Shown here: positions 1 through 51,594 of the stretch, one piece after another
How positions within the stretch are numbered: position 1 is the stretch's first letter
How the letters are laid out: each line of letters opens with the position of its first letter
DNA from: a virus
Lineage: Duplodnaviria; Caudoviricetes
DNA: 51,594 bases
Strand: one strand, 5' to 3'
Virus record (IMG/VR): IMGVR_UViG_3300048834_000016
Span: 1-51,594 of that record
Program-made: the position numbers and the translations under genes
The notes under the pieces: generated by a model
Database searches by the model: none
What the model saw: the letters and a program-made list of their open reading frames with translations, nothing else
What the model was told of the DNA's origin: nothing

Positions 1-126
1 CGAAAGGTTCATTACGAATAGTCCACATACGATCTACAATAGTAATCATACGATCAGACTGATATTCATCAGAATCTAGATTATGAATGTCTCCATAGAA
101 CTCTAGAATTTCAACATATCCGCTTT
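1..126. repeat. Direct repeat of 51461-51586 (circular assembly overlap)
   Basis: cgaaaggttc...atccgcttt is identical at both ends and lies inside the portal ORF. Confidence 0.95.
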
Positions 127-886
127 GAAGGTATTCAAAATAGTTACCAAAACCATCTACTTGAAATCCCTCTTCCTTATCAGCATCCTCAGTACCATAA
201 GCATTCATATGTTTCATAAGCTTTGCTCTATTACTAAGAGCTTTAGCAAGATACATATTCTCAGGTTGTTCTTGAGACATTTTAACAAGCTCTCCAATAG
301 TCTTAAGAGAGCGTACAATCTTAAAACTGTCTTGGAAAGTAGAAGCAATAGGGTTGAAGATAATGTCTAAAGGGCTAATACGACGAATACGTGGTCCAAT
401 ATATCGGGGAACCTTTTCTCCCTTGTAATTGGTAGCGTAGGAAGCCTCGTAATCGACCGTAGAGAAGGCATTTCCATAATCAACATAGTCATATACCAGT
501 TTACTAATTTCGGTCCTAAAATGGCTTTCTCGTGTCTTGTTAGACATGTATGCTTCAATTGTTTCAACCTTAATTTTAGAAGCATCGTTTTTAGAATAGG
601 CTTCCCATTTCAACCATTCATCATTAGGGAATAGTGCAGAAATATAGTTAGAATGAAGATTATCTCTAATCTGACATAATTTTGGAAGTGTCGTGCTGTT
701 CTTCCAAGGAAGTCCGCTATTAGTTGTAGTGGTTGTATCTGTTGCAAATATATAGTTACGTAATTCTTTCCAATCTTCAATCTTAGTTTTACGTTGTGAA
801 TTATACGTATGCCATGTGTTTGCAATATATTTTGCAACATTGTCTCTTCCGAAAGCAGACGAAATCTCTAAAGGCTTCTTAGCCAT
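1..886 (-). CDS. Portal protein, N-terminal part (continues in frame at 51460 down to 50592; about 584 aa joined)
   Basis: ATG at 886 after AAGGAG; MAKKPLEISSAFGRDNVAKYIANTW... is open to base 1 and joins the MITIVDRMWTIRNEPF... frame; located between terL and scaffold/capsid. Confidence 0.9.
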   Translation of the reverse strand, partial: MAKKPLEISSAFGRDNVAKYIANTWHTYNSQRKTKIEDWKELRNYIFATDTTTTTNSGLPWKNSTTLPKLCQIRDNLHSNYISALFPNDEWLKWEAYSKNDASKIKVETIEAYMSNKTRESHFRTEISKLVYDYVDYGNAFSTVDYEASYATNYKGEKVPRYIGPRIRRISPLDIIFNPIASTFQDSFKIVRSLKTIGELVKMSQEQPENMYLAKALSNRAKLMKHMNAYGTEDADKEEGFQVDGFGNYFEYLQSGYVEILEFYGDIHNLDSDEYQSDRMITIVDRMWTIRNEPF

Positions 887-894
887 AGTTCTCC

Positions 895-2502
895 TTAATA
901 CCTAATCCCACCAAATCGTGGGTGGAACTGAATAATGTTACTGGTGCTCTTACCTTCAGAGCTTTTACGTCGAGGTTTTATAGCAATTTCTACTGCACTT
1001 GCTAATGCATCTTTAATGTCATCGTGTGATGGTCTAGCCAAGATAAGCTCTTCTTCAAGAAGATCAGTATAACCCCCTTTAAAATGCCATATATGTTGAT
1101 TATCATAACGATGCTCTAGAGCCGATGCAATACGTTCTTGTTTAGTACCTTCATTACGTGTAGGACGGTGTTCATCAATAGATAGGGGCAAGCCTTCTTC
1201 ACGAAGCTTATCTTTCAAATCTCTAACAATAACAGCCTGAGCTACTGTAACTTCTGCTCTTAGCTTTTTGAATTCCCACTTAGAATGCAATATAGCTATT
1301 CGTTTGAAATATTCAGAAATCTTATCACTCTTGAATACATCTAGATCAAGGACGTATATGAAACCGTCTTCATCCATTCCTATAACAACAATAGCTGTGT
1401 TATCTGATTTCTTACTTAAGCTGAAAGCAAAGTCAATAGCTGCATATACGTTCAATACTTTATTTCTATACATCCAACGACCATCAGACTGTCGTAAGAA
1501 TTTCTTATCATAGTATTGAAACTTTTCTCTTGAAATTCTATTACTGCCTGGATCATTAGGATCATTATAATATTGAGCGTAAAACTGCACACGATCCGAA
1601 TACTCTGCCCTAATACGTGAAAGCACTTGAGAATCAAAGCCAAAGAACTTCTTATCAGTACGCATTGTTTTAGGCCACAAGAAAATACCTTCTTGCTCTA
1701 CAGCATACTCTTTGATTTCCCATACAGGCTTACGAGTAGTAATATTTCCATCTAAATCATATACATCATATTCTTGAGATTTCCATACTGCATATACATC
1801 CGATGGATGATAACGTGTTCCACAAGCCATTGTAAATCCACCAGCATTACGAATAGAAGTAAATTGACTACTCTTCTTCATAACACTATCTCGCCCATCT
1901 TCAGTGTAAGCGTTCTCAGGGACAACCAAGTCATCTGCAATAATAATGTCTGCGTGCCATCCAGTGGTGTTAGTTGTCAATCCAGCCGTAGATACTGTAG
2001 CATCTCGAATACCCTCTTCCTTACGTTTTAAGTGATCAATAGAGAACTTTCTCTGATTCCATTTCTCACGTTTACCTTCTTGAGGATTAATATATTCAGG
2101 AAAATATCGTTGATATACAGAGCTGGAAAGAATATTCTGAATAGCATAGAGCTGTGTCTCAGCTAATTCCGCTGTGGCAGATACGTATAATACAGTTACT
2201 TCTGGATGACGAGTGATAATCCATGCAGCCCATGTAGCCACCTTATGGCTCTTTAAATGGGCACGTGGGAGCATAATAAGCTTATTGCTAGTTAGGTCCT
2301 CACCTTGACCATAGAGGCTGTAATCCTGCATCCATTGGAAAAGTTCTTTATGAATATCTCCATACATGTACCCAGGATTAACAAGCTTTGCAAAGAAGAA
2401 GAGATCGGTGAGAGCGGTTTCTCTAATTTGCTTGGCCTCTTCAGGCATTTTCTCTAGCTTCTTCTTAGCCTCTACTCTCCACAATTCTTCTTCTTTACTC
2501 AT
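895..2502 (-). CDS. terL: Terminase large subunit
   Basis: Walker A-like PRAHLKS, Walker B IIIADD, GTRYH, nuclease motifs AIDFA and HDDIKDALA. Confidence 0.93.
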   Translation of the reverse strand: MSKEEELWRVEAKKKLEKMPEEAKQIRETALTDLFFFAKLVNPGYMYGDIHKELFQWMQDYSLYGQGEDLTSNKLIMLPRAHLKSHKVATWAAWIITRHPEVTVLYVSATAELAETQLYAIQNILSSSVYQRYFPEYINPQEGKREKWNQRKFSIDHLKRKEEGIRDATVSTAGLTTNTTGWHADIIIADDLVVPENAYTEDGRDSVMKKSSQFTSIRNAGGFTMACGTRYHPSDVYAVWKSQEYDVYDLDGNITTRKPVWEIKEYAVEQEGIFLWPKTMRTDKKFFGFDSQVLSRIRAEYSDRVQFYAQYYNDPNDPGSNRISREKFQYYDKKFLRQSDGRWMYRNKVLNVYAAIDFAFSLSKKSDNTAIVVIGMDEDGFIYVLDLDVFKSDKISEYFKRIAILHSKWEFKKLRAEVTVAQAVIVRDLKDKLREEGLPLSIDEHRPTRNEGTKQERIASALEHRYDNQHIWHFKGGYTDLLEEELILARPSHDDIKDALASAVEIAIKPRRKSSEGKSTSNIIQFHPRFGGIRY

Positions 2503-3002
2503 TACTTACCTTGATTAGCGAACATACGCACAACGTCTCCGCTATATTCATTATCAATACGTGCTTGAACTTTCTTCTCATGCTCAACATCAGCCTTAGA
2601 AGGACGTCCTGCACCCCTAGTTGACCATCCCCTATCTGCTACCCATTTAGCAGCCTGGAAGTGGCCTTTCTTGGCTTCCTGGATGGCATCCATAATAGCT
2701 TGAGAGCGAAGCTTAACTTCTAGTTCGTCTCTCCACTCTTGGATGTGTCTAAAGATAACCTTGTTTTCACACATTCTCTGCCAATGTGACCACCCTAATA
2801 GGTGTTCTTTAGCGAAAGAGTACTCTGTAGGATCAGAGCATTCCAAATACAAGCGCTTAAGGGAGGGATAAACCCTCCCATTGTGCTCGTGATCTTCATC
2901 CTTCAGTGTGAAACAAGCTTCTGTGCCATAGCCTAGTTCAAGAAATAGAGATTGTGTTCTCATCTTTCCCATACTATCGCGCATAACTTCTTGTTTATTC
3001 AT
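2502..3002 (-). CDS. Probable terminase small subunit
   Basis: 166 aa, helical, coupled directly upstream of terL; GRPSK motif. Confidence 0.6.
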   Translation of the reverse strand: MNKQEVMRDSMGKMRTQSLFLELGYGTEACFTLKDEDHEHNGRVYPSLKRLYLECSDPTEYSFAKEHLLGWSHWQRMCENKVIFRHIQEWRDELEVKLRSQAIMDAIQEAKKGHFQAAKWVADRGWSTRGAGRPSKADVEHEKKVQARIDNEYSGDVVRMFANQGK

Positions 3003-3053
3003 TATTATTTAATCTAAATTATACTATAGACCTCAGCGTGATTGTGTAGTCGC

Positions 3054-3671
3054 TCATGCCTCACTCCTCACGTTGTATGCAAGTTTCGCTGTAGTTGTCT
3101 GCGTGACAACTGCAGTCATGTAAACTGTAAAACTGCGCTTGAATACGAGCCCTTGGTGCTGCCTCGCGGCTAGATTTAGAAAGTTTGTAGTGTCGCCGTA
3201 GTAAGCAGGTGATCCGATATACAAGGCGGCATTCGCTGTCGCCATCGTTAGCGTCTCATCGGAGACAGTTCTGCCGTCAACAATAACTTCGACCCTGAAT
3301 GTTCCCGTTGCTCCTTTGTATGCGGCCAAGTAATCTATAACTCCGCGTCCACTGATGGATAAGACTTGTGTACGTACTCCGACAGCAAGCGTGCCATGGG
3401 CTACGGTTGTCGCCCCATAAAACGACGCCCCTACTACGCCGAGCAGTGGTGGTGGTGGCAATGCCGCTGTCCGCACGTAGCTACGGGCCACGTAGTTCGT
3501 GATGTCGTCCGCTGGGTCCGTTGTGCCACCTCCGGTAGCGGTGATGCGCTCGTAGTCCTCGTTGTCTGCAGGACTCTTTACTATTTCGTTCTTCTTGACG
3601 GTCATCCCGCTGACCCATGTGCGCTTCTTTAGTCCAAGGATTGCGCTGTAAGCTGCTGCGATAAGTGACAT
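3054..3671 (-). CDS. Tail-fibre-associated hypothetical protein (GC-richer than flanks)
   Basis: 205-aa ORF at the end of the fibre cluster; beta-rich C-terminus. Confidence 0.55.
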   Translation of the reverse strand: MSLIAAAYSAILGLKKRTWVSGMTVKKNEIVKSPADNEDYERITATGGGTTDPADDITNYVARSYVRTAALPPPPLLGVVGASFYGATTVAHGTLAVGVRTQVLSISGRGVIDYLAAYKGATGTFRVEVIVDGRTVSDETLTMATANAALYIGSPAYYGDTTNFLNLAARQHQGLVFKRSFTVYMTAVVTQTTTAKLAYNVRSEA

Positions 3672-3674
3672 AAA

Positions 3675-4496
3675 TTAAACCTCCGATGCGGTCATACCTG
3701 TGAGCACGCCGCTTGTATATGAATATGTTTCAGTTCTCGTCAGAGAACCAACAGGCCACGAAATAGTATTAATCGACCCGTCTGCATTATATGCAAATGT
3801 TTTTACAAGACCGTCTTCAGTGGTCGTAGCGACCGATCCATCACCATTATATGTAATGGAAAGAGAATCAATGACAGGCGTAGTGCCAGTAACGGAAATA
3901 TTTCCAGAACCGAGAACACTTGTTCCATTAATGGTTTTAATGTTAGTACCACTAACTAACGTATCTTGTTTATTAGCTAACGCAGATAGTTGTGCATATC
4001 TTGCATCACCCCTCGCATCAGTGTGATATTGTGTGTGGTCGTCATCAGACAATCCTGTTAGAGCACCATGATCTGTTACACCACCTCCTCCAGAGATTAC
4101 AATATCCCCACTTCCTAGAACGCTTGTTCCATTAACTGTCTTAATGTTCGTTCCACTGACAAGAGTGTCTTGTTTATTAGAAAGAGCGTTTGCTGTAGCT
4201 GTACTGACAGGTTTATCAGCATCTGCTGTATTGTCTACGTTACCAAGACCCACTTCACCTTTGGTGTGAGAGTGAGATGAAGGGGGGTATGTTGCAGGTT
4301 TATCTGTAATACCGGTCCAAGGAGCTGTCTCTGCTGCATCAACAATCCCGTTATTATTAGGATCGTAAACAGTTTTAAGCATGTCTCCAATCCCTACCCC
4401 CGCTGTTAAAATAGCTTCAACAGTATTTAAGGCATCTGTAAGTGTCGTTCCACTTACCCCTGACTTGTTCTGAATTTGATTTGTTGTAGGTTTCAT
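3675..4496 (-). CDS. Tail fibre protein
   Basis: HSHTKGEVGLGNVDNTAD fibre motif; duplicated NKQDTLVSGTNIKT.NGTSVLGSG repeat; HGALTGLSDDDH motif. Confidence 0.75.
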   Translation of the reverse strand: MKPTTNQIQNKSGVSGTTLTDALNTVEAILTAGVGIGDMLKTVYDPNNNGIVDAAETAPWTGITDKPATYPPSSHSHTKGEVGLGNVDNTADADKPVSTATANALSNKQDTLVSGTNIKTVNGTSVLGSGDIVISGGGGVTDHGALTGLSDDDHTQYHTDARGDARYAQLSALANKQDTLVSGTNIKTINGTSVLGSGNISVTGTTPVIDSLSITYNGDGSVATTTEDGLVKTFAYNADGSINTISWPVGSLTRTETYSYTSGVLTGMTASEV

Positions 4497-6634
4497 GTTA
4501 TAATATTGAATGAGAAATTACTGATTCCGATAGTAGCTCCGTATGAAGCTCCATTAGCTGTTGTTTCGATACAACCTGTTGAGCTTGGGTCAACGAAATA
4601 GCCAATAGCTCCAAGTAAGAATCTATGCGAGCCTGACCAATCCCATCCCCAAGAGACAGTAGAGCCTGTCAGCACACTCCCTGATGTAGATGTTCCATTG
4701 AAAATATCAATCTCCATCTTCTCACCATAAGTTCCAGAACGATAACCTGCTCGCAGTCTTACAGTGAAAATCTTATTCACTAAAGGATCAAAACCATAAC
4801 CTAAACTTGTAAGTCCAGCCCCGGCCCCAGGGAACCAATGTTCAGAATAGATTTGACCATTACGTAAGAGAGTGAAACCTCTAGCTTGATCGAACAAAGG
4901 TTGTCCATGTCTAACAATTTGTCCGCAATGATCTCTTGTTCCTCCCGAGTAGACACTAGAATCACCAACAGGGTCAAAAGCAAACACTATATGACCATCT
5001 GATCGAGTCATTGTATTGAAGAAATTAGTCGTATCTAGCGTCATAATGATTTCCATATATGCCGTATTGACTGAACTGGTTTTTACTTCAGAATATAAGA
5101 ACTCTAGATCATTACGTGTAAATGTAAGATCACTAGGGAAAGCGCTTCCAGTGGAAGAATCTGTAACTGTTACTGTGGATGCTGTTTTTACAATTGGACC
5201 TCCGATACTTCCAGTACGAAGATTCAGAATTATTGTTTCCAATCCTTCTGTAGTCAAGTCACTAGAAAGGGTTCTAACAATTGTACCGGAGTCTCCAGTA
5301 ATCGTCACTGAACCATTATTCTGTCCATCAGTAAAATCACTTCCTGTGGTAGTGCCTGAATTGCTCCAGTACAGTGTACCGCTTCCGATTCCCGTAGTTG
5401 TAATTGTATATGTTACTGAGGACCCTTCGTTAACAGACGTAATACTTGGAGAAATTGCATAGGAAGTAGTTATGGGACTTAACGTAATCCATCCAGTATT
5501 GGTTGCATTACGGATTGATACTCCGCTAGGACCACCTGTCTTATCTATCCATCCTGTATTATCTGCGTTTCTGATCTTGAATACGGACGCAGTAGTTACA
5601 TTGATCCATCCAGTATTAGCTGCATTACGTACTTTCATTGTACCTGACGTATCAGGAATAACCACAGGAGGGCTAGATAATGAAGCTACATAAGATGCTG
5701 CATTATAGTACCCATCACCTGTCATGTGATAAATATCATTCCAGTCTGAGATGGAGACATTACCTGCAATATCAGCAAATACTCTATTAGGTTTAGCGGC
5801 TGCTAAAGCTGCTAACCGTCCATTCATAACATCGGATGAAGCAAGTCCATTGAAAGCTGTAGGAGCGAGGCCGCACACGATTAGCTTATTTGATGGAGAA
5901 TTCCAGGTCTTAGATTCCATATAAGTCATCGCTGCTTCAAACTCTGTTTCGTATCGAGAGTTATAATCAGCATCTGATTCACCTTGCCACCATAAGGTCA
6001 TATCAATCTTAGATGCACCAACTGCTGCAAGAGCAGGAGGGATATTGTCATCCATGATTTTAACAAACTTTGGTTGGAATTCTACTTGCACTGTTGCATC
6101 AAGTGACCCTGTTCCTGAAATATACGTTACCGGAATAATAGCAGAATCAGTAGACCACGTATGTGCAGCAGAGATTTGATACTTATACGATACAGCTCCA
6201 CTCTTCAACCATATATGCTCGCCGACATTTAAGTAAGCAGCGGCATAAGGACGTCTAACGCCTAGTACATCAACATTACTGAGTGTAATAGATGTCGTTA
6301 ATTCCGGTGAAGCATTTAATGTGATGTTACCGTATCCAGCAGCTCCTCTGTTCCAGAAACCCCCTCCTACCCAGTATAGAATGTCCTTAGCACCGCGAGC
6401 AGCTTTAATCAGATATACATCTAGATCAGGTCTAGCTACTGCAACATTACTAGCATAGCATTCGGAAATCCCTGCAAGCGTACTGTCAATAGCAACGAAA
6501 GCAGTACCGATACTTGTATCACTTCCTGGATCATTATTCCAAACCTTTGCTCTAGCATTAGGTGTCCAGGTCTTAGGCATTTTCAGGGCAATATTTGATT
6601 GCCCTGTTGCTAGAATTACATACGGAGTTCCCAT
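4493..6634 (-). CDS. Tail protein with SGNH/sialate O-acetylesterase-like domain and Ig/Calx-beta-like domain
   Basis: GQSN, WQGESD and DIYH catalytic motifs; three RNAxNTGW repeats; SVNEGSSVTYTITT...TTEGLETI; TAATG coupling at 6634. Confidence 0.75.
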   Translation of the reverse strand: MGTPYVILATGQSNIALKMPKTWTPNARAKVWNNDPGSDTSIGTAFVAIDSTLAGISECYASNVAVARPDLDVYLIKAARGAKDILYWVGGGFWNRGAAGYGNITLNASPELTTSITLSNVDVLGVRRPYAAAYLNVGEHIWLKSGAVSYKYQISAAHTWSTDSAIIPVTYISGTGSLDATVQVEFQPKFVKIMDDNIPPALAAVGASKIDMTLWWQGESDADYNSRYETEFEAAMTYMESKTWNSPSNKLIVCGLAPTAFNGLASSDVMNGRLAALAAAKPNRVFADIAGNVSISDWNDIYHMTGDGYYNAASYVASLSSPPVVIPDTSGTMKVRNAANTGWINVTTASVFKIRNADNTGWIDKTGGPSGVSIRNATNTGWITLSPITTSYAISPSITSVNEGSSVTYTITTTGIGSGTLYWSNSGTTTGSDFTDGQNNGSVTITGDSGTIVRTLSSDLTTEGLETIILNLRTGSIGGPIVKTASTVTVTDSSTGSAFPSDLTFTRNDLEFLYSEVKTSSVNTAYMEIIMTLDTTNFFNTMTRSDGHIVFAFDPVGDSSVYSGGTRDHCGQIVRHGQPLFDQARGFTLLRNGQIYSEHWFPGAGAGLTSLGYGFDPLVNKIFTVRLRAGYRSGTYGEKMEIDIFNGTSTSGSVLTGSTVSWGWDWSGSHRFLLGAIGYFVDPSSTGCIETTANGASYGATIGISNFSFNIIT

Positions 6635-8835
6635 TACGGTTGTACCCAAATAAGATTAGGATATGGACTGCCCGGTTCCGAAGAACTAACAATTGTACCC
6701 GCACCTTGCTCATATGCACTTCTAACCATTACGCCAGATTGTGTGCAATTACGGAAACAATTGCTATGGTTAATCCAATCCATAACAGCATTAGTGCGAT
6801 AAGCATCTAACAACGAAGTGGATTTATTATAGCTTTCAAAACGATTACCAATCACCCTGGCAGAAGAAGCGTTAGAAACTTCTAGCAAGCGTTGAGAACC
6901 GTGACTAACACCTTGTAAGAAAAGACAATCGTAAAAACCCATGTCTTGAGCGCTTAGAGGATAGGTACCATTGACATAACCATCAATATATACAAGAGGT
7001 TGTGTGGCTCCAGAGATATAGTTTACGAACTCACAGTTATGAGCAGTAAATCCTGTACCACGTACACCAACTGGATACCCGCTAGGACGCCCGTAAACAG
7101 CGCATCCAGAGATGTTAGGAGCTACATATCCAGATACAGCGCTGAACCTACTGGAAGCAACAGAAGCAGCTCCGAAGTAGGTGTTAATGGCTTTAGACCA
7201 ATTTGACCCAGATAAGAACAAAGGAACATCACAATAGTCCAGAAGACATGAATCAATCGTAAGCCACATATGTTCATCAGCAATAATACCATAGGTACAT
7301 ACTGCCCATTCACATCCGACAAACTTCATATTCTCCCCACCAGCCCGGTTAGTCTCTGTAGCATGTTTAGTGATGTATACACCAACCCCTGCCATATTCT
7401 GCCATCGACAAACTGTAAAGACTCCGTTATTACAACCTTCTAAACGAATACCATTAACACTGTTATTGAATTCACAATTTACCAATTGGAACCCAATCAT
7501 ATGCTGACAAAGTACACCGCTGTGACCGAAGAATTTACAATTGATTAAATCAAATGTACTGAGGAAACTAGGTTGTTGTACTGTTGAGAGTTTCAGTGCA
7601 TAATCCGAAGTGGTACTTTGAAAGTTAATACCCCTAGCGCTAAAGAAATCACTTGTTGGAGTGAGGGGCGAAGACGTATCTGCTGATGTTGGGAAAGACG
7701 GTTCATGGTAGGTAAGTGTACCTTTAAGCGTAGAGTTACCTGTACCAATTAACATCAACCTACCCGATTGAGTACCAAGGGAGCTGATTACATATACCCC
7801 ATCAGGAAAGAACAAGCTCTTATTTGCAGCTTGTGCAGCAGTAATTGCTGATTGAATAGCTGTTGAATCGTTTGTTACACCATCGCCTACGGCACCGTAT
7901 TTCTTAACATTTAGATAGTCAGCAGGCTCACCGGTGATTGTAATATCACTACCGGATACACCTACGGTGCTATTTATGAAATTAAAACTAGATACGGCAG
8001 ATGTTTTAAGAACTCCTGCTTCGGATACTGGAATAGAAGCGCTACCTCCACCGCCTGAGGACGTAATAGTAATACTGTCCGAATCACTAGAGAGGCTTAC
8101 ATTAGCACCTGCTTTAAGTTTTTTAAATGATAAATTACCTGCAGTCGCAGATGCAAATACACCTTCTCCAGAGGAACCTAGGTTACTACCGTTAGCATTA
8201 GCAGCCACTCCACTAATCAACACTTCGTTTTCAGAAGGTGTAATCGTTATATTAGTGCCAGCCTTCAATGTTTTAAAGGTGAGATTATCACTAACCTTCT
8301 GCTTATAAACTGCAACCCCTGTACCTACATTAGAAGCTGTAATGCTTGAGGATGAACCAGAGCTTCCACCTGTAACAGCAACGGAGGAGATTGTAATAAT
8401 ATCTCCAGCATCAACTCCGGTATTTAACGTAACTACATTAGTTGATGTCTCTACGTATTCGGTTTGTGACAGTAATACGCCGTTCCTGTGTACGACAATA
8501 GAATCAGAGCCTGGCACGTAAGTGCTAGAAACCGTAAATACGGTTTGACCAGCAACCGCTGTAAACTCTTCTCGTTCAGGTCCTTGCAAGAGTTCATCAG
8601 GATCTCCAAACAGGTCTTTAAGACGAAGCGGTTCACCACCAGTAGTAGGCTTACCTAGATTATAAATATGACGACTATTGGCATCAATATCTGTTTGGAG
8701 ATTATTAGGAATGTTATCTACGTTTACACGATGAAGGAGTTCCTCATTAATAACACGTTCTAATGTTTGAAAATTATTATTTATCTTAACGAGATTATAT
8801 CCACTCGTTACATCATTTAGATTTATTTCGCTCAT
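6634..8835 (-). CDS. Tailspike with beta-helix (pectate lyase 3-like) depolymerase domain
   Basis: NVKKYGAVGDGVTNDSTAIQSAI...LFFPDGVY motif followed by beta-helix-like repeats; N-terminal KINNNF anchor motif. Confidence 0.8.
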   Translation of the reverse strand: MSEINLNDVTSGYNLVKINNNFQTLERVINEELLHRVNVDNIPNNLQTDIDANSRHIYNLGKPTTGGEPLRLKDLFGDPDELLQGPEREEFTAVAGQTVFTVSSTYVPGSDSIVVHRNGVLLSQTEYVETSTNVVTLNTGVDAGDIITISSVAVTGGSSGSSSSITASNVGTGVAVYKQKVSDNLTFKTLKAGTNITITPSENEVLISGVAANANGSNLGSSGEGVFASATAGNLSFKKLKAGANVSLSSDSDSITITSSGGGGSASIPVSEAGVLKTSAVSSFNFINSTVGVSGSDITITGEPADYLNVKKYGAVGDGVTNDSTAIQSAITAAQAANKSLFFPDGVYVISSLGTQSGRLMLIGTGNSTLKGTLTYHEPSFPTSADTSSPLTPTSDFFSARGINFQSTTSDYALKLSTVQQPSFLSTFDLINCKFFGHSGVLCQHMIGFQLVNCEFNNSVNGIRLEGCNNGVFTVCRWQNMAGVGVYITKHATETNRAGGENMKFVGCEWAVCTYGIIADEHMWLTIDSCLLDYCDVPLFLSGSNWSKAINTYFGAASVASSRFSAVSGYVAPNISGCAVYGRPSGYPVGVRGTGFTAHNCEFVNYISGATQPLVYIDGYVNGTYPLSAQDMGFYDCLFLQGVSHGSQRLLEVSNASSARVIGNRFESYNKSTSLLDAYRTNAVMDWINHSNCFRNCTQSGVMVRSAYEQGAGTIVSSSEPGSPYPNLIWVQP

Positions 8836-9274
8836 CTAGTTTCTTTCTTACTTGTTCATATTGTTCGTAATAGTAGTTTCTTTCAATGAGGACTCTTTCT
8901 GCTCTGGCAGCTTCCCCAATAAGAAACTCTCCATCTTCTCTATAAAGCTCTGCTCCTGTACAGGCTCTTTCAATTGAGGGATTGTCACGATAGACTGTGA
9001 TGTACTTACGTGAGGGCCTGTTGCGCAGCTTGCTACGAAGATCGTTAGCAGTAGTGTTAAGATTTTGAATCTCTTCATTCTTCATCTCTTCTAATTTAAG
9101 AACTCCTGTAAGAATAGCTTTTTCAGTTTCATCATTCTTCTTTATAAGCTCTTGTTGTTCTTTATTCCATTTAGCGTTATTAGACTCTACAGCACTATTT
9201 ACTAGAGATATGTGTACGTACACACCTATAACCGTAATAACGCCTATAATAGCCCATTTAATCCAATTTAGCAT
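8813..9274 (-). CDS. Inner-membrane spanin (Rz-like)
   Basis: N-terminal TM helix then coiled coil; follows endolysin; alternative ATG at 9280. Confidence 0.75.
   Translation of the reverse strand: MLNWIKWAIIGVITVIGVYVHISLVNSAVESNNAKWNKEQQELIKKNDETEKAILTGVLKLEEMKNEEIQNLNTTANDLRSKLRNRPSRKYITVYRDNPSIERACTGAELYREDGEFLIGEAARAERVLIERNYYYEQYEQVRKKLDERNKSK
8848..9078 (-). CDS. Outer-membrane spanin lipoprotein (Rz1-like), embedded in the i-spanin gene
   Basis: MKRFKILTLLLTIFVAS-C signal peptide with lipobox, in a different frame inside 8813-9274. Confidence 0.7.
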   Translation of the reverse strand: MKRFKILTLLLTIFVASCATGPHVSTSQSIVTIPQLKEPVQEQSFIEKMESFLLGKLPEQKESSLKETTITNNMNK

Positions 9275-9773
9275 CCCCATCTCCTAGACACATCTTGGCT
9301 TCATACATCCGTCTATTATACAGCCCCTGTACAAACTTCCATTCACCATTCTTCTTTACATAGCTCCATACAGGCTTACCACTAGGAGCTTTATACATAG
9401 CATAACAAGCTTCTGTATATCTTCCTTCGTTATAAAGCTTTGCTGTCCTACTAGAACAAAATCCACTAACACCTATGTTATAGGCCATTAACGTAAATGC
9501 ATCATGTGTGTGTTGTTGTAAAGGCTTAGTAATACACTTCAATACACCATTACTATGTGTAGTAAGTTCTTTACGAAGAAAGGCATTACATTCTTCTACA
9601 CTGTATTTCTTATTGAACACAATATCTTTACCAGTGTACCCTTGACACACTGTAGGAATCCCTGCTATGTCGTAATAAGCATAATACCTAGTACCTTCCC
9701 ATAAAGCAGCACTACTTACTAACGAAGCTGTTACTACACCTACAAGCCATTTGTTATTCTGTATTATTGACAT
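9258..9773 (-). CDS. Endolysin, GH24 lysozyme, probably SAR type
   Basis: E-x8-D-x5-T triad (EGTRYYAYYDIAGIPT), YNIG and GLYNRR motifs; weakly hydrophobic N-terminus. Confidence 0.88.
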   Translation of the reverse strand: MSIIQNNKWLVGVVTASLVSSAALWEGTRYYAYYDIAGIPTVCQGYTGKDIVFNKKYSVEECNAFLRKELTTHSNGVLKCITKPLQQHTHDAFTLMAYNIGVSGFCSSRTAKLYNEGRYTEACYAMYKAPSGKPVWSYVKKNGEWKFVQGLYNRRMYEAKMCLGDGDAKLD

Positions 9774-9972
9774 CTTTACCTCTAAACTTATTCACCATTG
9801 CTGCAATGGCATTATAAGCTTTAGGGATTTTCTCAATAATAATCAATATTGATACTACAGCAGATAGAATCAAAATCCATTGCTCTAATGGAATACCAAA
9901 CAAACCTAAAGCTGCTGGACCAAGTGCTGTCGCAACCTTAGCACTTTCTGGAATTCTTTCATAAATTTCCAT
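9754..9972 (-). CDS. Holin
   Basis: 72 aa with hydrophobic segments and a charged tail, overlapping the endolysin start. Confidence 0.7.
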   Translation of the reverse strand: MEIYERIPESAKVATALGPAALGLFGIPLEQWILILSAVVSILIIIEKIPKAYNAIAAMVNKFRGKDVNNTE

Positions 9973-9997
9973 ATTACCTTTCCTATTATACTAAAAC

Positions 9998-10020
9998 GTA
10001 TATTCACTTCGTTCATATAC
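9998..10020 (-). other. Hairpin with tandem G.A pairs and GAA triloop
   Basis: Minus strand GTATAT-GA-AC-GAA-GT-GA-ATATAC. Confidence 0.45.
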
Positions 10021-10055
10021 ATCCTCTCAGTGCCCGAAGGGCGTGTTAGCACATG

Positions 10056-10091
10056 CTTGAGCATACTCTTGAGAATATACTTAAGTATATA
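10056..10091. repeat. Three tandem 12-bp repeats (CTTRAG core)
   Basis: CTTGAGCATACT, CTTGAGAATATA, CTTAAGTATATA at 10056/10068/10080. Confidence 0.8.
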
Positions 10092-10196
10092 CAAAGGGAA
10101 GAAAAACCTATTATTCTTCAATGTTGTAATTTCTTGTAGAAATTTAGAAGCTGCAATGCATACTAGTACAAGTACCCCTACACCCCTACTATACCT

Positions 10197-10233
10197 CTTG
10201 AGTATATCCTTGAGAATATACTTGAGAATTATT
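10197..10233. repeat. Second array of three 12-bp CTTGAG repeats
   Basis: CTTGAGTATATC, CTTGAGAATATA, CTTGAGAATTAT at 10197/10209/10221. Confidence 0.8.
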
Positions 10234-10302
10234 CTTATTACTATTGCTGAATGATAATGAGAATTGGTTGCAATACCCCCTCTCAATGATTTTCATTTAG
10301 TC

Positions 10303-10343
10303 TGTGCATATCCTGTGCATATCTTATCCACAACTTATCAACC
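10303..10343. promoter_or_regulatory. Cluster of DnaA-box-like 9-mers
   Basis: Perfect TTATCCACA at 10324; inverted TGTGCATAT at 10303 and 10314; TTATCAACC at 10335. Confidence 0.55.
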
Positions 10344-10549
10344 AACACTGGTTACAAACCCGCATGGATGCTAGCGATTGTCTCTAGACGCCTTCGGCAT
10401 TACATATATATGCGAGTGACAACGAGCGCATGCGAAGCATCCTATAAACACTGTATGTAATTGCATATATACATGGTGCGGCATAGCATGCTATATTCTC
10501 CCTTGTGTTGGATGTCGTGTTGCTTATATGCAACACATGAATTTGGGGG

Positions 10550-10578
10550 TTGACAATCCTTTTGTTCTATGCTCTAAT
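10550..10578 (+). promoter_or_regulatory. Sigma70 early promoter P1
   Basis: TTGACA-17 bp-TCTAAT with TGn extension. Confidence 0.65.
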
Positions 10579-10613
10579 ACATTCATGCATCGGGTCATCG
10601 TGCCTTGTGCATA

Positions 10614-10627
10614 GGCTCTTTAACAAT
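10614..10627 (+). promoter_or_regulatory. boxA (Nus antitermination) element
   Basis: GGCTCTTTAACAAT matches rrn boxA (GYTCTTTAANA); about 30 nt after the expected P1 start and preceded by a hairpin. Confidence 0.7.
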
Positions 10628-10727
10628 GTAGCGTGTGTGTCTAGCGTTGCTTACGTCGTGCGGTGCGGTTACCCGGTAAGGCTGACAATGCACAAGCTCT
10701 AGCCCTTGAATGTGGCATCAATAGAGC

Positions 10728-10757
10728 TTGACAGTGACAACAAATACACGCTACATT
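10728..10757 (+). promoter_or_regulatory. Possible sigma70 promoter P2
   Basis: TTGACA-18 bp-TACATT. Confidence 0.4.
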
Positions 10758-11206
10758 AGAGCCATTCGTTAGCTATACATCGTGATAGCTGACAGGGCAT
10801 ACATGTTATGCCGCCCTTTAACAATTAGACTGTGTGAATAGGTGCAACAATTGATTGCCCTATTCCGTTACACCCTACCTTATGCGAAAACCGCAGGGAT
10901 ATGCACGTACATAGGATGCTATGCGTGTGTGTCTTGTGCCTGAGTATGCGGACAGGACGGGTTATAGAATGGAATAGATCAACAATCAATACATGGCCTA
11001 TGGAAATCCGCTAGATATTCTCGAACCGGTGATTAATTACAGCACAGTCTTATTTGTTCGTTAACAATTCATCATTCTGAAAATCATCTAGTCCAATGGG
11101 CCTCGATTAATAGATGATAGCATCACCCGCTAATACATTCCCTAGCATCCTATAATGTATTATGGCGTTAGCTATTGTCCTTTGATTGATTCACCGGCGG
11201 GGATGG

Positions 11207-11235
11207 TTGACAGAATGGTTTTCTTAGTGCATAAT
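11207..11235 (+). promoter_or_regulatory. Sigma70 early promoter P3
   Basis: TTGACA-17 bp-CATAAT upstream of the first early ORF. Confidence 0.6.
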
Positions 11236-11277
11236 TTAACCATGTTCTAAGCAAACTGTTCTGAAAAGGAAATTAAA

Positions 11278-11406
11278 ATGGAATACTACTTCTTCAACGA
11301 TGATGCACCAGAATACAATCAACGTATGGATAACATTCGCAATTCATACATAGGATGGATTGACGGTGCATTAGTTTGTACACTTGAATTGTTGCCAAAG
11401 GAATAA
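11278..11406 (+). CDS. Small early protein (42 aa)
   Basis: AAGGA RBS; MEYYFFNDDAPEYNQRMDNIRNSYIGWIDGALVCTLELLPKE; below the ORF-track cutoff. Confidence 0.6.
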   Translation: MEYYFFNDDAPEYNQRMDNIRNSYIGWIDGALVCTLELLPKE

Positions 11407-11488
11407 CTCACAACAAATGGTTCTATAATAAGAGCCATTGATTGTGCGCTATTGCACAGCTATGCCTTATTAGGTAAAGGAGAATATC

Positions 11489-12052
11489 ATGGCGTTTGAT
11501 AAAAATGTATTTGAAGGTAAGTTTAAGGTCAGCATGGGCAAGCTGGCACAAGGGGAAAAGACTGTTCGTGAGGAATTGAATTGGGCTAGTCGTGCTGTGC
11601 TGGAAGCCCTGCATTCCACGGAGAATATCGGTTATGTCAATCAATTGATTGGTGTTCTTACGCCTGTCAATCGTAAGGCTGCCATTGTTTTCTTCAAGCA
11701 TTTTGGTGGCTTCCATTATGACGATGCCACTGCCATGTTCACAAAGAAAAGCAAAAAGCGTTACGATCAAGCGCATCGAGATGCTATTGCATTCTTGCAA
11801 GACCCGAATAACAATATGTTTAGCTGGGCACAGCGTCATATTGAAATTGAGCAAAAACCTTTTGATCCGACATCATTCAAACGTGGTTTTAAGAACTACA
11901 TTGCGAAGCATTTGCAACAAGCGAAAGATAATGGCCTTGACCAGAAGGAATTGCTTGCCATTATGTTCGAAGCCGGTGTTGAAGTTGATGCCATTGTGGA
12001 TGTTATGGCTAAGGCAGGCATGGTTGATGTGAAGGAAGCCGAACAAGAATAA
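11489..12052 (+). CDS. Early hypothetical protein
   Basis: 187 aa, AAGGAG RBS. Confidence 0.8.
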   Translation: MAFDKNVFEGKFKVSMGKLAQGEKTVREELNWASRAVLEALHSTENIGYVNQLIGVLTPVNRKAAIVFFKHFGGFHYDDATAMFTKKSKKRYDQAHRDAIAFLQDPNNNMFSWAQRHIEIEQKPFDPTSFKRGFKNYIAKHLQQAKDNGLDQKELLAIMFEAGVEVDAIVDVMAKAGMVDVKEAEQE

Positions 12053-12120
12053 GCGACAGTTTCGCATATACATTGTAAACAGTGTATATGCTAGGCGATG
12101 TTGCCTACTGGAGAATTAAC

Positions 12121-12324
12121 ATGCAAACTCATACCATCGTGCGTCCTGTTGCTAACGCCCTTATCAATGCCTTTGTGGCTTATGGGAAGAATGATACGCC
12201 AATCACCAATGCCATTGATAAGGCGTGGCATGCTGGCCAGCACAAGGCCAAGCGTAATAATTGGAATGCTAGTTTGTCCTTCAAGACTGCCCAAAAGTTG
12301 AAGGCTCAAGGTATTCTAGTGTAA
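12121..12324 (+). CDS. Early hypothetical protein
   Basis: GGAG RBS before ATG at 12121 (MQTHTIVRP...). Confidence 0.7.
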   Translation: MQTHTIVRPVANALINAFVAYGKNDTPITNAIDKAWHAGQHKAKRNNWNASLSFKTAQKLKAQGILV

Positions 12325-12349
12325 CGTATACACATTTTAAATAAATAAT

Positions 12350-12381
12350 AGCCCCTAGATGTAAAAGTCTAGGGGCTTTTA
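12350..12381 (+). terminator. Rho-independent terminator ending the early unit
   Basis: AGCCCCTAGA/TCTAGGGGCT stem followed by TTT. Confidence 0.8.
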
Positions 12382-12411
12382 CTCGTCTTCACTTTTTCAC
12401 ATAGGTACTAT

Positions 12412-12600
12412 ATGCGTCACAGCTCCATTGTTGTTCTCGATAATTCCATACGCAATTGTTGGTATGGTCAAGGGGAATTTGGTCTAAGTGCTGGATTACA
12501 GGCTAGTGCAAATATGAAAAAGAAACGTGATAGCTCAGACAAGGTGAAGTGGCAGGCTGGAGTTGTTTCCAAGATGTCTATCCCTAGTTCTTTATTCTGA
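12412..12600 (+). CDS. Hypothetical protein
   Basis: 62-aa ORF with AGGT RBS. Confidence 0.4.
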   Translation: MRHSSIVVLDNSIRNCWYGQGEFGLSAGLQASANMKKKRDSSDKVKWQAGVVSKMSIPSSLF

Positions 12601-12743
12601 TAAGGGAGAGTATATTATAGAATAATATAATATATCGAAACCTACGTTCCTCTCTCACATTCGTTCGTTCGTCTCTCCGCCGTTTCTATACTTACGTAGA
12701 GAACTAACCCGAAATTCACTCACTTTTAGCCAAAAGAATTCAA

Positions 12744-13910
12744 ATGATTGCACTCACAATAGAGAATCGTAAAGTTGGAATGAAAGTTGTTATCAATCCT
12801 GAAAAGATAGAACATTATATAGAAAGATTTACTGAAGGTAAGCTATATATTATTGAAAACTTTAATGGACAATGTATCTATATTCGTGACGATAATAATG
12901 ATCTACGAGTAATGTATACGTATCGTTTTTATATCTATGAGGAACCTGTTGAAATGATTAAGGTAAATGATTACGTTAAGCGTAAAGATGGTGTTGAAGG
13001 AGTTGTTATCAACATCTATCCCTCTGGTTTGATTCGTCTTAGCACGAAGAAGGGTACGTATAAGAAGGATGGATTCATTAAGACTGTTCCTCCTGTTGAT
13101 GTACCTGTAGTTGATTATGCTTTACTTGATAAACTTGCAATTGGCAGTGGACAAGGTGTTTGTTCTTACGTTGTTGTTGGCAAGGATGATGTTAAGTATT
13201 TTGCACGTAATCAAGCATGTGCTTCTTCCCTCGGAGCGTATGGTGTTATTACTAAAAATAAGATTAAAACTATTGGGTTTAATATCTCTAGATATCTAGA
13301 CCGTGTAGGGGATTACAAAAAGGAATTTAATTCATTCCTCAAATATGTTGTATTTGAAAGCCCTTGGTCTAAGTATTACGTGAAGGATACTATTGAGAAT
13401 ATTCTTAAAAAGGGAATCTTTCTGGATGTAAACCATCCTCACAGCCATGTTGTAGCTGCGCATATTGCACTACGTATCGGATATGAGCACAGCAGCAGTC
13501 GTCTGAAAGTATTTCAAGAAGCTATTGATCAAGGATTTTCCGGTCATGTGGCTTTCATTGTCTCTCAGTCCACTTACCTAAATCCTGATAATGTCCTGAA
13601 GGCATTGGATAACAACGGTTGGCACCATTGCATGAGCAGTCAACACTCTGTTAATGATATTGTCTCCTTTTTCAAGAATGGTTACAAGGAGAGCGAGGAA
13701 CCTCATACTTCTGAAGGTCTTAAACGATATTCAATTCAAGAGAGTATTGGAGTGCAAGAGGGTAATGAAGAAAGTGTATTTAATCTTCTGAATTCTGATG
13801 TTATTAACTCTTATATACCTGGTGCATTTGGACAGAAACCTAAGATTATCAAGGGTTCATTTGAAGTGGCAGTAGCTAAGGCGTGTACGCTTATTGCCTC
13901 TAAGTTCTAA
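12744..13910 (+). CDS. Hypothetical protein
   Basis: 388-aa ORF heading the amidoligase cluster. Confidence 0.75.
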   Translation: MIALTIENRKVGMKVVINPEKIEHYIERFTEGKLYIIENFNGQCIYIRDDNNDLRVMYTYRFYIYEEPVEMIKVNDYVKRKDGVEGVVINIYPSGLIRLSTKKGTYKKDGFIKTVPPVDVPVVDYALLDKLAIGSGQGVCSYVVVGKDDVKYFARNQACASSLGAYGVITKNKIKTIGFNISRYLDRVGDYKKEFNSFLKYVVFESPWSKYYVKDTIENILKKGIFLDVNHPHSHVVAAHIALRIGYEHSSSRLKVFQEAIDQGFSGHVAFIVSQSTYLNPDNVLKALDNNGWHHCMSSQHSVNDIVSFFKNGYKESEEPHTSEGLKRYSIQESIGVQEGNEESVFNLLNSDVINSYIPGAFGQKPKIIKGSFEVAVAKACTLIASKF

Positions 13911-13916
13911 ACAATA

Positions 13917-14001
13917 GCGAGAGTGGTGGAATTGGCAGACACACCAGATTTAAAATCTGACGACGTAAGTTGTACGGGTTCGACTCCCGTCTCTCGCACC
14001 A
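13917..14001 (+). tRNA. trnL: tRNA-Leu(TAA)
   Basis: GCGAGAG/CTCTCGC acceptor stem, anticodon loop TT-TAA-AA, long variable arm, GTTCGA, CCA. Confidence 0.92.
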
Positions 14002-14032
14002 ATTCATTAACAGTAAGAAAGAAAGAGCTATC

Positions 14033-14668
14033 ATGTCTAAGAAATGTTACATCGTTGGCGGTGGTTTTGGTGATTACGAACGTTTGTTCCAGGAGCTTGG
14101 ATTTACCATTGAACCTAGCGTACTTAATGATAAGCTGGAACCAGTTGATTTGATTGTGTTCACTGGTGGTGAAGATGTAACTCCTAGCTTGTACGGTGCT
14201 AAGGATCACCCAACGACATTCAATAATATCCGCCGTGATGCTATTGAACAGCAAATCTTCACTAATGCCGTGTTTAACAACATCCCTATGGTGGGTATCT
14301 GTCGTGGAGGGCAGTTCCTTAATGTTATGTCTGGAGGGGCTATGTATCAGCATGTCCAAGGACATACACACTCCCATTCAATTACAGACGCTACAACAGG
14401 CGAAGTGGTGTACGTGTCATCTACCCATCACCAAATGATGAAACCCTCCTCTAAGGGCGTTCTGGTGGCTTCTAGCACCATTGGAGGGGAACGTGAATGG
14501 TTTGAAGGTGATGTATTCATGCGTGATGTGTCTAATCAGGACATTGAAGTGGTGTATTACGAAGAAACTAAGTGTCTCTGCTTCCAGCCTCATCCAGAAT
14601 TCTATGGAGCTGAATATGAGGGTATGAAGATGTATTTCAAATCTCTGTTGGAGCGTTTCTTCGGATAA
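14033..14668 (+). CDS. Class I glutamine amidotransferase (peptidase C26-like)
   Basis: FTGGEDV, GICRG nucleophile elbow, HHQ and HPE motifs. Confidence 0.88.
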   Translation: MSKKCYIVGGGFGDYERLFQELGFTIEPSVLNDKLEPVDLIVFTGGEDVTPSLYGAKDHPTTFNNIRRDAIEQQIFTNAVFNNIPMVGICRGGQFLNVMSGGAMYQHVQGHTHSHSITDATTGEVVYVSSTHHQMMKPSSKGVLVASSTIGGEREWFEGDVFMRDVSNQDIEVVYYEETKCLCFQPHPEFYGAEYEGMKMYFKSLLERFFG

Positions 14669-14677
14669 ATTATAATT

Positions 14678-14752
14678 AGGACGTTAGCTCAACGGTAGAG
14701 CAGAGAACTCATAATTCTTTGGTTAGGGGTTCGATTCCCTTACGTCCTACCA
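14678..14752 (+). tRNA. tRNA with CAT anticodon (probably Ile2; elongator Met possible)
   Basis: AGGACGT/ACGTCCT acceptor stem, loop CT-CAT-AA, CCA; lacks initiator features. Confidence 0.88.
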
Positions 14753-15092
14753 ATTCATTGTGTATTTCTTTATGACAATTTGAACATAATAATACACATT
14801 TATCTAACTCTTCTGTAATAGAGTTCCAAGACCTTAATCTTAATTTCCTCCAATCGAAATCCTTACCTTCAGGATTAACATGATGAAATTCTAAGGCTCC
14901 ATAATATTTATTGTATCCGCAAGATATGCAACAACCTCCTTTATATTGTATGGCTTCTAATTTACGATTTTTCCATCTATCAATCTGATACTGTAACAAG
15001 CATTTTTTACAATAAGATTGGTAACGGTTTTCTGATTTTCTAAAATAAAAATCAGATTTATCTTTATCTTCTTTACAATTACTACATTTCAT
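14709..15092 (-). CDS. Free-standing HNH endonuclease
   Basis: CxxC zinc motifs, LEFHH...LCSNCHKEIH; lies antisense between two tRNAs. Confidence 0.8.
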   Translation of the reverse strand: MKCSNCKEDKDKSDFYFRKSENRYQSYCKKCLLQYQIDRWKNRKLEAIQYKGGCCISCGYNKYYGALEFHHVNPEGKDFDWRKLRLRSWNSITEELDKCVLLCSNCHKEIHNELVGRKGIEPLTKEL

Positions 15093-15167
15093 ATGGGTGT
15101 CGTATAATGGAAAATACATCGATCTTCTAAATCGAGAATCTAGGTTCAATTCCTAGCATCCATACCA
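15093..15167 (+). tRNA. trnR: tRNA-Arg(TCT)
   Basis: ATGGGTG/CATCCAT acceptor stem, TCGAT-CT-TCT-AA-ATCGA arm, GTTCAA, CCA. Confidence 0.88.
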
Positions 15168-15260
15168 TTAACTCCTATAATTTATAGGATTAACCAAAAC
15201 ATTCTAAACAATACAGTACAACTGGTGAAATTACCAGGTACGGATAATGGAGATTTTATT

Positions 15261-16556
15261 ATTTGTGGAATCGTAGGTGTAGCTGGTAAAATTACCATTA
15301 AAGAAGAACGTGTCCTTAAAACTCTTCTTATTCTTGATACTCTGAGGGGTATTGACAGTACAGGCGTTGCTGTTGTGCCACGTATCGGAAATGTTAAAGT
15401 GACAAAGGAACTAGGTAACGCTTATAGTCTCCTAGATACCAAGTCATATGATAAAGTAATGATGGGGGCACACAGAGCTATCATAGGTCATAATCGTTTT
15501 GCAACACAAGGTAGTGTCTCTAAACGTAATGCTCACCCTTTTGATTTTGACGGTATTGTTGGAGTGCATAATGGGACATTGAAGAACAAATATAAGCTGC
15601 TTGATTCTAAAGATTTTGATGTAGATAGTGAAAACCTGTATCACCACATCAATCAAAAGGGATTACGTGATGCAATTAATGTTATCAGCGGTGCTTGGGC
15701 TCTAGTGTGGTGGGATAAATTTGAAGAGAGTATTAATTTCCTCCGTAACGAAGAACGTCCACTATATCTCACTCGTAGTGTAGGTGGAGAAACGTTGTTC
15801 TGGGCTTCTGAACTGTGGATGCTTCAAGTAGCGTGTTCACGAGAAGATATTAATATTGAACAACCTGTCATCCTTCAAACAGATATGCATCACAGCATCC
15901 GTATTGATGATACGGGTAAAATGGATAAGGTGGTAGTGACTCCGATGGAAGCAAAAAAGCTCCCGGAAATCACGAACCACCCTTTTTATCAGAATGGGAC
16001 CTATGGTAATCACCATAAGCGTAATGTTCTTCAACTTCCTAATAAGGATTCATCAAAAAACAACGGGGTGGTTCCCGAAACAGCCTTCAAAGTAAAACAC
16101 TTGAAAGTTGGTTACGAAAACTCAAAGAACGCTTCGCTTGAAGTGAAGGGTTATGGTACTGACTCTTTCGGAGCTACATATTATATCTGTGAAGACATTG
16201 AGAATGTCAATCTAGATGTACGTTTGTATTACAATTCTCGTGGAAATAGTAAAGAGAATGTAGGAACTAAAATCACATGTGATATTGGTGAACTCAAAAT
16301 ATCTGTAAAAGATGGTAGTTATTACAAAGTTGTAGCTTCCTCCGTAAAAGTTATTGAAGATAAACCGGCTAAACACACCTATCGTACTAGTCGTGGTGGG
16401 GATGTAGATTATAATACATGGATGGGGATTCACGGTACGTGTGACTGTTGTGGTGGTAATGTATTTCCATCTGAACAATACAAGTTTACGAAGGATCATG
16501 GGATTATTTGTGAATCTTGTGCTGAAGATAAAGAACTTGTAAGTATGTTTTGTTAA
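15261..16556 (+). CDS. Class II (Ntn) glutamine amidotransferase domain protein
   Basis: CGIVG, RGIDSTG, GHNRFATQG, HPF, HNG and DSE motifs; proposed ATT start at 15261 after GGAG (ORF track uses GTG 15225). Confidence 0.88.
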   Translation: MCGIVGVAGKITIKEERVLKTLLILDTLRGIDSTGVAVVPRIGNVKVTKELGNAYSLLDTKSYDKVMMGAHRAIIGHNRFATQGSVSKRNAHPFDFDGIVGVHNGTLKNKYKLLDSKDFDVDSENLYHHINQKGLRDAINVISGAWALVWWDKFEESINFLRNEERPLYLTRSVGGETLFWASELWMLQVACSREDINIEQPVILQTDMHHSIRIDDTGKMDKVVVTPMEAKKLPEITNHPFYQNGTYGNHHKRNVLQLPNKDSSKNNGVVPETAFKVKHLKVGYENSKNASLEVKGYGTDSFGATYYICEDIENVNLDVRLYYNSRGNSKENVGTKITCDIGELKISVKDGSYYKVVASSVKVIEDKPAKHTYRTSRGGDVDYNTWMGIHGTCDCCGGNVFPSEQYKFTKDHGIICESCAEDKELVSMFC

Positions 16557-16566
16557 TGGAAGGTAT

Positions 16567-16908
16567 ATGAAATACTCTATTCAAGATATGAAAGAAGAAT
16601 TTGACGTGGAAGAAATTCCAGGTTGGTGTGCTTCTTCTAAGGTATCGGGCGTGTCAGATAAGCATGTTCCATACCTCTCTTATAGAACTTTTATGGCTTT
16701 TCTTCAGGAGAGGGACAAGGACGCATCTGTATTTACAATCTCAGTTAATGAGAAAGAAGTAGCTCTTATCGAATTTCTTACTAAAAATAAGTGGATTCAA
16801 GGGCCGTGGTTTAGAAATTGGGGCCATAAAGGTCGTAAGACTTGTATGTTTTTTAAACAAGTTTCTAAGGCTAGTTTCATCAAGGCCGGTGGTCGGCCAT
16901 TCGATTAA
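16567..16908 (+). CDS. Hypothetical protein
   Basis: 113-aa ORF with RBS, in operon. Confidence 0.7.
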   Translation: MKYSIQDMKEEFDVEEIPGWCASSKVSGVSDKHVPYLSYRTFMAFLQERDKDASVFTISVNEKEVALIEFLTKNKWIQGPWFRNWGHKGRKTCMFFKQVSKASFIKAGGRPFD

Positions 16909-16930
16909 TCATTTATATTAGGAGAATATC

Positions 16931-17722
16931 ATGGAATTTCTTATCGGTTGTGATCCCGAAGTGTTTGTTAAGCGTAATGGTGTATTTAAATCTGCTCATG
17001 GTTTGATTAAGGGGGATAAGAAGAATCCTCAGAAGGTTAATAAGGGAGCTGTCCAAGTGGACGGCATGGCGTTGGAATTCAATATTGATCCTGCTGCTAG
17101 TGAGGATGAATTCTGTATCAATGTTCAGGAAGTGTACAGTATTCTGTGTAAGATGGTACCTGAATATGAAGTTGTGGCTACTCCTGTAGCTCATTTTGAT
17201 CTTTCCTATCTAAAGGAGCAACCGAAGGAAGCTCTTGAGCTTGGTTGTGATCCCGATTTTAACGCATGGAATGGCAGGGCTAACGATCGTCCTGATGGTG
17301 ATCGTCCCATGCGTACTGCCTCTGGTCATGTGCATATTGGTTGGGCTGATAAGCACGATATTAATGATCCAACACATCAAGCTATGGGTAAGGAAGCTGC
17401 CAAGCAAATGGATTTCTTCTTGGGACTCCCTAGTTTGATGTATGATGATGACAAGGAGCGTCGTGAAATGTATGGTAAGGCTGGTGCCTGCCGATTCAAA
17501 CCTTATGGTGTTGAATATCGCACACTATCTAATGCATGGCTAAAGAGTGAGAAACTTATGCGTTGGGTTTTCCGTAATGCACAAGTAGGTATGCATAAGC
17601 TGGCTAATGGTGAAAATCTCGCTAGTAAATACGGAGATATTCAAGCTATCATTAATACTTCTGATAAGAAGGAAGCTATGAAGATTATCAACAAAGAAGG
17701 AATTGAGATTTGCTATGGCTGA
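16931..17722 (+). CDS. phiEco32-like COOH.NH2 ligase type 2
   Basis: IGCDPEVF, LEFNI, GCDPDFN, GHVHIG and KPYGVEYRTLSN motifs. Confidence 0.85.
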   Translation: MEFLIGCDPEVFVKRNGVFKSAHGLIKGDKKNPQKVNKGAVQVDGMALEFNIDPAASEDEFCINVQEVYSILCKMVPEYEVVATPVAHFDLSYLKEQPKEALELGCDPDFNAWNGRANDRPDGDRPMRTASGHVHIGWADKHDINDPTHQAMGKEAAKQMDFFLGLPSLMYDDDKERREMYGKAGACRFKPYGVEYRTLSNAWLKSEKLMRWVFRNAQVGMHKLANGENLASKYGDIQAIINTSDKKEAMKIINKEGIEICYG

Positions 17723-18341
17723 AATGAACGAACGTGACATTCAACGTGACATTGTTGGTACGTTGATGAATGTTAAAGACACCCTAGGATTTATTCGTTC
17801 TGTACAAGATCTAGAGGAAGACGGTATTGCTGTACGTTATCTCGATGTAAAGGATAATAATATCAAGGGCTGTAAGTTTTCCTTAGACACTATTAAACCC
17901 ATCAATGGACGTATCGGAATGATTAACGATGGTAATGGGGGCGTGTATTACACTATCCGTAACCCTAGTCGTAAGATGATTATCGGGATGAACTGGAGTA
18001 ATTCCAGTCTTATCACAGTGACACGTTCTAATTCTGAATATGATTTTGAGGATGTTCGTAACTTCCGTAATAAAGGATGGATTGATGCGTTTAATAACTC
18101 ATATCCTACCCTTTCTAAAGCCTTAGCACTTGCTAAGAAGTATGAAAGCGGCTGTGCATTTGATAAGCAGTTTGCTGTTGACTGTGAAGGGCATATTTAT
18201 TACAAGGCGGAAGGGATTGTTGGCGTTCTTAGTGGTAAATATAAAACAGTAAAGAACATCTCTTGGCTCCCTGGTAAAGAACACCTAGCAATTATTTTGG
18301 AAAATGATTATGAAAAAACTGTACGAACTTTTCAACCTTAA
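17715..18341 (+). CDS. Hypothetical protein
   Basis: ORF overlapping both neighbours in the operon. Confidence 0.7.
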   Translation: MAEMNERDIQRDIVGTLMNVKDTLGFIRSVQDLEEDGIAVRYLDVKDNNIKGCKFSLDTIKPINGRIGMINDGNGGVYYTIRNPSRKMIIGMNWSNSSLITVTRSNSEYDFEDVRNFRNKGWIDAFNNSYPTLSKALALAKKYESGCAFDKQFAVDCEGHIYYKAEGIVGVLSGKYKTVKNISWLPGKEHLAIILENDYEKTVRTFQP

Positions 18342-19260
18342 GCAAACTGCTGGTGATGTTGGTATTGAAATTGAATGTGAAGGAAATAATCTAAACCCTG
18401 TCAACGTAAATGGTTGGAAAACCGTTGATGATAATTCTCTTCGTGGAGATTTTCCCCACTCTCGTTGTGAGTGGGTGCTGAATAAGCCTATTGATGTGGA
18501 AGATGTGCTACCAGCTATGCAATGGTTGGAAGATAGTCAACGAGCTGCTCATCCGGCATTCTCTTTCCGTACTAGCGTTCATGTTCACGTTAATGTTCAA
18601 CAACTAACTGTTAATCAGATTGTAAATATGGCATACACATATTTCATCTGTGAAACAGTTATGATGAATTATTGTGCACCACATCGCCGAGGCAATCGTT
18701 TCTGTTTGCGAATGGAAGATGCAGAAGGTATTCAGAAATTCTTTACCAAGCTAATCTCTTATCAAGAAAATCATTGGTATATTCTAAATCCTAATGATTC
18801 TGTTCGTTACGCTGCCCTTAATTTTGAGGCTATGTGGAAGTATGGAAGTATTGAATTTCGTGGATTAGAAGGTACACTGTCTCCTGAGAAGATTAATAAT
18901 TGGGCTAGTGCATTGGTGATGATTCGTGAGTTTGCTAAACGATTTGATAATCTACAACAGATTCATGATTTCTTTGTTAAGAGCAGCCCTAATATGTTCT
19001 TGGACAATGTGCTTGGTGGTTATTCTGAAGCATTTAAATATGATGGATTTGCTCAGGATTTGCGTAAAGGTTTTTCTCTTACGATTGACTTCCCTTATGC
19101 ATTCAAGAAAGAGGCCGATATTCCTGTAGCTAAACCTGCCCTTGTTGAGCGTATTCGTAGGGTGGCCCAAGCTAATCCTAGAAATATTCTAAGACCTGTT
19201 GTAAATTTCAATAATATTATTTTTGATGAGGTAGGTGACCATAACCTTTTTCAACGGTAA
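18310..19260 (+). CDS. Putative amidoligase (COOH-NH2 ligase fold)
   Basis: GIEIE, DNSLRG, SVHVHVN, RYAALN and YGSIEFR motifs. Confidence 0.85.
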   Translation: MKKLYELFNLKQTAGDVGIEIECEGNNLNPVNVNGWKTVDDNSLRGDFPHSRCEWVLNKPIDVEDVLPAMQWLEDSQRAAHPAFSFRTSVHVHVNVQQLTVNQIVNMAYTYFICETVMMNYCAPHRRGNRFCLRMEDAEGIQKFFTKLISYQENHWYILNPNDSVRYAALNFEAMWKYGSIEFRGLEGTLSPEKINNWASALVMIREFAKRFDNLQQIHDFFVKSSPNMFLDNVLGGYSEAFKYDGFAQDLRKGFSLTIDFPYAFKKEADIPVAKPALVERIRRVAQANPRNILRPVVNFNNIIFDEVGDHNLFQR

Positions 19261-19264
19261 ATAT

Positions 19265-20005
19265 ATGAAACTCTATCCATACAATCAAGGCAGTAAGTCT
19301 GCCAAAGCTCTTGCTCAATCTCTTGGTATCAAGCGTATCAAGCATGAAGGTAAACGTCTACAAGTACTAGGAGGTCTGATTAATTGGGGCTCCTCTGGTT
19401 TTGTACGTAACATCGCACATGATGGTGTGTTCAATTCACCTGACTGTGTAGCTGTAGCAGTAAACAAGCTACAAGCGTTTAAAGCACTAGATGGCCATGT
19501 TAGTATTCCTGAATGGACAGAGAGCCCTGTAGAGGCTTCTAAGTGGCTTGCTGAGGGTGTTACTGTTATTGCTCGTACTAAACTTACAGGACACAGCGGA
19601 GAAGGTATTATTATTGTAGAGGAGGAGGGAGAGATTCCTCCTGCCCCTCTATATGTTAAATATATCCCGAAGACTGAGGAATATCGTCTCCACGTATTTC
19701 GTGACAAGGTGTTCTTTATCCAACAGAAGAAACGTAATAAGGACATTCCTGACGACAAAGTTAATTGGAAGGTACGTAATCATGGTAATGGCTTCATCTA
19801 CGCTCACAAGGATGTAGTGGAAAACAGGATTGCTAAGATTTGTGCTATCATGTCTATTAAGACACTAGGCTTGGACTTTGGTGCTGTTGATATGATTTAT
19901 AATAAAAAGCAAGATAGGTTCTACGTACTGGAGGTTAATACGGCTTGCGGTCTTGAAGGTACCACTCTTGAAAAGTATGTTGAAGTGTTTAAGGAATTTG
20001 TATGA
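19265..20005 (+). CDS. ATP-grasp ligase (RimK-like)
   Basis: NKL, GHSGEGI, YVKYIP..EYRLHV, GLDFGAVD and LEVNTACGL motifs. Confidence 0.85.
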   Translation: MKLYPYNQGSKSAKALAQSLGIKRIKHEGKRLQVLGGLINWGSSGFVRNIAHDGVFNSPDCVAVAVNKLQAFKALDGHVSIPEWTESPVEASKWLAEGVTVIARTKLTGHSGEGIIIVEEEGEIPPAPLYVKYIPKTEEYRLHVFRDKVFFIQQKKRNKDIPDDKVNWKVRNHGNGFIYAHKDVVENRIAKICAIMSIKTLGLDFGAVDMIYNKKQDRFYVLEVNTACGLEGTTLEKYVEVFKEFV

Positions 20006-20211
20006 GCGTTGTTCTTAAAAAACTTCCATACAGAGTATGGGTGAATCAACCAAGCATTTACCAACCCTATCATAAACATCACGGTCGTATAGGACTGCTA
20101 GTTGAAAGAGAGAACGGAGAAGTCATTATATATTTCTTCACTAATAGTTTAAATTCAGATACCATGTCTATGCACATTTCCTTAAACGCAGTTTCAAAAT
20201 CATTTGTATGA
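20002..20211 (+). CDS. Hypothetical protein
   Basis: ATGA-coupled 69-aa ORF. Confidence 0.6.
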   Translation: MSVVLKKLPYRVWVNQPSIYQPYHKHHGRIGLLVERENGEVIIYFFTNSLNSDTMSMHISLNAVSKSFV

Positions 20212-20381
20212 AAAAGTCTCATATTTGGGCAGTTTATTTTGACATTCCTGATGACAAGTTAGGTTGGTGCAGAGGGTATACAGGACTAACCAAAGATATA
20301 GCAAGAAAATATGTAAAGGAAGGTAGAATTATATACCCAAGATCTAAGTGGAGAATTGTTAAGGAATATGTATATGTATAA
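20208..20381 (+). CDS. Small hypothetical protein (57 aa)
   Basis: ATGA-coupled; MKKSHIWAVYFDIPDDKLGW... Confidence 0.55.
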   Translation: MKKSHIWAVYFDIPDDKLGWCRGYTGLTKDIARKYVKEGRIIYPRSKWRIVKEYVYV

Positions 20382-20742
20382 TCAACAGGAGAGAGCACAG
20401 GCAGCGCCTGCCGCTGTGGCGGCGCCGAGCGGGTACGGCCCGAAGGTGACCGTTAAGCGCAGGTGCTCCGACTGCAAAGCATGCAATTCGGAAAGCTATG
20501 CCGTGCAGGGTGACAGCGGGCATTACGTCTACTGTGAACATCCATCATTGCCAGAGCGCAAATACATAGGCGACACCAATTGGAATACACCTCATTGGTG
20601 CCCGGTCTCCGCGCCTACCACCCAGCCAGAACTCCAGCCCTCGCCCGCAGCGCAGGGGGGTGCGCCGGAGTCGGAGTATCGGCGCGGTTACCGCCACGGG
20701 TACGAGCAGCGCGATGCTGAAGTGCGGGGAGCCTTGGCATGA
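20374..20742 (+). CDS. Hypothetical protein (AT-rich start fused to a GC-rich body)
   Basis: AAGGA RBS; AQAAPAAVAAP and PSPAAQG linkers; Cys/His motifs. Confidence 0.65.
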   Translation: MYNQQERAQAAPAAVAAPSGYGPKVTVKRRCSDCKACNSESYAVQGDSGHYVYCEHPSLPERKYIGDTNWNTPHWCPVSAPTTQPELQPSPAAQGGAPESEYRRGYRHGYEQRDAEVRGALA

Positions 20743-20984
20743 CCGCACAAATTTTTATCGCCCTATTTGGCGTCACTGCGGTATTCCTTTCGCAGTCAGC
20801 ATTTGCTGTACGGCGTCGCTGGGCGTCCGTATTTGGCTTGCTCGGCCAGCCTTTCTGGTTTTACTCAGCGTGGGAGACGCAGCAGTGGGGGATTTTCACT
20901 CTCTGCTTCCTTTACACGATTTCGTGGTCCAAGGGATTCCACACCAACTGGATCGCCGCCCGCGCAGCACAGGAGGGCAAGTGA
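20739..20984 (+). CDS. Small membrane protein, possibly PnuC/SWEET-like 3-TM unit
   Basis: Three hydrophobic segments; GLLGQPFW and QWGIF motifs. Confidence 0.6.
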   Translation: MTAQIFIALFGVTAVFLSQSAFAVRRRWASVFGLLGQPFWFYSAWETQQWGIFTLCFLYTISWSKGFHTNWIAARAAQEGK

Positions 20985-21157
20985 TCAGAATCGCCATCAC
21001 TGCACTTCTCGGAGTCGCCCTGATGTATGCGTTGTTCGCCTTCATCCTGTGGGATTTTGACCCGTACACATGGGGCTTAGGAGGCAGATATTTATTTGCG
21101 ATCTTTGCAACCATAGCCGCTTGCGCCTCAGCAGCAATACTGAAGGGAATTCCATGA
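20981..21157 (+). CDS. Small membrane protein
   Basis: GTG start after GGAGG; two TM segments. Confidence 0.55.
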   Translation: MIRIAITALLGVALMYALFAFILWDFDPYTWGLGGRYLFAIFATIAACASAAILKGIP

Positions 21158-21588
21158 CCACTGACACCCAACCCCTGGCGCCAACAGACGTCGAACTGAT
21201 GGATCTAGCACACGAATGTGAACTGGACGCTATCGAATTTGGCCGCGCAGCCCTCGCAAAGTGGGGTACACCTGTAGGGGCGGGAGAAGTGGTGGCGTGT
21301 GGAAATTGCGGCGGGACTGGATGGATGGTGCGCGACCCTGACATCGGCACCGATCAGGAGTGTTTTGTGTGCAACGGTGAGTGCTATTCAGAGTCAGTCA
21401 CCCCGCAGCCCACACTGGTGCAGGCCGGGGCGGTTCCGCTGACGCCAGATCAAGTTGTGGAAATCGCAGACGCAGCCCACCGCGAATACGACCGACTTGT
21501 TTCTTCGGGCCAATGTGCTCCGCGATGGTCGGCGGTATTCGCGCACTTGCTTGAGATACACCACGGAATCAAAGGAGGCCAGTCATGA
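21154..21588 (+). CDS. Hypothetical protein with DnaJ-like CxxCxGxG zinc finger
   Basis: CGNCGGTG...CFVCNG; ATGA coupling. Confidence 0.65.
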   Translation: MTTDTQPLAPTDVELMDLAHECELDAIEFGRAALAKWGTPVGAGEVVACGNCGGTGWMVRDPDIGTDQECFVCNGECYSESVTPQPTLVQAGAVPLTPDQVVEIADAAHREYDRLVSSGQCAPRWSAVFAHLLEIHHGIKGGQS

Positions 21589-21977
21589 CTGACTATGAGT
21601 TGTTGGGATGCGTTGCGGAAGCTATGCACAATTTGAAAGACCCAAACTTTTGCAACTACTCAGTGGTAGATGGGAAAACGGGTGTTTGTCTTGATCTAGG
21701 CTTCCGCAGAGGGGCTATCACTTCCTACTGGAACCCGCTCACCAATGACGGAGACGCGCTGCGGATGGTTTGCGATCTTGGTCTTCGCGTATTTCCGATT
21801 GCAAGGACACAATCTGGTGCTGCATGTAGTGCTGTTTGCTCCGTTACAAGCGAGCGATTATCAGAAGTTGCTGACGCATCGCTTGACACTTACACCGCCA
21901 CCCGCCGTGCCATCGTTCTAGCTGCTGCGGAGATTGGGAAGCGAATCAAAGGAGGTCAGCATGGCGTCAGTCATTAG
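21585..21977 (+). CDS. Hypothetical phage protein
   Basis: WNPLTNDGDALR and ATRRAIVLAAAEIG motifs typical of temperate-phage accessory genes. Confidence 0.7.
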   Translation: MTDYELLGCVAEAMHNLKDPNFCNYSVVDGKTGVCLDLGFRRGAITSYWNPLTNDGDALRMVCDLGLRVFPIARTQSGAACSAVCSVTSERLSEVADASLDTYTATRRAIVLAAAEIGKRIKGGQHGVSH

Positions 21978-21986
21978 GAGAAACAC

Positions 21987-22166
21987 ATGAATGAAGATCA
22001 ATGGGAGAAAATTGATTGTAATAAGGCTCTTGATGCTCTTATAGACGCATATCATTTCAAATCTGAAAGTGGAAAGAATTATCTGATTAATTTCATTAAG
22101 GATGTGGAACTAATTAAACGTTCTCAAGTCAAACAGGTTCCAGCTTTGTTTAAGAAGGAGAATTAA
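21987..22166 (+). CDS. Small hypothetical protein (59 aa)
   Basis: AGGAG RBS; MNEDQWEKIDCNKALDAL... Confidence 0.6.
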   Translation: MNEDQWEKIDCNKALDALIDAYHFKSESGKNYLINFIKDVELIKRSQVKQVPALFKKEN

Positions 22167-22167
22167 T

Positions 22168-23814
22168 ATATCTAAATGTGTTGAAAAGATTCGACACTCC
22201 TGTGGTTCTTACGCCCTTCAGGTTTTTCAGCAAGATGATGGAACATTTGATGGCTTTTGCTTTGCTTGTGGCAAACATGAGGCCAATCCATACGCTGACA
22301 AGCCTGAGGGGTATGCGCCTAGAGTGCCGTTCAAATCTCCTGAACAAATTGAACAGGAGATTAAAGAGATTGGAGAATATAAAACTGTAGATCTTCCAGA
22401 CCGTAAGCTTAAGAAGCAATATCTAGAATACTTTGGTGTTCGTATTGGTCTGAATGAAGAAGACGGAATAACTCCACATAGTCATTACTATCCCTATTAC
22501 AAGAACGGGGAGTTGGTGGCTTATAAATGCCGCATCATCGAAAATAAGAAGATGTGGGCTGTTGGTTCTACGAAGGACGTTGACCTGTTCGGATGGAATC
22601 AAGCAATCAATGCTGGTGGTAAAAAGCTCTTTGTAACCGAAGGAGAGCTTGATGCTATAGCATTGTTTCAGATTATGAAAGAGCAAAATAAAGGCACTCA
22701 ATATGCAGACCTCAATCCTGCTATTGTTTCGCTGACCCATGGTGCAGGGGGCGCCTCTAAGCAGCTAAGTAAATTTCTTCCAGAAATTCGGAAGCATTTT
22801 AAGGAAATCATCCTTGTCTTTGACATGGACGAGCCAGGCAAGCTGGCCGTAGAATCTGTACTAAAGATCATTCCTGATGCTCTAGTTGCTTCTCTACCAG
22901 AGAAAGATGCTAATGATTGTCTAATTGCCGGAAAGAGCAAGGCTTGTTATAACGCTTGTCAGTTTAATGCACAGAAACCTAAAAACACCCGCTTGGTTAG
23001 TGGAAATGATTTACACGAAAAAGCCAAAGAACCTCCTAAATATGGAGTTACGTGGCCGTGGAAACACATCACTAATTCTACACGAGGTATTCGACTTGGA
23101 GAGACAATTTACATTGGCGCAGGACAGAAACAAGGTAAGAGTGAAGTAGTTAATACTCTCACTGCTCATTTCATTCGTGAACACGGGTGGAAGGTGTTCC
23201 TAGTTAAGCCTGAAGAATCCAATAACAAGACTTACAAACTCGTTGCAGGAAAAATTGCTGGAAAGATTTTCCACGATCCTAACATTCCATTTGATGAAAA
23301 GGAATACAACAAAGCCGGGGATGTGCTTAAAGATAAGCTATATATGCTTAACCTTTATCAGCATGTAGGCTGGGAAACTCTTAAGAATGATATTCGTGTA
23401 GCAGCCGCAGAAGGATGTAGGGCTGTTATGATTGATCCTATTACAAACCTCACTAATGGTATGGAGGCTTCAGCAGCTAATGTTAAATTGCAAGAGATTG
23501 CTCAAGAGCTTTCTGCTCTGGCACTTGATCTCAACGTGGTTATATTTATCTTTTGTCACCTTCGCAATCCTGATTCCGGCCCACCTCACGAACGTGGAGG
23601 TGAAGTTCTCAGCTCGCAGTTTGCAGGTAGTCGTGCTATGGCTCGTAGCTGCAACCTTATGCTGGGGTTGGAAGGAAATCGTGACCCAAATCTGTCACCA
23701 GAAGAACGAAACATGCGAACACTAGTTCTATTGGAAGATCGTGAATTTGGAGAGACAGGTAGATTTAAGCTTTATTGGGACAAATCTACAGGATTGTTCA
23801 ATGAAATTGGTTAA
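22168..23814 (+). CDS. T7 gp4-like DNA primase-helicase
   Basis: Zn-binding HSCGS...CFAC in frame upstream of GTG 22324; TOPRIM TEGELD and DMD; helicase GQKQGKS, IDP, HLR and GSR motifs; proposed ATA start. Confidence 0.9.
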   Translation: MSKCVEKIRHSCGSYALQVFQQDDGTFDGFCFACGKHEANPYADKPEGYAPRVPFKSPEQIEQEIKEIGEYKTVDLPDRKLKKQYLEYFGVRIGLNEEDGITPHSHYYPYYKNGELVAYKCRIIENKKMWAVGSTKDVDLFGWNQAINAGGKKLFVTEGELDAIALFQIMKEQNKGTQYADLNPAIVSLTHGAGGASKQLSKFLPEIRKHFKEIILVFDMDEPGKLAVESVLKIIPDALVASLPEKDANDCLIAGKSKACYNACQFNAQKPKNTRLVSGNDLHEKAKEPPKYGVTWPWKHITNSTRGIRLGETIYIGAGQKQGKSEVVNTLTAHFIREHGWKVFLVKPEESNNKTYKLVAGKIAGKIFHDPNIPFDEKEYNKAGDVLKDKLYMLNLYQHVGWETLKNDIRVAAAEGCRAVMIDPITNLTNGMEASAANVKLQEIAQELSALALDLNVVIFIFCHLRNPDSGPPHERGGEVLSSQFAGSRAMARSCNLMLGLEGNRDPNLSPEERNMRTLVLLEDREFGETGRFKLYWDKSTGLFNEIG

Positions 23815-23838
23815 TAATATTAAGAAAGGGGGTTAACC

Positions 23839-24312
23839 ATTCTCCCACTAATTGAAGAGCATTACAGGAACAATTACACTAAGCTTGTGAAGAAGATGGG
23901 CTTTCGTACTGGAAGTTTATGGGCTGGGGAGGATGTTGTTCAAGCAGCATATGAACGAGCTATTAAATATCATCGTCAGTTCTCTAAAGAAGAGTTTGCT
24001 AAATGGTTTAGTATTGTATTGAATAATGCATTACGTGATTATATGTCTGAGGAACGTGGATATGTCCCTAATACTGGAGATGAAGAAGAGCCAGAAGAAG
24101 GATGTCCTCACTATCCCAAACAAATTACTAGAGAGATTCTTATTCGTATCGATAAGAAGCCTCAAGAGCAGCGTGAGATTTTGATGTTATATTTTAAACA
24201 AAAATATTCAGCAAAGGATATTGCAAACATTACAAATCATACGTATGCAAAGAGCTATCATATCATTGAACGTTTTCGTAGTGAATTAAAAGAGGTATAT
24301 CGTGACTCATGA
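23839..24312 (+). CDS. Phage ECF-like RNA polymerase sigma factor
   Basis: EDVVQAAY, FAKWFSIVLNNALRD (region 2) and REILMLYF..YSAKDIA (region 4 HTH); proposed ATT start. Confidence 0.75.
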   Translation: MLPLIEEHYRNNYTKLVKKMGFRTGSLWAGEDVVQAAYERAIKYHRQFSKEEFAKWFSIVLNNALRDYMSEERGYVPNTGDEEEPEEGCPHYPKQITREILIRIDKKPQEQREILMLYFKQKYSAKDIANITNHTYAKSYHIIERFRSELKEVYRDS

Positions 24313-24652
24313 CGAACTTGTAGAGAAATATCCTAAAATTTTAGGTGTACAGGGATACCCTGGAGTTGGTAAGGGGTGGTTACCTCTTATTGATGCTTTA
24401 TGTGAATGGCTTCAGTTCAATACTGATAAGAATTCTCACATAGAACACTATGCCCATCAAGTTAAAGCTGTCCAAATTAAAGAGAAATTCGGAGGACTTA
24501 GCTTCTACGTAGATGGTGCATCGGATGTTCAATATGCAGCCATTTCCTTTGCTGAAAGCATGTCACATCATATATGTGAAGATTGCGGAGCTCCTGGTAA
24601 AACAAGAGGAGACGGATGGATTAGAACTGTATGTGACGAGCACGCTGAATGA
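24302..24652 (+). CDS. Hypothetical phage protein
   Basis: QIKEKFGGLSFY...CEDCG...GWIRTVCDEH, a motif common in phage proteins. Confidence 0.75.
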   Translation: MTHDELVEKYPKILGVQGYPGVGKGWLPLIDALCEWLQFNTDKNSHIEHYAHQVKAVQIKEKFGGLSFYVDGASDVQYAAISFAESMSHHICEDCGAPGKTRGDGWIRTVCDEHAE

Positions 24653-26529
24653 GAATCGGGGTGTTCGATTTGGAAGCTAACGGATTCCTAAGACAAGCAA
24701 CTAAAGTGCATTGCGGAGCTGTAAAGGTCAAGGGCGGACAAATCAAACAGTTTCGACCTCATCAAATTAAAGAACTCCTTTCATATCTGGATACGTTTGA
24801 TGTACTTATTGCACATAATGGAATTGGTTATGATTTTCCTCTATTAGAGAAGCTGTATGGATGGAAGTTTAAGGGTAAAATTGTTGACTCTTTAATTATG
24901 AGTCGTCTATTAAATCCAAAACGGATTGTTCCTTTCAACTGTCCTAATAAGAAATGTGGGCCTCATTCTATTGAGGCATGGGGATATAGAGTAGGACGAG
25001 GAAAGCCTGAACATAACGATTGGGAGAATTTCTCAGAAGATATGATGCATCGTTGTACAGAAGATACAGAAATTCTGGAACTTGTATATGATGCATTGAT
25101 AGAAGAGTCTAAAGGAGGCACTTGGCGTAATGCGTTCCTTCTTTCTTTCGAGCTATTTACATGGCTTCAGAAGCAAGAGGAATATGGTTGGTTAGTAGAT
25201 AAGAACCATATGAATTTCTGTGTTCATCAACTTACAAAGTGGATTGAACGTATAGATAGAGCTATTACTCCACGTCTTCCATTAATTATTGAAATTGAAG
25301 AAACAAAGAAAGAAGGTGTTTATAATTACATCCGAAAACCGTTCCTCAAGAATGGGAATTACTCGCAAAGCGTTCTTGATTGGTATGATTACACTGGTAT
25401 TAATATCAACTCTCAGCCCGTTGTTGGTTGTTTTAGTCGTATCTCTTTTAGGCACACTAACTTAAACTCTAATGATGAAACTAAAAACTTCCTATTATCC
25501 ATTGGATGGGAACCACTTGAATGGAACACTAGCGATAGGGGGGACAGAACAAGTCCTAAATTATCGAAAGACGATCCTTTTGAAGGAATTGAAGGGAAAC
25601 TTGGAAAGCTTGTTGCAAGAAGGGTGCAATGCAGACAACGCCGTAGCGTTATTGAGGGTTTACTTGGTCTTATTCGAGAAGATGGCAGAATTTCAAGCGT
25701 TGTTAACACACTTGCAGTCACAGGCAGAGCAACTCATAGAAACATCGTCAACATCCCAAAAGCCTCTAGCTTCTACGGGAAACAAATGCGAGCAATATTT
25801 TCCTCGGGAGACGGATTCGTCTTGGTTGGAACGGACTCAGCAGGAAACCAATTAAGACAGCTTGCTGGTCGTATGAACAATCCTGTTTATACTAAGGCGT
25901 TAATTGAAGGTAAAAAAGAGGATGGTAGTGACAATCATAGTCTCACCAGAGATATTGGAGAGCTCGAATCAAGGGACATTGCAAAGAATGTCATGTACTG
26001 TCTCCTTTTCGGAGGAGGAGATGTTAAGCTTGCTAAGACGGCTAAGAAACCAACGGGATCAGGAGCTGATCTTAGAGCTAAGCTCTACCGTGGTTTAGAT
26101 GGACTCGGTACTTTAATGGAAAGTCTTACAAAAGAATGGAAGGAAACAGCAAAACAAAGATTTAATGCTAAGTTTAATCGAATGGAATATTTCGATGGAA
26201 TTATTACAGGGTTAGATGGACGGCCTATTAAGGTCCCTAGTGAACACCAACTTCTAGTGTACCTTCTTCAATCTGATGAAGCAATACATATGAGTAAGGC
26301 ATATTGTCTATTAAATCAACGGCTTTCTGAGAAATATCAATGGGGGGTTGATTATGGTGTTGTCTGTTTTTATCACGATGAATACACTATCGAATGTAAG
26401 GAAGAAATAGCAGAAGATGTTAAGCGTATCTCTGAGGAATGTATCAGGGATGCTGGAGAGTTTTATAAAATCTCTTGCCCACACGCCGGAGAAGGCGCTA
26501 TTGGCAAGAACTGGTACTCTATTCACTAA
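24649..26529 (+). CDS. polA: Family A DNA polymerase with 3'-5' exonuclease
   Basis: DLEANG and HNGIGYD exonuclease motifs, TGR, motif B RDIAKNVMY, motif C HDE. Confidence 0.93.
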   Translation: MRIGVFDLEANGFLRQATKVHCGAVKVKGGQIKQFRPHQIKELLSYLDTFDVLIAHNGIGYDFPLLEKLYGWKFKGKIVDSLIMSRLLNPKRIVPFNCPNKKCGPHSIEAWGYRVGRGKPEHNDWENFSEDMMHRCTEDTEILELVYDALIEESKGGTWRNAFLLSFELFTWLQKQEEYGWLVDKNHMNFCVHQLTKWIERIDRAITPRLPLIIEIEETKKEGVYNYIRKPFLKNGNYSQSVLDWYDYTGININSQPVVGCFSRISFRHTNLNSNDETKNFLLSIGWEPLEWNTSDRGDRTSPKLSKDDPFEGIEGKLGKLVARRVQCRQRRSVIEGLLGLIREDGRISSVVNTLAVTGRATHRNIVNIPKASSFYGKQMRAIFSSGDGFVLVGTDSAGNQLRQLAGRMNNPVYTKALIEGKKEDGSDNHSLTRDIGELESRDIAKNVMYCLLFGGGDVKLAKTAKKPTGSGADLRAKLYRGLDGLGTLMESLTKEWKETAKQRFNAKFNRMEYFDGIITGLDGRPIKVPSEHQLLVYLLQSDEAIHMSKAYCLLNQRLSEKYQWGVDYGVVCFYHDEYTIECKEEIAEDVKRISEECIRDAGEFYKISCPHAGEGAIGKNWYSIH

Positions 26530-26537
26530 GGAATAAT

Positions 26538-26753
26538 ATGTTGACATTTAAGAAAGAAAAGACTGTAGATTCTATTCTCACCGCGTTCAATACGATGGTA
26601 CAAGAACTGGTAACTATTCAGGCTCAGAAGTCACAGGAAGCCTCTAATATCCGTGATGAAGCAGCAGCCTTGCTGACTAAGGCTAACGTAGCAGATGCAG
26701 AAGCTAAACGTGCTCATAATGTTGCAGATAAGCTCAATCAAATCATTAACTAA
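26538..26753 (+). CDS. Hypothetical coiled-coil protein
   Basis: AAGGA RBS, ATG at 26538. Confidence 0.7.
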   Translation: MLTFKKEKTVDSILTAFNTMVQELVTIQAQKSQEASNIRDEAAALLTKANVADAEAKRAHNVADKLNQIIN

Positions 26754-26761
26754 GGAATAAC

Positions 26762-26830
26762 ATGTTCAAGACATTTAATGGTTGGAAGAAGGTGGGCCGT
26801 TTTGTCAAGAAGACTATTGAAATTCGTTAA
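26762..26830 (+). CDS. Possible 22-aa peptide
   Basis: AAGGA RBS; MFKTFNGWKKVGRFVKKTIEIR fills the intergenic gap. Confidence 0.45.
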   Translation: MFKTFNGWKKVGRFVKKTIEIR

Positions 26831-26841
26831 TAAGGAAATAT

Positions 26842-27024
26842 ATGGAAGAAGTTAAACAAGATATTGAAATTCGTTTTCGTGATGGAGAAGGCGTCTTCAA
26901 ATTTGAAAACATTCAAGGTTATCAACTAGGCAGCGGATTTCTAGGTGTTATTACCGCAGATGGTACTATGAACATCTACCCTTCTGACCTCATCTTCTCT
27001 GCAACCATCACCCCTAAGGAGTAA
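26842..27024 (+). CDS. Hypothetical protein
   Basis: 60 aa with AAGGA RBS. Confidence 0.65.
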   Translation: MEEVKQDIEIRFRDGEGVFKFENIQGYQLGSGFLGVITADGTMNIYPSDLIFSATITPKE

Positions 27025-27031
27025 TAAATAT

Positions 27032-27721
27032 ATGGCACTAAACATTAAGAAAGTTTCTAATAACAACAAGGCTCGTGTTGAACAAAAGAATATTGAACCT
27101 GGAACCTATCCTGGTCGTCTTGTTCAGATTATTGATATGGGCTTGCAAGCTCAACGTGCTTTCCAAGGGAAGGACAAGCCTCCTGCACAAGAGGTGATGC
27201 TTACGTATGAGCTTGTTGATGAGTTTATGAAGGACGAGAAGGGGATTGATATTATTGATAAGCCTCGCTGGATTAGTGAAACACTCCCTTTCTATGGACT
27301 CCATGCAGACAAGGCTAAGAGCACTCAGCGTTATTTAGCTCTCGATCCTAAGCAGGAGTTTGAAGGTGACTTCTCTCGTACTATTGACACCCCTGTTAAC
27401 GTAACTATTGTTAACAACATCTCTGGTGAGAAGGTGTATGACAATATTGCAACCATCTCTACTATGCGTCCTCGTGATGCTCAGAGCTGTCCAGAGCTAG
27501 TTAACAACCCCAAGGTGTTTGACTTGGACAATCCTGATATGGAAGTGTTTAATGCCCTTCCTGAGTGGATTCAAACTAAGATTAAGGGTAATCTGAAATA
27601 TGAAGGTAGTACGCTTCAGAAGCTGGCTAGTGGGACGAAGGAGGAAAGTCCAAAAACTCCTGAGCCTGAAATCCAGGACGATGAAGGTCAACCAGCTAAA
27701 GATGACAATGCTCCCTACTGA
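27032..27721 (+). CDS. Probable ssDNA-binding replication protein
   Basis: PGTYPGRLVQIIDMG motif; acidic tail ending in an aromatic residue (DDNAPY); between polymerase and exonuclease. Confidence 0.6.
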   Translation: MALNIKKVSNNNKARVEQKNIEPGTYPGRLVQIIDMGLQAQRAFQGKDKPPAQEVMLTYELVDEFMKDEKGIDIIDKPRWISETLPFYGLHADKAKSTQRYLALDPKQEFEGDFSRTIDTPVNVTIVNNISGEKVYDNIATISTMRPRDAQSCPELVNNPKVFDLDNPDMEVFNALPEWIQTKIKGNLKYEGSTLQKLASGTKEESPKTPEPEIQDDEGQPAKDDNAPY

Positions 27722-28596
27722 TGCAGCCTCTAATCGACGCTGATGTGTTGAGGTATGAAATTGGATTTGCTGCTGAAGCGGGATGGCAATCTCCTGGATT
27801 TCCATCATTTGACTATGTAGCAGAGCTTCTAGATAACAAAATTAGGAACATATGTGCCGTGGTAGGAGCTACGGCACCTCCTATCTTGTATCTAACTGGT
27901 AAGTCTAATTTCAGATATGCTATTGCCACACGTACCCCTTACAAGGAACGTGTTGGTAATAAGCCTTGGCACTATAAAAACTTAACAGCTTATATGAAGG
28001 CTGTCTATGACGTTCGTATGCAAGAGGGCTTGGAAGCGGACGATCTAATGTCAATTGAGCAAACTAGAAGGGAGAGACTTCTTAATGGAAACCCTTTATA
28101 CTCAGGTCCAACAGTACGAAGCATCATCTGTACAAGAGATAAGGATTTGTTTAATTTTCCTGGATGGAAATACTCTTGGGAACTAGGTAATCAGGTTGAG
28201 AGAGGACCCTTATATGTAGATGAAATAGGCTCTATATTCCTATCTGCTGACAATAAGAAATTATCTGGATATGGTGGTTTATTTTTCTATGCACAATGTC
28301 TAATGGGGGATTCCGTAGATTCTATACCCGGACTCCCTAAATGTGGACCTAAGAAGTCTTATGATGCATTATTTGGAATAACACGGATAAAAGATGCCTA
28401 TAATCAGGTTTTAGGTATGTATAAGGAAGCTTTCAATGAGGATGCTGAAAAAGAACTCACAGAGCAAGCTAGACTGCTTCATATGACACGTTATGTTGAA
28501 GGCCGTAAAATAGAGTTATGGGTGCCACCTGAAGTTGATTATAAGGATATGTATGACATTGACACAGGGACGATTGAAAGAACTCCTCTCTTATAA
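27721..28596 (+). CDS. 5'-3' exonuclease (T7 gp6-like)
   Basis: IDAD, NFR, LEADD, DKDL and MGDSVDSIPG motifs. Confidence 0.88.
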   Translation: MQPLIDADVLRYEIGFAAEAGWQSPGFPSFDYVAELLDNKIRNICAVVGATAPPILYLTGKSNFRYAIATRTPYKERVGNKPWHYKNLTAYMKAVYDVRMQEGLEADDLMSIEQTRRERLLNGNPLYSGPTVRSIICTRDKDLFNFPGWKYSWELGNQVERGPLYVDEIGSIFLSADNKKLSGYGGLFFYAQCLMGDSVDSIPGLPKCGPKKSYDALFGITRIKDAYNQVLGMYKEAFNEDAEKELTEQARLLHMTRYVEGRKIELWVPPEVDYKDMYDIDTGTIERTPLL

Positions 28597-29041
28597 TAAA
28601 GAGACAGGGGAGTTTATTAGGATTAAAAATGTAGGGAGCAGGAAAGAAGGAGAGAGTCCTGGATATTATATTTCAGGGTATTTATATATTTGTATTGATT
28701 GTAAATCGTATCCAGCACATAGGTTAGCATTCTTATATGAGAATGGGGAATATCCAGATAGTGATGTAGATCATATAAACATGGTTCGTAATGACAATCG
28801 TTTTGTAAATCTACGCATTGCTACTAGACGTCAAAATATGCTGAATACCTCCAGTCATAAAGATTCAAATACAGGTATTAAAAATGTTTTCTATAGAAAA
28901 GATACTGATATGTACTGTGTTAGAGCTACAGTAAATGGAAGATATAGGAGTTTTGGATGCTTTAAAGATAAAGAACTTGCTGAATTAGTTTCAATTTATA
29001 TTAGGGAGAAATATCACGGAGAATATGCCAGACATTCCTAA
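28553..29041 (+). CDS. HNH homing endonuclease with AP2-like C-terminus
   Basis: AHRLAF...VDHINMVRNDNRFVNLR...N motif. Confidence 0.85.
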   Translation: MTLTQGRLKELLSYNKETGEFIRIKNVGSRKEGESPGYYISGYLYICIDCKSYPAHRLAFLYENGEYPDSDVDHINMVRNDNRFVNLRIATRRQNMLNTSSHKDSNTGIKNVFYRKDTDMYCVRATVNGRYRSFGCFKDKELAELVSIYIREKYHGEYARHS

Positions 29042-29420
29042 AAGATACAATAATGGAGAATGGACACAAGCACGAATGAATTCATTCATAAAGAGTGCAT
29101 TACGTAGTGCTAGTCAGAGATGGCCTCCTAAATACAAAGTGTTATCTGATTCATATAGGCTTACTAAGATTAACGAGAAAACTGGTCGTATGGCCAAGCA
29201 TTACGAATGTAATCGTTGTAAGGAATTATTTCCTTTAAAAGATGTAGAAGTTAATCATATCATTCCTATAGTTCCAATTAGCGGGTTTGATAATTGGGAC
29301 GGAGTTATCCAGCGTCTATTCTGTGAGAAAGAAGGAATGGAAACATTGTGCAAACCTTGTCATAAAATAATTACAAAGGAAGAAAATGAATCAAGAGCAT
29401 CAAGAAAATCAAGCGAATGA
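29025..29420 (+). CDS. HNH-type zinc endonuclease (possible resolvase)
   Basis: CNRC...EVNHI...LCKPCH. Confidence 0.65.
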   Translation: MPDIPKRYNNGEWTQARMNSFIKSALRSASQRWPPKYKVLSDSYRLTKINEKTGRMAKHYECNRCKELFPLKDVEVNHIIPIVPISGFDNWDGVIQRLFCEKEGMETLCKPCHKIITKEENESRASRKSSE

Positions 29421-29658
29421 ATACAAGGGTTTTGGTTTGTTCAATGACATTGAAGACTATGAACTGAGGGCTCGTAATCGAGCAGTGGTTCTAAGTAATA
29501 TGGCTGAAGACTATACTAATAAAACGAAAAAGATTAATGCTAAAGGTGCTTCTCTTATTCTAGGATATTTTATGCAGATTCCTTTGGAAGAGCGTAATAT
29601 TGTTAAAGAGAAGTTTGCTGAAACTATGTTATCGAAGGGGTATATCCTTGCAGCCTAA
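29386..29658 (+). CDS. Hypothetical protein
   Basis: 90 aa with AAGGA RBS. Confidence 0.65.
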   Translation: MNQEHQENQANEYKGFGLFNDIEDYELRARNRAVVLSNMAEDYTNKTKKINAKGASLILGYFMQIPLEERNIVKEKFAETMLSKGYILAA

Positions 29659-29953
29659 GAGCTTAGATGCAGCTTACGAGAGAAAGGCTCTACAGGAGGG
29701 ATGGAAATTTTCTCCTGTATTCCCTGAGAATATGGAGTGGGGAGAACCTCCTCCAATTCCTAATAACAAGCCCAGCATCCACGACTTAGTGATTGAGGAT
29801 ATGCATAGTCGTAAAGAGATGGGTTTGAAGAAATATGGAACTATTCTTCAAGCAGATAATGGTCGTAATGCGTTAAAGGATGCATACGAAGAAGTGCTAG
29901 ACCTTGCTATGTATCTGAAACAAAAACTGGAGGAAGAACGTGAAGCAAAGTGA
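29648..29953 (+). CDS. Hypothetical phage protein
   Basis: TTG start after AAGGGG; GLKKYG...AYEEVLDLAMYL motif. Confidence 0.65.
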   Translation: MQPKSLDAAYERKALQEGWKFSPVFPENMEWGEPPPIPNNKPSIHDLVIEDMHSRKEMGLKKYGTILQADNGRNALKDAYEEVLDLAMYLKQKLEEEREAK

Positions 29954-30680
29954 TATTGGAGTAACACTAATTGACCACATGGGCACGGACCTATCCGTTG
30001 TAAATGCAGCACGAGTTAGTTTTCATAAGGAATCTGAATGGGGAACTCATGAAGTTTATGATGATGGATTCACAGAGTATGCTATTAGGGGGATTCTTAA
30101 ACCATCAGATGTAAAACTGATTAAATATCTCGCCAAGCATAAGCACTTCTCTCCTTTCAATCACAGCTTCATCACTATGCGTGTTAAGGCTCCTATTTTC
30201 GTTGCTAGACAGCTTGTTAAACACAAATTCCTTCCGTGGAATGAGGTGAGTAGGCGTTATGTAGATGAGGAGCCTGAATTCTATTATCCTGGTTATAACA
30301 AATTTAGACTTAAGGCAGATAATGTAAAACAAGGCAGTAGTGAAGAGCTGACGGACGAACCATCAATTGTCTTATCTTATCAGCAAGATACATGGTACTC
30401 TAACGATGAGTTTAATTTTGAAGATATGTGTGACGCAGCTCTGAAATACTACCAAGCAATGCTACATAAGGGAATCTGTGCTGAACAAGCACGTATGATT
30501 CTTCCTCAAAACATGATGACCGAATGGATTTGGAGCGGAACTCTCGGTGCGTGGTGTGATATGCTCAGGCTCCGACTGGACCCACATACTCAATATGAAT
30601 CACGTATTGTAGCTCAAAAGGCTCGTGCATTGATTGAACCTATTTTCCCTGTTTCTGTAAAGGCCCTACTTGATGACTAA
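29940..30680 (+). CDS. thyX: Flavin-dependent thymidylate synthase
   Basis: AARVS, HFSPF, RQLVKH...NEVSRRY, EQARMILP and HTQYE motifs. Confidence 0.92.
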   Translation: MKQSDIGVTLIDHMGTDLSVVNAARVSFHKESEWGTHEVYDDGFTEYAIRGILKPSDVKLIKYLAKHKHFSPFNHSFITMRVKAPIFVARQLVKHKFLPWNEVSRRYVDEEPEFYYPGYNKFRLKADNVKQGSSEELTDEPSIVLSYQQDTWYSNDEFNFEDMCDAALKYYQAMLHKGICAEQARMILPQNMMTEWIWSGTLGAWCDMLRLRLDPHTQYESRIVAQKARALIEPIFPVSVKALLDD

Positions 30681-31437
30681 ACACTTCGTCCTACCTGATG
30701 TACAAGCCCGTCCTGGAGACGATTTCACTTTCCTTCGTAAGATTGGACAATACATTGCTGATAAACAGCCAGATGTTATTGTCTGTCTAGGGGATTTTGC
30801 AGACATGCCGTCTCTAAGTTCCTATGACATAGGTAAGAGGCAATATGAAGGAAGGCGCTATCATCTTGATAAGCAAATTACTATTGAGGCAATGTCATCT
30901 TTAATGAGGCCAATTGATGCCCTACAGCGTTCACAACGTCGTAATAAAAAGAAGGTGTATACCCCACGAATGGTACTAACTCTTGGTAATCATGAGAATC
31001 GTATCAATCGTGCTGTAGATAATGACCCTAAGTTGGAAGGACTTATTAGTGTTGATGATCTTGGATATTCTGGTTTTGACTGGGAAGTATTTCCTTTTCT
31101 GGATGTTGTGGTTATTGATGATATTGCTTATAGTCATTACTTTCCCACTGGTATTGCTGGACGACCTGCTACTACGGCCAATGCGCAATTGGGTAAGAGG
31201 CACATGTCGTGCGTTGCGGGTCACCAACAAGGACTCCAGATTGCTACAGCACATCGTGCGGATGGTAGGCGACTGACAGGTATTATTGCTGGGAGCTGTT
31301 ATGAACACAATGAAGACTACCTTGGACCTCAAGGGAACAAGCATTGGAGAGGCTGCCTAATGTTCCATGAGGTTAATGATGGTCAATTTGATCTCATGCC
31401 AATTTCTCTTGATTATTTAAATAAACGATACGAATGA
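30673..31437 (+). CDS. Calcineurin-like metallophosphoesterase
   Basis: PDVQ, LGDFAD, GNHE and GHQ motifs. Confidence 0.8.
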   Translation: MTKHFVLPDVQARPGDDFTFLRKIGQYIADKQPDVIVCLGDFADMPSLSSYDIGKRQYEGRRYHLDKQITIEAMSSLMRPIDALQRSQRRNKKKVYTPRMVLTLGNHENRINRAVDNDPKLEGLISVDDLGYSGFDWEVFPFLDVVVIDDIAYSHYFPTGIAGRPATTANAQLGKRHMSCVAGHQQGLQIATAHRADGRRLTGIIAGSCYEHNEDYLGPQGNKHWRGCLMFHEVNDGQFDLMPISLDYLNKRYE

Positions 31438-31751
31438 TTCATACACTAAACGATTACCAAGCTAAAGCACTCTCTTTCCGTCTTCCCTCTGCAACATCAG
31501 ACTATGCTCTCTTTAATCTCTCTGGAGAGGTGGGAGAGCTTCATTCTCTTATAGCTAAAGCTATTAGAGATGGTGCTAAGTTTGATTTTGAGCTACAGGT
31601 AAAGAAGGAGCTAGGAGATGTGCTGTGGTGTCTAGCTGCTGTTGCGGCTGACTATGGTTTCACTCTTTCTGACATTGCTAATAGTAATATTTTAAAACTA
31701 GAAAGTCGTTCTAATCGAGGAGTCCTGTCTGGTAGCGGTGATAATCGATAA
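31434..31751 (+). CDS. mazG: MazG-like nucleotide pyrophosphohydrolase
   Basis: GEVGE...KELGDVLW...GSGDNR motifs. Confidence 0.8.
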   Translation: MIHTLNDYQAKALSFRLPSATSDYALFNLSGEVGELHSLIAKAIRDGAKFDFELQVKKELGDVLWCLAAVAADYGFTLSDIANSNILKLESRSNRGVLSGSGDNR

Positions 31752-31766
31752 TTATAAAGGAAATTA

Positions 31767-32849
31767 ATGGAACAGAATATTCAATCTCTTCGCTCTCAAC
31801 TCTTGATGCGACGAACATATAATCGTACTAAGAATCAAGATGGTACAATATTTGAATCCTTCGAGGAAACAGTGAATCGTGTAATTGACCATCAAGGCTG
31901 GTTGTGGACACGTTCAAACAATAAGCCGCTTGATAACGCACAGAAAGAAGAACTACGTGAATTACGACAGCTCATGCTCGAACGGAAAGTGCTCATGTCG
32001 GGACGTACACTCTGGTTGGGAGGTACTGAAGTTGCTAAGCGACGGGAGGCATCTCAATTCAACTGCTCGTACACTAACGTGGAAACAGTGTATGATGTTG
32101 TGGACATATTGTGGCTCCTTATGCAAGGTTGCGGTGTTGGCTTCCGTCCTATCGTTGGTCAACTTACTGGCTTCCAAAATCCGATCAAAGAACTAGAAAT
32201 TATTCGTTCTTCTCGTACATCTAAGGACGGTGCTCAGAATAATACTGAGATGTATGATCCTTCCACTGGTGTTTGGACAATTCAAATTGGAGATAGTGCA
32301 GAAGCTTGGAGTAAGAGCATTGGTAAGCTGATGGCTCATAAGTATCCTGCTTCTAAGCTGGTTCTAGACTTCTCTCAGATTCGTCCAGCGGGGGAGCGTC
32401 TTAAGGGGTATGGATGGATTTCTTCTGGAGACGCTTCCTTAGCAAAGGCATATGAGAACATTTATAGAATTCTTAATCGCAGGGCTGGCAGCCTTCTTAG
32501 TCGTATTGATCTTCTTGATATTGTCAATTGGCTCGGTACTGTACTCTCTTCTCGTAGGTCTGCTGAGATTGCGCTATTTGAATACGGAGAGGATGAATGG
32601 CCGGAATTCACGGTAGCTAAGAAAGGTATTCATAAAGATAATAATGTACAACGTTTCCAAAGTAACAATAGCTTGCTGTTTAAGCATAAGCCCTCCAAGC
32701 AAGAATTGGAACACATTCTTCAACTCGTGGTTGATTCAGGTGGCTCTGAACCCGGATTTATTAATGGAGCAGCAGCCGTTAAGCGTGCTCCTTGGTTTAA
32801 GGGAGTCAATCCGTGTGCCGAAATTCTACTCGGTAACAAAAGTTTCTGT
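31767..32849 (+). CDS. nrdJ: Class II (B12-dependent) ribonucleotide reductase, exon 1
   Basis: RTYNR, FNC, GCGVGF, RRSAEI, SNNS and NPCAEI motifs; ends at ...NKSFC. Confidence 0.88.
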
Positions 32850-33620
32850 CTGAGTGGCAGCATTACAGAGTAATCTGTATTGAAAACTTCTCTAAAAACG
32901 GTGAACCTCTCTAATTGAGACAATACCGTGCTAATTCCTTAAGGAACTGTGTAACGACTATGGATAAAAAAGAAATCACTAAGAAAATGGCATTTCTCTG
33001 CATGTCTGATGCAGGGTTGACAATGCATAAAGGTTGTATTAATGCGTCATTCCACCTTACCATGTGTAAGGAGAATAATGATATGGCGGATTATGCAAAA
33101 GCTCTCCTAGATGAGTTAAAAATTGGGTATCGTTATCACGAGTGTGATAAATACTTCCACCTTAACAGTAAGGTACACCCCTTCCTAACTGTGTTGTGGG
33201 AACGTATCTATCAAGATGGAAGACGCGTTCCTAGTCCACACGATTTTAAACTGTTGGATTGGGAAGCTGTTGCTGTTATGTATATGTGTGATGGTAATAT
33301 ACAGAGGGCAGGTAAACGATGGTATCCAATGATTAATATGTGTAAGTGGTCTTATGCTGAACTGTGTTGGGTAAAACATCAGTTTAAAGAGAAGATCGGA
33401 TTAGACATAAACATCTATAAGTGTGGTAAGTATTGGCGTGTAGGTGTTCCTGCGCACCATTGCGATATGTTTTTCGAAAACATTAAACCATATATGCTTA
33501 AGAGCTTTGATTATAAAATGGCATCCGTACGAGAAGCCCCTTAAAGGGTGGTGATATAGTCTGTTCTATATGGTGACATATAGAGATAAGTAGAAATAGC
33601 TTATCCTTGTAACAATAAAG
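32850..33620 (+). mobile_element. Group I intron in nrdJ
   Basis: P1 CTGT|C pairs with GGCAG (U.G at the splice site); AACGACT and GATATAGTC form P7; terminal G at 33620; splicing restores FC|NLSEV in frame. Confidence 0.88.
32960..33544 (+). CDS. Intron-encoded LAGLIDADG homing endonuclease
   Basis: Two degenerate motifs MAFLCMSDAGL and VAVMYMCDGNI; ATG directly after the P7 5' strand. Confidence 0.8.
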   Translation: MDKKEITKKMAFLCMSDAGLTMHKGCINASFHLTMCKENNDMADYAKALLDELKIGYRYHECDKYFHLNSKVHPFLTVLWERIYQDGRRVPSPHDFKLLDWEAVAVMYMCDGNIQRAGKRWYPMINMCKWSYAELCWVKHQFKEKIGLDINIYKCGKYWRVGVPAHHCDMFFENIKPYMLKSFDYKMASVREAP

Positions 33621-34523
33621 AACTTAAGTGAGGTTGATGTTGCAAAATTCCGTGGAGATTCTGCTGGACTCCGCCGAGCTATCCACTTGGCTGCTAGGGC
33701 GAACTATCGACAAACTTGTGTTAATCTTCGCGACGGCATTCTGCAAGAGGCATGGCATCTCAATAACGAGTTTCTTCGACTCTGTGGAGTGGGGCTTACA
33801 GGTATCGTCAGACGGCCAGACCTCTCTCCTTACGATTACACCGAGCTACAACGAACAGCTACAGCCGGAGCTTATTCAATGGCTGACGAATTTGGGACTC
33901 CGCGTCCTAAGAACGTCACCACCATTAAGCCCTCTGGAACCCTGAGTAAGATTATGGATACTACTGAGGGTGTTCATAAACCTCTTGGTAAATACATTTT
34001 CAACAATGTGAACTTTGGTAAGTTTGATCCTCTTGTGCCTCTGTGTCGTGCAGCAGGTTATAAGGTGGTTGATAATCCAAATGATCCAGAAGCAGTTCTT
34101 ATCACGTTTCCTGTTAAGTGGGAGGATGTTCCATTCGATAAGATTGTTAAGAACAATCAAGAGATGGAAGTTAATCTTGAGAGTGCAATCTCTCAATTGG
34201 AACGATACAAGATGTTGATGGAGAATTGGTGTCAACAGAATGTATCTGCAACTATTAGTTATTCAAAGGAAGAAGTAAATGGCATTGTGGAGTGGCTTTA
34301 TCATAATTGGGATAGTTATGTCGGAGTATCTTTCCTGTTTCGGACTGATCCCACTAAATCTGCTAAAGACCTCGGATACGACTACCTCCCCCAAGAAGTA
34401 GTTACTAGGGAGGTTTATGAAGCTTACGCAGCTAATATTCAGCCTATCGACCTAGAAGCATCTAACGATATTGATGCTCCTCTGGAAGATGATTGTACAA
34501 CGGGCTCTTGCCCTATTCGTTAA
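33621..34523 (+). CDS. nrdJ: Class II ribonucleotide reductase, exon 2
   Basis: NLSEVD..., GVGLTG, TTIKPSGT, C-terminal CTTGSCPIR. Confidence 0.88.
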   Translation, partial: NLSEVDVAKFRGDSAGLRRAIHLAARANYRQTCVNLRDGILQEAWHLNNEFLRLCGVGLTGIVRRPDLSPYDYTELQRTATAGAYSMADEFGTPRPKNVTTIKPSGTLSKIMDTTEGVHKPLGKYIFNNVNFGKFDPLVPLCRAAGYKVVDNPNDPEAVLITFPVKWEDVPFDKIVKNNQEMEVNLESAISQLERYKMLMENWCQQNVSATISYSKEEVNGIVEWLYHNWDSYVGVSFLFRTDPTKSAKDLGYDYLPQEVVTREVYEAYAANIQPIDLEASNDIDAPLEDDCTTGSCPIR

Positions 34524-34532
34524 GAAAGAAAG

Positions 34533-34715
34533 ATGAAACGAGTATTCACTACGCCTTCGTGTAAGGCATGTAAATTGCTTATTAAAGAATATGAACTTGA
34601 AGGTATGCTTGAAGGTCAAGACTTCGAGAAGATAGAGATTGGTAAGGATATTACCATCGAAGAGTTTAAAGCTCTCTATCCTTCTGTTCGTTCTGTTCCC
34701 TACGTAGTGGAATAA
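34533..34715 (+). CDS. Glutaredoxin/NrdH-like redoxin
   Basis: CKAC active site and SVP motif, directly after RNR. Confidence 0.75.
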   Translation: MKRVFTTPSCKACKLLIKEYELEGMLEGQDFEKIEIGKDITIEEFKALYPSVRSVPYVVE

Positions 34716-34717
34716 GC

Positions 34718-34757
34718 AAAAGAAAAGCCCCGGTCCTGTTAAGGATACGGGGCTTAA
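34718..34757 (-). terminator. Terminator between convergent operons
   Basis: AAGCCCCG/CGGGGCTT stem; the A-tract gives a U-tail on the minus strand. Confidence 0.75.
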
Positions 34758-34760
34758 TAA

Positions 34761-35441
34761 TTAATGTTCGTAAGCTAGAATAATGTCTCTACACAGCTTA
34801 CTACGAACAATATCTTGTGGCATAAATTCAATCACTTCAATCTCTGGAATATATTTCAGTCGTTGAATAGTAGCATTCAATCCAGAGTCAGGAATATCTA
34901 CCTGCCTACTGTCTCCTGAGAAGATAACCTTCGTCCCCTCCCCAATACGGGTGAGGAGAAGCTTAAATTCCTTCTCTGTCATATTCTGACATTCATCGAC
35001 TAGCACGATGGCATTGTCAAACGTAGCACCTCTCATATAGCCTAGAGGCTTCGCTGCAATCTTCTCCCTCTTTTTAAGAAGTTCATAATGTGTCTTACCA
35101 AACACTCTGGTAAACACACCATCAAAAGGCTCCAGGTACGGAGCATATTTCTCCTCAAGCTCTCCAGGAAGAAACCCCATAGAGCGTGTAGCCTCCACAT
35201 TAGGGCGTGTAACAATAATCTGTTCAACTTCACGATAGAATAGCTTCTCTGCAGCGTACATAGCAGCTACATACGTCTTACCTGTTCCAGCACTCCCTAC
35301 ACCAAACACTACATCACTTCGTTCGATAGCCTCAAGATAAAGTTGTTGAGCTAGGTTCTTAGGCTCTACAGCTTCAAACCCTCTAATATATTCAACATTC
35401 TGATCTTGCACTTGCCGTTTACGTGCTAGTTTGCTTGCCAT
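34761..35441 (-). CDS. phoH: PhoH-like ATPase
   Basis: GSAGTGKT, GFLPG, YMRGATF, DECQN and GDSRQVD motifs. Confidence 0.92.
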   Translation of the reverse strand: MASKLARKRQVQDQNVEYIRGFEAVEPKNLAQQLYLEAIERSDVVFGVGSAGTGKTYVAAMYAAEKLFYREVEQIIVTRPNVEATRSMGFLPGELEEKYAPYLEPFDGVFTRVFGKTHYELLKKREKIAAKPLGYMRGATFDNAIVLVDECQNMTEKEFKLLLTRIGEGTKVIFSGDSRQVDIPDSGLNATIQRLKYIPEIEVIEFMPQDIVRSKLCRDIILAYEH

Positions 35442-35454
35442 TATATTCCTTTAG

Positions 35455-35730
35455 TTATTTCTTCTTTTTACGAGGATCGTGTTGATTCATTGCACGATTC
35501 TTACTTGCTGACATAACCTGGGTGTTTCCCTTTTTATTATTACGTGGATTGGAATCACGATGGTCAATATCTTTACCATCTCCTTTACGAACTTTTCCAT
35601 CTCGCATAGCTTCACTTCTAGCAGAATTCCTAGATGCCCTATCCTTCTTACTAGAGGGTTTGGAATTATACGCTCGTTGACGAATACTATCGGCTGTAGC
35701 GTTCTTTTTAAATTCACCTTTCTTTGGCAT
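35455..35730 (-). CDS. Small basic HNH-motif protein
   Basis: DIDHRDSNPRNN...SKNR. Confidence 0.65.
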   Translation of the reverse strand: MPKKGEFKKNATADSIRQRAYNSKPSSKKDRASRNSARSEAMRDGKVRKGDGKDIDHRDSNPRNNKKGNTQVMSASKNRAMNQHDPRKKKK

Positions 35731-36149
35731 TATTTACCTCCTCTCATCTTAACCAGTTTTACTCGCTCTTCTTCCAAAATTTTCCTAGCTTCTTTAGAAA
35801 GACCTTTACGTGAAAGTTCTTCATCCAACATTGCGAGATTAGCATCACTCTTTTCAAACATATCAGAACGAGCTTGTTCATCAGGAGAAAGAATACCTTG
35901 CCCTCTCATAGATTTTTCAGTAGGATAGAGGGGCTTATTAAGGGCCTCAGGAGGCTCAGGAAGGGGTGTTTTAGGAGAAGGAGCTACCTTACCATTGTCT
36001 GGCTTAAAGAACGTTCTAACCTCCTCAAATAGCATTTCCCATGGAGGCTTCTTTATAACTTCTTGTTTAGGTTCTTGAGGAGGAGGAACCGAAGATCCTC
36101 CGCTCTTAATCACCTCATCAACAGACATCTCCCAAGGCATCTTACTCAT
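35730..36149 (-). CDS. Hypothetical protein
   Basis: GGAG RBS before ATG at 36149; repeated PWEM motif. Confidence 0.65.
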   Translation of the reverse strand: MSKMPWEMSVDEVIKSGGSSVPPPQEPKQEVIKKPPWEMLFEEVRTFFKPDNGKVAPSPKTPLPEPPEALNKPLYPTEKSMRGQGILSPDEQARSDMFEKSDANLAMLDEELSRKGLSKEARKILEEERVKLVKMRGGK

Positions 36150-37977
36150 TGTTGTCTCCAACCTTTGTGTAATTAGCCTTGTCCTTCCAGCTTCCTTGTC
36201 CGTTATACTTATATCCGTTAATAATAGTGCCAGGACGAACAGGGAACAACTTAGGAAGAATCTCGTATTTCTTCTCTTCCCAATACTTAGCAGGTTCTTT
36301 ACCTTCCAAGTTAGCTCCGAGAGAGATGAGCTTATTAACAGCTTTAGATGTTTTATTCAAATCATTAAGAGCCTTTCGTTGAGCACTCGTCATAGCTTGA
36401 TTAGTAGAATAATCAGGAAGATTGAAAGACACGCTTGTTCCATCAAATGTGGTTTGCAGCTTATCCATATCAAGCTTCTCATCCTTCAGTACGAGACGTG
36501 GAGAATTACTTCCTGGATCTTTAACATATTCAGAACGAGTAGTGACAATCCCTTCAAGGCTTTCTCCAATAGTTTGTACAGCGGGTTGTAGGTAGTGAAG
36601 TTGAAACACTTGTTTAGCAGGTTCAATCTCCGAAGGGGAGAGTTTGTTTTCTCTAGCAAACTTACCGTATTCAGGAGAAGAGAAATAATCTACTGCTGAC
36701 TGTAACTGCTTAGGATCGAGACCGTCTTCATATTGGAGCTTACCAAGTTGCTTCAGATAATTACGAATAGAATTAGACAGTTCCTGTTTTGTTCCATTTG
36801 TATCTTTAGCAGTTCCATTGTTATACAACTGCGTGTTCTTCTTCAACACTTCCAACGTAGGCTTGTCCTCTGGAGTACCTGTAATTTGAGGAACAATCCC
36901 TACCTGACCTGGAGCTTTATTAAGCTGATCTAGTGTGTCAACAAGTTTAGGAGCTGTTCCTGTGAGTCTCATAACGAGATCAGGAGCATTACCGAACAAC
37001 TGAGACACTGCCACCCTATTAGCTACACCGGGTTGATTCAAAGCAGCAAGCTTAGTTTTATAAATCACAGAATCATATTGATCCTTAACTGTCTTAGCTT
37101 CAGAAGCAGGGTCAATAGCTGCTAGGGCAGCCTTCTTCGTTTCATCAAACAAACCCCGATACATACTGGCAAGTTCAGGATTGAGACCTGCAATACCATT
37201 AATCGACTGTTCCACCTTAGTGAATTGTTGGTTCAATGACAATGCAGCTTGTTGAGGATTAAGTTCTCCATTTTGAATACGCATACGATAGTCATCTGCT
37301 GCTGAGAAGAACATATCAATGTTATTATTAGCTAGATCATTTAGAAGGGTCAACGAAGAATTCTTACGTTCAATATCTGCCACTTCTCTTGAATATCTTC
37401 CAGATGCTCTATTAGCTTCTTCCTTAGCATTTAATCTACGAAATGTAGCATCTGCTTGCTCTTGAGCTTGAAAGTTACGAATATACGCATCCTGAGCATC
37501 CTTACCCATATTAGGATCAACAGGCATTGCTCCAGAAGACTGAGCCTTCTTAATCAAGTCATTACGCATGTCAGCTTCTGTCTTGATTCGTTCTTGAGCT
37601 TCTCCAATCTGAGAGAATCCCTTAAACGCTGTAGCTACGGATGATAGCTCTTTCTCCAGTTCTGGATAAGAACCCATAAATTTATTGAATAGAATTCTAG
37701 AACGTCGTACAGCAGCGTCTCCAGCAAGTCCACCAGATTCAATAGCATCATTAATACTCTGCTGTTGCCTAGAATAGTCTTTAATGATACTACCCTTAAG
37801 AGCCTCGGCCTTACTCTTTTTATCTAGTTCTAATCCTTTTTGAAAGATATTAAGAAATCCAGAAATATTCTCAGCAACACCATTATCCAGAGGCATAGTT
37901 GTTGCTGGTTGAAGAACAGAAGTCCCTGCCCCTTGAGGAGCAGAGAGTTCTGTGGCTTGAATACCAAACTCAGCCAT
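36142..37977 (-). CDS. Internal virion (ejection) protein
   Basis: 611 aa, helical, in T7-like synteny after the tail genes. Confidence 0.6.
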   Translation of the reverse strand: MAEFGIQATELSAPQGAGTSVLQPATTMPLDNGVAENISGFLNIFQKGLELDKKSKAEALKGSIIKDYSRQQQSINDAIESGGLAGDAAVRRSRILFNKFMGSYPELEKELSSVATAFKGFSQIGEAQERIKTEADMRNDLIKKAQSSGAMPVDPNMGKDAQDAYIRNFQAQEQADATFRRLNAKEEANRASGRYSREVADIERKNSSLTLLNDLANNNIDMFFSAADDYRMRIQNGELNPQQAALSLNQQFTKVEQSINGIAGLNPELASMYRGLFDETKKAALAAIDPASEAKTVKDQYDSVIYKTKLAALNQPGVANRVAVSQLFGNAPDLVMRLTGTAPKLVDTLDQLNKAPGQVGIVPQITGTPEDKPTLEVLKKNTQLYNNGTAKDTNGTKQELSNSIRNYLKQLGKLQYEDGLDPKQLQSAVDYFSSPEYGKFARENKLSPSEIEPAKQVFQLHYLQPAVQTIGESLEGIVTTRSEYVKDPGSNSPRLVLKDEKLDMDKLQTTFDGTSVSFNLPDYSTNQAMTSAQRKALNDLNKTSKAVNKLISLGANLEGKEPAKYWEEKKYEILPKLFPVRPGTIINGYKYNGQGSWKDKANYTKVGDNNE

Positions 37978-40900
37978 TATTTAACTTCCTTTTCTTGTCT
38001 GTACTTTTTCGCATCTTCTAAGACACGAATAGCACGTTGCTTGTCATCTTCAGAGAATGGGCCAAGCTTAATTTTACTTATTGTATCTTCGATACCTGGA
38101 ATATTAGAAGACTTGATGATACGTGTAAGAATTTGTTGGTCAGGGTCTTGAATAACAAATCCAAGCTCTCTCTGAATAATCTTCTGAGCTTCCGAATCGT
38201 ATTCATATTTACTAAGCATAAACTGAGCAACAGCATTAAGCTGATCTAAATCAGTAGCCCCCTTCTCCCACGAGCTTTGATAATAACGAAGGGTATCCTT
38301 AAAGGCTGATTTAACTTCATCTTCATGGTTTTTCTTCGTATCAGAAACCTTCTTTGACATTTCAAACAACTGTTTCTGACTCATCCCACCAAATCCAAGA
38401 ACTTGAGCAAATGCTTCTACAGCATGCTCCATGTCCCCCGTAGGCTTACCATATGCATCGAAACGCTTATACGTCTCAAGCATTAGGTGAGCTTTATACG
38501 CATTATTCCATCCAGAGCTAATCTTAGCTATTTCGTTCAATGCATGCATAAACGAATCAGGGGTTTCACCTACTGGCTTGGCAACACCCATAAATCTCAT
38601 AGCTGACCCCATTGCATTTCTAACACGTCCTTGTTCAGAGAATAAGAGCTGTCCAGCAGGACTACTCATCATCATCTTTTGCAAACCACCTGTGTAGAAG
38701 GAATGGAGCATCTCAGCCCATCCCATATAGTCATATGGAGCTAACGAAGAGAAATCTATATGAATATCTTCTTTACCAGTTAGGTCTCGAAACATAGTAT
38801 TCAGAGAATAAGCTTCCATCCCTTCTGTTAGAATTTCTCTAGCTGTCTTATTCTCAGGGAGAATATCTGTTCCAAATACTTTCTCTGCAAGAGCATTAAC
38901 CATAAGCACTGGAGGACCCCAGAGTATAACATCTCCAGCTAAAAGACGGGCTCTTTCCACTCCTGTAAGTTTCCTATTGAAAGATTGAAGGAAGGCTTTA
39001 TGAGGCACCTGAAGGAATTGCAAGAAGAATGCTGAAGATGTTTGATTATATGGCATATCTCCAGCGAAATTCATTTCGTAGGAAATAGCTCTTGCCTCAC
39101 TCATCATTGCAGCTTTAACATCAGCGCTGTCTACATTAGCTCCATTACGAACATATTTATCGTACACAGCAGCCATATGCATAAGCATGTTACCTTTTTC
39201 ACCTTGATCAAAACCAATCTTACGCATCACTTCAAATGTTTTAGAAGCAGCTTTAGTTGGAAGGCTTCGAGCTTCAGCAGCATCAATCAATGTACTACGA
39301 ACCAGATTCTGTTTATCAACAGCATCCATCACACCACTATCTTCAATAAAGCGAACAAAAGAACTCTTATTGTATGCAGCTCGTGGACGACCATCTACAA
39401 CATACGTTAAGAATTCAGCAGGTAGTGAAATGATATTACCATTAGCCCAAGAAATAGGATTATAAGCAAATGTTCTAACAGCTTGATGCATCTGAACCAT
39501 AGCTTGTCTAATAGGATTAGCAGCAATTGTGGCTGTGAATACAGCTTGCTTCATACCCCCTGTAGGACTTACTCTAGCAGCTTCACCAAACCCACGTTGT
39601 ATCTTTCCGAGTCCTAATTCACCAGACTTCTCTGCCATAGCGTACATAAACTGCTTATAGAACTCGTCCATACCATTTATGTATCCATTCTCCAGATGAT
39701 GAAGGTAAGCCCAATTGGTACGAGCATCAGCAACTTCTTTAATCACTTGACCACCCTTCTCACCAATCTCGCTTATACTTCTAGGCCAGATTCGTCCACC
39801 CATTCCATCTGATTTAAACAAGTGACCAAATTGCTGCATCACTCGTGCTTTACCTGTTTCGATAACAGGACGAGTAATAGCTTGGCCAGCAATGCTCTTA
39901 GCAGACTTCATAGCAGATGTAACAGGGCTCTCAACAATCTCCATTCCTCCGAGTAAATTATTACCAGTAGCAACTTCTAGAGCCTTTCCACGATAGCGTT
40001 GTGCAATACGTCCTCTTGCACTTTCAATGTCAAACCATTCATCACTTCCTCTACGAAGCATACGATCATCAGCACGATGAGAATACACCTCTCCAGAAGT
40101 AGCGTTATGATTAGCTCGCTTTACATATGATTCTGCTTCTACAGAATCCTTGCCAACAGCAACAGCTTTTGTAATCTTTACACCATTAGCATCTGTAAAC
40201 GTCTTATCAATGAATCGTGGCTTGTCATAATGAACAGTGAAATATCCTTCACGGTAATTTAGCACCATGTCAGAATCTCTAAACTTACGAGCATATTCAG
40301 AAGGTGTGTTACGAATAACCATATGGGTTACAGTGTCTTGACCAATCTGAACTGGACGACGGTATTGATTGATTGCTCCTCCTTTATCATACAACTCATC
40401 AATTTCTTGACGAGTAAACAGCCTTACTTGACCTATAGCAGGATCATATAAGTTGTTTTGATTGTACAAATTAGAGTTCTTCGCCATAGGCTTCACATGG
40501 AATTCATCTGAAGCGTTACGGAACAGCATATATCCTTGTTCATTATACTGACGAATAACATCAGCATTCTCAAGATAGAACTGCCCATCCCAGAAATCTC
40601 TGAAAGATTTAACAGCATCAATCTCTTCATCAGACATTCCTCTAGTAAGTTTCATATCTGCCATATCCATCTTCATGCCTTTGATATTGGCTTCAAACAG
40701 ATATTCATCAACACGTTTCTGTGCTTCTTTAGGAAGCTTCACATATTGGTCAGAGTATTTAGCTGCTTCATCCAGAAGAATCTTTTCGAGCTTTGCAGAA
40801 TAGTCTTGAGCTGCTGTCTGTGCTCGTGTAATCTTAGGATCAATACGAGAAGCTGCATCTGCAAGATAGGAAGATATACCTCCTTGAAGTTTAAATGAGA

Positions 40901-43112
40901 ATGGGAGTCTATCTAAGAAATTAAGCTTTGTAGTGATTCCTTCAAACCGTACAGGATTGGTAGGATCAACCACATCCCCTGTAGTGAATTTATGTTCAGA
41001 TTCAATACGAATCATGTAGGAGCCAGGAACATCCTTAACGTCTTCTAATTTTACAGGAACATAGTCTAAACCATCGTTCTTAAGAATCTTCACTTCTTCT
41101 GGGAGAATACCATACTTACTAAGAGCATAAGTAGCTTGACTTACAGCATCTTGAGCATTAGACCATGCACCTTCTGGCTTTCCATATACAGCAGATATTT
41201 TAACAGAGCCTCCATCAGCCTTGAACGAAGTATTGAAACCTCCCATGCTTTCGTGGAGAACAAGCCCTTTAGCAGATTGAAAATCATTAACAATGTTTCC
41301 ACGTATAGCAGCTTTCTCCATAGGGGTGAAATCAATACGTCCAATCTTACTCATGAACTCATATGCTCGTTCTGGAATCATTCCTTGACGAATACTACGT
41401 TGAATATCTACAGGCTCTGCTGCCACCTTTCCGCTATCTGTAACAGCTTTGGGAAACACATCTTGTGCCAGTGCATCTTGTTTAGTGGAATTAGCTACAC
41501 CTTCGGCTACAGCTTCATCTCCTTCAAAAATAGCTTTGAAACTATCTCTTGCCTTTTCAGGGTTGGACTGTTTAATCGTAGAATGAGGAGATAATGGATG
41601 AGATTGTCCCAGAGGAGAATTGAGATTGATTCGTTCAACCATATCTGCAACAGGGCTCTTCTTAATAAACATCTCAGTATTGTTCTTCTTGAGAGTAGCA
41701 ATCTGTTTCTCAATTTCAGCAACACGCTGTATGACAGTAGAGGCTTCTTTATTAGTAGTCAACTGCTCATCTATACGACCAATCTTAGCATTCAGATCAT
41801 TTTCTAGATTAGTGAAAATAGATTCAGCTTGCTTCTTAGCTTCTTTAGACGTAATCTTATTAGCTTCTTGAAGTCTCTTAGCAATATCAGATTTAGAACC
41901 TTCTGACTTGAAATTAGCAACAAGAGCTTCTCTTTCGGACTTAAGATTGGCTACTTCACCCTTATCAAGTGTGTTAGAAGCCTTCCCTAATAGCTGTGCT
42001 TTCTCTGCTTCAAGATCGCTAATACGCTTATCATATGCTCCAGCAGTAGGCTTACCTGTTACTGTTGCTAGATCATCTCCCTGTATTCCAACAGGCTTAT
42101 TAACAACTGGTTGTACAGTAGGTTGTTCGTAAGAAGTTTTATTAACTACAGGAACCGTTTCCTCTACACTCTTTACCGCTTTACCAGCTTTAGCAACTCC
42201 TTTAACAGAGCGTACTGTAAAACCGAGCCCTACAACATCCAGGAGACCAGAAAGATTATCCAACCACACATCGGTATTGGAATAACCTCCTTCATCTAAG
42301 AGCTGTTGAGCACGTTGCCATTCTTGAAAATCATTATCAGACATAAGCACTCCGCTGCTGTCTTTCAGATTCGTAAGAATGTTACGTGTCATTTCTTCCC
42401 GTGCTGCTGGAGGAAGGTTCTCAAGCTTTTGACGACGAGACATAACATCTGAGCCTGGAAGGGCAAATGCTTTAAAAATCTCTCCAGCAGTTCCACCAGC
42501 TCCAGCACGCTCTCTAGCTACTGCAATGTTATTACCAAAAGGCATAACCCACAAAGCAGCCATCTCACCAACTGTCTCTACACCAGCTCCTTTTAGATTT
42601 GCCATATGAGAGTTAATCAAAGCTTGACGTTGTGTACGTTCTTGATTAATCTCATTGAGAGCTTTAGATGTAGCATTGATACGTGCATCTTCTTCATCAG
42701 GACGTTCGCCCTCACTTGTCTGAGATGCAAGATTATTATGCATAATCGCAGAAGTCTCTTTAAGAGCAGGGTTGAGCTTAAGCTGAGAAATAGCTTGCTT
42801 CTTTTGTTCATATGGTACAGCAGGATCAGCAAGAATATTCATCAGAGTTTTCTGATCTTGTTCCTGAACAGTATTTACCACGCGATCTTGAAGCGCTTGT
42901 GTATAAGAAGAATCTCCATTCTCAGACTCGGCCATCATAATCTGATAATTCTCTAGGGCTTTATCAGGCTCAGATGTAAGAGCTACAGTAGCCGCTCTGT
43001 TACGTATAGCAGATTTTGGAGGGTCAATAGTTCCAAGAGATGTACCCTTGACCATATCATCTAGAGAAATAGGGTATGCCTCTACCCCAATCAGATCATT
43101 TAGTTCGCTCAT
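37977..43112 (-). CDS. Large internal virion protein
   Basis: 1711 aa; size and position match T7 gp16-like ejection proteins. Confidence 0.65.
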   Translation of the reverse strand: MSELNDLIGVEAYPISLDDMVKGTSLGTIDPPKSAIRNRAATVALTSEPDKALENYQIMMAESENGDSSYTQALQDRVVNTVQEQDQKTLMNILADPAVPYEQKKQAISQLKLNPALKETSAIMHNNLASQTSEGERPDEEDARINATSKALNEINQERTQRQALINSHMANLKGAGVETVGEMAALWVMPFGNNIAVARERAGAGGTAGEIFKAFALPGSDVMSRRQKLENLPPAAREEMTRNILTNLKDSSGVLMSDNDFQEWQRAQQLLDEGGYSNTDVWLDNLSGLLDVVGLGFTVRSVKGVAKAGKAVKSVEETVPVVNKTSYEQPTVQPVVNKPVGIQGDDLATVTGKPTAGAYDKRISDLEAEKAQLLGKASNTLDKGEVANLKSEREALVANFKSEGSKSDIAKRLQEANKITSKEAKKQAESIFTNLENDLNAKIGRIDEQLTTNKEASTVIQRVAEIEKQIATLKKNNTEMFIKKSPVADMVERINLNSPLGQSHPLSPHSTIKQSNPEKARDSFKAIFEGDEAVAEGVANSTKQDALAQDVFPKAVTDSGKVAAEPVDIQRSIRQGMIPERAYEFMSKIGRIDFTPMEKAAIRGNIVNDFQSAKGLVLHESMGGFNTSFKADGGSVKISAVYGKPEGAWSNAQDAVSQATYALSKYGILPEEVKILKNDGLDYVPVKLEDVKDVPGSYMIRIESEHKFTTGDVVDPTNPVRFEGITTKLNFLDRLPFSFKLQGGISSYLADAASRIDPKITRAQTAAQDYSAKLEKILLDEAAKYSDQYVKLPKEAQKRVDEYLFEANIKGMKMDMADMKLTRGMSDEEIDAVKSFRDFWDGQFYLENADVIRQYNEQGYMLFRNASDEFHVKPMAKNSNLYNQNNLYDPAIGQVRLFTRQEIDELYDKGGAINQYRRPVQIGQDTVTHMVIRNTPSEYARKFRDSDMVLNYREGYFTVHYDKPRFIDKTFTDANGVKITKAVAVGKDSVEAESYVKRANHNATSGEVYSHRADDRMLRRGSDEWFDIESARGRIAQRYRGKALEVATGNNLLGGMEIVESPVTSAMKSAKSIAGQAITRPVIETGKARVMQQFGHLFKSDGMGGRIWPRSISEIGEKGGQVIKEVADARTNWAYLHHLENGYINGMDEFYKQFMYAMAEKSGELGLGKIQRGFGEAARVSPTGGMKQAVFTATIAANPIRQAMVQMHQAVRTFAYNPISWANGNIISLPAEFLTYVVDGRPRAAYNKSSFVRFIEDSGVMDAVDKQNLVRSTLIDAAEARSLPTKAASKTFEVMRKIGFDQGEKGNMLMHMAAVYDKYVRNGANVDSADVKAAMMSEARAISYEMNFAGDMPYNQTSSAFFLQFLQVPHKAFLQSFNRKLTGVERARLLAGDVILWGPPVLMVNALAEKVFGTDILPENKTAREILTEGMEAYSLNTMFRDLTGKEDIHIDFSSLAPYDYMGWAEMLHSFYTGGLQKMMMSSPAGQLLFSEQGRVRNAMGSAMRFMGVAKPVGETPDSFMHALNEIAKISSGWNNAYKAHLMLETYKRFDAYGKPTGDMEHAVEAFAQVLGFGGMSQKQLFEMSKKVSDTKKNHEDEVKSAFKDTLRYYQSSWEKGATDLDQLNAVAQFMLSKYEYDSEAQKIIQRELGFVIQDPDQQILTRIIKSSNIPGIEDTISKIKLGPFSEDDKQRAIRVLEDAKKYRQEKEVK

Positions 43113-43603
43113 TATTGATTTGGAAAAGATTGATTAATTAAAGGACCTTGTAGATTATTAGGAGTATCAAAAATACTATTAGCAAATTGTGCTGCACCTG
43201 GAACCATCTGTCCTATAGTTGACAATGTTCTAGCAGACCCTGCAGCATTTGCAATGTCTTGTTGAGTCGTGCTCATTAAACTGGAAAGATTGGCTGAATT
43301 AGCATTACTTCCAATACCTGCAGACAGATTTGTCGCTAGTCCTCCGATAGCACCTAGCTCTCCAGAACTTCCAGCAACCCCTGTATTCTCAGACGACTGA
43401 AGAATACGTGCTCTACGAATACGTTCTTCTCTAATTTGTTTACGACGCTCTTCCATTTGAGCAGATTTGTTCTGCGCATTCTGGATGTTTCTTGCTTCTT
43501 TTTGTCCACTTCGTGCTCTTATGTTCTGAGCAATACCAGCAACACCTGCTACAATAGATGTACCTGCTGCTATTTGTGTTAAGAGAGCTGCTTCAATTCC
43601 CAT
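43112..43603 (-). CDS. Internal virion protein (gp14-like)
   Basis: Hydrophobic Gly/Ala N-terminus, coiled coil, GVAGSS motif. Confidence 0.6.
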   Translation of the reverse strand: MGIEAALLTQIAAGTSIVAGVAGIAQNIRARSGQKEARNIQNAQNKSAQMEERRKQIREERIRRARILQSSENTGVAGSSGELGAIGGLATNLSAGIGSNANSANLSSLMSTTQQDIANAAGSARTLSTIGQMVPGAAQFANSIFDTPNNLQGPLINQSFPNQ

Positions 43604-43872
43604 TTAAACACCTTATATTCATTAACCATACCTATGTATTCCCCATTAAATATTCGCGCTAATTTAGGGCTTTTAGGGGCTCCTATGATGGTATTAATAT
43701 TCTTCTCTCTACATTCATTACAAAATGAATTGAATACAGAGAACATCCTTCGTAATACAGAAGGTTTTACATTATATATTTCACAATGCACTACAACCTC
43801 CTCCCCAATTAACTCGTAATCGAGGAAGAAGTCCCCATCCTTGTAGTAGGTTTTACGTAACACTGTTTCCAT
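43579..43872 (-). CDS. Hypothetical protein (T7 gp13-like position)
   Basis: 97-aa ORF between nozzle and internal virion genes. Confidence 0.5.
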   Translation of the reverse strand: METVLRKTYYKDGDFFLDYELIGEEVVVHCEIYNVKPSVLRRMFSVFNSFCNECREKNINTIIGAPKSPKLARIFNGEYIGMVNEYKVFKWELKQLS

Positions 43873-46135
43873 TTAGGTTGATGTTCCATCCTACAATACG
43901 ACAATCTTTCTCAGGTTCTGTACTGAAATGCAAAGATAATGCCCTACCTTGTCCACGAAGCTTGCTCTTCGTAGTGATTAGTTCAAATCCTGTATCATAA
44001 CTATCTCCTGAATTGTCAACTAAGTATCCTCTACGATAACGGTAAACCTGTTGTGAAGGTCCCCATTTCTTAGAATTGACACTATTAGACCATTCCCATT
44101 GTGAGCGCATTAAACAACCAGATACGTTAATAGGGTTCATTTCAGAATCTACCCCATTCTCTGTACGATACATATGCACTGTTACATAAGGAACTTGTTT
44201 ATCTACAGAAGAATCTCCTGCTGTGATAGCTCCTGTTAACAGATGGGCAGTAGCATCAATACCTACTCCGTCTCTACTATACCAATCTTTAAATTTACCA
44301 TTCCAATAATGTCCAAATGTGAATTTAGGGAATTCAAGAGGAGCTTCTTGTATCATTAGATATTTCACACTAGATTTTGAAGGCATACGTTCTAGATAGG
44401 GAACGGTTACAACATTTAGTCCAGAATTAACAATGTCATCACCAGATACTACGTTGTTATATAGTTCCTGATATTGAACTGTAGCTGTTGGAAAAAGCCC
44501 ACGTATAGAACACCCTGGAGGATTACTAACAGTATATGGATAAAATGCTGGAACAGTTATATCAAGAATAAGCTCTTTGATTTCACTCTGAACACCTTGA
44601 TCATCTTGCTCATAGTACATCCATCTAACAACTTTAGATACATCATCGTATATCCCTGCTGATACAGCTTTAGCTTTCTCAGAGACATTTGAATAAAACG
44701 TATTAATTATGTTATCAGAAATACACGTATCTATAATATCCCCTGTTTGAGTTATAGATATTGAACGTATTCCATTAGCTCCCCAATATAAAGTAGAATC
44801 TGACGTCTTAACAATACTAGACCTAGACACACACCCTACATCACTTAACTGTTTAACCTTATTATTAGTGGCTGAGAATCCATAATCCGATCCACCAGAA
44901 ATAACCCATGTACCGTTAGAACCTATAACAATTAAACTAGAACCAATATTAGACATTCCGATAATTTCAGAAGCTCCTGAAATCTTAATGAATCCTCCAT
45001 CGGTATCTACAATATCATTACCTTCTCTAGATGTTGGATCGCCCTCTTGATAACATTTACCTAAATCATTAGGGCTGTTAACCAGTTGTGAATACAGAAT
45101 ATAGTTAGAAAGTCTCGGGCTGCGAATATCACCGCCTAAAACTTCTCCGCTGAATCCTGCATAGAAAACTCGTCCTGCGAATTCATATACAGCAGTTGCT
45201 CCTCCTGGAGTGGTGTCTTGTTTTGCTGTAAACGAAGAAAGATACATTTGAGGAAAACGTGCTTTGTTATTCTCAATAGCCTGAGTTCTAGAAGGTCCTC
45301 GGCGTAATGCATCAATAATGAAATAACCCTTAGCTGCTGAAGGTGTGGCACCCAGCATCTCGCCCCAAGCATTGGTACGAATATATTCGTAAGGTTCCTC
45401 CCCTGGACGCATTGTCATAGCTGTCCAAACTTCTTCAGACGAAGAAGGGAGCCTCATATAGTATGTGGAATAGTACCCAATAACATCAAAGAACTTACCT
45501 GGACCTCCACCATCCATACGTCTAGGAATACCCCAAGATTGATTATACAGGTTATAGAAGTGTTCTGCTGGAGCGTCTTGAGGAGGATGATAATATGGAT
45601 CGGAATCTGTAGGAGCATATGATACACCCCACAAATCTCTTACTTTTAAACTAAAATATTCAGCAGAAAATGTACCTGTTAAATTATCATATTTAACCCT
45701 AGCTAATGAAGGATTGCCGGTGGCTACAATCAGATCACCATCTATAGATGCGAACGAATACTTCTCAATCAGATTACCAACGTCATAACGCCCTACATAA
45801 CCGTCCCGGGATAGGGAGTCTTTTTGCATATCAAAAAAGTTAAGAGCGTAACCCATCTGAACAACTAAAAAATCCTTACCATTAATACCGCTTACATTAT
45901 TCCATATAAACGTATTAATTGCCCCTTGTACACCGAAAGGAGGTCCTGGAAGAATATTTACAGCATAATCATTTTCATAATCCATTCCAAGACGTCGTTG
46001 TCGAACTCCTGTACGTAAAAGTTCAAAATTTTCTTCTGACAATGATGCATTAGGAGGAAAATTTAGAGGGCTTGCTTCTGTTACAAGACCTTTAATGAAG
46101 TTGCTTACTTCAGATTTTACTGATTTCTTTGTCAT
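43853..46135 (-). CDS. Tail tubular protein B (nozzle)
   Basis: 760 aa, beta-propeller-like; FAGRVFYAG motif; synteny. Confidence 0.75.
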   Translation of the reverse strand: MTKKSVKSEVSNFIKGLVTEASPLNFPPNASLSEENFELLRTGVRQRRLGMDYENDYAVNILPGPPFGVQGAINTFIWNNVSGINGKDFLVVQMGYALNFFDMQKDSLSRDGYVGRYDVGNLIEKYSFASIDGDLIVATGNPSLARVKYDNLTGTFSAEYFSLKVRDLWGVSYAPTDSDPYYHPPQDAPAEHFYNLYNQSWGIPRRMDGGGPGKFFDVIGYYSTYYMRLPSSSEEVWTAMTMRPGEEPYEYIRTNAWGEMLGATPSAAKGYFIIDALRRGPSRTQAIENNKARFPQMYLSSFTAKQDTTPGGATAVYEFAGRVFYAGFSGEVLGGDIRSPRLSNYILYSQLVNSPNDLGKCYQEGDPTSREGNDIVDTDGGFIKISGASEIIGMSNIGSSLIVIGSNGTWVISGGSDYGFSATNNKVKQLSDVGCVSRSSIVKTSDSTLYWGANGIRSISITQTGDIIDTCISDNIINTFYSNVSEKAKAVSAGIYDDVSKVVRWMYYEQDDQGVQSEIKELILDITVPAFYPYTVSNPPGCSIRGLFPTATVQYQELYNNVVSGDDIVNSGLNVVTVPYLERMPSKSSVKYLMIQEAPLEFPKFTFGHYWNGKFKDWYSRDGVGIDATAHLLTGAITAGDSSVDKQVPYVTVHMYRTENGVDSEMNPINVSGCLMRSQWEWSNSVNSKKWGPSQQVYRYRRGYLVDNSGDSYDTGFELITTKSKLRGQGRALSLHFSTEPEKDCRIVGWNINLNGNSVT

Positions 46136-46316
46136 CGGTCTTTACATTCTTTTGTTTTAGAGCAATGTACATATCAACAATTTGTTTAGCAACCCCTGTA
46201 GAAGTAAAAAGACCTGTCATAACTTGAGGTATCTTACCACCTTGGCCTGCCGTAGCAATTGAATAACATTTAGCTGCTCCTTGAGCAGGAGTAATAAGAT
46301 ACCCTTTATATTCCAT
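46110..46316 (-). CDS. Hypothetical protein
   Basis: 68-aa ORF coupled between tail genes. Confidence 0.65.
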   Translation of the reverse strand: MEYKGYLITPAQGAAKCYSIATAGQGGKIPQVMTGLFTSTGVAKQIVDMYIALKQKNVKTDDKEISKI

Positions 46317-47071
46317 TATCGATTACCTTTACGTCCATAGTTAGGATAACGGATACCTCCTTTAGCACTCCATGCGCTTTGAGATAACCATCTTTGCTGT
46401 CTAGCAGCTTTCTGTTCTACTTTTTGATTAACCATCTGTTTTACAGATACAAACGCTGTACTCTTAGCTTCTGCTAACAGAGCCGGGAATACCTCATCAG
46501 GAATATCTGGAATGAATGTATCTTCATGCGCCCATGTTGGGAAGATATAGCCATAGCATTGAGTCTTAGATGATTGAAGTGTGTCATCAACAGCTTGATC
46601 ATACGAATCTGTTACGATGTACTCATCATCGAATGAAGTCCAATACGTAGGAGCAATGTTATTTTTAATTAAAAGCTTGCTTCCGCTGAAATCAATCACT
46701 GTAGACACTGTTGCATCTTTACTGTTCCTATTTGAAATGTATTGAAGGAACTCGTCTGGATACTTATATATGATAGCTTTTAGTTCAATCTTACCCTCTT
46801 CAGAATCTTGACATTCATATTTAAAGAACTCAAGTTCTTTTATCCTAGGAGGAAGCCTTAGATAATTGGGCTTGTTCAAATCCCCTACATGAGAGAATTG
46901 GAATAGTTTACGAAGATGAGGCCAATTACGTTTAGAGATAATTTCAAAATAAGCAGTTTTTACAATCTGAGCAATTTGTTCAGACTCTACTGTATCTGTA
47001 ATACTGTTAACAGCATCGGAATCAATCTCATTGAGAATGTCTTGAACAATCTCTAAAAGATTCATCTTCAT
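46316..47071 (-). CDS. Tail tubular protein A (adaptor)
   Basis: LLEIVQDILNEID...ESEQIA N-terminus typical of adaptors; synteny. Confidence 0.72.
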   Translation of the reverse strand: MKMNLLEIVQDILNEIDSDAVNSITDTVESEQIAQIVKTAYFEIISKRNWPHLRKLFQFSHVGDLNKPNYLRLPPRIKELEFFKYECQDSEEGKIELKAIIYKYPDEFLQYISNRNSKDATVSTVIDFSGSKLLIKNNIAPTYWTSFDDEYIVTDSYDQAVDDTLQSSKTQCYGYIFPTWAHEDTFIPDIPDEVFPALLAEAKSTAFVSVKQMVNQKVEQKAARQQRWLSQSAWSAKGGIRYPNYGRKGNR

Positions 47072-47751
47072 TAGGTAGCTCTCCGAAGATCAAGAGTTAG
47101 ATTTGCGTTTCGGATTACAAGGTTTCCAGCAGCACTAGAGGCTACGAATAGTTGAACATAATCCCCAACATTCAAAGTAACAAGCCCAAACGCATTGAGG
47201 TTACCAGAATCACCTGTAGAATTAGACTTTGTGACTGTTGTTCTAGGAGACCATGTAGTTCCGTTGATCTTGAAACGTGCTCCTACTAGAGACGTATTAG
47301 AAGGGTATCCAGAGATATTAGCCCAGAACCGAACATCATAAACGCCTGTTACGGGTGCAATAAGTCTCTCTACACTAAAAGTAATTCCAAACAAACTTTC
47401 CCCATTCCATGGGGCACCTGCTCCTGTAAAAAGGACATAATCAGATACGTCTTGGAGGGTTGCATCTGCGGCTGCTCCAATTACAAAATTATTAGAATTA
47501 TTCGTAATACCCATAACACCGTATGCATTAAGTGTCTTAGCTACAAATCCGTTAGATCCATCAGATAGGAACACTTTATTTGCTGTTCCTCCATCTCCAG
47601 TTAGTCCTTGAAAATTAGAACTTTTAATTTTATCCCATGTACCGCTGGCTGCTCCGTTAGAAACATAAACTTGATTGATTGCTGCAACAGAAATACCTTT
47701 AGGTTCGTGAAGCTGTGATTCTGGAATATCTTTATGTTGAATATTTGACAT
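47071..47751 (-). CDS. Structural (collar/short fibre-like) protein
   Basis: LHEPKG N-terminal motif; beta-sandwich C-terminus (TGVYDV...LNVGDYVQLF). Confidence 0.55.
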   Translation of the reverse strand: MSNIQHKDIPESQLHEPKGISVAAINQVYVSNGAASGTWDKIKSSNFQGLTGDGGTANKVFLSDGSNGFVAKTLNAYGVMGITNNSNNFVIGAAADATLQDVSDYVLFTGAGAPWNGESLFGITFSVERLIAPVTGVYDVRFWANISGYPSNTSLVGARFKINGTTWSPRTTVTKSNSTGDSGNLNAFGLVTLNVGDYVQLFVASSAAGNLVIRNANLTLDLRRAT

Positions 47752-47765
47752 TCATTTCTCCAATG

Positions 47766-47790
47766 AAAAAGGGAGCACTAAGCTCCCTTT
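47766..47790 (-). terminator. Rho-independent terminator after capsid genes
   Basis: AAAGGGAGC/GCTCCCTTT stem with A-tract. Confidence 0.78.
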
Positions 47791-47794
47791 AAGT

Positions 47795-48265
47795 TTAGAC
47801 CTTAGTCTTGTTTACGAACTCAAGGAGCAAAGTAGCCTTACCTTGTGTAGCCGTAACAGTACCTGTCACCGCCTTAGCAACCTTCTCAGCAGCCGAAGTA
47901 CCTGTAGTTGATGCAGTCGCCCACGTACCAATTGCTACAGCAGACACGTCCTTAGTTCCAATAGTTTCAAGTTGTGTTTCTGTGAGCACAACACCATTAG
48001 TACCAGGAGCTGTACCACCTACAGCAACAGTTCCAGCAGCGGAGACAGCAAAAGCCTCATCCACACGCAGAATAGCGCTCTTCAGAAGTGCACCCTTAGG
48101 AATAACAACAGGAGGCATAAATGCACTGTTGAGTGATTCACCAGTCAGTGTAATAGAATACGAACGGGTACTTCCGTCAGTAGTTTCACTACCGATAGTT
48201 CCACCCGTGGTACGTTGACCATAGTGGTTATACACGCCGATACCTGCGGAATTTTCAAAAGCCAT
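47795..48265 (-). CDS. Capsid decoration/minor capsid protein
   Basis: 156 aa, Ala/Thr/Gly-rich, directly after the major capsid gene. Confidence 0.6.
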   Translation of the reverse strand: MAFENSAGIGVYNHYGQRTTGGTIGSETTDGSTRSYSITLTGESLNSAFMPPVVIPKGALLKSAILRVDEAFAVSAAGTVAVGGTAPGTNGVVLTETQLETIGTKDVSAVAIGTWATASTTGTSAAEKVAKAVTGTVTATQGKATLLLEFVNKTKV

Positions 48266-48278
48266 ATTCTTCTCCTAA

Positions 48279-49232
48279 TTAGATATTAACAGCAGAAGTA
48301 ATGACGATACCCAGAGTATCAACACGTTGCGTACCAAGACCCCAACGGCACGAAGTTACAAACTCGTCACGACGCAGGTCCTTATTACGTTCACCTTCCA
48401 CCTTGGGCATACGACGCCATGCACCCATAATAGGTTTGGTATTGTCGTCAGCCACACACATAAACACGTTAGCAACAGCATTCGACACCGAGGTCGTACC
48501 ATCACTAAATGTACCCTTATCCAGACGGTTAGACGAGATGATATTCCAACCATACAGATTCATCAAGAACGTATGATCACGATCAAAACCATTCTCAAGA
48601 ATACGCTGACCGAAAGGAGTTACATCACGATTTACAGAAACCAGACGATCCATAGTAGCACCAACCACAGGATCAACAATAGCAATACGTCCAGCCATTG
48701 GAACATTAGCCTTGTCAAATGCAAGCTTCATCTTGATGAAGTGATCCAGCAGGATAGTGTTTTCACTACCAGAAGTTGCTACGGCAGAAGCAATACGATG
48801 AGCAAATCCATTAACCAGATTAGCATTAGCATTGGTCTGGGCAGTGTTACACTTCTTCAGGAAACGTGTTTCAAACACTTCTTGAATTGCACGAGTGGAT
48901 TCGCTAGAGCGAGCACTCATTAGAGCTTCAACTTGAGCACCATCTTCACGGAGTTCATCAGTAACATACCAAGCATCACCAACGTAGTCAGTAATAGTCA
49001 GAGTCACTTCACCCGATTCAATAGGTGTGTAATCGAACGGAACTTCTTCAGCACCGTCTTGAATGGTTACAGAGCCGACAGTCTTAATATGAAGAGTCGA
49101 ACCAGAACCGAAATCCGAGACATTACGATAGAATGTACCGGGAAGCATACCATCCTGCAGATTACGCAGAATAAACGCGCTATACTGTTCTGCTTCGATG
49201 AATGCTGTGCTATTAGCACGATTTTGAGACAT
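48279..49232 (-). CDS. Major capsid protein
   Basis: 317 aa after scaffold; GSTLHIKTVG and FDKANVP..GR motifs; downstream terminator. Confidence 0.85.
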   Translation of the reverse strand: MSQNRANSTAFIEAEQYSAFILRNLQDGMLPGTFYRNVSDFGSGSTLHIKTVGSVTIQDGAEEVPFDYTPIESGEVTLTITDYVGDAWYVTDELREDGAQVEALMSARSSESTRAIQEVFETRFLKKCNTAQTNANANLVNGFAHRIASAVATSGSENTILLDHFIKMKLAFDKANVPMAGRIAIVDPVVGATMDRLVSVNRDVTPFGQRILENGFDRDHTFLMNLYGWNIISSNRLDKGTFSDGTTSVSNAVANVFMCVADDNTKPIMGAWRRMPKVEGERNKDLRRDEFVTSCRWGLGTQRVDTLGIVITSAVNI

Positions 49233-49241
49233 TTAAAATCC

Positions 49242-50042
49242 TTATTTAAAATATTTGAAATACACAGAAGGTTTAGTCAAATCATCGATAGACATACCTT
49301 TTTCATGCAACTCATCAATCATTTTTCTAGATGACACACTCTCTTGCATAATATCTTGAGCAGTGGCACCGACTTCTAATTTACGACTGTTTCGTGCGAT
49401 GAATGTTTCTTGATTAGGCGTAAGCTGTGAAGTATTGATACTTGAAACATTTGGACTATTGGTTTGTTTGATTGTTTCTGTAATACCGATAATCTTCAGA
49501 GCAGCCTGTGGAGTACGTGCAGCCAAAGCATTCATTTCAGCTTTAGAGAGGCCAATCTCTTGAGCTTTTGAATAAAAAACTTCTTCAGCCTTTTCCCCGA
49601 ATGCGCCTCTCACCTTATTGACAACACTTTGCAAATTATCTTTAGCAACTTGCTCTTGCTGTCTACGAGTGAGCGTTTGTTCTACCAACTGTGTTACAGA
49701 CTCTTCGTTTAACGAGCTAACAGTGGTGGCTGTTTCGTCATTCTTTTGAGTAAGTTGAAATAGTGTACGTTCAAGTTCAGATACCTTATCAGCAACAGGG
49801 CGCAGAGAATCTCGTTCTTGTTCAATCTGGCTTTTCTCTGTCTTTAGAGTTTGGATAAATCCTTGAGCGTTTTGCAGACCAATAAGCGCATCCTTAACAG
49901 TCTTATATTTCGGTTCTCCATTCTCATTCTTAATTTGATTAAGCAAGTCTGCAAAATCACTAGAGGTAGAAGGAAGAGCTGGTGTGTTTTCAGGGGTCAC
50001 CTGAGTGTTTTGATTATTTTCAAAAATGGACTGGTCAGCCAT
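49242..50042 (-). CDS. Capsid scaffolding protein
   Basis: Coiled-coil, Gln/Glu-rich, between portal and capsid. Confidence 0.7.
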   Translation of the reverse strand: MADQSIFENNQNTQVTPENTPALPSTSSDFADLLNQIKNENGEPKYKTVKDALIGLQNAQGFIQTLKTEKSQIEQERDSLRPVADKVSELERTLFQLTQKNDETATTVSSLNEESVTQLVEQTLTRRQQEQVAKDNLQSVVNKVRGAFGEKAEEVFYSKAQEIGLSKAEMNALAARTPQAALKIIGITETIKQTNSPNVSSINTSQLTPNQETFIARNSRKLEVGATAQDIMQESVSSRKMIDELHEKGMSIDDLTKPSVYFKYFK

Positions 50043-50070
50043 TAATATGAATTCCTATACGTATAAAAAT

Positions 50071-50147
50071 TGGTTCCGCCTATCTGACTTGAACAGATGA
50101 CCTCTCGCTTACAAGACGAGTGCTACTACCAACTGAGCTAAGACGGA
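50071..50147 (-). tRNA. trnT: tRNA-Thr(TGT)
   Basis: TCCGTCT/AGGCGGA acceptor stem, CTCGT-CT-TGT-AA-GCGAG arm, GTTCAA, CCA. Confidence 0.88.
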
Positions 50148-50153
50148 AAATAT

Positions 50154-50227
50154 TGGAGCAGATTATCAGAATTGAACTGATACCTCTTACTTGGAAGGAA
50201 AGAATTCTACCACTAAACTAAATCTGC
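50154..50227 (-). tRNA. trnG: tRNA-Gly(TCC)
   Basis: GCAGATT/AATCTGC acceptor stem, loop CT-TCC-AA, U73, CCA. Confidence 0.85.
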
Positions 50228-50245
50228 TAATGTTCAATGTATATT

Positions 50246-50299
50246 CTTAAGGGTCACTCACTCACTCACTTTACGTTCGTTCATTCGTTCCCTCTTAAG
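50246..50299 (-). repeat. (TCAC)4-tttac-(GTTC/ATTC)4 element flanked by inverted CTTAAG
   Basis: Minus strand can fold with alternating AC.GT pairs and tandem GA.GA mismatches. Confidence 0.65.
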
Positions 50300-50337
50300 T
50301 ATTTACTAAGTAAGTATGAACTTAACCCTTTTTTTGA

Positions 50338-50595
50338 CTACTTTTCTCCAACATCATTAGAAATTAGTGAAATTACTTCATTTAAAGCTCTTTCATATCC
50401 TAATGCGTCTGCTTGATAGAACGCCCAAGAGGGCGATTCGTATGATGTTTTAGCCATTACTTCGTTACGTTTACTCGTAATTCTTTCGTTTAAGATTGCC
50501 GTTAGGCGTTCTCTTACAAGAGCAGAGGATTTAAAGTTTCCTCTAATCTCCTCTGCAAGTTCTTTATTTACGTTTACAATCCATGTCTTTTTCAT
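50338..50595 (-). CDS. Hypothetical protein downstream of portal
   Basis: 85 aa, ATGA-coupled to the portal stop. Confidence 0.7.
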   Translation of the reverse strand: MKKTWIVNVNKELAEEIRGNFKSSALVRERLTAILNERITSKRNEVMAKTSYESPSWAFYQADALGYERALNEVISLISNDVGEK

Positions 50596-51586
50596 TTAGC
50601 CATATCCGTTCCAATAGACTGTTCAACTTGTAAATCTTCGCTAGTTTGTTGTACCATTCGTTGAGTTTCAGCTTGTTCGTCAATACCGATATTAGGACGA
50701 AACAACGAATAACGAGAGAATCCAAGAACATCTTCAACCATCTTGGCAAGTTGTTTGCTACTCGTATGAGGAGCAATTTGTTGCCAAATAGGTGTATTAG
50801 CAAGTCCTGTAAGATTCTGAACGATTTGAGCTTGAGCAGCAAAATGCCTAGCTCCAATTGGACGAAGTACACCAGAAGCAGTAATATCTTCTTTAGTAAT
50901 CTCCATAAAGCGTTCAGCACCTAGATCGTTATCAAGAACTCTAATCCAATCAGTGCTATCCATAGATCGACGAGACTTTTCAAGCATAGCGTTAAGAGAG
51001 GGTTCTAGAAGTTCAATTTCAAACGTAGTAAGCTTCTCTTGGAAGATGCGTCCTGCTGCATTCTGTAATTCTTGCACTTCAAACTTCGTCTTTTCACCTG
51101 GAGAACGAATACCCATTGCTTCACGAGGAGCACCTGCATACTGTTCCATTCGCATTTCAAGACGATCAATGTTATTATCTGCTTGAATAACCCATTGAGC
51201 ATTCCGTGCTAGTTCTGTTACTTCACCATTATCGTCAATATGAATCTGCTCTGCAGGGCCGTACACAAACTCATTAACATCTCCCTTAATAACGATAGGA
51301 GGTAGAATAGCTAAGTCCATAGCATCTGCTTTAAGATTCTCTAGATGATCCATCCTATACTGCATTCCAACCAGATTATCTAGTGGACCCATTGCCCAAA
51401 GATTATCGGGCCTTGTACGCCATCCTACGTGGTAAATAGGGGCATGTCCAAGCCAGTTGTCGAAAGGTTCATTACGAATAGTCCACATACGATCTACAAT
51501 AGTAATCATACGATCAGACTGATATTCATCAGAATCTAGATTATGAATGTCTCCATAGAACTCTAGAATTTCAACATATCCGCTTT
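50592..51586 (-). CDS. Portal protein, C-terminal part
   Basis: Open frame continuing from 1-886; GWRTRPDNLWAMGPLDNL and GIRSPGEKT motifs. Confidence 0.88.
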
Positions 51587-51594
51587 AGATCGGA
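51587..51594 (+). other. Illumina adapter remnant
   Basis: AGATCGGA, the start of the TruSeq adapter, where the repeat of 1-126 diverges. Confidence 0.85.

What the first reader, a model, noticed from the sequence alone, without database searches (positions are those of the whole stretch)
10585..11270. rRNA-operon-like noncoding unit: three boxA elements with long stems enclosing structured RNA domains
Seen: after promoter P1, ~700 nt with no ORF of 60 aa or more. A hairpin (10585-10612) precedes boxA-1 GGCTCTTTAACAAT. The stem AATGTAGCGTGTGT/ATACACGCTACATT, plus GGCTCT/AGAGCC, then closes a ~105-nt branched domain containing CAAGCTCTA/TAGAGCTTG. Two small hairpins precede boxA-2 CGCCCTTTAACAAT. 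The stem AGACTGTG/CACAGTCT closes a ~210-nt domain with a possible four-way junction (CTATTCCGTT/AATGGAATAG enclosing three hairpins). boxA-3 TGTTCGTTAACAAT precedes ATCATCTA/TAGATGAT and TAATACATT/AATGTATTA hairpins. Established: boxA recruits the NusB/NusE/SuhB antitermination complex in rrn operons, where RNase III stems release the enclosed RNAs. Inference: among the first transcripts is a polycistronic precursor of two or three small structured RNAs matured like rRNA, possibly host-takeover or anti-defence decoys, or a Nus-factor sponge. I do not recognise it as a known RNA family. This is the best candidate for an undescribed system.
Basis: partly seen in the sequence, partly recalled or inferred. 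Interest (0 to 1): 0.78.

Follow-up and report, generated by a model that had tools for sequence, protein, structure and literature searches.

The report
Phage early leader copying rRNA-operon signals
The gene-free 0.7 kb in front of this phage's first genes is a folded RNA leader made of three repeated units that copy the "keep transcribing" signal and enclosing RNA stems of bacterial ribosomal-RNA operons, so the phage probably borrows the host's rRNA transcription machinery for its early genes.

Summary
Observation confirmed. Window 10550-11243 has no conserved ORF. It holds three sigma70-type promoters and three boxA elements on the + strand. The one at 10615 is the only perfect GYTCTTTAANA match in the 51.6-kb genome.

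Each boxA follows a helix and runs directly into the 5' strand of a long-range helix: S1 10614-10638/10744-10763, S2 10823-10834/11043-11054, S3 11071-11093/11196-11219. These enclose 105, 208 and 102 nt. The 3' strands of S1 and S3 overlap promoters P2 and P3.

Two metagenomic relatives keep all three helices with compensatory changes (84-95% of cells paired, against 27-50% when partners are slid). Variants in four metagenome runs are mostly wobble-compatible on the + strand only. The same grammar recurs in distant Zobellviridae, but the enclosed sequences do not.

Best reading: an rrn/T7-type, Nus-factor-dependent anti-Rho leader of the early operon, with leader-trailer-like helices. Binding, antitermination and RNase III cutting are untested, and no RNA data were available.

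This scan noted the same kind before in phiEco32-like and Pseudomonas phages. In print I found only T7's single boxA. Verdict: new variant of a known kind.

The parts
10550..10578 (+). Promoter P1: -35 TTGACA at 10550-10555, 17-nt spacer, -10-like TCTAAT at 10573-10578; inferred start near 10585.
   Evidence: Read. The -35 is invariant in the 3-way alignment. The tool's scan does not list it because position 2 of the -10 is not A. In L014 and L002 a perfect TATAAT sits 19 nt after the -35, an unusual spacing.
10585..10612 (+). boxB-like hairpin H1 (9 pairs plus 1 mismatch) with the conserved loop core CATCGT.
   Evidence: MFE fold. The loop is invariant in alignment A2. Variant 10592 G>A turns a G-U pair into A-U. 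On the MAFFT alignment only 74% of cells pair because the register shifts.
10614..10627 (+). boxA-1. The 11-mer starting at 10615 matches GYTCTTTAANA perfectly.
   Evidence: the consensus was taken from PMC5725501 (passages read). It is the only perfect match on either strand of the 51,594-base window.
10614..10638 (+). 5' strand of long-range helix S1. It overlaps the first half and the last 2 nt of boxA-1.
   Evidence: RNAduplex E -30.7 with 10744-10763. The homologous helices in L014 (-25.0) and L002 (-23.6) have changed sequence.
10693..10730 (+). Hairpin inside domain 1: a 9-bp stem and a 20-nt loop that is nearly invariant in the three phages.
   Evidence: helix 6: 3 of 8 pairs changed on both sides. 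In the metagenome contigs 10698 U>C pairs with 10725 A>G. The loop motif has no other copy or complement in the window.
10744..10763 (+). 3' strand of S1. It lies on promoter P2 and ends at about the inferred P2 start.
   Evidence: The same overlap of the 3' strand with the next promoter occurs in L014, L002, L003, L009 and L013.
10728..10757 (+). Promoter P2 (TTGACA, 18 nt, TACATT).
   Evidence: 10 of 12. Conserved in place in L014 (2040) and L002 (3257).
10771..10812 (+). Two hairpins (10771-10790 and 10795-10812) directly before boxA-2.
   Evidence: MFE and centroid fold. The second hairpin is kept in L014 with a changed loop (context).
10812..10825 (+). boxA-2, with one mismatch to the 11-mer consensus.
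   Evidence: It is identical in L014. L002 has a 2-mismatch form at the same place.
10823..10834 (+). 5' strand of long-range helix S2. It starts inside the tail of boxA-2.
   Evidence: E -16.0 with the 28 nt before boxA-3; 1 of 300 shuffles reach it.
10868..10965 (+). Core of domain 2: a 4-bp hairpin with loop AAAAC, abutting a 17-bp G-U-rich hairpin and then a short hairpin. It is the best-conserved block of the leader.
   Evidence: 81% mean column identity over three phages. See helices 3-5. No Rfam family matches. Model R1 finds it only in L002 and L014.
11043..11054 (+). 3' strand of S2, ending directly at boxA-3.
   Evidence: The same layout (3' strand abutting a promoter-less boxA) is seen in L003, L009 and L013.
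11055..11068 (+). boxA-3, with one mismatch and no promoter of its own.
   Evidence: L014 and L002 carry more diverged forms at this place.
11071..11093 (+). 5' strand of long-range helix S3.
   Evidence: E -22.4. 17 consensus pairs, 100% of cells paired, 5 pairs changed on both sides. Variants 11084 U>C and 11085 C>U keep pairing through wobble.
11196..11219 (+). 3' strand of S3. It overlaps the -35 of promoter P3.
   Evidence: Variant 11214 A>G keeps a U-G pair; 11198 C>A breaks one pair in run X1.
11207..11235 (+). Promoter P3 (TTGACA, 17 nt, CATAAT), 43 nt before the first start codon.
   Evidence: 11 of 12, the best site. Conserved in L014 (2510) and L002 (3732).
11278..11406 (+). First early ORF (42 aa), the downstream limit of the leader.
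   Evidence: In the metagenome relatives this stretch is replaced or diverged while the leader is kept (table 5).

Best explanation
The interval is the untranslated leader of the phage's early operon. It is transcribed by host sigma70 RNA polymerase from three tandem promoters and is built from three rrn-type modules.

Each module is a helix, then a single-stranded boxA, then the 5' strand of a long-range helix whose 3' strand lies 105-210 nt downstream.

Inferred mechanism:
1. Nascent boxA RNA recruits host NusB/NusE(S10), with NusA, NusG and SuhB, as in rRNA operons and downstream of T7's early promoters.
2. This makes RNA polymerase resistant to Rho over about 0.66 kb of ribosome-free RNA and into the early genes and tRNA genes.
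3. Because boxA stays anchored at the RNA exit, the adjoining 5' strand is held ready to pair with its 3' partner when that emerges. This is the model proposed for the 16S leader-trailer helix.
4. The 20-bp helices S1 and S3 are plausible RNase III substrates. Cutting them would leave 5' ends close to those made by P2 and P3.

Shown here: the sequence elements, their strand specificity, their recurrence in relatives, and RNA-level selection on the helices.

Inferred only: Nus binding, antitermination, RNase III cutting, and the actual transcription starts.
For: (1) boxA. Perfect GYTCTTTAANA matches number 13 on the + strand and 0 on the - strand in 22.9 kb of upstream windows of 15 loci, against 0.08 expected per strand. 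Only 2 more occur in the other 114.5 kb, and only one in the whole window. In 9 of the 15 loci two or more boxA-like sites, about 100-530 nt apart, cluster upstream of the anchor gene.

(2) Grammar. In the window, L014, L002, L003, L009 and L013 a promoter is followed by a hairpin and a boxA. The helix that starts at that boxA closes on the next promoter. The next helix closes directly against a promoter-less boxA. For that second type, duplex energies are -16.0, -13.0, -10.1, -21.8, -14.9 and -14.7 kcal/mol, reached by 1, 5, 52, 0, 3 and 1 of 300 shuffles.

(3) Covariation among window, L014 and L002:
- Domain 1: 84% of cells paired (27-50% when slid), 8 pairs changed on both sides.
- Domain 2: 92% (31-43%), 15 pairs.
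- Domain 3: 95.5% (37-47%), 11 pairs.
- Shuffles reaching the observed values: 3 or fewer of 500 for cells paired, both-side changes and the covariation score (up to 7 of 500 for further pair types).

(4) Natural variants in contigs of four runs. Seven one-sided changes keep pairing only in the + sense: 10592, 10637, 10749, 10699, 11084, 11085 and 11214. One double change is compensatory: 10698 with 10725.

(5) The + strand folds better than the - strand.

(6) There is no conserved ORF and no terminator-like site in 9700-12200.

(7) Precedent:
- T7 has a perfect boxA 63 nt after promoter A3, followed by the same TCTGG as several boxAs here.
- Mutations in it change infection outcome (PMC3709561, passage read).
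- The boxA-anchored leader-trailer model is in PMC10250234 (passages read).
- The phage has a sigma70-region-2 gene at 23860-24054, consistent with use of host core polymerase.
Against: - No RNA evidence of any kind: no holder is on record as RNA, and the laid 'RNA?' run is flagged 'probably DNA'.
- The host is unknown, so its own rrn boxA could not be compared.
- P1 is not called by the tool's promoter scan. In L014 and L002 its TATAAT sits 19 nt from the -35.
- Promoter-like sites are not enriched in the region (10 found, 8.4 expected).
- boxA-2 and boxA-3 each deviate from the consensus at one position. The third boxA is more degenerate in L014 and L002.
- Similarity to boxC is not significant: 5 of 29 sites reach 7 or more of 10, against a background of 7.7%.
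- For S2, a competing partner inside domain 2 gives a better energy in all three close phages (-19.2, -14.4 and -14.5). L002's S2 is reached by 52 of 300 shuffles.
- picks the best of many windows and had no null of its own.
- Two variants break pairs (10758 A>T, 11198 C>A), and 10696/10727 are ambiguous. 92 further variants were not shown.
- Only three alignable sequences were available. The structures tested were derived from the same sequences.
- L010 and L011 show no boxA within 2 mismatches upstream of the anchor, and L008 only a weak one.
- The test for a phage RNA polymerase (PF00940) found nothing, but its control also stayed silent, so it is uninformative.
Confidence: 0.7

Rival explanations
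1. Mini rRNA-like operon for small RNAs. The stems are RNase III sites that release two or three stable structured RNAs, above all the domain-2 core, which act in trans on the host (take-over, anti-defence decoy).
For: The helices enclose discrete domains. S1 and S3 are about 20 bp long. The domain-2 core and the domain-1 loop keep long stretches of invariant, partly unpaired sequence, which structure alone does not need. In relatives the leader is better conserved than the first ORF (table 5).
Against: There is no RNA data. The content is not conserved beyond close relatives (no blastn match to the distant loci). In L005 the same cassette flanks an annotated CDS. No complementary target of the two conserved loops occurs in the phage genome. 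No terminator separates the domains from the genes. S2 has only about 11 bp.
Confidence: 0.2
2. Nus-factor sponge. Strong early transcription of many boxA copies titrates NusB/NusE/SuhB away from host rRNA operons.
For: There are three boxAs per leader behind strong promoters. This layout recurs in relatives.
Against: Nothing here measures abundance. The tight coupling of each boxA to a helix, and the placement in front of genes, fits cis action. T7 manages with a single boxA.
Confidence: 0.07
3. Lambda-type nut sites. A phage-encoded N-like protein binds the hairpins beside boxA.
For: Every promoter-proximal boxA has an adjacent hairpin. Within CW02 and L003 these hairpins resemble each other.
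Against: The order is hairpin then boxA, as in rrn. In this window the hairpins differ between modules. The third boxA has no local hairpin. No early protein matched a Pfam or PHROG family of that kind, but only 3 small early proteins were scanned.
Confidence: 0.08
4. DNA-level element (origin, packaging or operator repeats), or a string of translated micro-ORFs.
For: In several relatives the region adjoins the genome ends (L004, L005, L006).
Against: The boxAs are 13 to 0 strand-biased. Stem variants are wobble-compatible only in the + RNA sense. Compensatory changes are present. No reading frame is conserved.
Confidence: 0.04

Closest known systems
Bacterial rrn operon leader and spacer (boxB-boxA-boxC, rrn antitermination complex, 16S leader-trailer helix cut by RNase III)
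   Same: - Tandem promoters.
- A hairpin, then boxA matching the gammaproteobacterial consensus.
- boxA followed by the 5' strand of a long helix that encloses an RNA and closes just before the next boxA.
- A repeated boxA within one transcript.
   Different: - The enclosed RNAs are 100-210 nt and of unknown role.
- The 5' strand starts 0-10 nt after boxA, whereas in 98% of Enterobacteriaceae rRNA leader/trailer pairs 18-19 nt separate boxA from boxC (PMC10250234).
- There is no significant boxC sequence.
- The 3' strands lie on internal promoters.
- The unit runs into protein genes.
Phage T7 early control region (host promoters A1-A3, boxA, then gene 0.3)
   Same: - A lytic phage with tandem host promoters.
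- A perfect rrn-type boxA, with the same following TCTGG as in L003, 63 nt after A3.
- A functional effect of boxA mutations is reported (PMC3709561).
   Different: - T7 has one boxA for three promoters and a short leader.
- Here there are three boxAs, two of them with their own promoter.
- Here long-range helices enclose about 420 nt of conserved folded RNA.
- That T7 has an RNase III site (R0.3) after its boxA is recalled, not seen in a call.
phiEco32 gene-free early region
   Same: A 1.9-kb gene-free region holds 6 boxA-like sites (2 or fewer mismatches) on the early strand and three TTGACA-type promoters.
   Different: - No nucleotide similarity to this window.
- No phiEco32-like record among the 17 with the anchor protein.
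- A different phage family.
- The helix-per-boxA grammar was not examined there beyond best-partner energies.
Lambda nut sites and HK022 put RNAs (phage cis-acting antitermination RNAs)
   Same: A cis-acting RNA signal in the early leader that is expected to modify host RNA polymerase.
   Different: - The element order is rrn-like.
- No N-like protein was found.
- Whether the two adjacent hairpins of the domain-2 core act like put RNA could not be tested.
- The properties of nut and put are recalled.

Membership tests
rrn-type boxA antitermination leader | boxA matching the consensus on the transcribed strand downstream of a promoter | tested here: met
   There is a perfect GYTCTTTAANA at 10615, and one-mismatch forms at 10813 and 11056. 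Promoter-like sites lie upstream.
rrn-type boxA antitermination leader | A hairpin (boxB) just upstream of boxA | tested here: met
   Hairpins 10585-10612 and 10795-10812. Equivalent hairpins occur in L003, L009, L013, L014 and L016 (contexts). boxA-3 is instead preceded by the 3' strand of S2.
rrn-type boxA antitermination leader | boxC sequence (UCUGUGUGGG, from PMC10250234) downstream of boxA | tested here: inconclusive
   The best matches are 6, 7 and 5 of 10 in the window. Over 29 boxAs, 5 reach 7 or more, against a 7.7% background.
rrn-type boxA antitermination leader | Leader-trailer helix, supported by covariation, starting after boxA and enclosing an RNA | tested here: met
   S1, S2 and S3. 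S3: 17 pairs, 100% paired, 5 compensatory.
rrn-type boxA antitermination leader | Binding of NusB/NusE/SuhB and resistance to Rho | not testable with these tools
   Needs ChIP, in vitro transcription or reporter assays.
rrn-type boxA antitermination leader | RNase III cleavage of the helix | not testable with these tools
   Helix lengths (about 20 bp for S1 and S3, about 11 bp for S2) are compatible for S1 and S3 only.
T7-type early control region | Tandem host promoters followed by boxA before the first early gene of a lytic phage | tested here: met
   The T7 layout was checked.
Lambda-type nut site | boxA followed by a boxB hairpin bound by a phage N protein | tested here: not met
   The order here is hairpin then boxA. 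The presence of an N-like protein was not tested systematically.
Any Rfam family | Match at or above the gathering score | tested here: not met
   The window gives only 5 tRNAs. Within 9900-11500 there are three chance-level matches, E 3.1-5.9.

The most novel reading that the evidence does not exclude
The cassettes are a phage 'mini-rrn operon'. Host Nus factors chaperone the folding of the enclosed RNAs, and RNase III then releases them. The released RNAs would be, above all, the almost invariant ~100-nt core of domain 2 and the domain-1 hairpin with its fixed 20-nt loop. They would be among the first phage products in the cell and would act in trans as a new class of early phage small RNAs. 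Successive boxAs would hand the antitermination complex from one module to the next.
Probability: 0.15. Interest if true: 0.8.

Novelty: new variant of a known kind. Interest (0 to 1): 0.56.

Why it matters
Phages of this group have no match to a T7-type polymerase and carry a sigma-factor gene, so they must drive host RNA polymerase through their genome.

A repeated boxA-plus-helix cassette is conserved in layout across Zobellviridae-like phages of Vibrio, Salinivibrio, Erwinia and uncultured hosts, while its contents change. This suggests that hijacking the rRNA antitermination and RNA-chaperoning machinery is a general early-gene strategy of lytic phages, and is not limited to lambda's N system or T7's single site.

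The system also offers a compact natural test of the leader-trailer 'anchored strand' model: helices of 100-200 nt span instead of 1.5 kb.

It also flags conserved folded RNAs of unknown role that are made at the very start of infection.

Tried and rejected
- Nucleotide searches of the phage collection with 10300-11500, near and distant modes, found no match.
- Exact-pattern scans of viral contigs with the domain-2 core found only the L002 contig. A degenerate P3 pattern found nothing; its gap range was set too narrow even for L002.
- The single metagenome scan gave one locus, L014.
Covariation therefore rests on three sequences.
- Covariance model R1 of the domain-2 core found no hit in the 12 more distant loci.
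- The antisense-target search for the two conserved loops in the window was at chance level.
- The boxC similarity was not significant.
- Terminator-like sites in 11000-30900 were 16 against 12.5 expected, so no case for a set of intrinsic terminators to be overcome.
- Sequencing runs: no RNA holder was listed. All 24 listed runs hold less than 0.4 of the words. The four laid runs are contigs, so they show no starts, ends or expression. The small shares in wastewater, sludge and freshwater runs are not used to name a habitat.
- Pfam and PHROG scans of the 187-aa, 80-aa and 42-aa early proteins found no family. The 388-aa protein has only weak PHROG matches of unknown function.
- PF00940 found nothing, but its control was silent.
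- Literature: searches found no description of boxA cassettes in Zobellviridae or phiEco32-like phages. PMC8948821 (passages read) has no occurrence of boxA and says only that an antitermination strategy of phage 7-11 remains to be defined. Supplements were not opened.
Full report
**Setting.** The window is a complete 51,594-bp IMG/VR virus record. Its primase-helicase is about 60% identical to those of Vibrio phages 1.235.O and 1.253.O, Citrobacter phage CVT22 and Pseudomonas phage PA11. Relatives that share the anchor gene used below are classified as Zobellviridae.

The finding lies in a 1.3-kb gap. On one side are lysis and tail genes on the - strand, ending at 9972. On the other are the early genes on the + strand, starting at 11278. 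A sigma70-region-2 gene lies at 23860-24054. A search for a T7-type polymerase found nothing, but its control was silent.

**What is in the sequence.** Reading together gives this order on the + strand:
- P1 (10550-10578), hairpin H1 (10585-10612), boxA-1 (10614-10627).
- Helix S1 (10614-10638 with 10744-10763), enclosing 105 nt that include a 9-bp hairpin with a 20-nt loop.
- P2 (10728-10757), lying on the 3' strand of S1.
- Two hairpins, then boxA-2 (10812-10825).
- Helix S2 (10823-10834 with 11043-11054), enclosing 208 nt.
- boxA-3 (11055-11068).
- Helix S3 (11071-11093 with 11196-11219), enclosing about 102 nt.
- P3 (11207-11235), lying on the 3' strand of S3.
- The first start codon at 11278.

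There is no ORF of 60 aa or more and no terminator-like site in 9700-12200. Rfam gives nothing. The + strand folds at -227.1 kcal/mol (z -5.1) and the - strand at -196.3 (z -3.2).

**Is boxA more than chance?** I used the consensus GYTCTTTAANA derived for gammaproteobacteria (PMC5725501, passages read). The window has exactly one perfect match on either strand, at 10615.

Across the window and 14 related loci, the 1.6 kb upstream of the anchor gene hold 13 perfect matches on the early strand and none on the other. About 0.08 are expected. Only two more occur in the remaining 114.5 kb. With up to two mismatches the sites cluster in twos to fours, mostly 200-250 nt apart. L010 and L011 have none upstream, and L008 has one weak site.

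**Relatives and covariation.** The 187-aa gene at 11489-12052 served as the anchor. It has 17 matching phage records and 89 metagenomic homologues.

Two uncultured relatives align over the whole leader. They are L014 (anchor 78% identical) and L002 (59%), with the alignment. Both keep P1-P3, the hairpins, three boxA-like sites and all three long-range helices, with different sequence in the helices.

Pair counts on the three-sequence alignments:

| Domain | Cells paired | When 3' partners are slid | Pairs changed on both sides |
|---|---|---|---|
| 1 | 84% | 27-50% | 8 |
| 2 | 92% | 31-43% | 15 |
| 3 | 95.5% | 37-47% | 11 |

S3 is the cleanest helix: 17 pairs, none broken, five compensatory.

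Caveats apply. There are only three sequences, the structures came from these same sequences, and MAFFT mis-registers some hairpins.

**Variants in metagenome contigs.** Contigs of four runs, 90-95% identical to the window, give independent variants.
- One-sided changes that keep pairing only for + sense RNA:
  - 10592 and 10637 turn G-U into A-U.
  - 10749, 10699 and 11085 turn a C-G or G-C pair into a G-U wobble.
  - 11084 turns U-G into C-G.
  - 11214 turns U-A into U-G.
- 10698 with 10725 is a double change, U-A to C-G.
- Against: 10758 and 11198 break pairs, 10696/10727 are ambiguous, and 92 variants were not listed.
- In the same contigs the first small ORF is replaced or diverged while the leader is retained.

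**The grammar in distant relatives.** Nucleotide similarity to the window is absent in L003-L013, L016 and L017, apart from an upstream repeat block. A covariance model of the domain-2 core finds nothing there. Yet the layout recurs.

In L003, L009 and L013 (CW02), a TTGACA-type promoter is followed by a short hairpin and a boxA. The strand right after that boxA pairs best with a segment on the next promoter. The strand after the second boxA pairs with the segment that directly abuts a third, promoter-less boxA.

For that second type the duplex energies and shuffle counts are:
- -16.0 (1 of 300), -13.0 (5) and -10.1 (52) in the window, L014 and L002.
- -21.8 (0), -14.9 (3) and -14.7 (1) in L003, L009 and L013.

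In L005 (Pecta) a 23-bp helix (E -39.1) that starts after a perfect boxA flanks an annotated 70-aa CDS. The cassette can therefore enclose coding or non-coding inserts.

In the linear records the genome end lies 0.5-2.2 kb upstream of the anchor, as expected for the first DNA to be transcribed.

**Mechanism.** The published rrn model fits point by point (PMC10250234, abstract and passages read). In that model boxA is necessary and sufficient to assemble the antitermination complex. It stays bound at the RNA exit while the nascent RNA loops out. [quoted passage not shown]

Here the 5' strands start 0-10 nt after boxA. About 0.66 kb of RNA from P1 carries no ribosomes and would be exposed to Rho. 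That is the situation boxA is known to protect in rRNA (abstracts).

P3 transcripts carry no boxA. A strong hairpin followed by TTTT lies at 12351-12382 on the + strand. One inference, untested, is that only P1 and P2 transcripts are equipped to read far. S1 also pairs the first half of boxA-1, in the window and L002 but only 3 bp in L014, so completing a helix may release a used boxA. That too is speculation.

**Comparison with what is known.** T7 carries one perfect boxA 63 nt after promoter A3, with the same five following bases as several boxAs here. Mutations in it make T7 Gp2 dispensable (PMC3709561, passage read; the primary paper PMC2941873 is not held).

phiEco32 has six boxA-like sites and three promoters in its 1.9-kb gene-free region. 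The paper said to show its early transcription (PMC3275717) is not held.

Earlier notes of this scan describe the same kind in phiEco32-like coliphages, and boxA-plus-stem cassettes in Pseudomonas phages. So the scan has found this before on other DNA. My searches found no printed description of such cassettes. Supplements were closed.

**Verdict.** The interval is best read as an rrn/T7-type antitermination leader built of three boxA-helix modules. It is a new variant of a known kind, with good comparative support at the RNA level.

Whether the enclosed RNAs, especially the highly conserved domain-2 core, have a life of their own remains open. I put that at about 0.15-0.2.

Noticed in passing
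window 10056-10077 and 10197-10230: Five + strand copies of CTTGAGAATA-like 10-mers sit at a 12-bp period in two clusters. The window total is 17, against 6.4 expected. Related repeats lie in L002 2590-2740, and the block 10120-10260 is the only part of the gap that is also alignable to L016 and L017. They may be operator or iteron sites, or a signal for the leftward late genes.
   Followed up: partly
window 11383-11480: The stretch between the 42-aa ORF and the 187-aa gene is very conserved: 24 of 24 identical in L014, and kept in all four laid runs. It forms a 9-bp hairpin (11417-11441) with a compensatory change in L002, followed by a second small hairpin. No U-run follows, so it may be a processing or translational control site.
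   Followed up: no
window 12351-12382: A 10-bp G+C-rich hairpin followed by TTTT on the + strand comes after the third early ORF. It looks like an intrinsic terminator that would close an immediate-early unit. The tool lists its - strand reading.
   Followed up: no
window 11278-11383: The first early ORF (42 aa) is replaced by unrelated sequence of similar length, or is strongly diverged, in contigs of runs X1, X2 and X4. The non-coding leader beside it is conserved.
   Followed up: no
L014 1905-2035: L014 carries a 130-nt insertion inside domain 1, right after the conserved hairpin. It partly duplicates the junction with the P2 -35. The modules therefore tolerate inserts.
   Followed up: no
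window 23860-24054: A sigma70 region-2 match (25.5 bits, above the cut-off) lies in a small + strand ORF. The phage probably redirects host core polymerase later in infection, as phiEco32 does.
   Followed up: partly
L005 346-651: In Erwinia phage Pecta, a perfect boxA is followed by a 23-bp helix that brackets an annotated 70-aa CDS (395-604). This is a gene-enclosing version of the cassette.
   Followed up: partly
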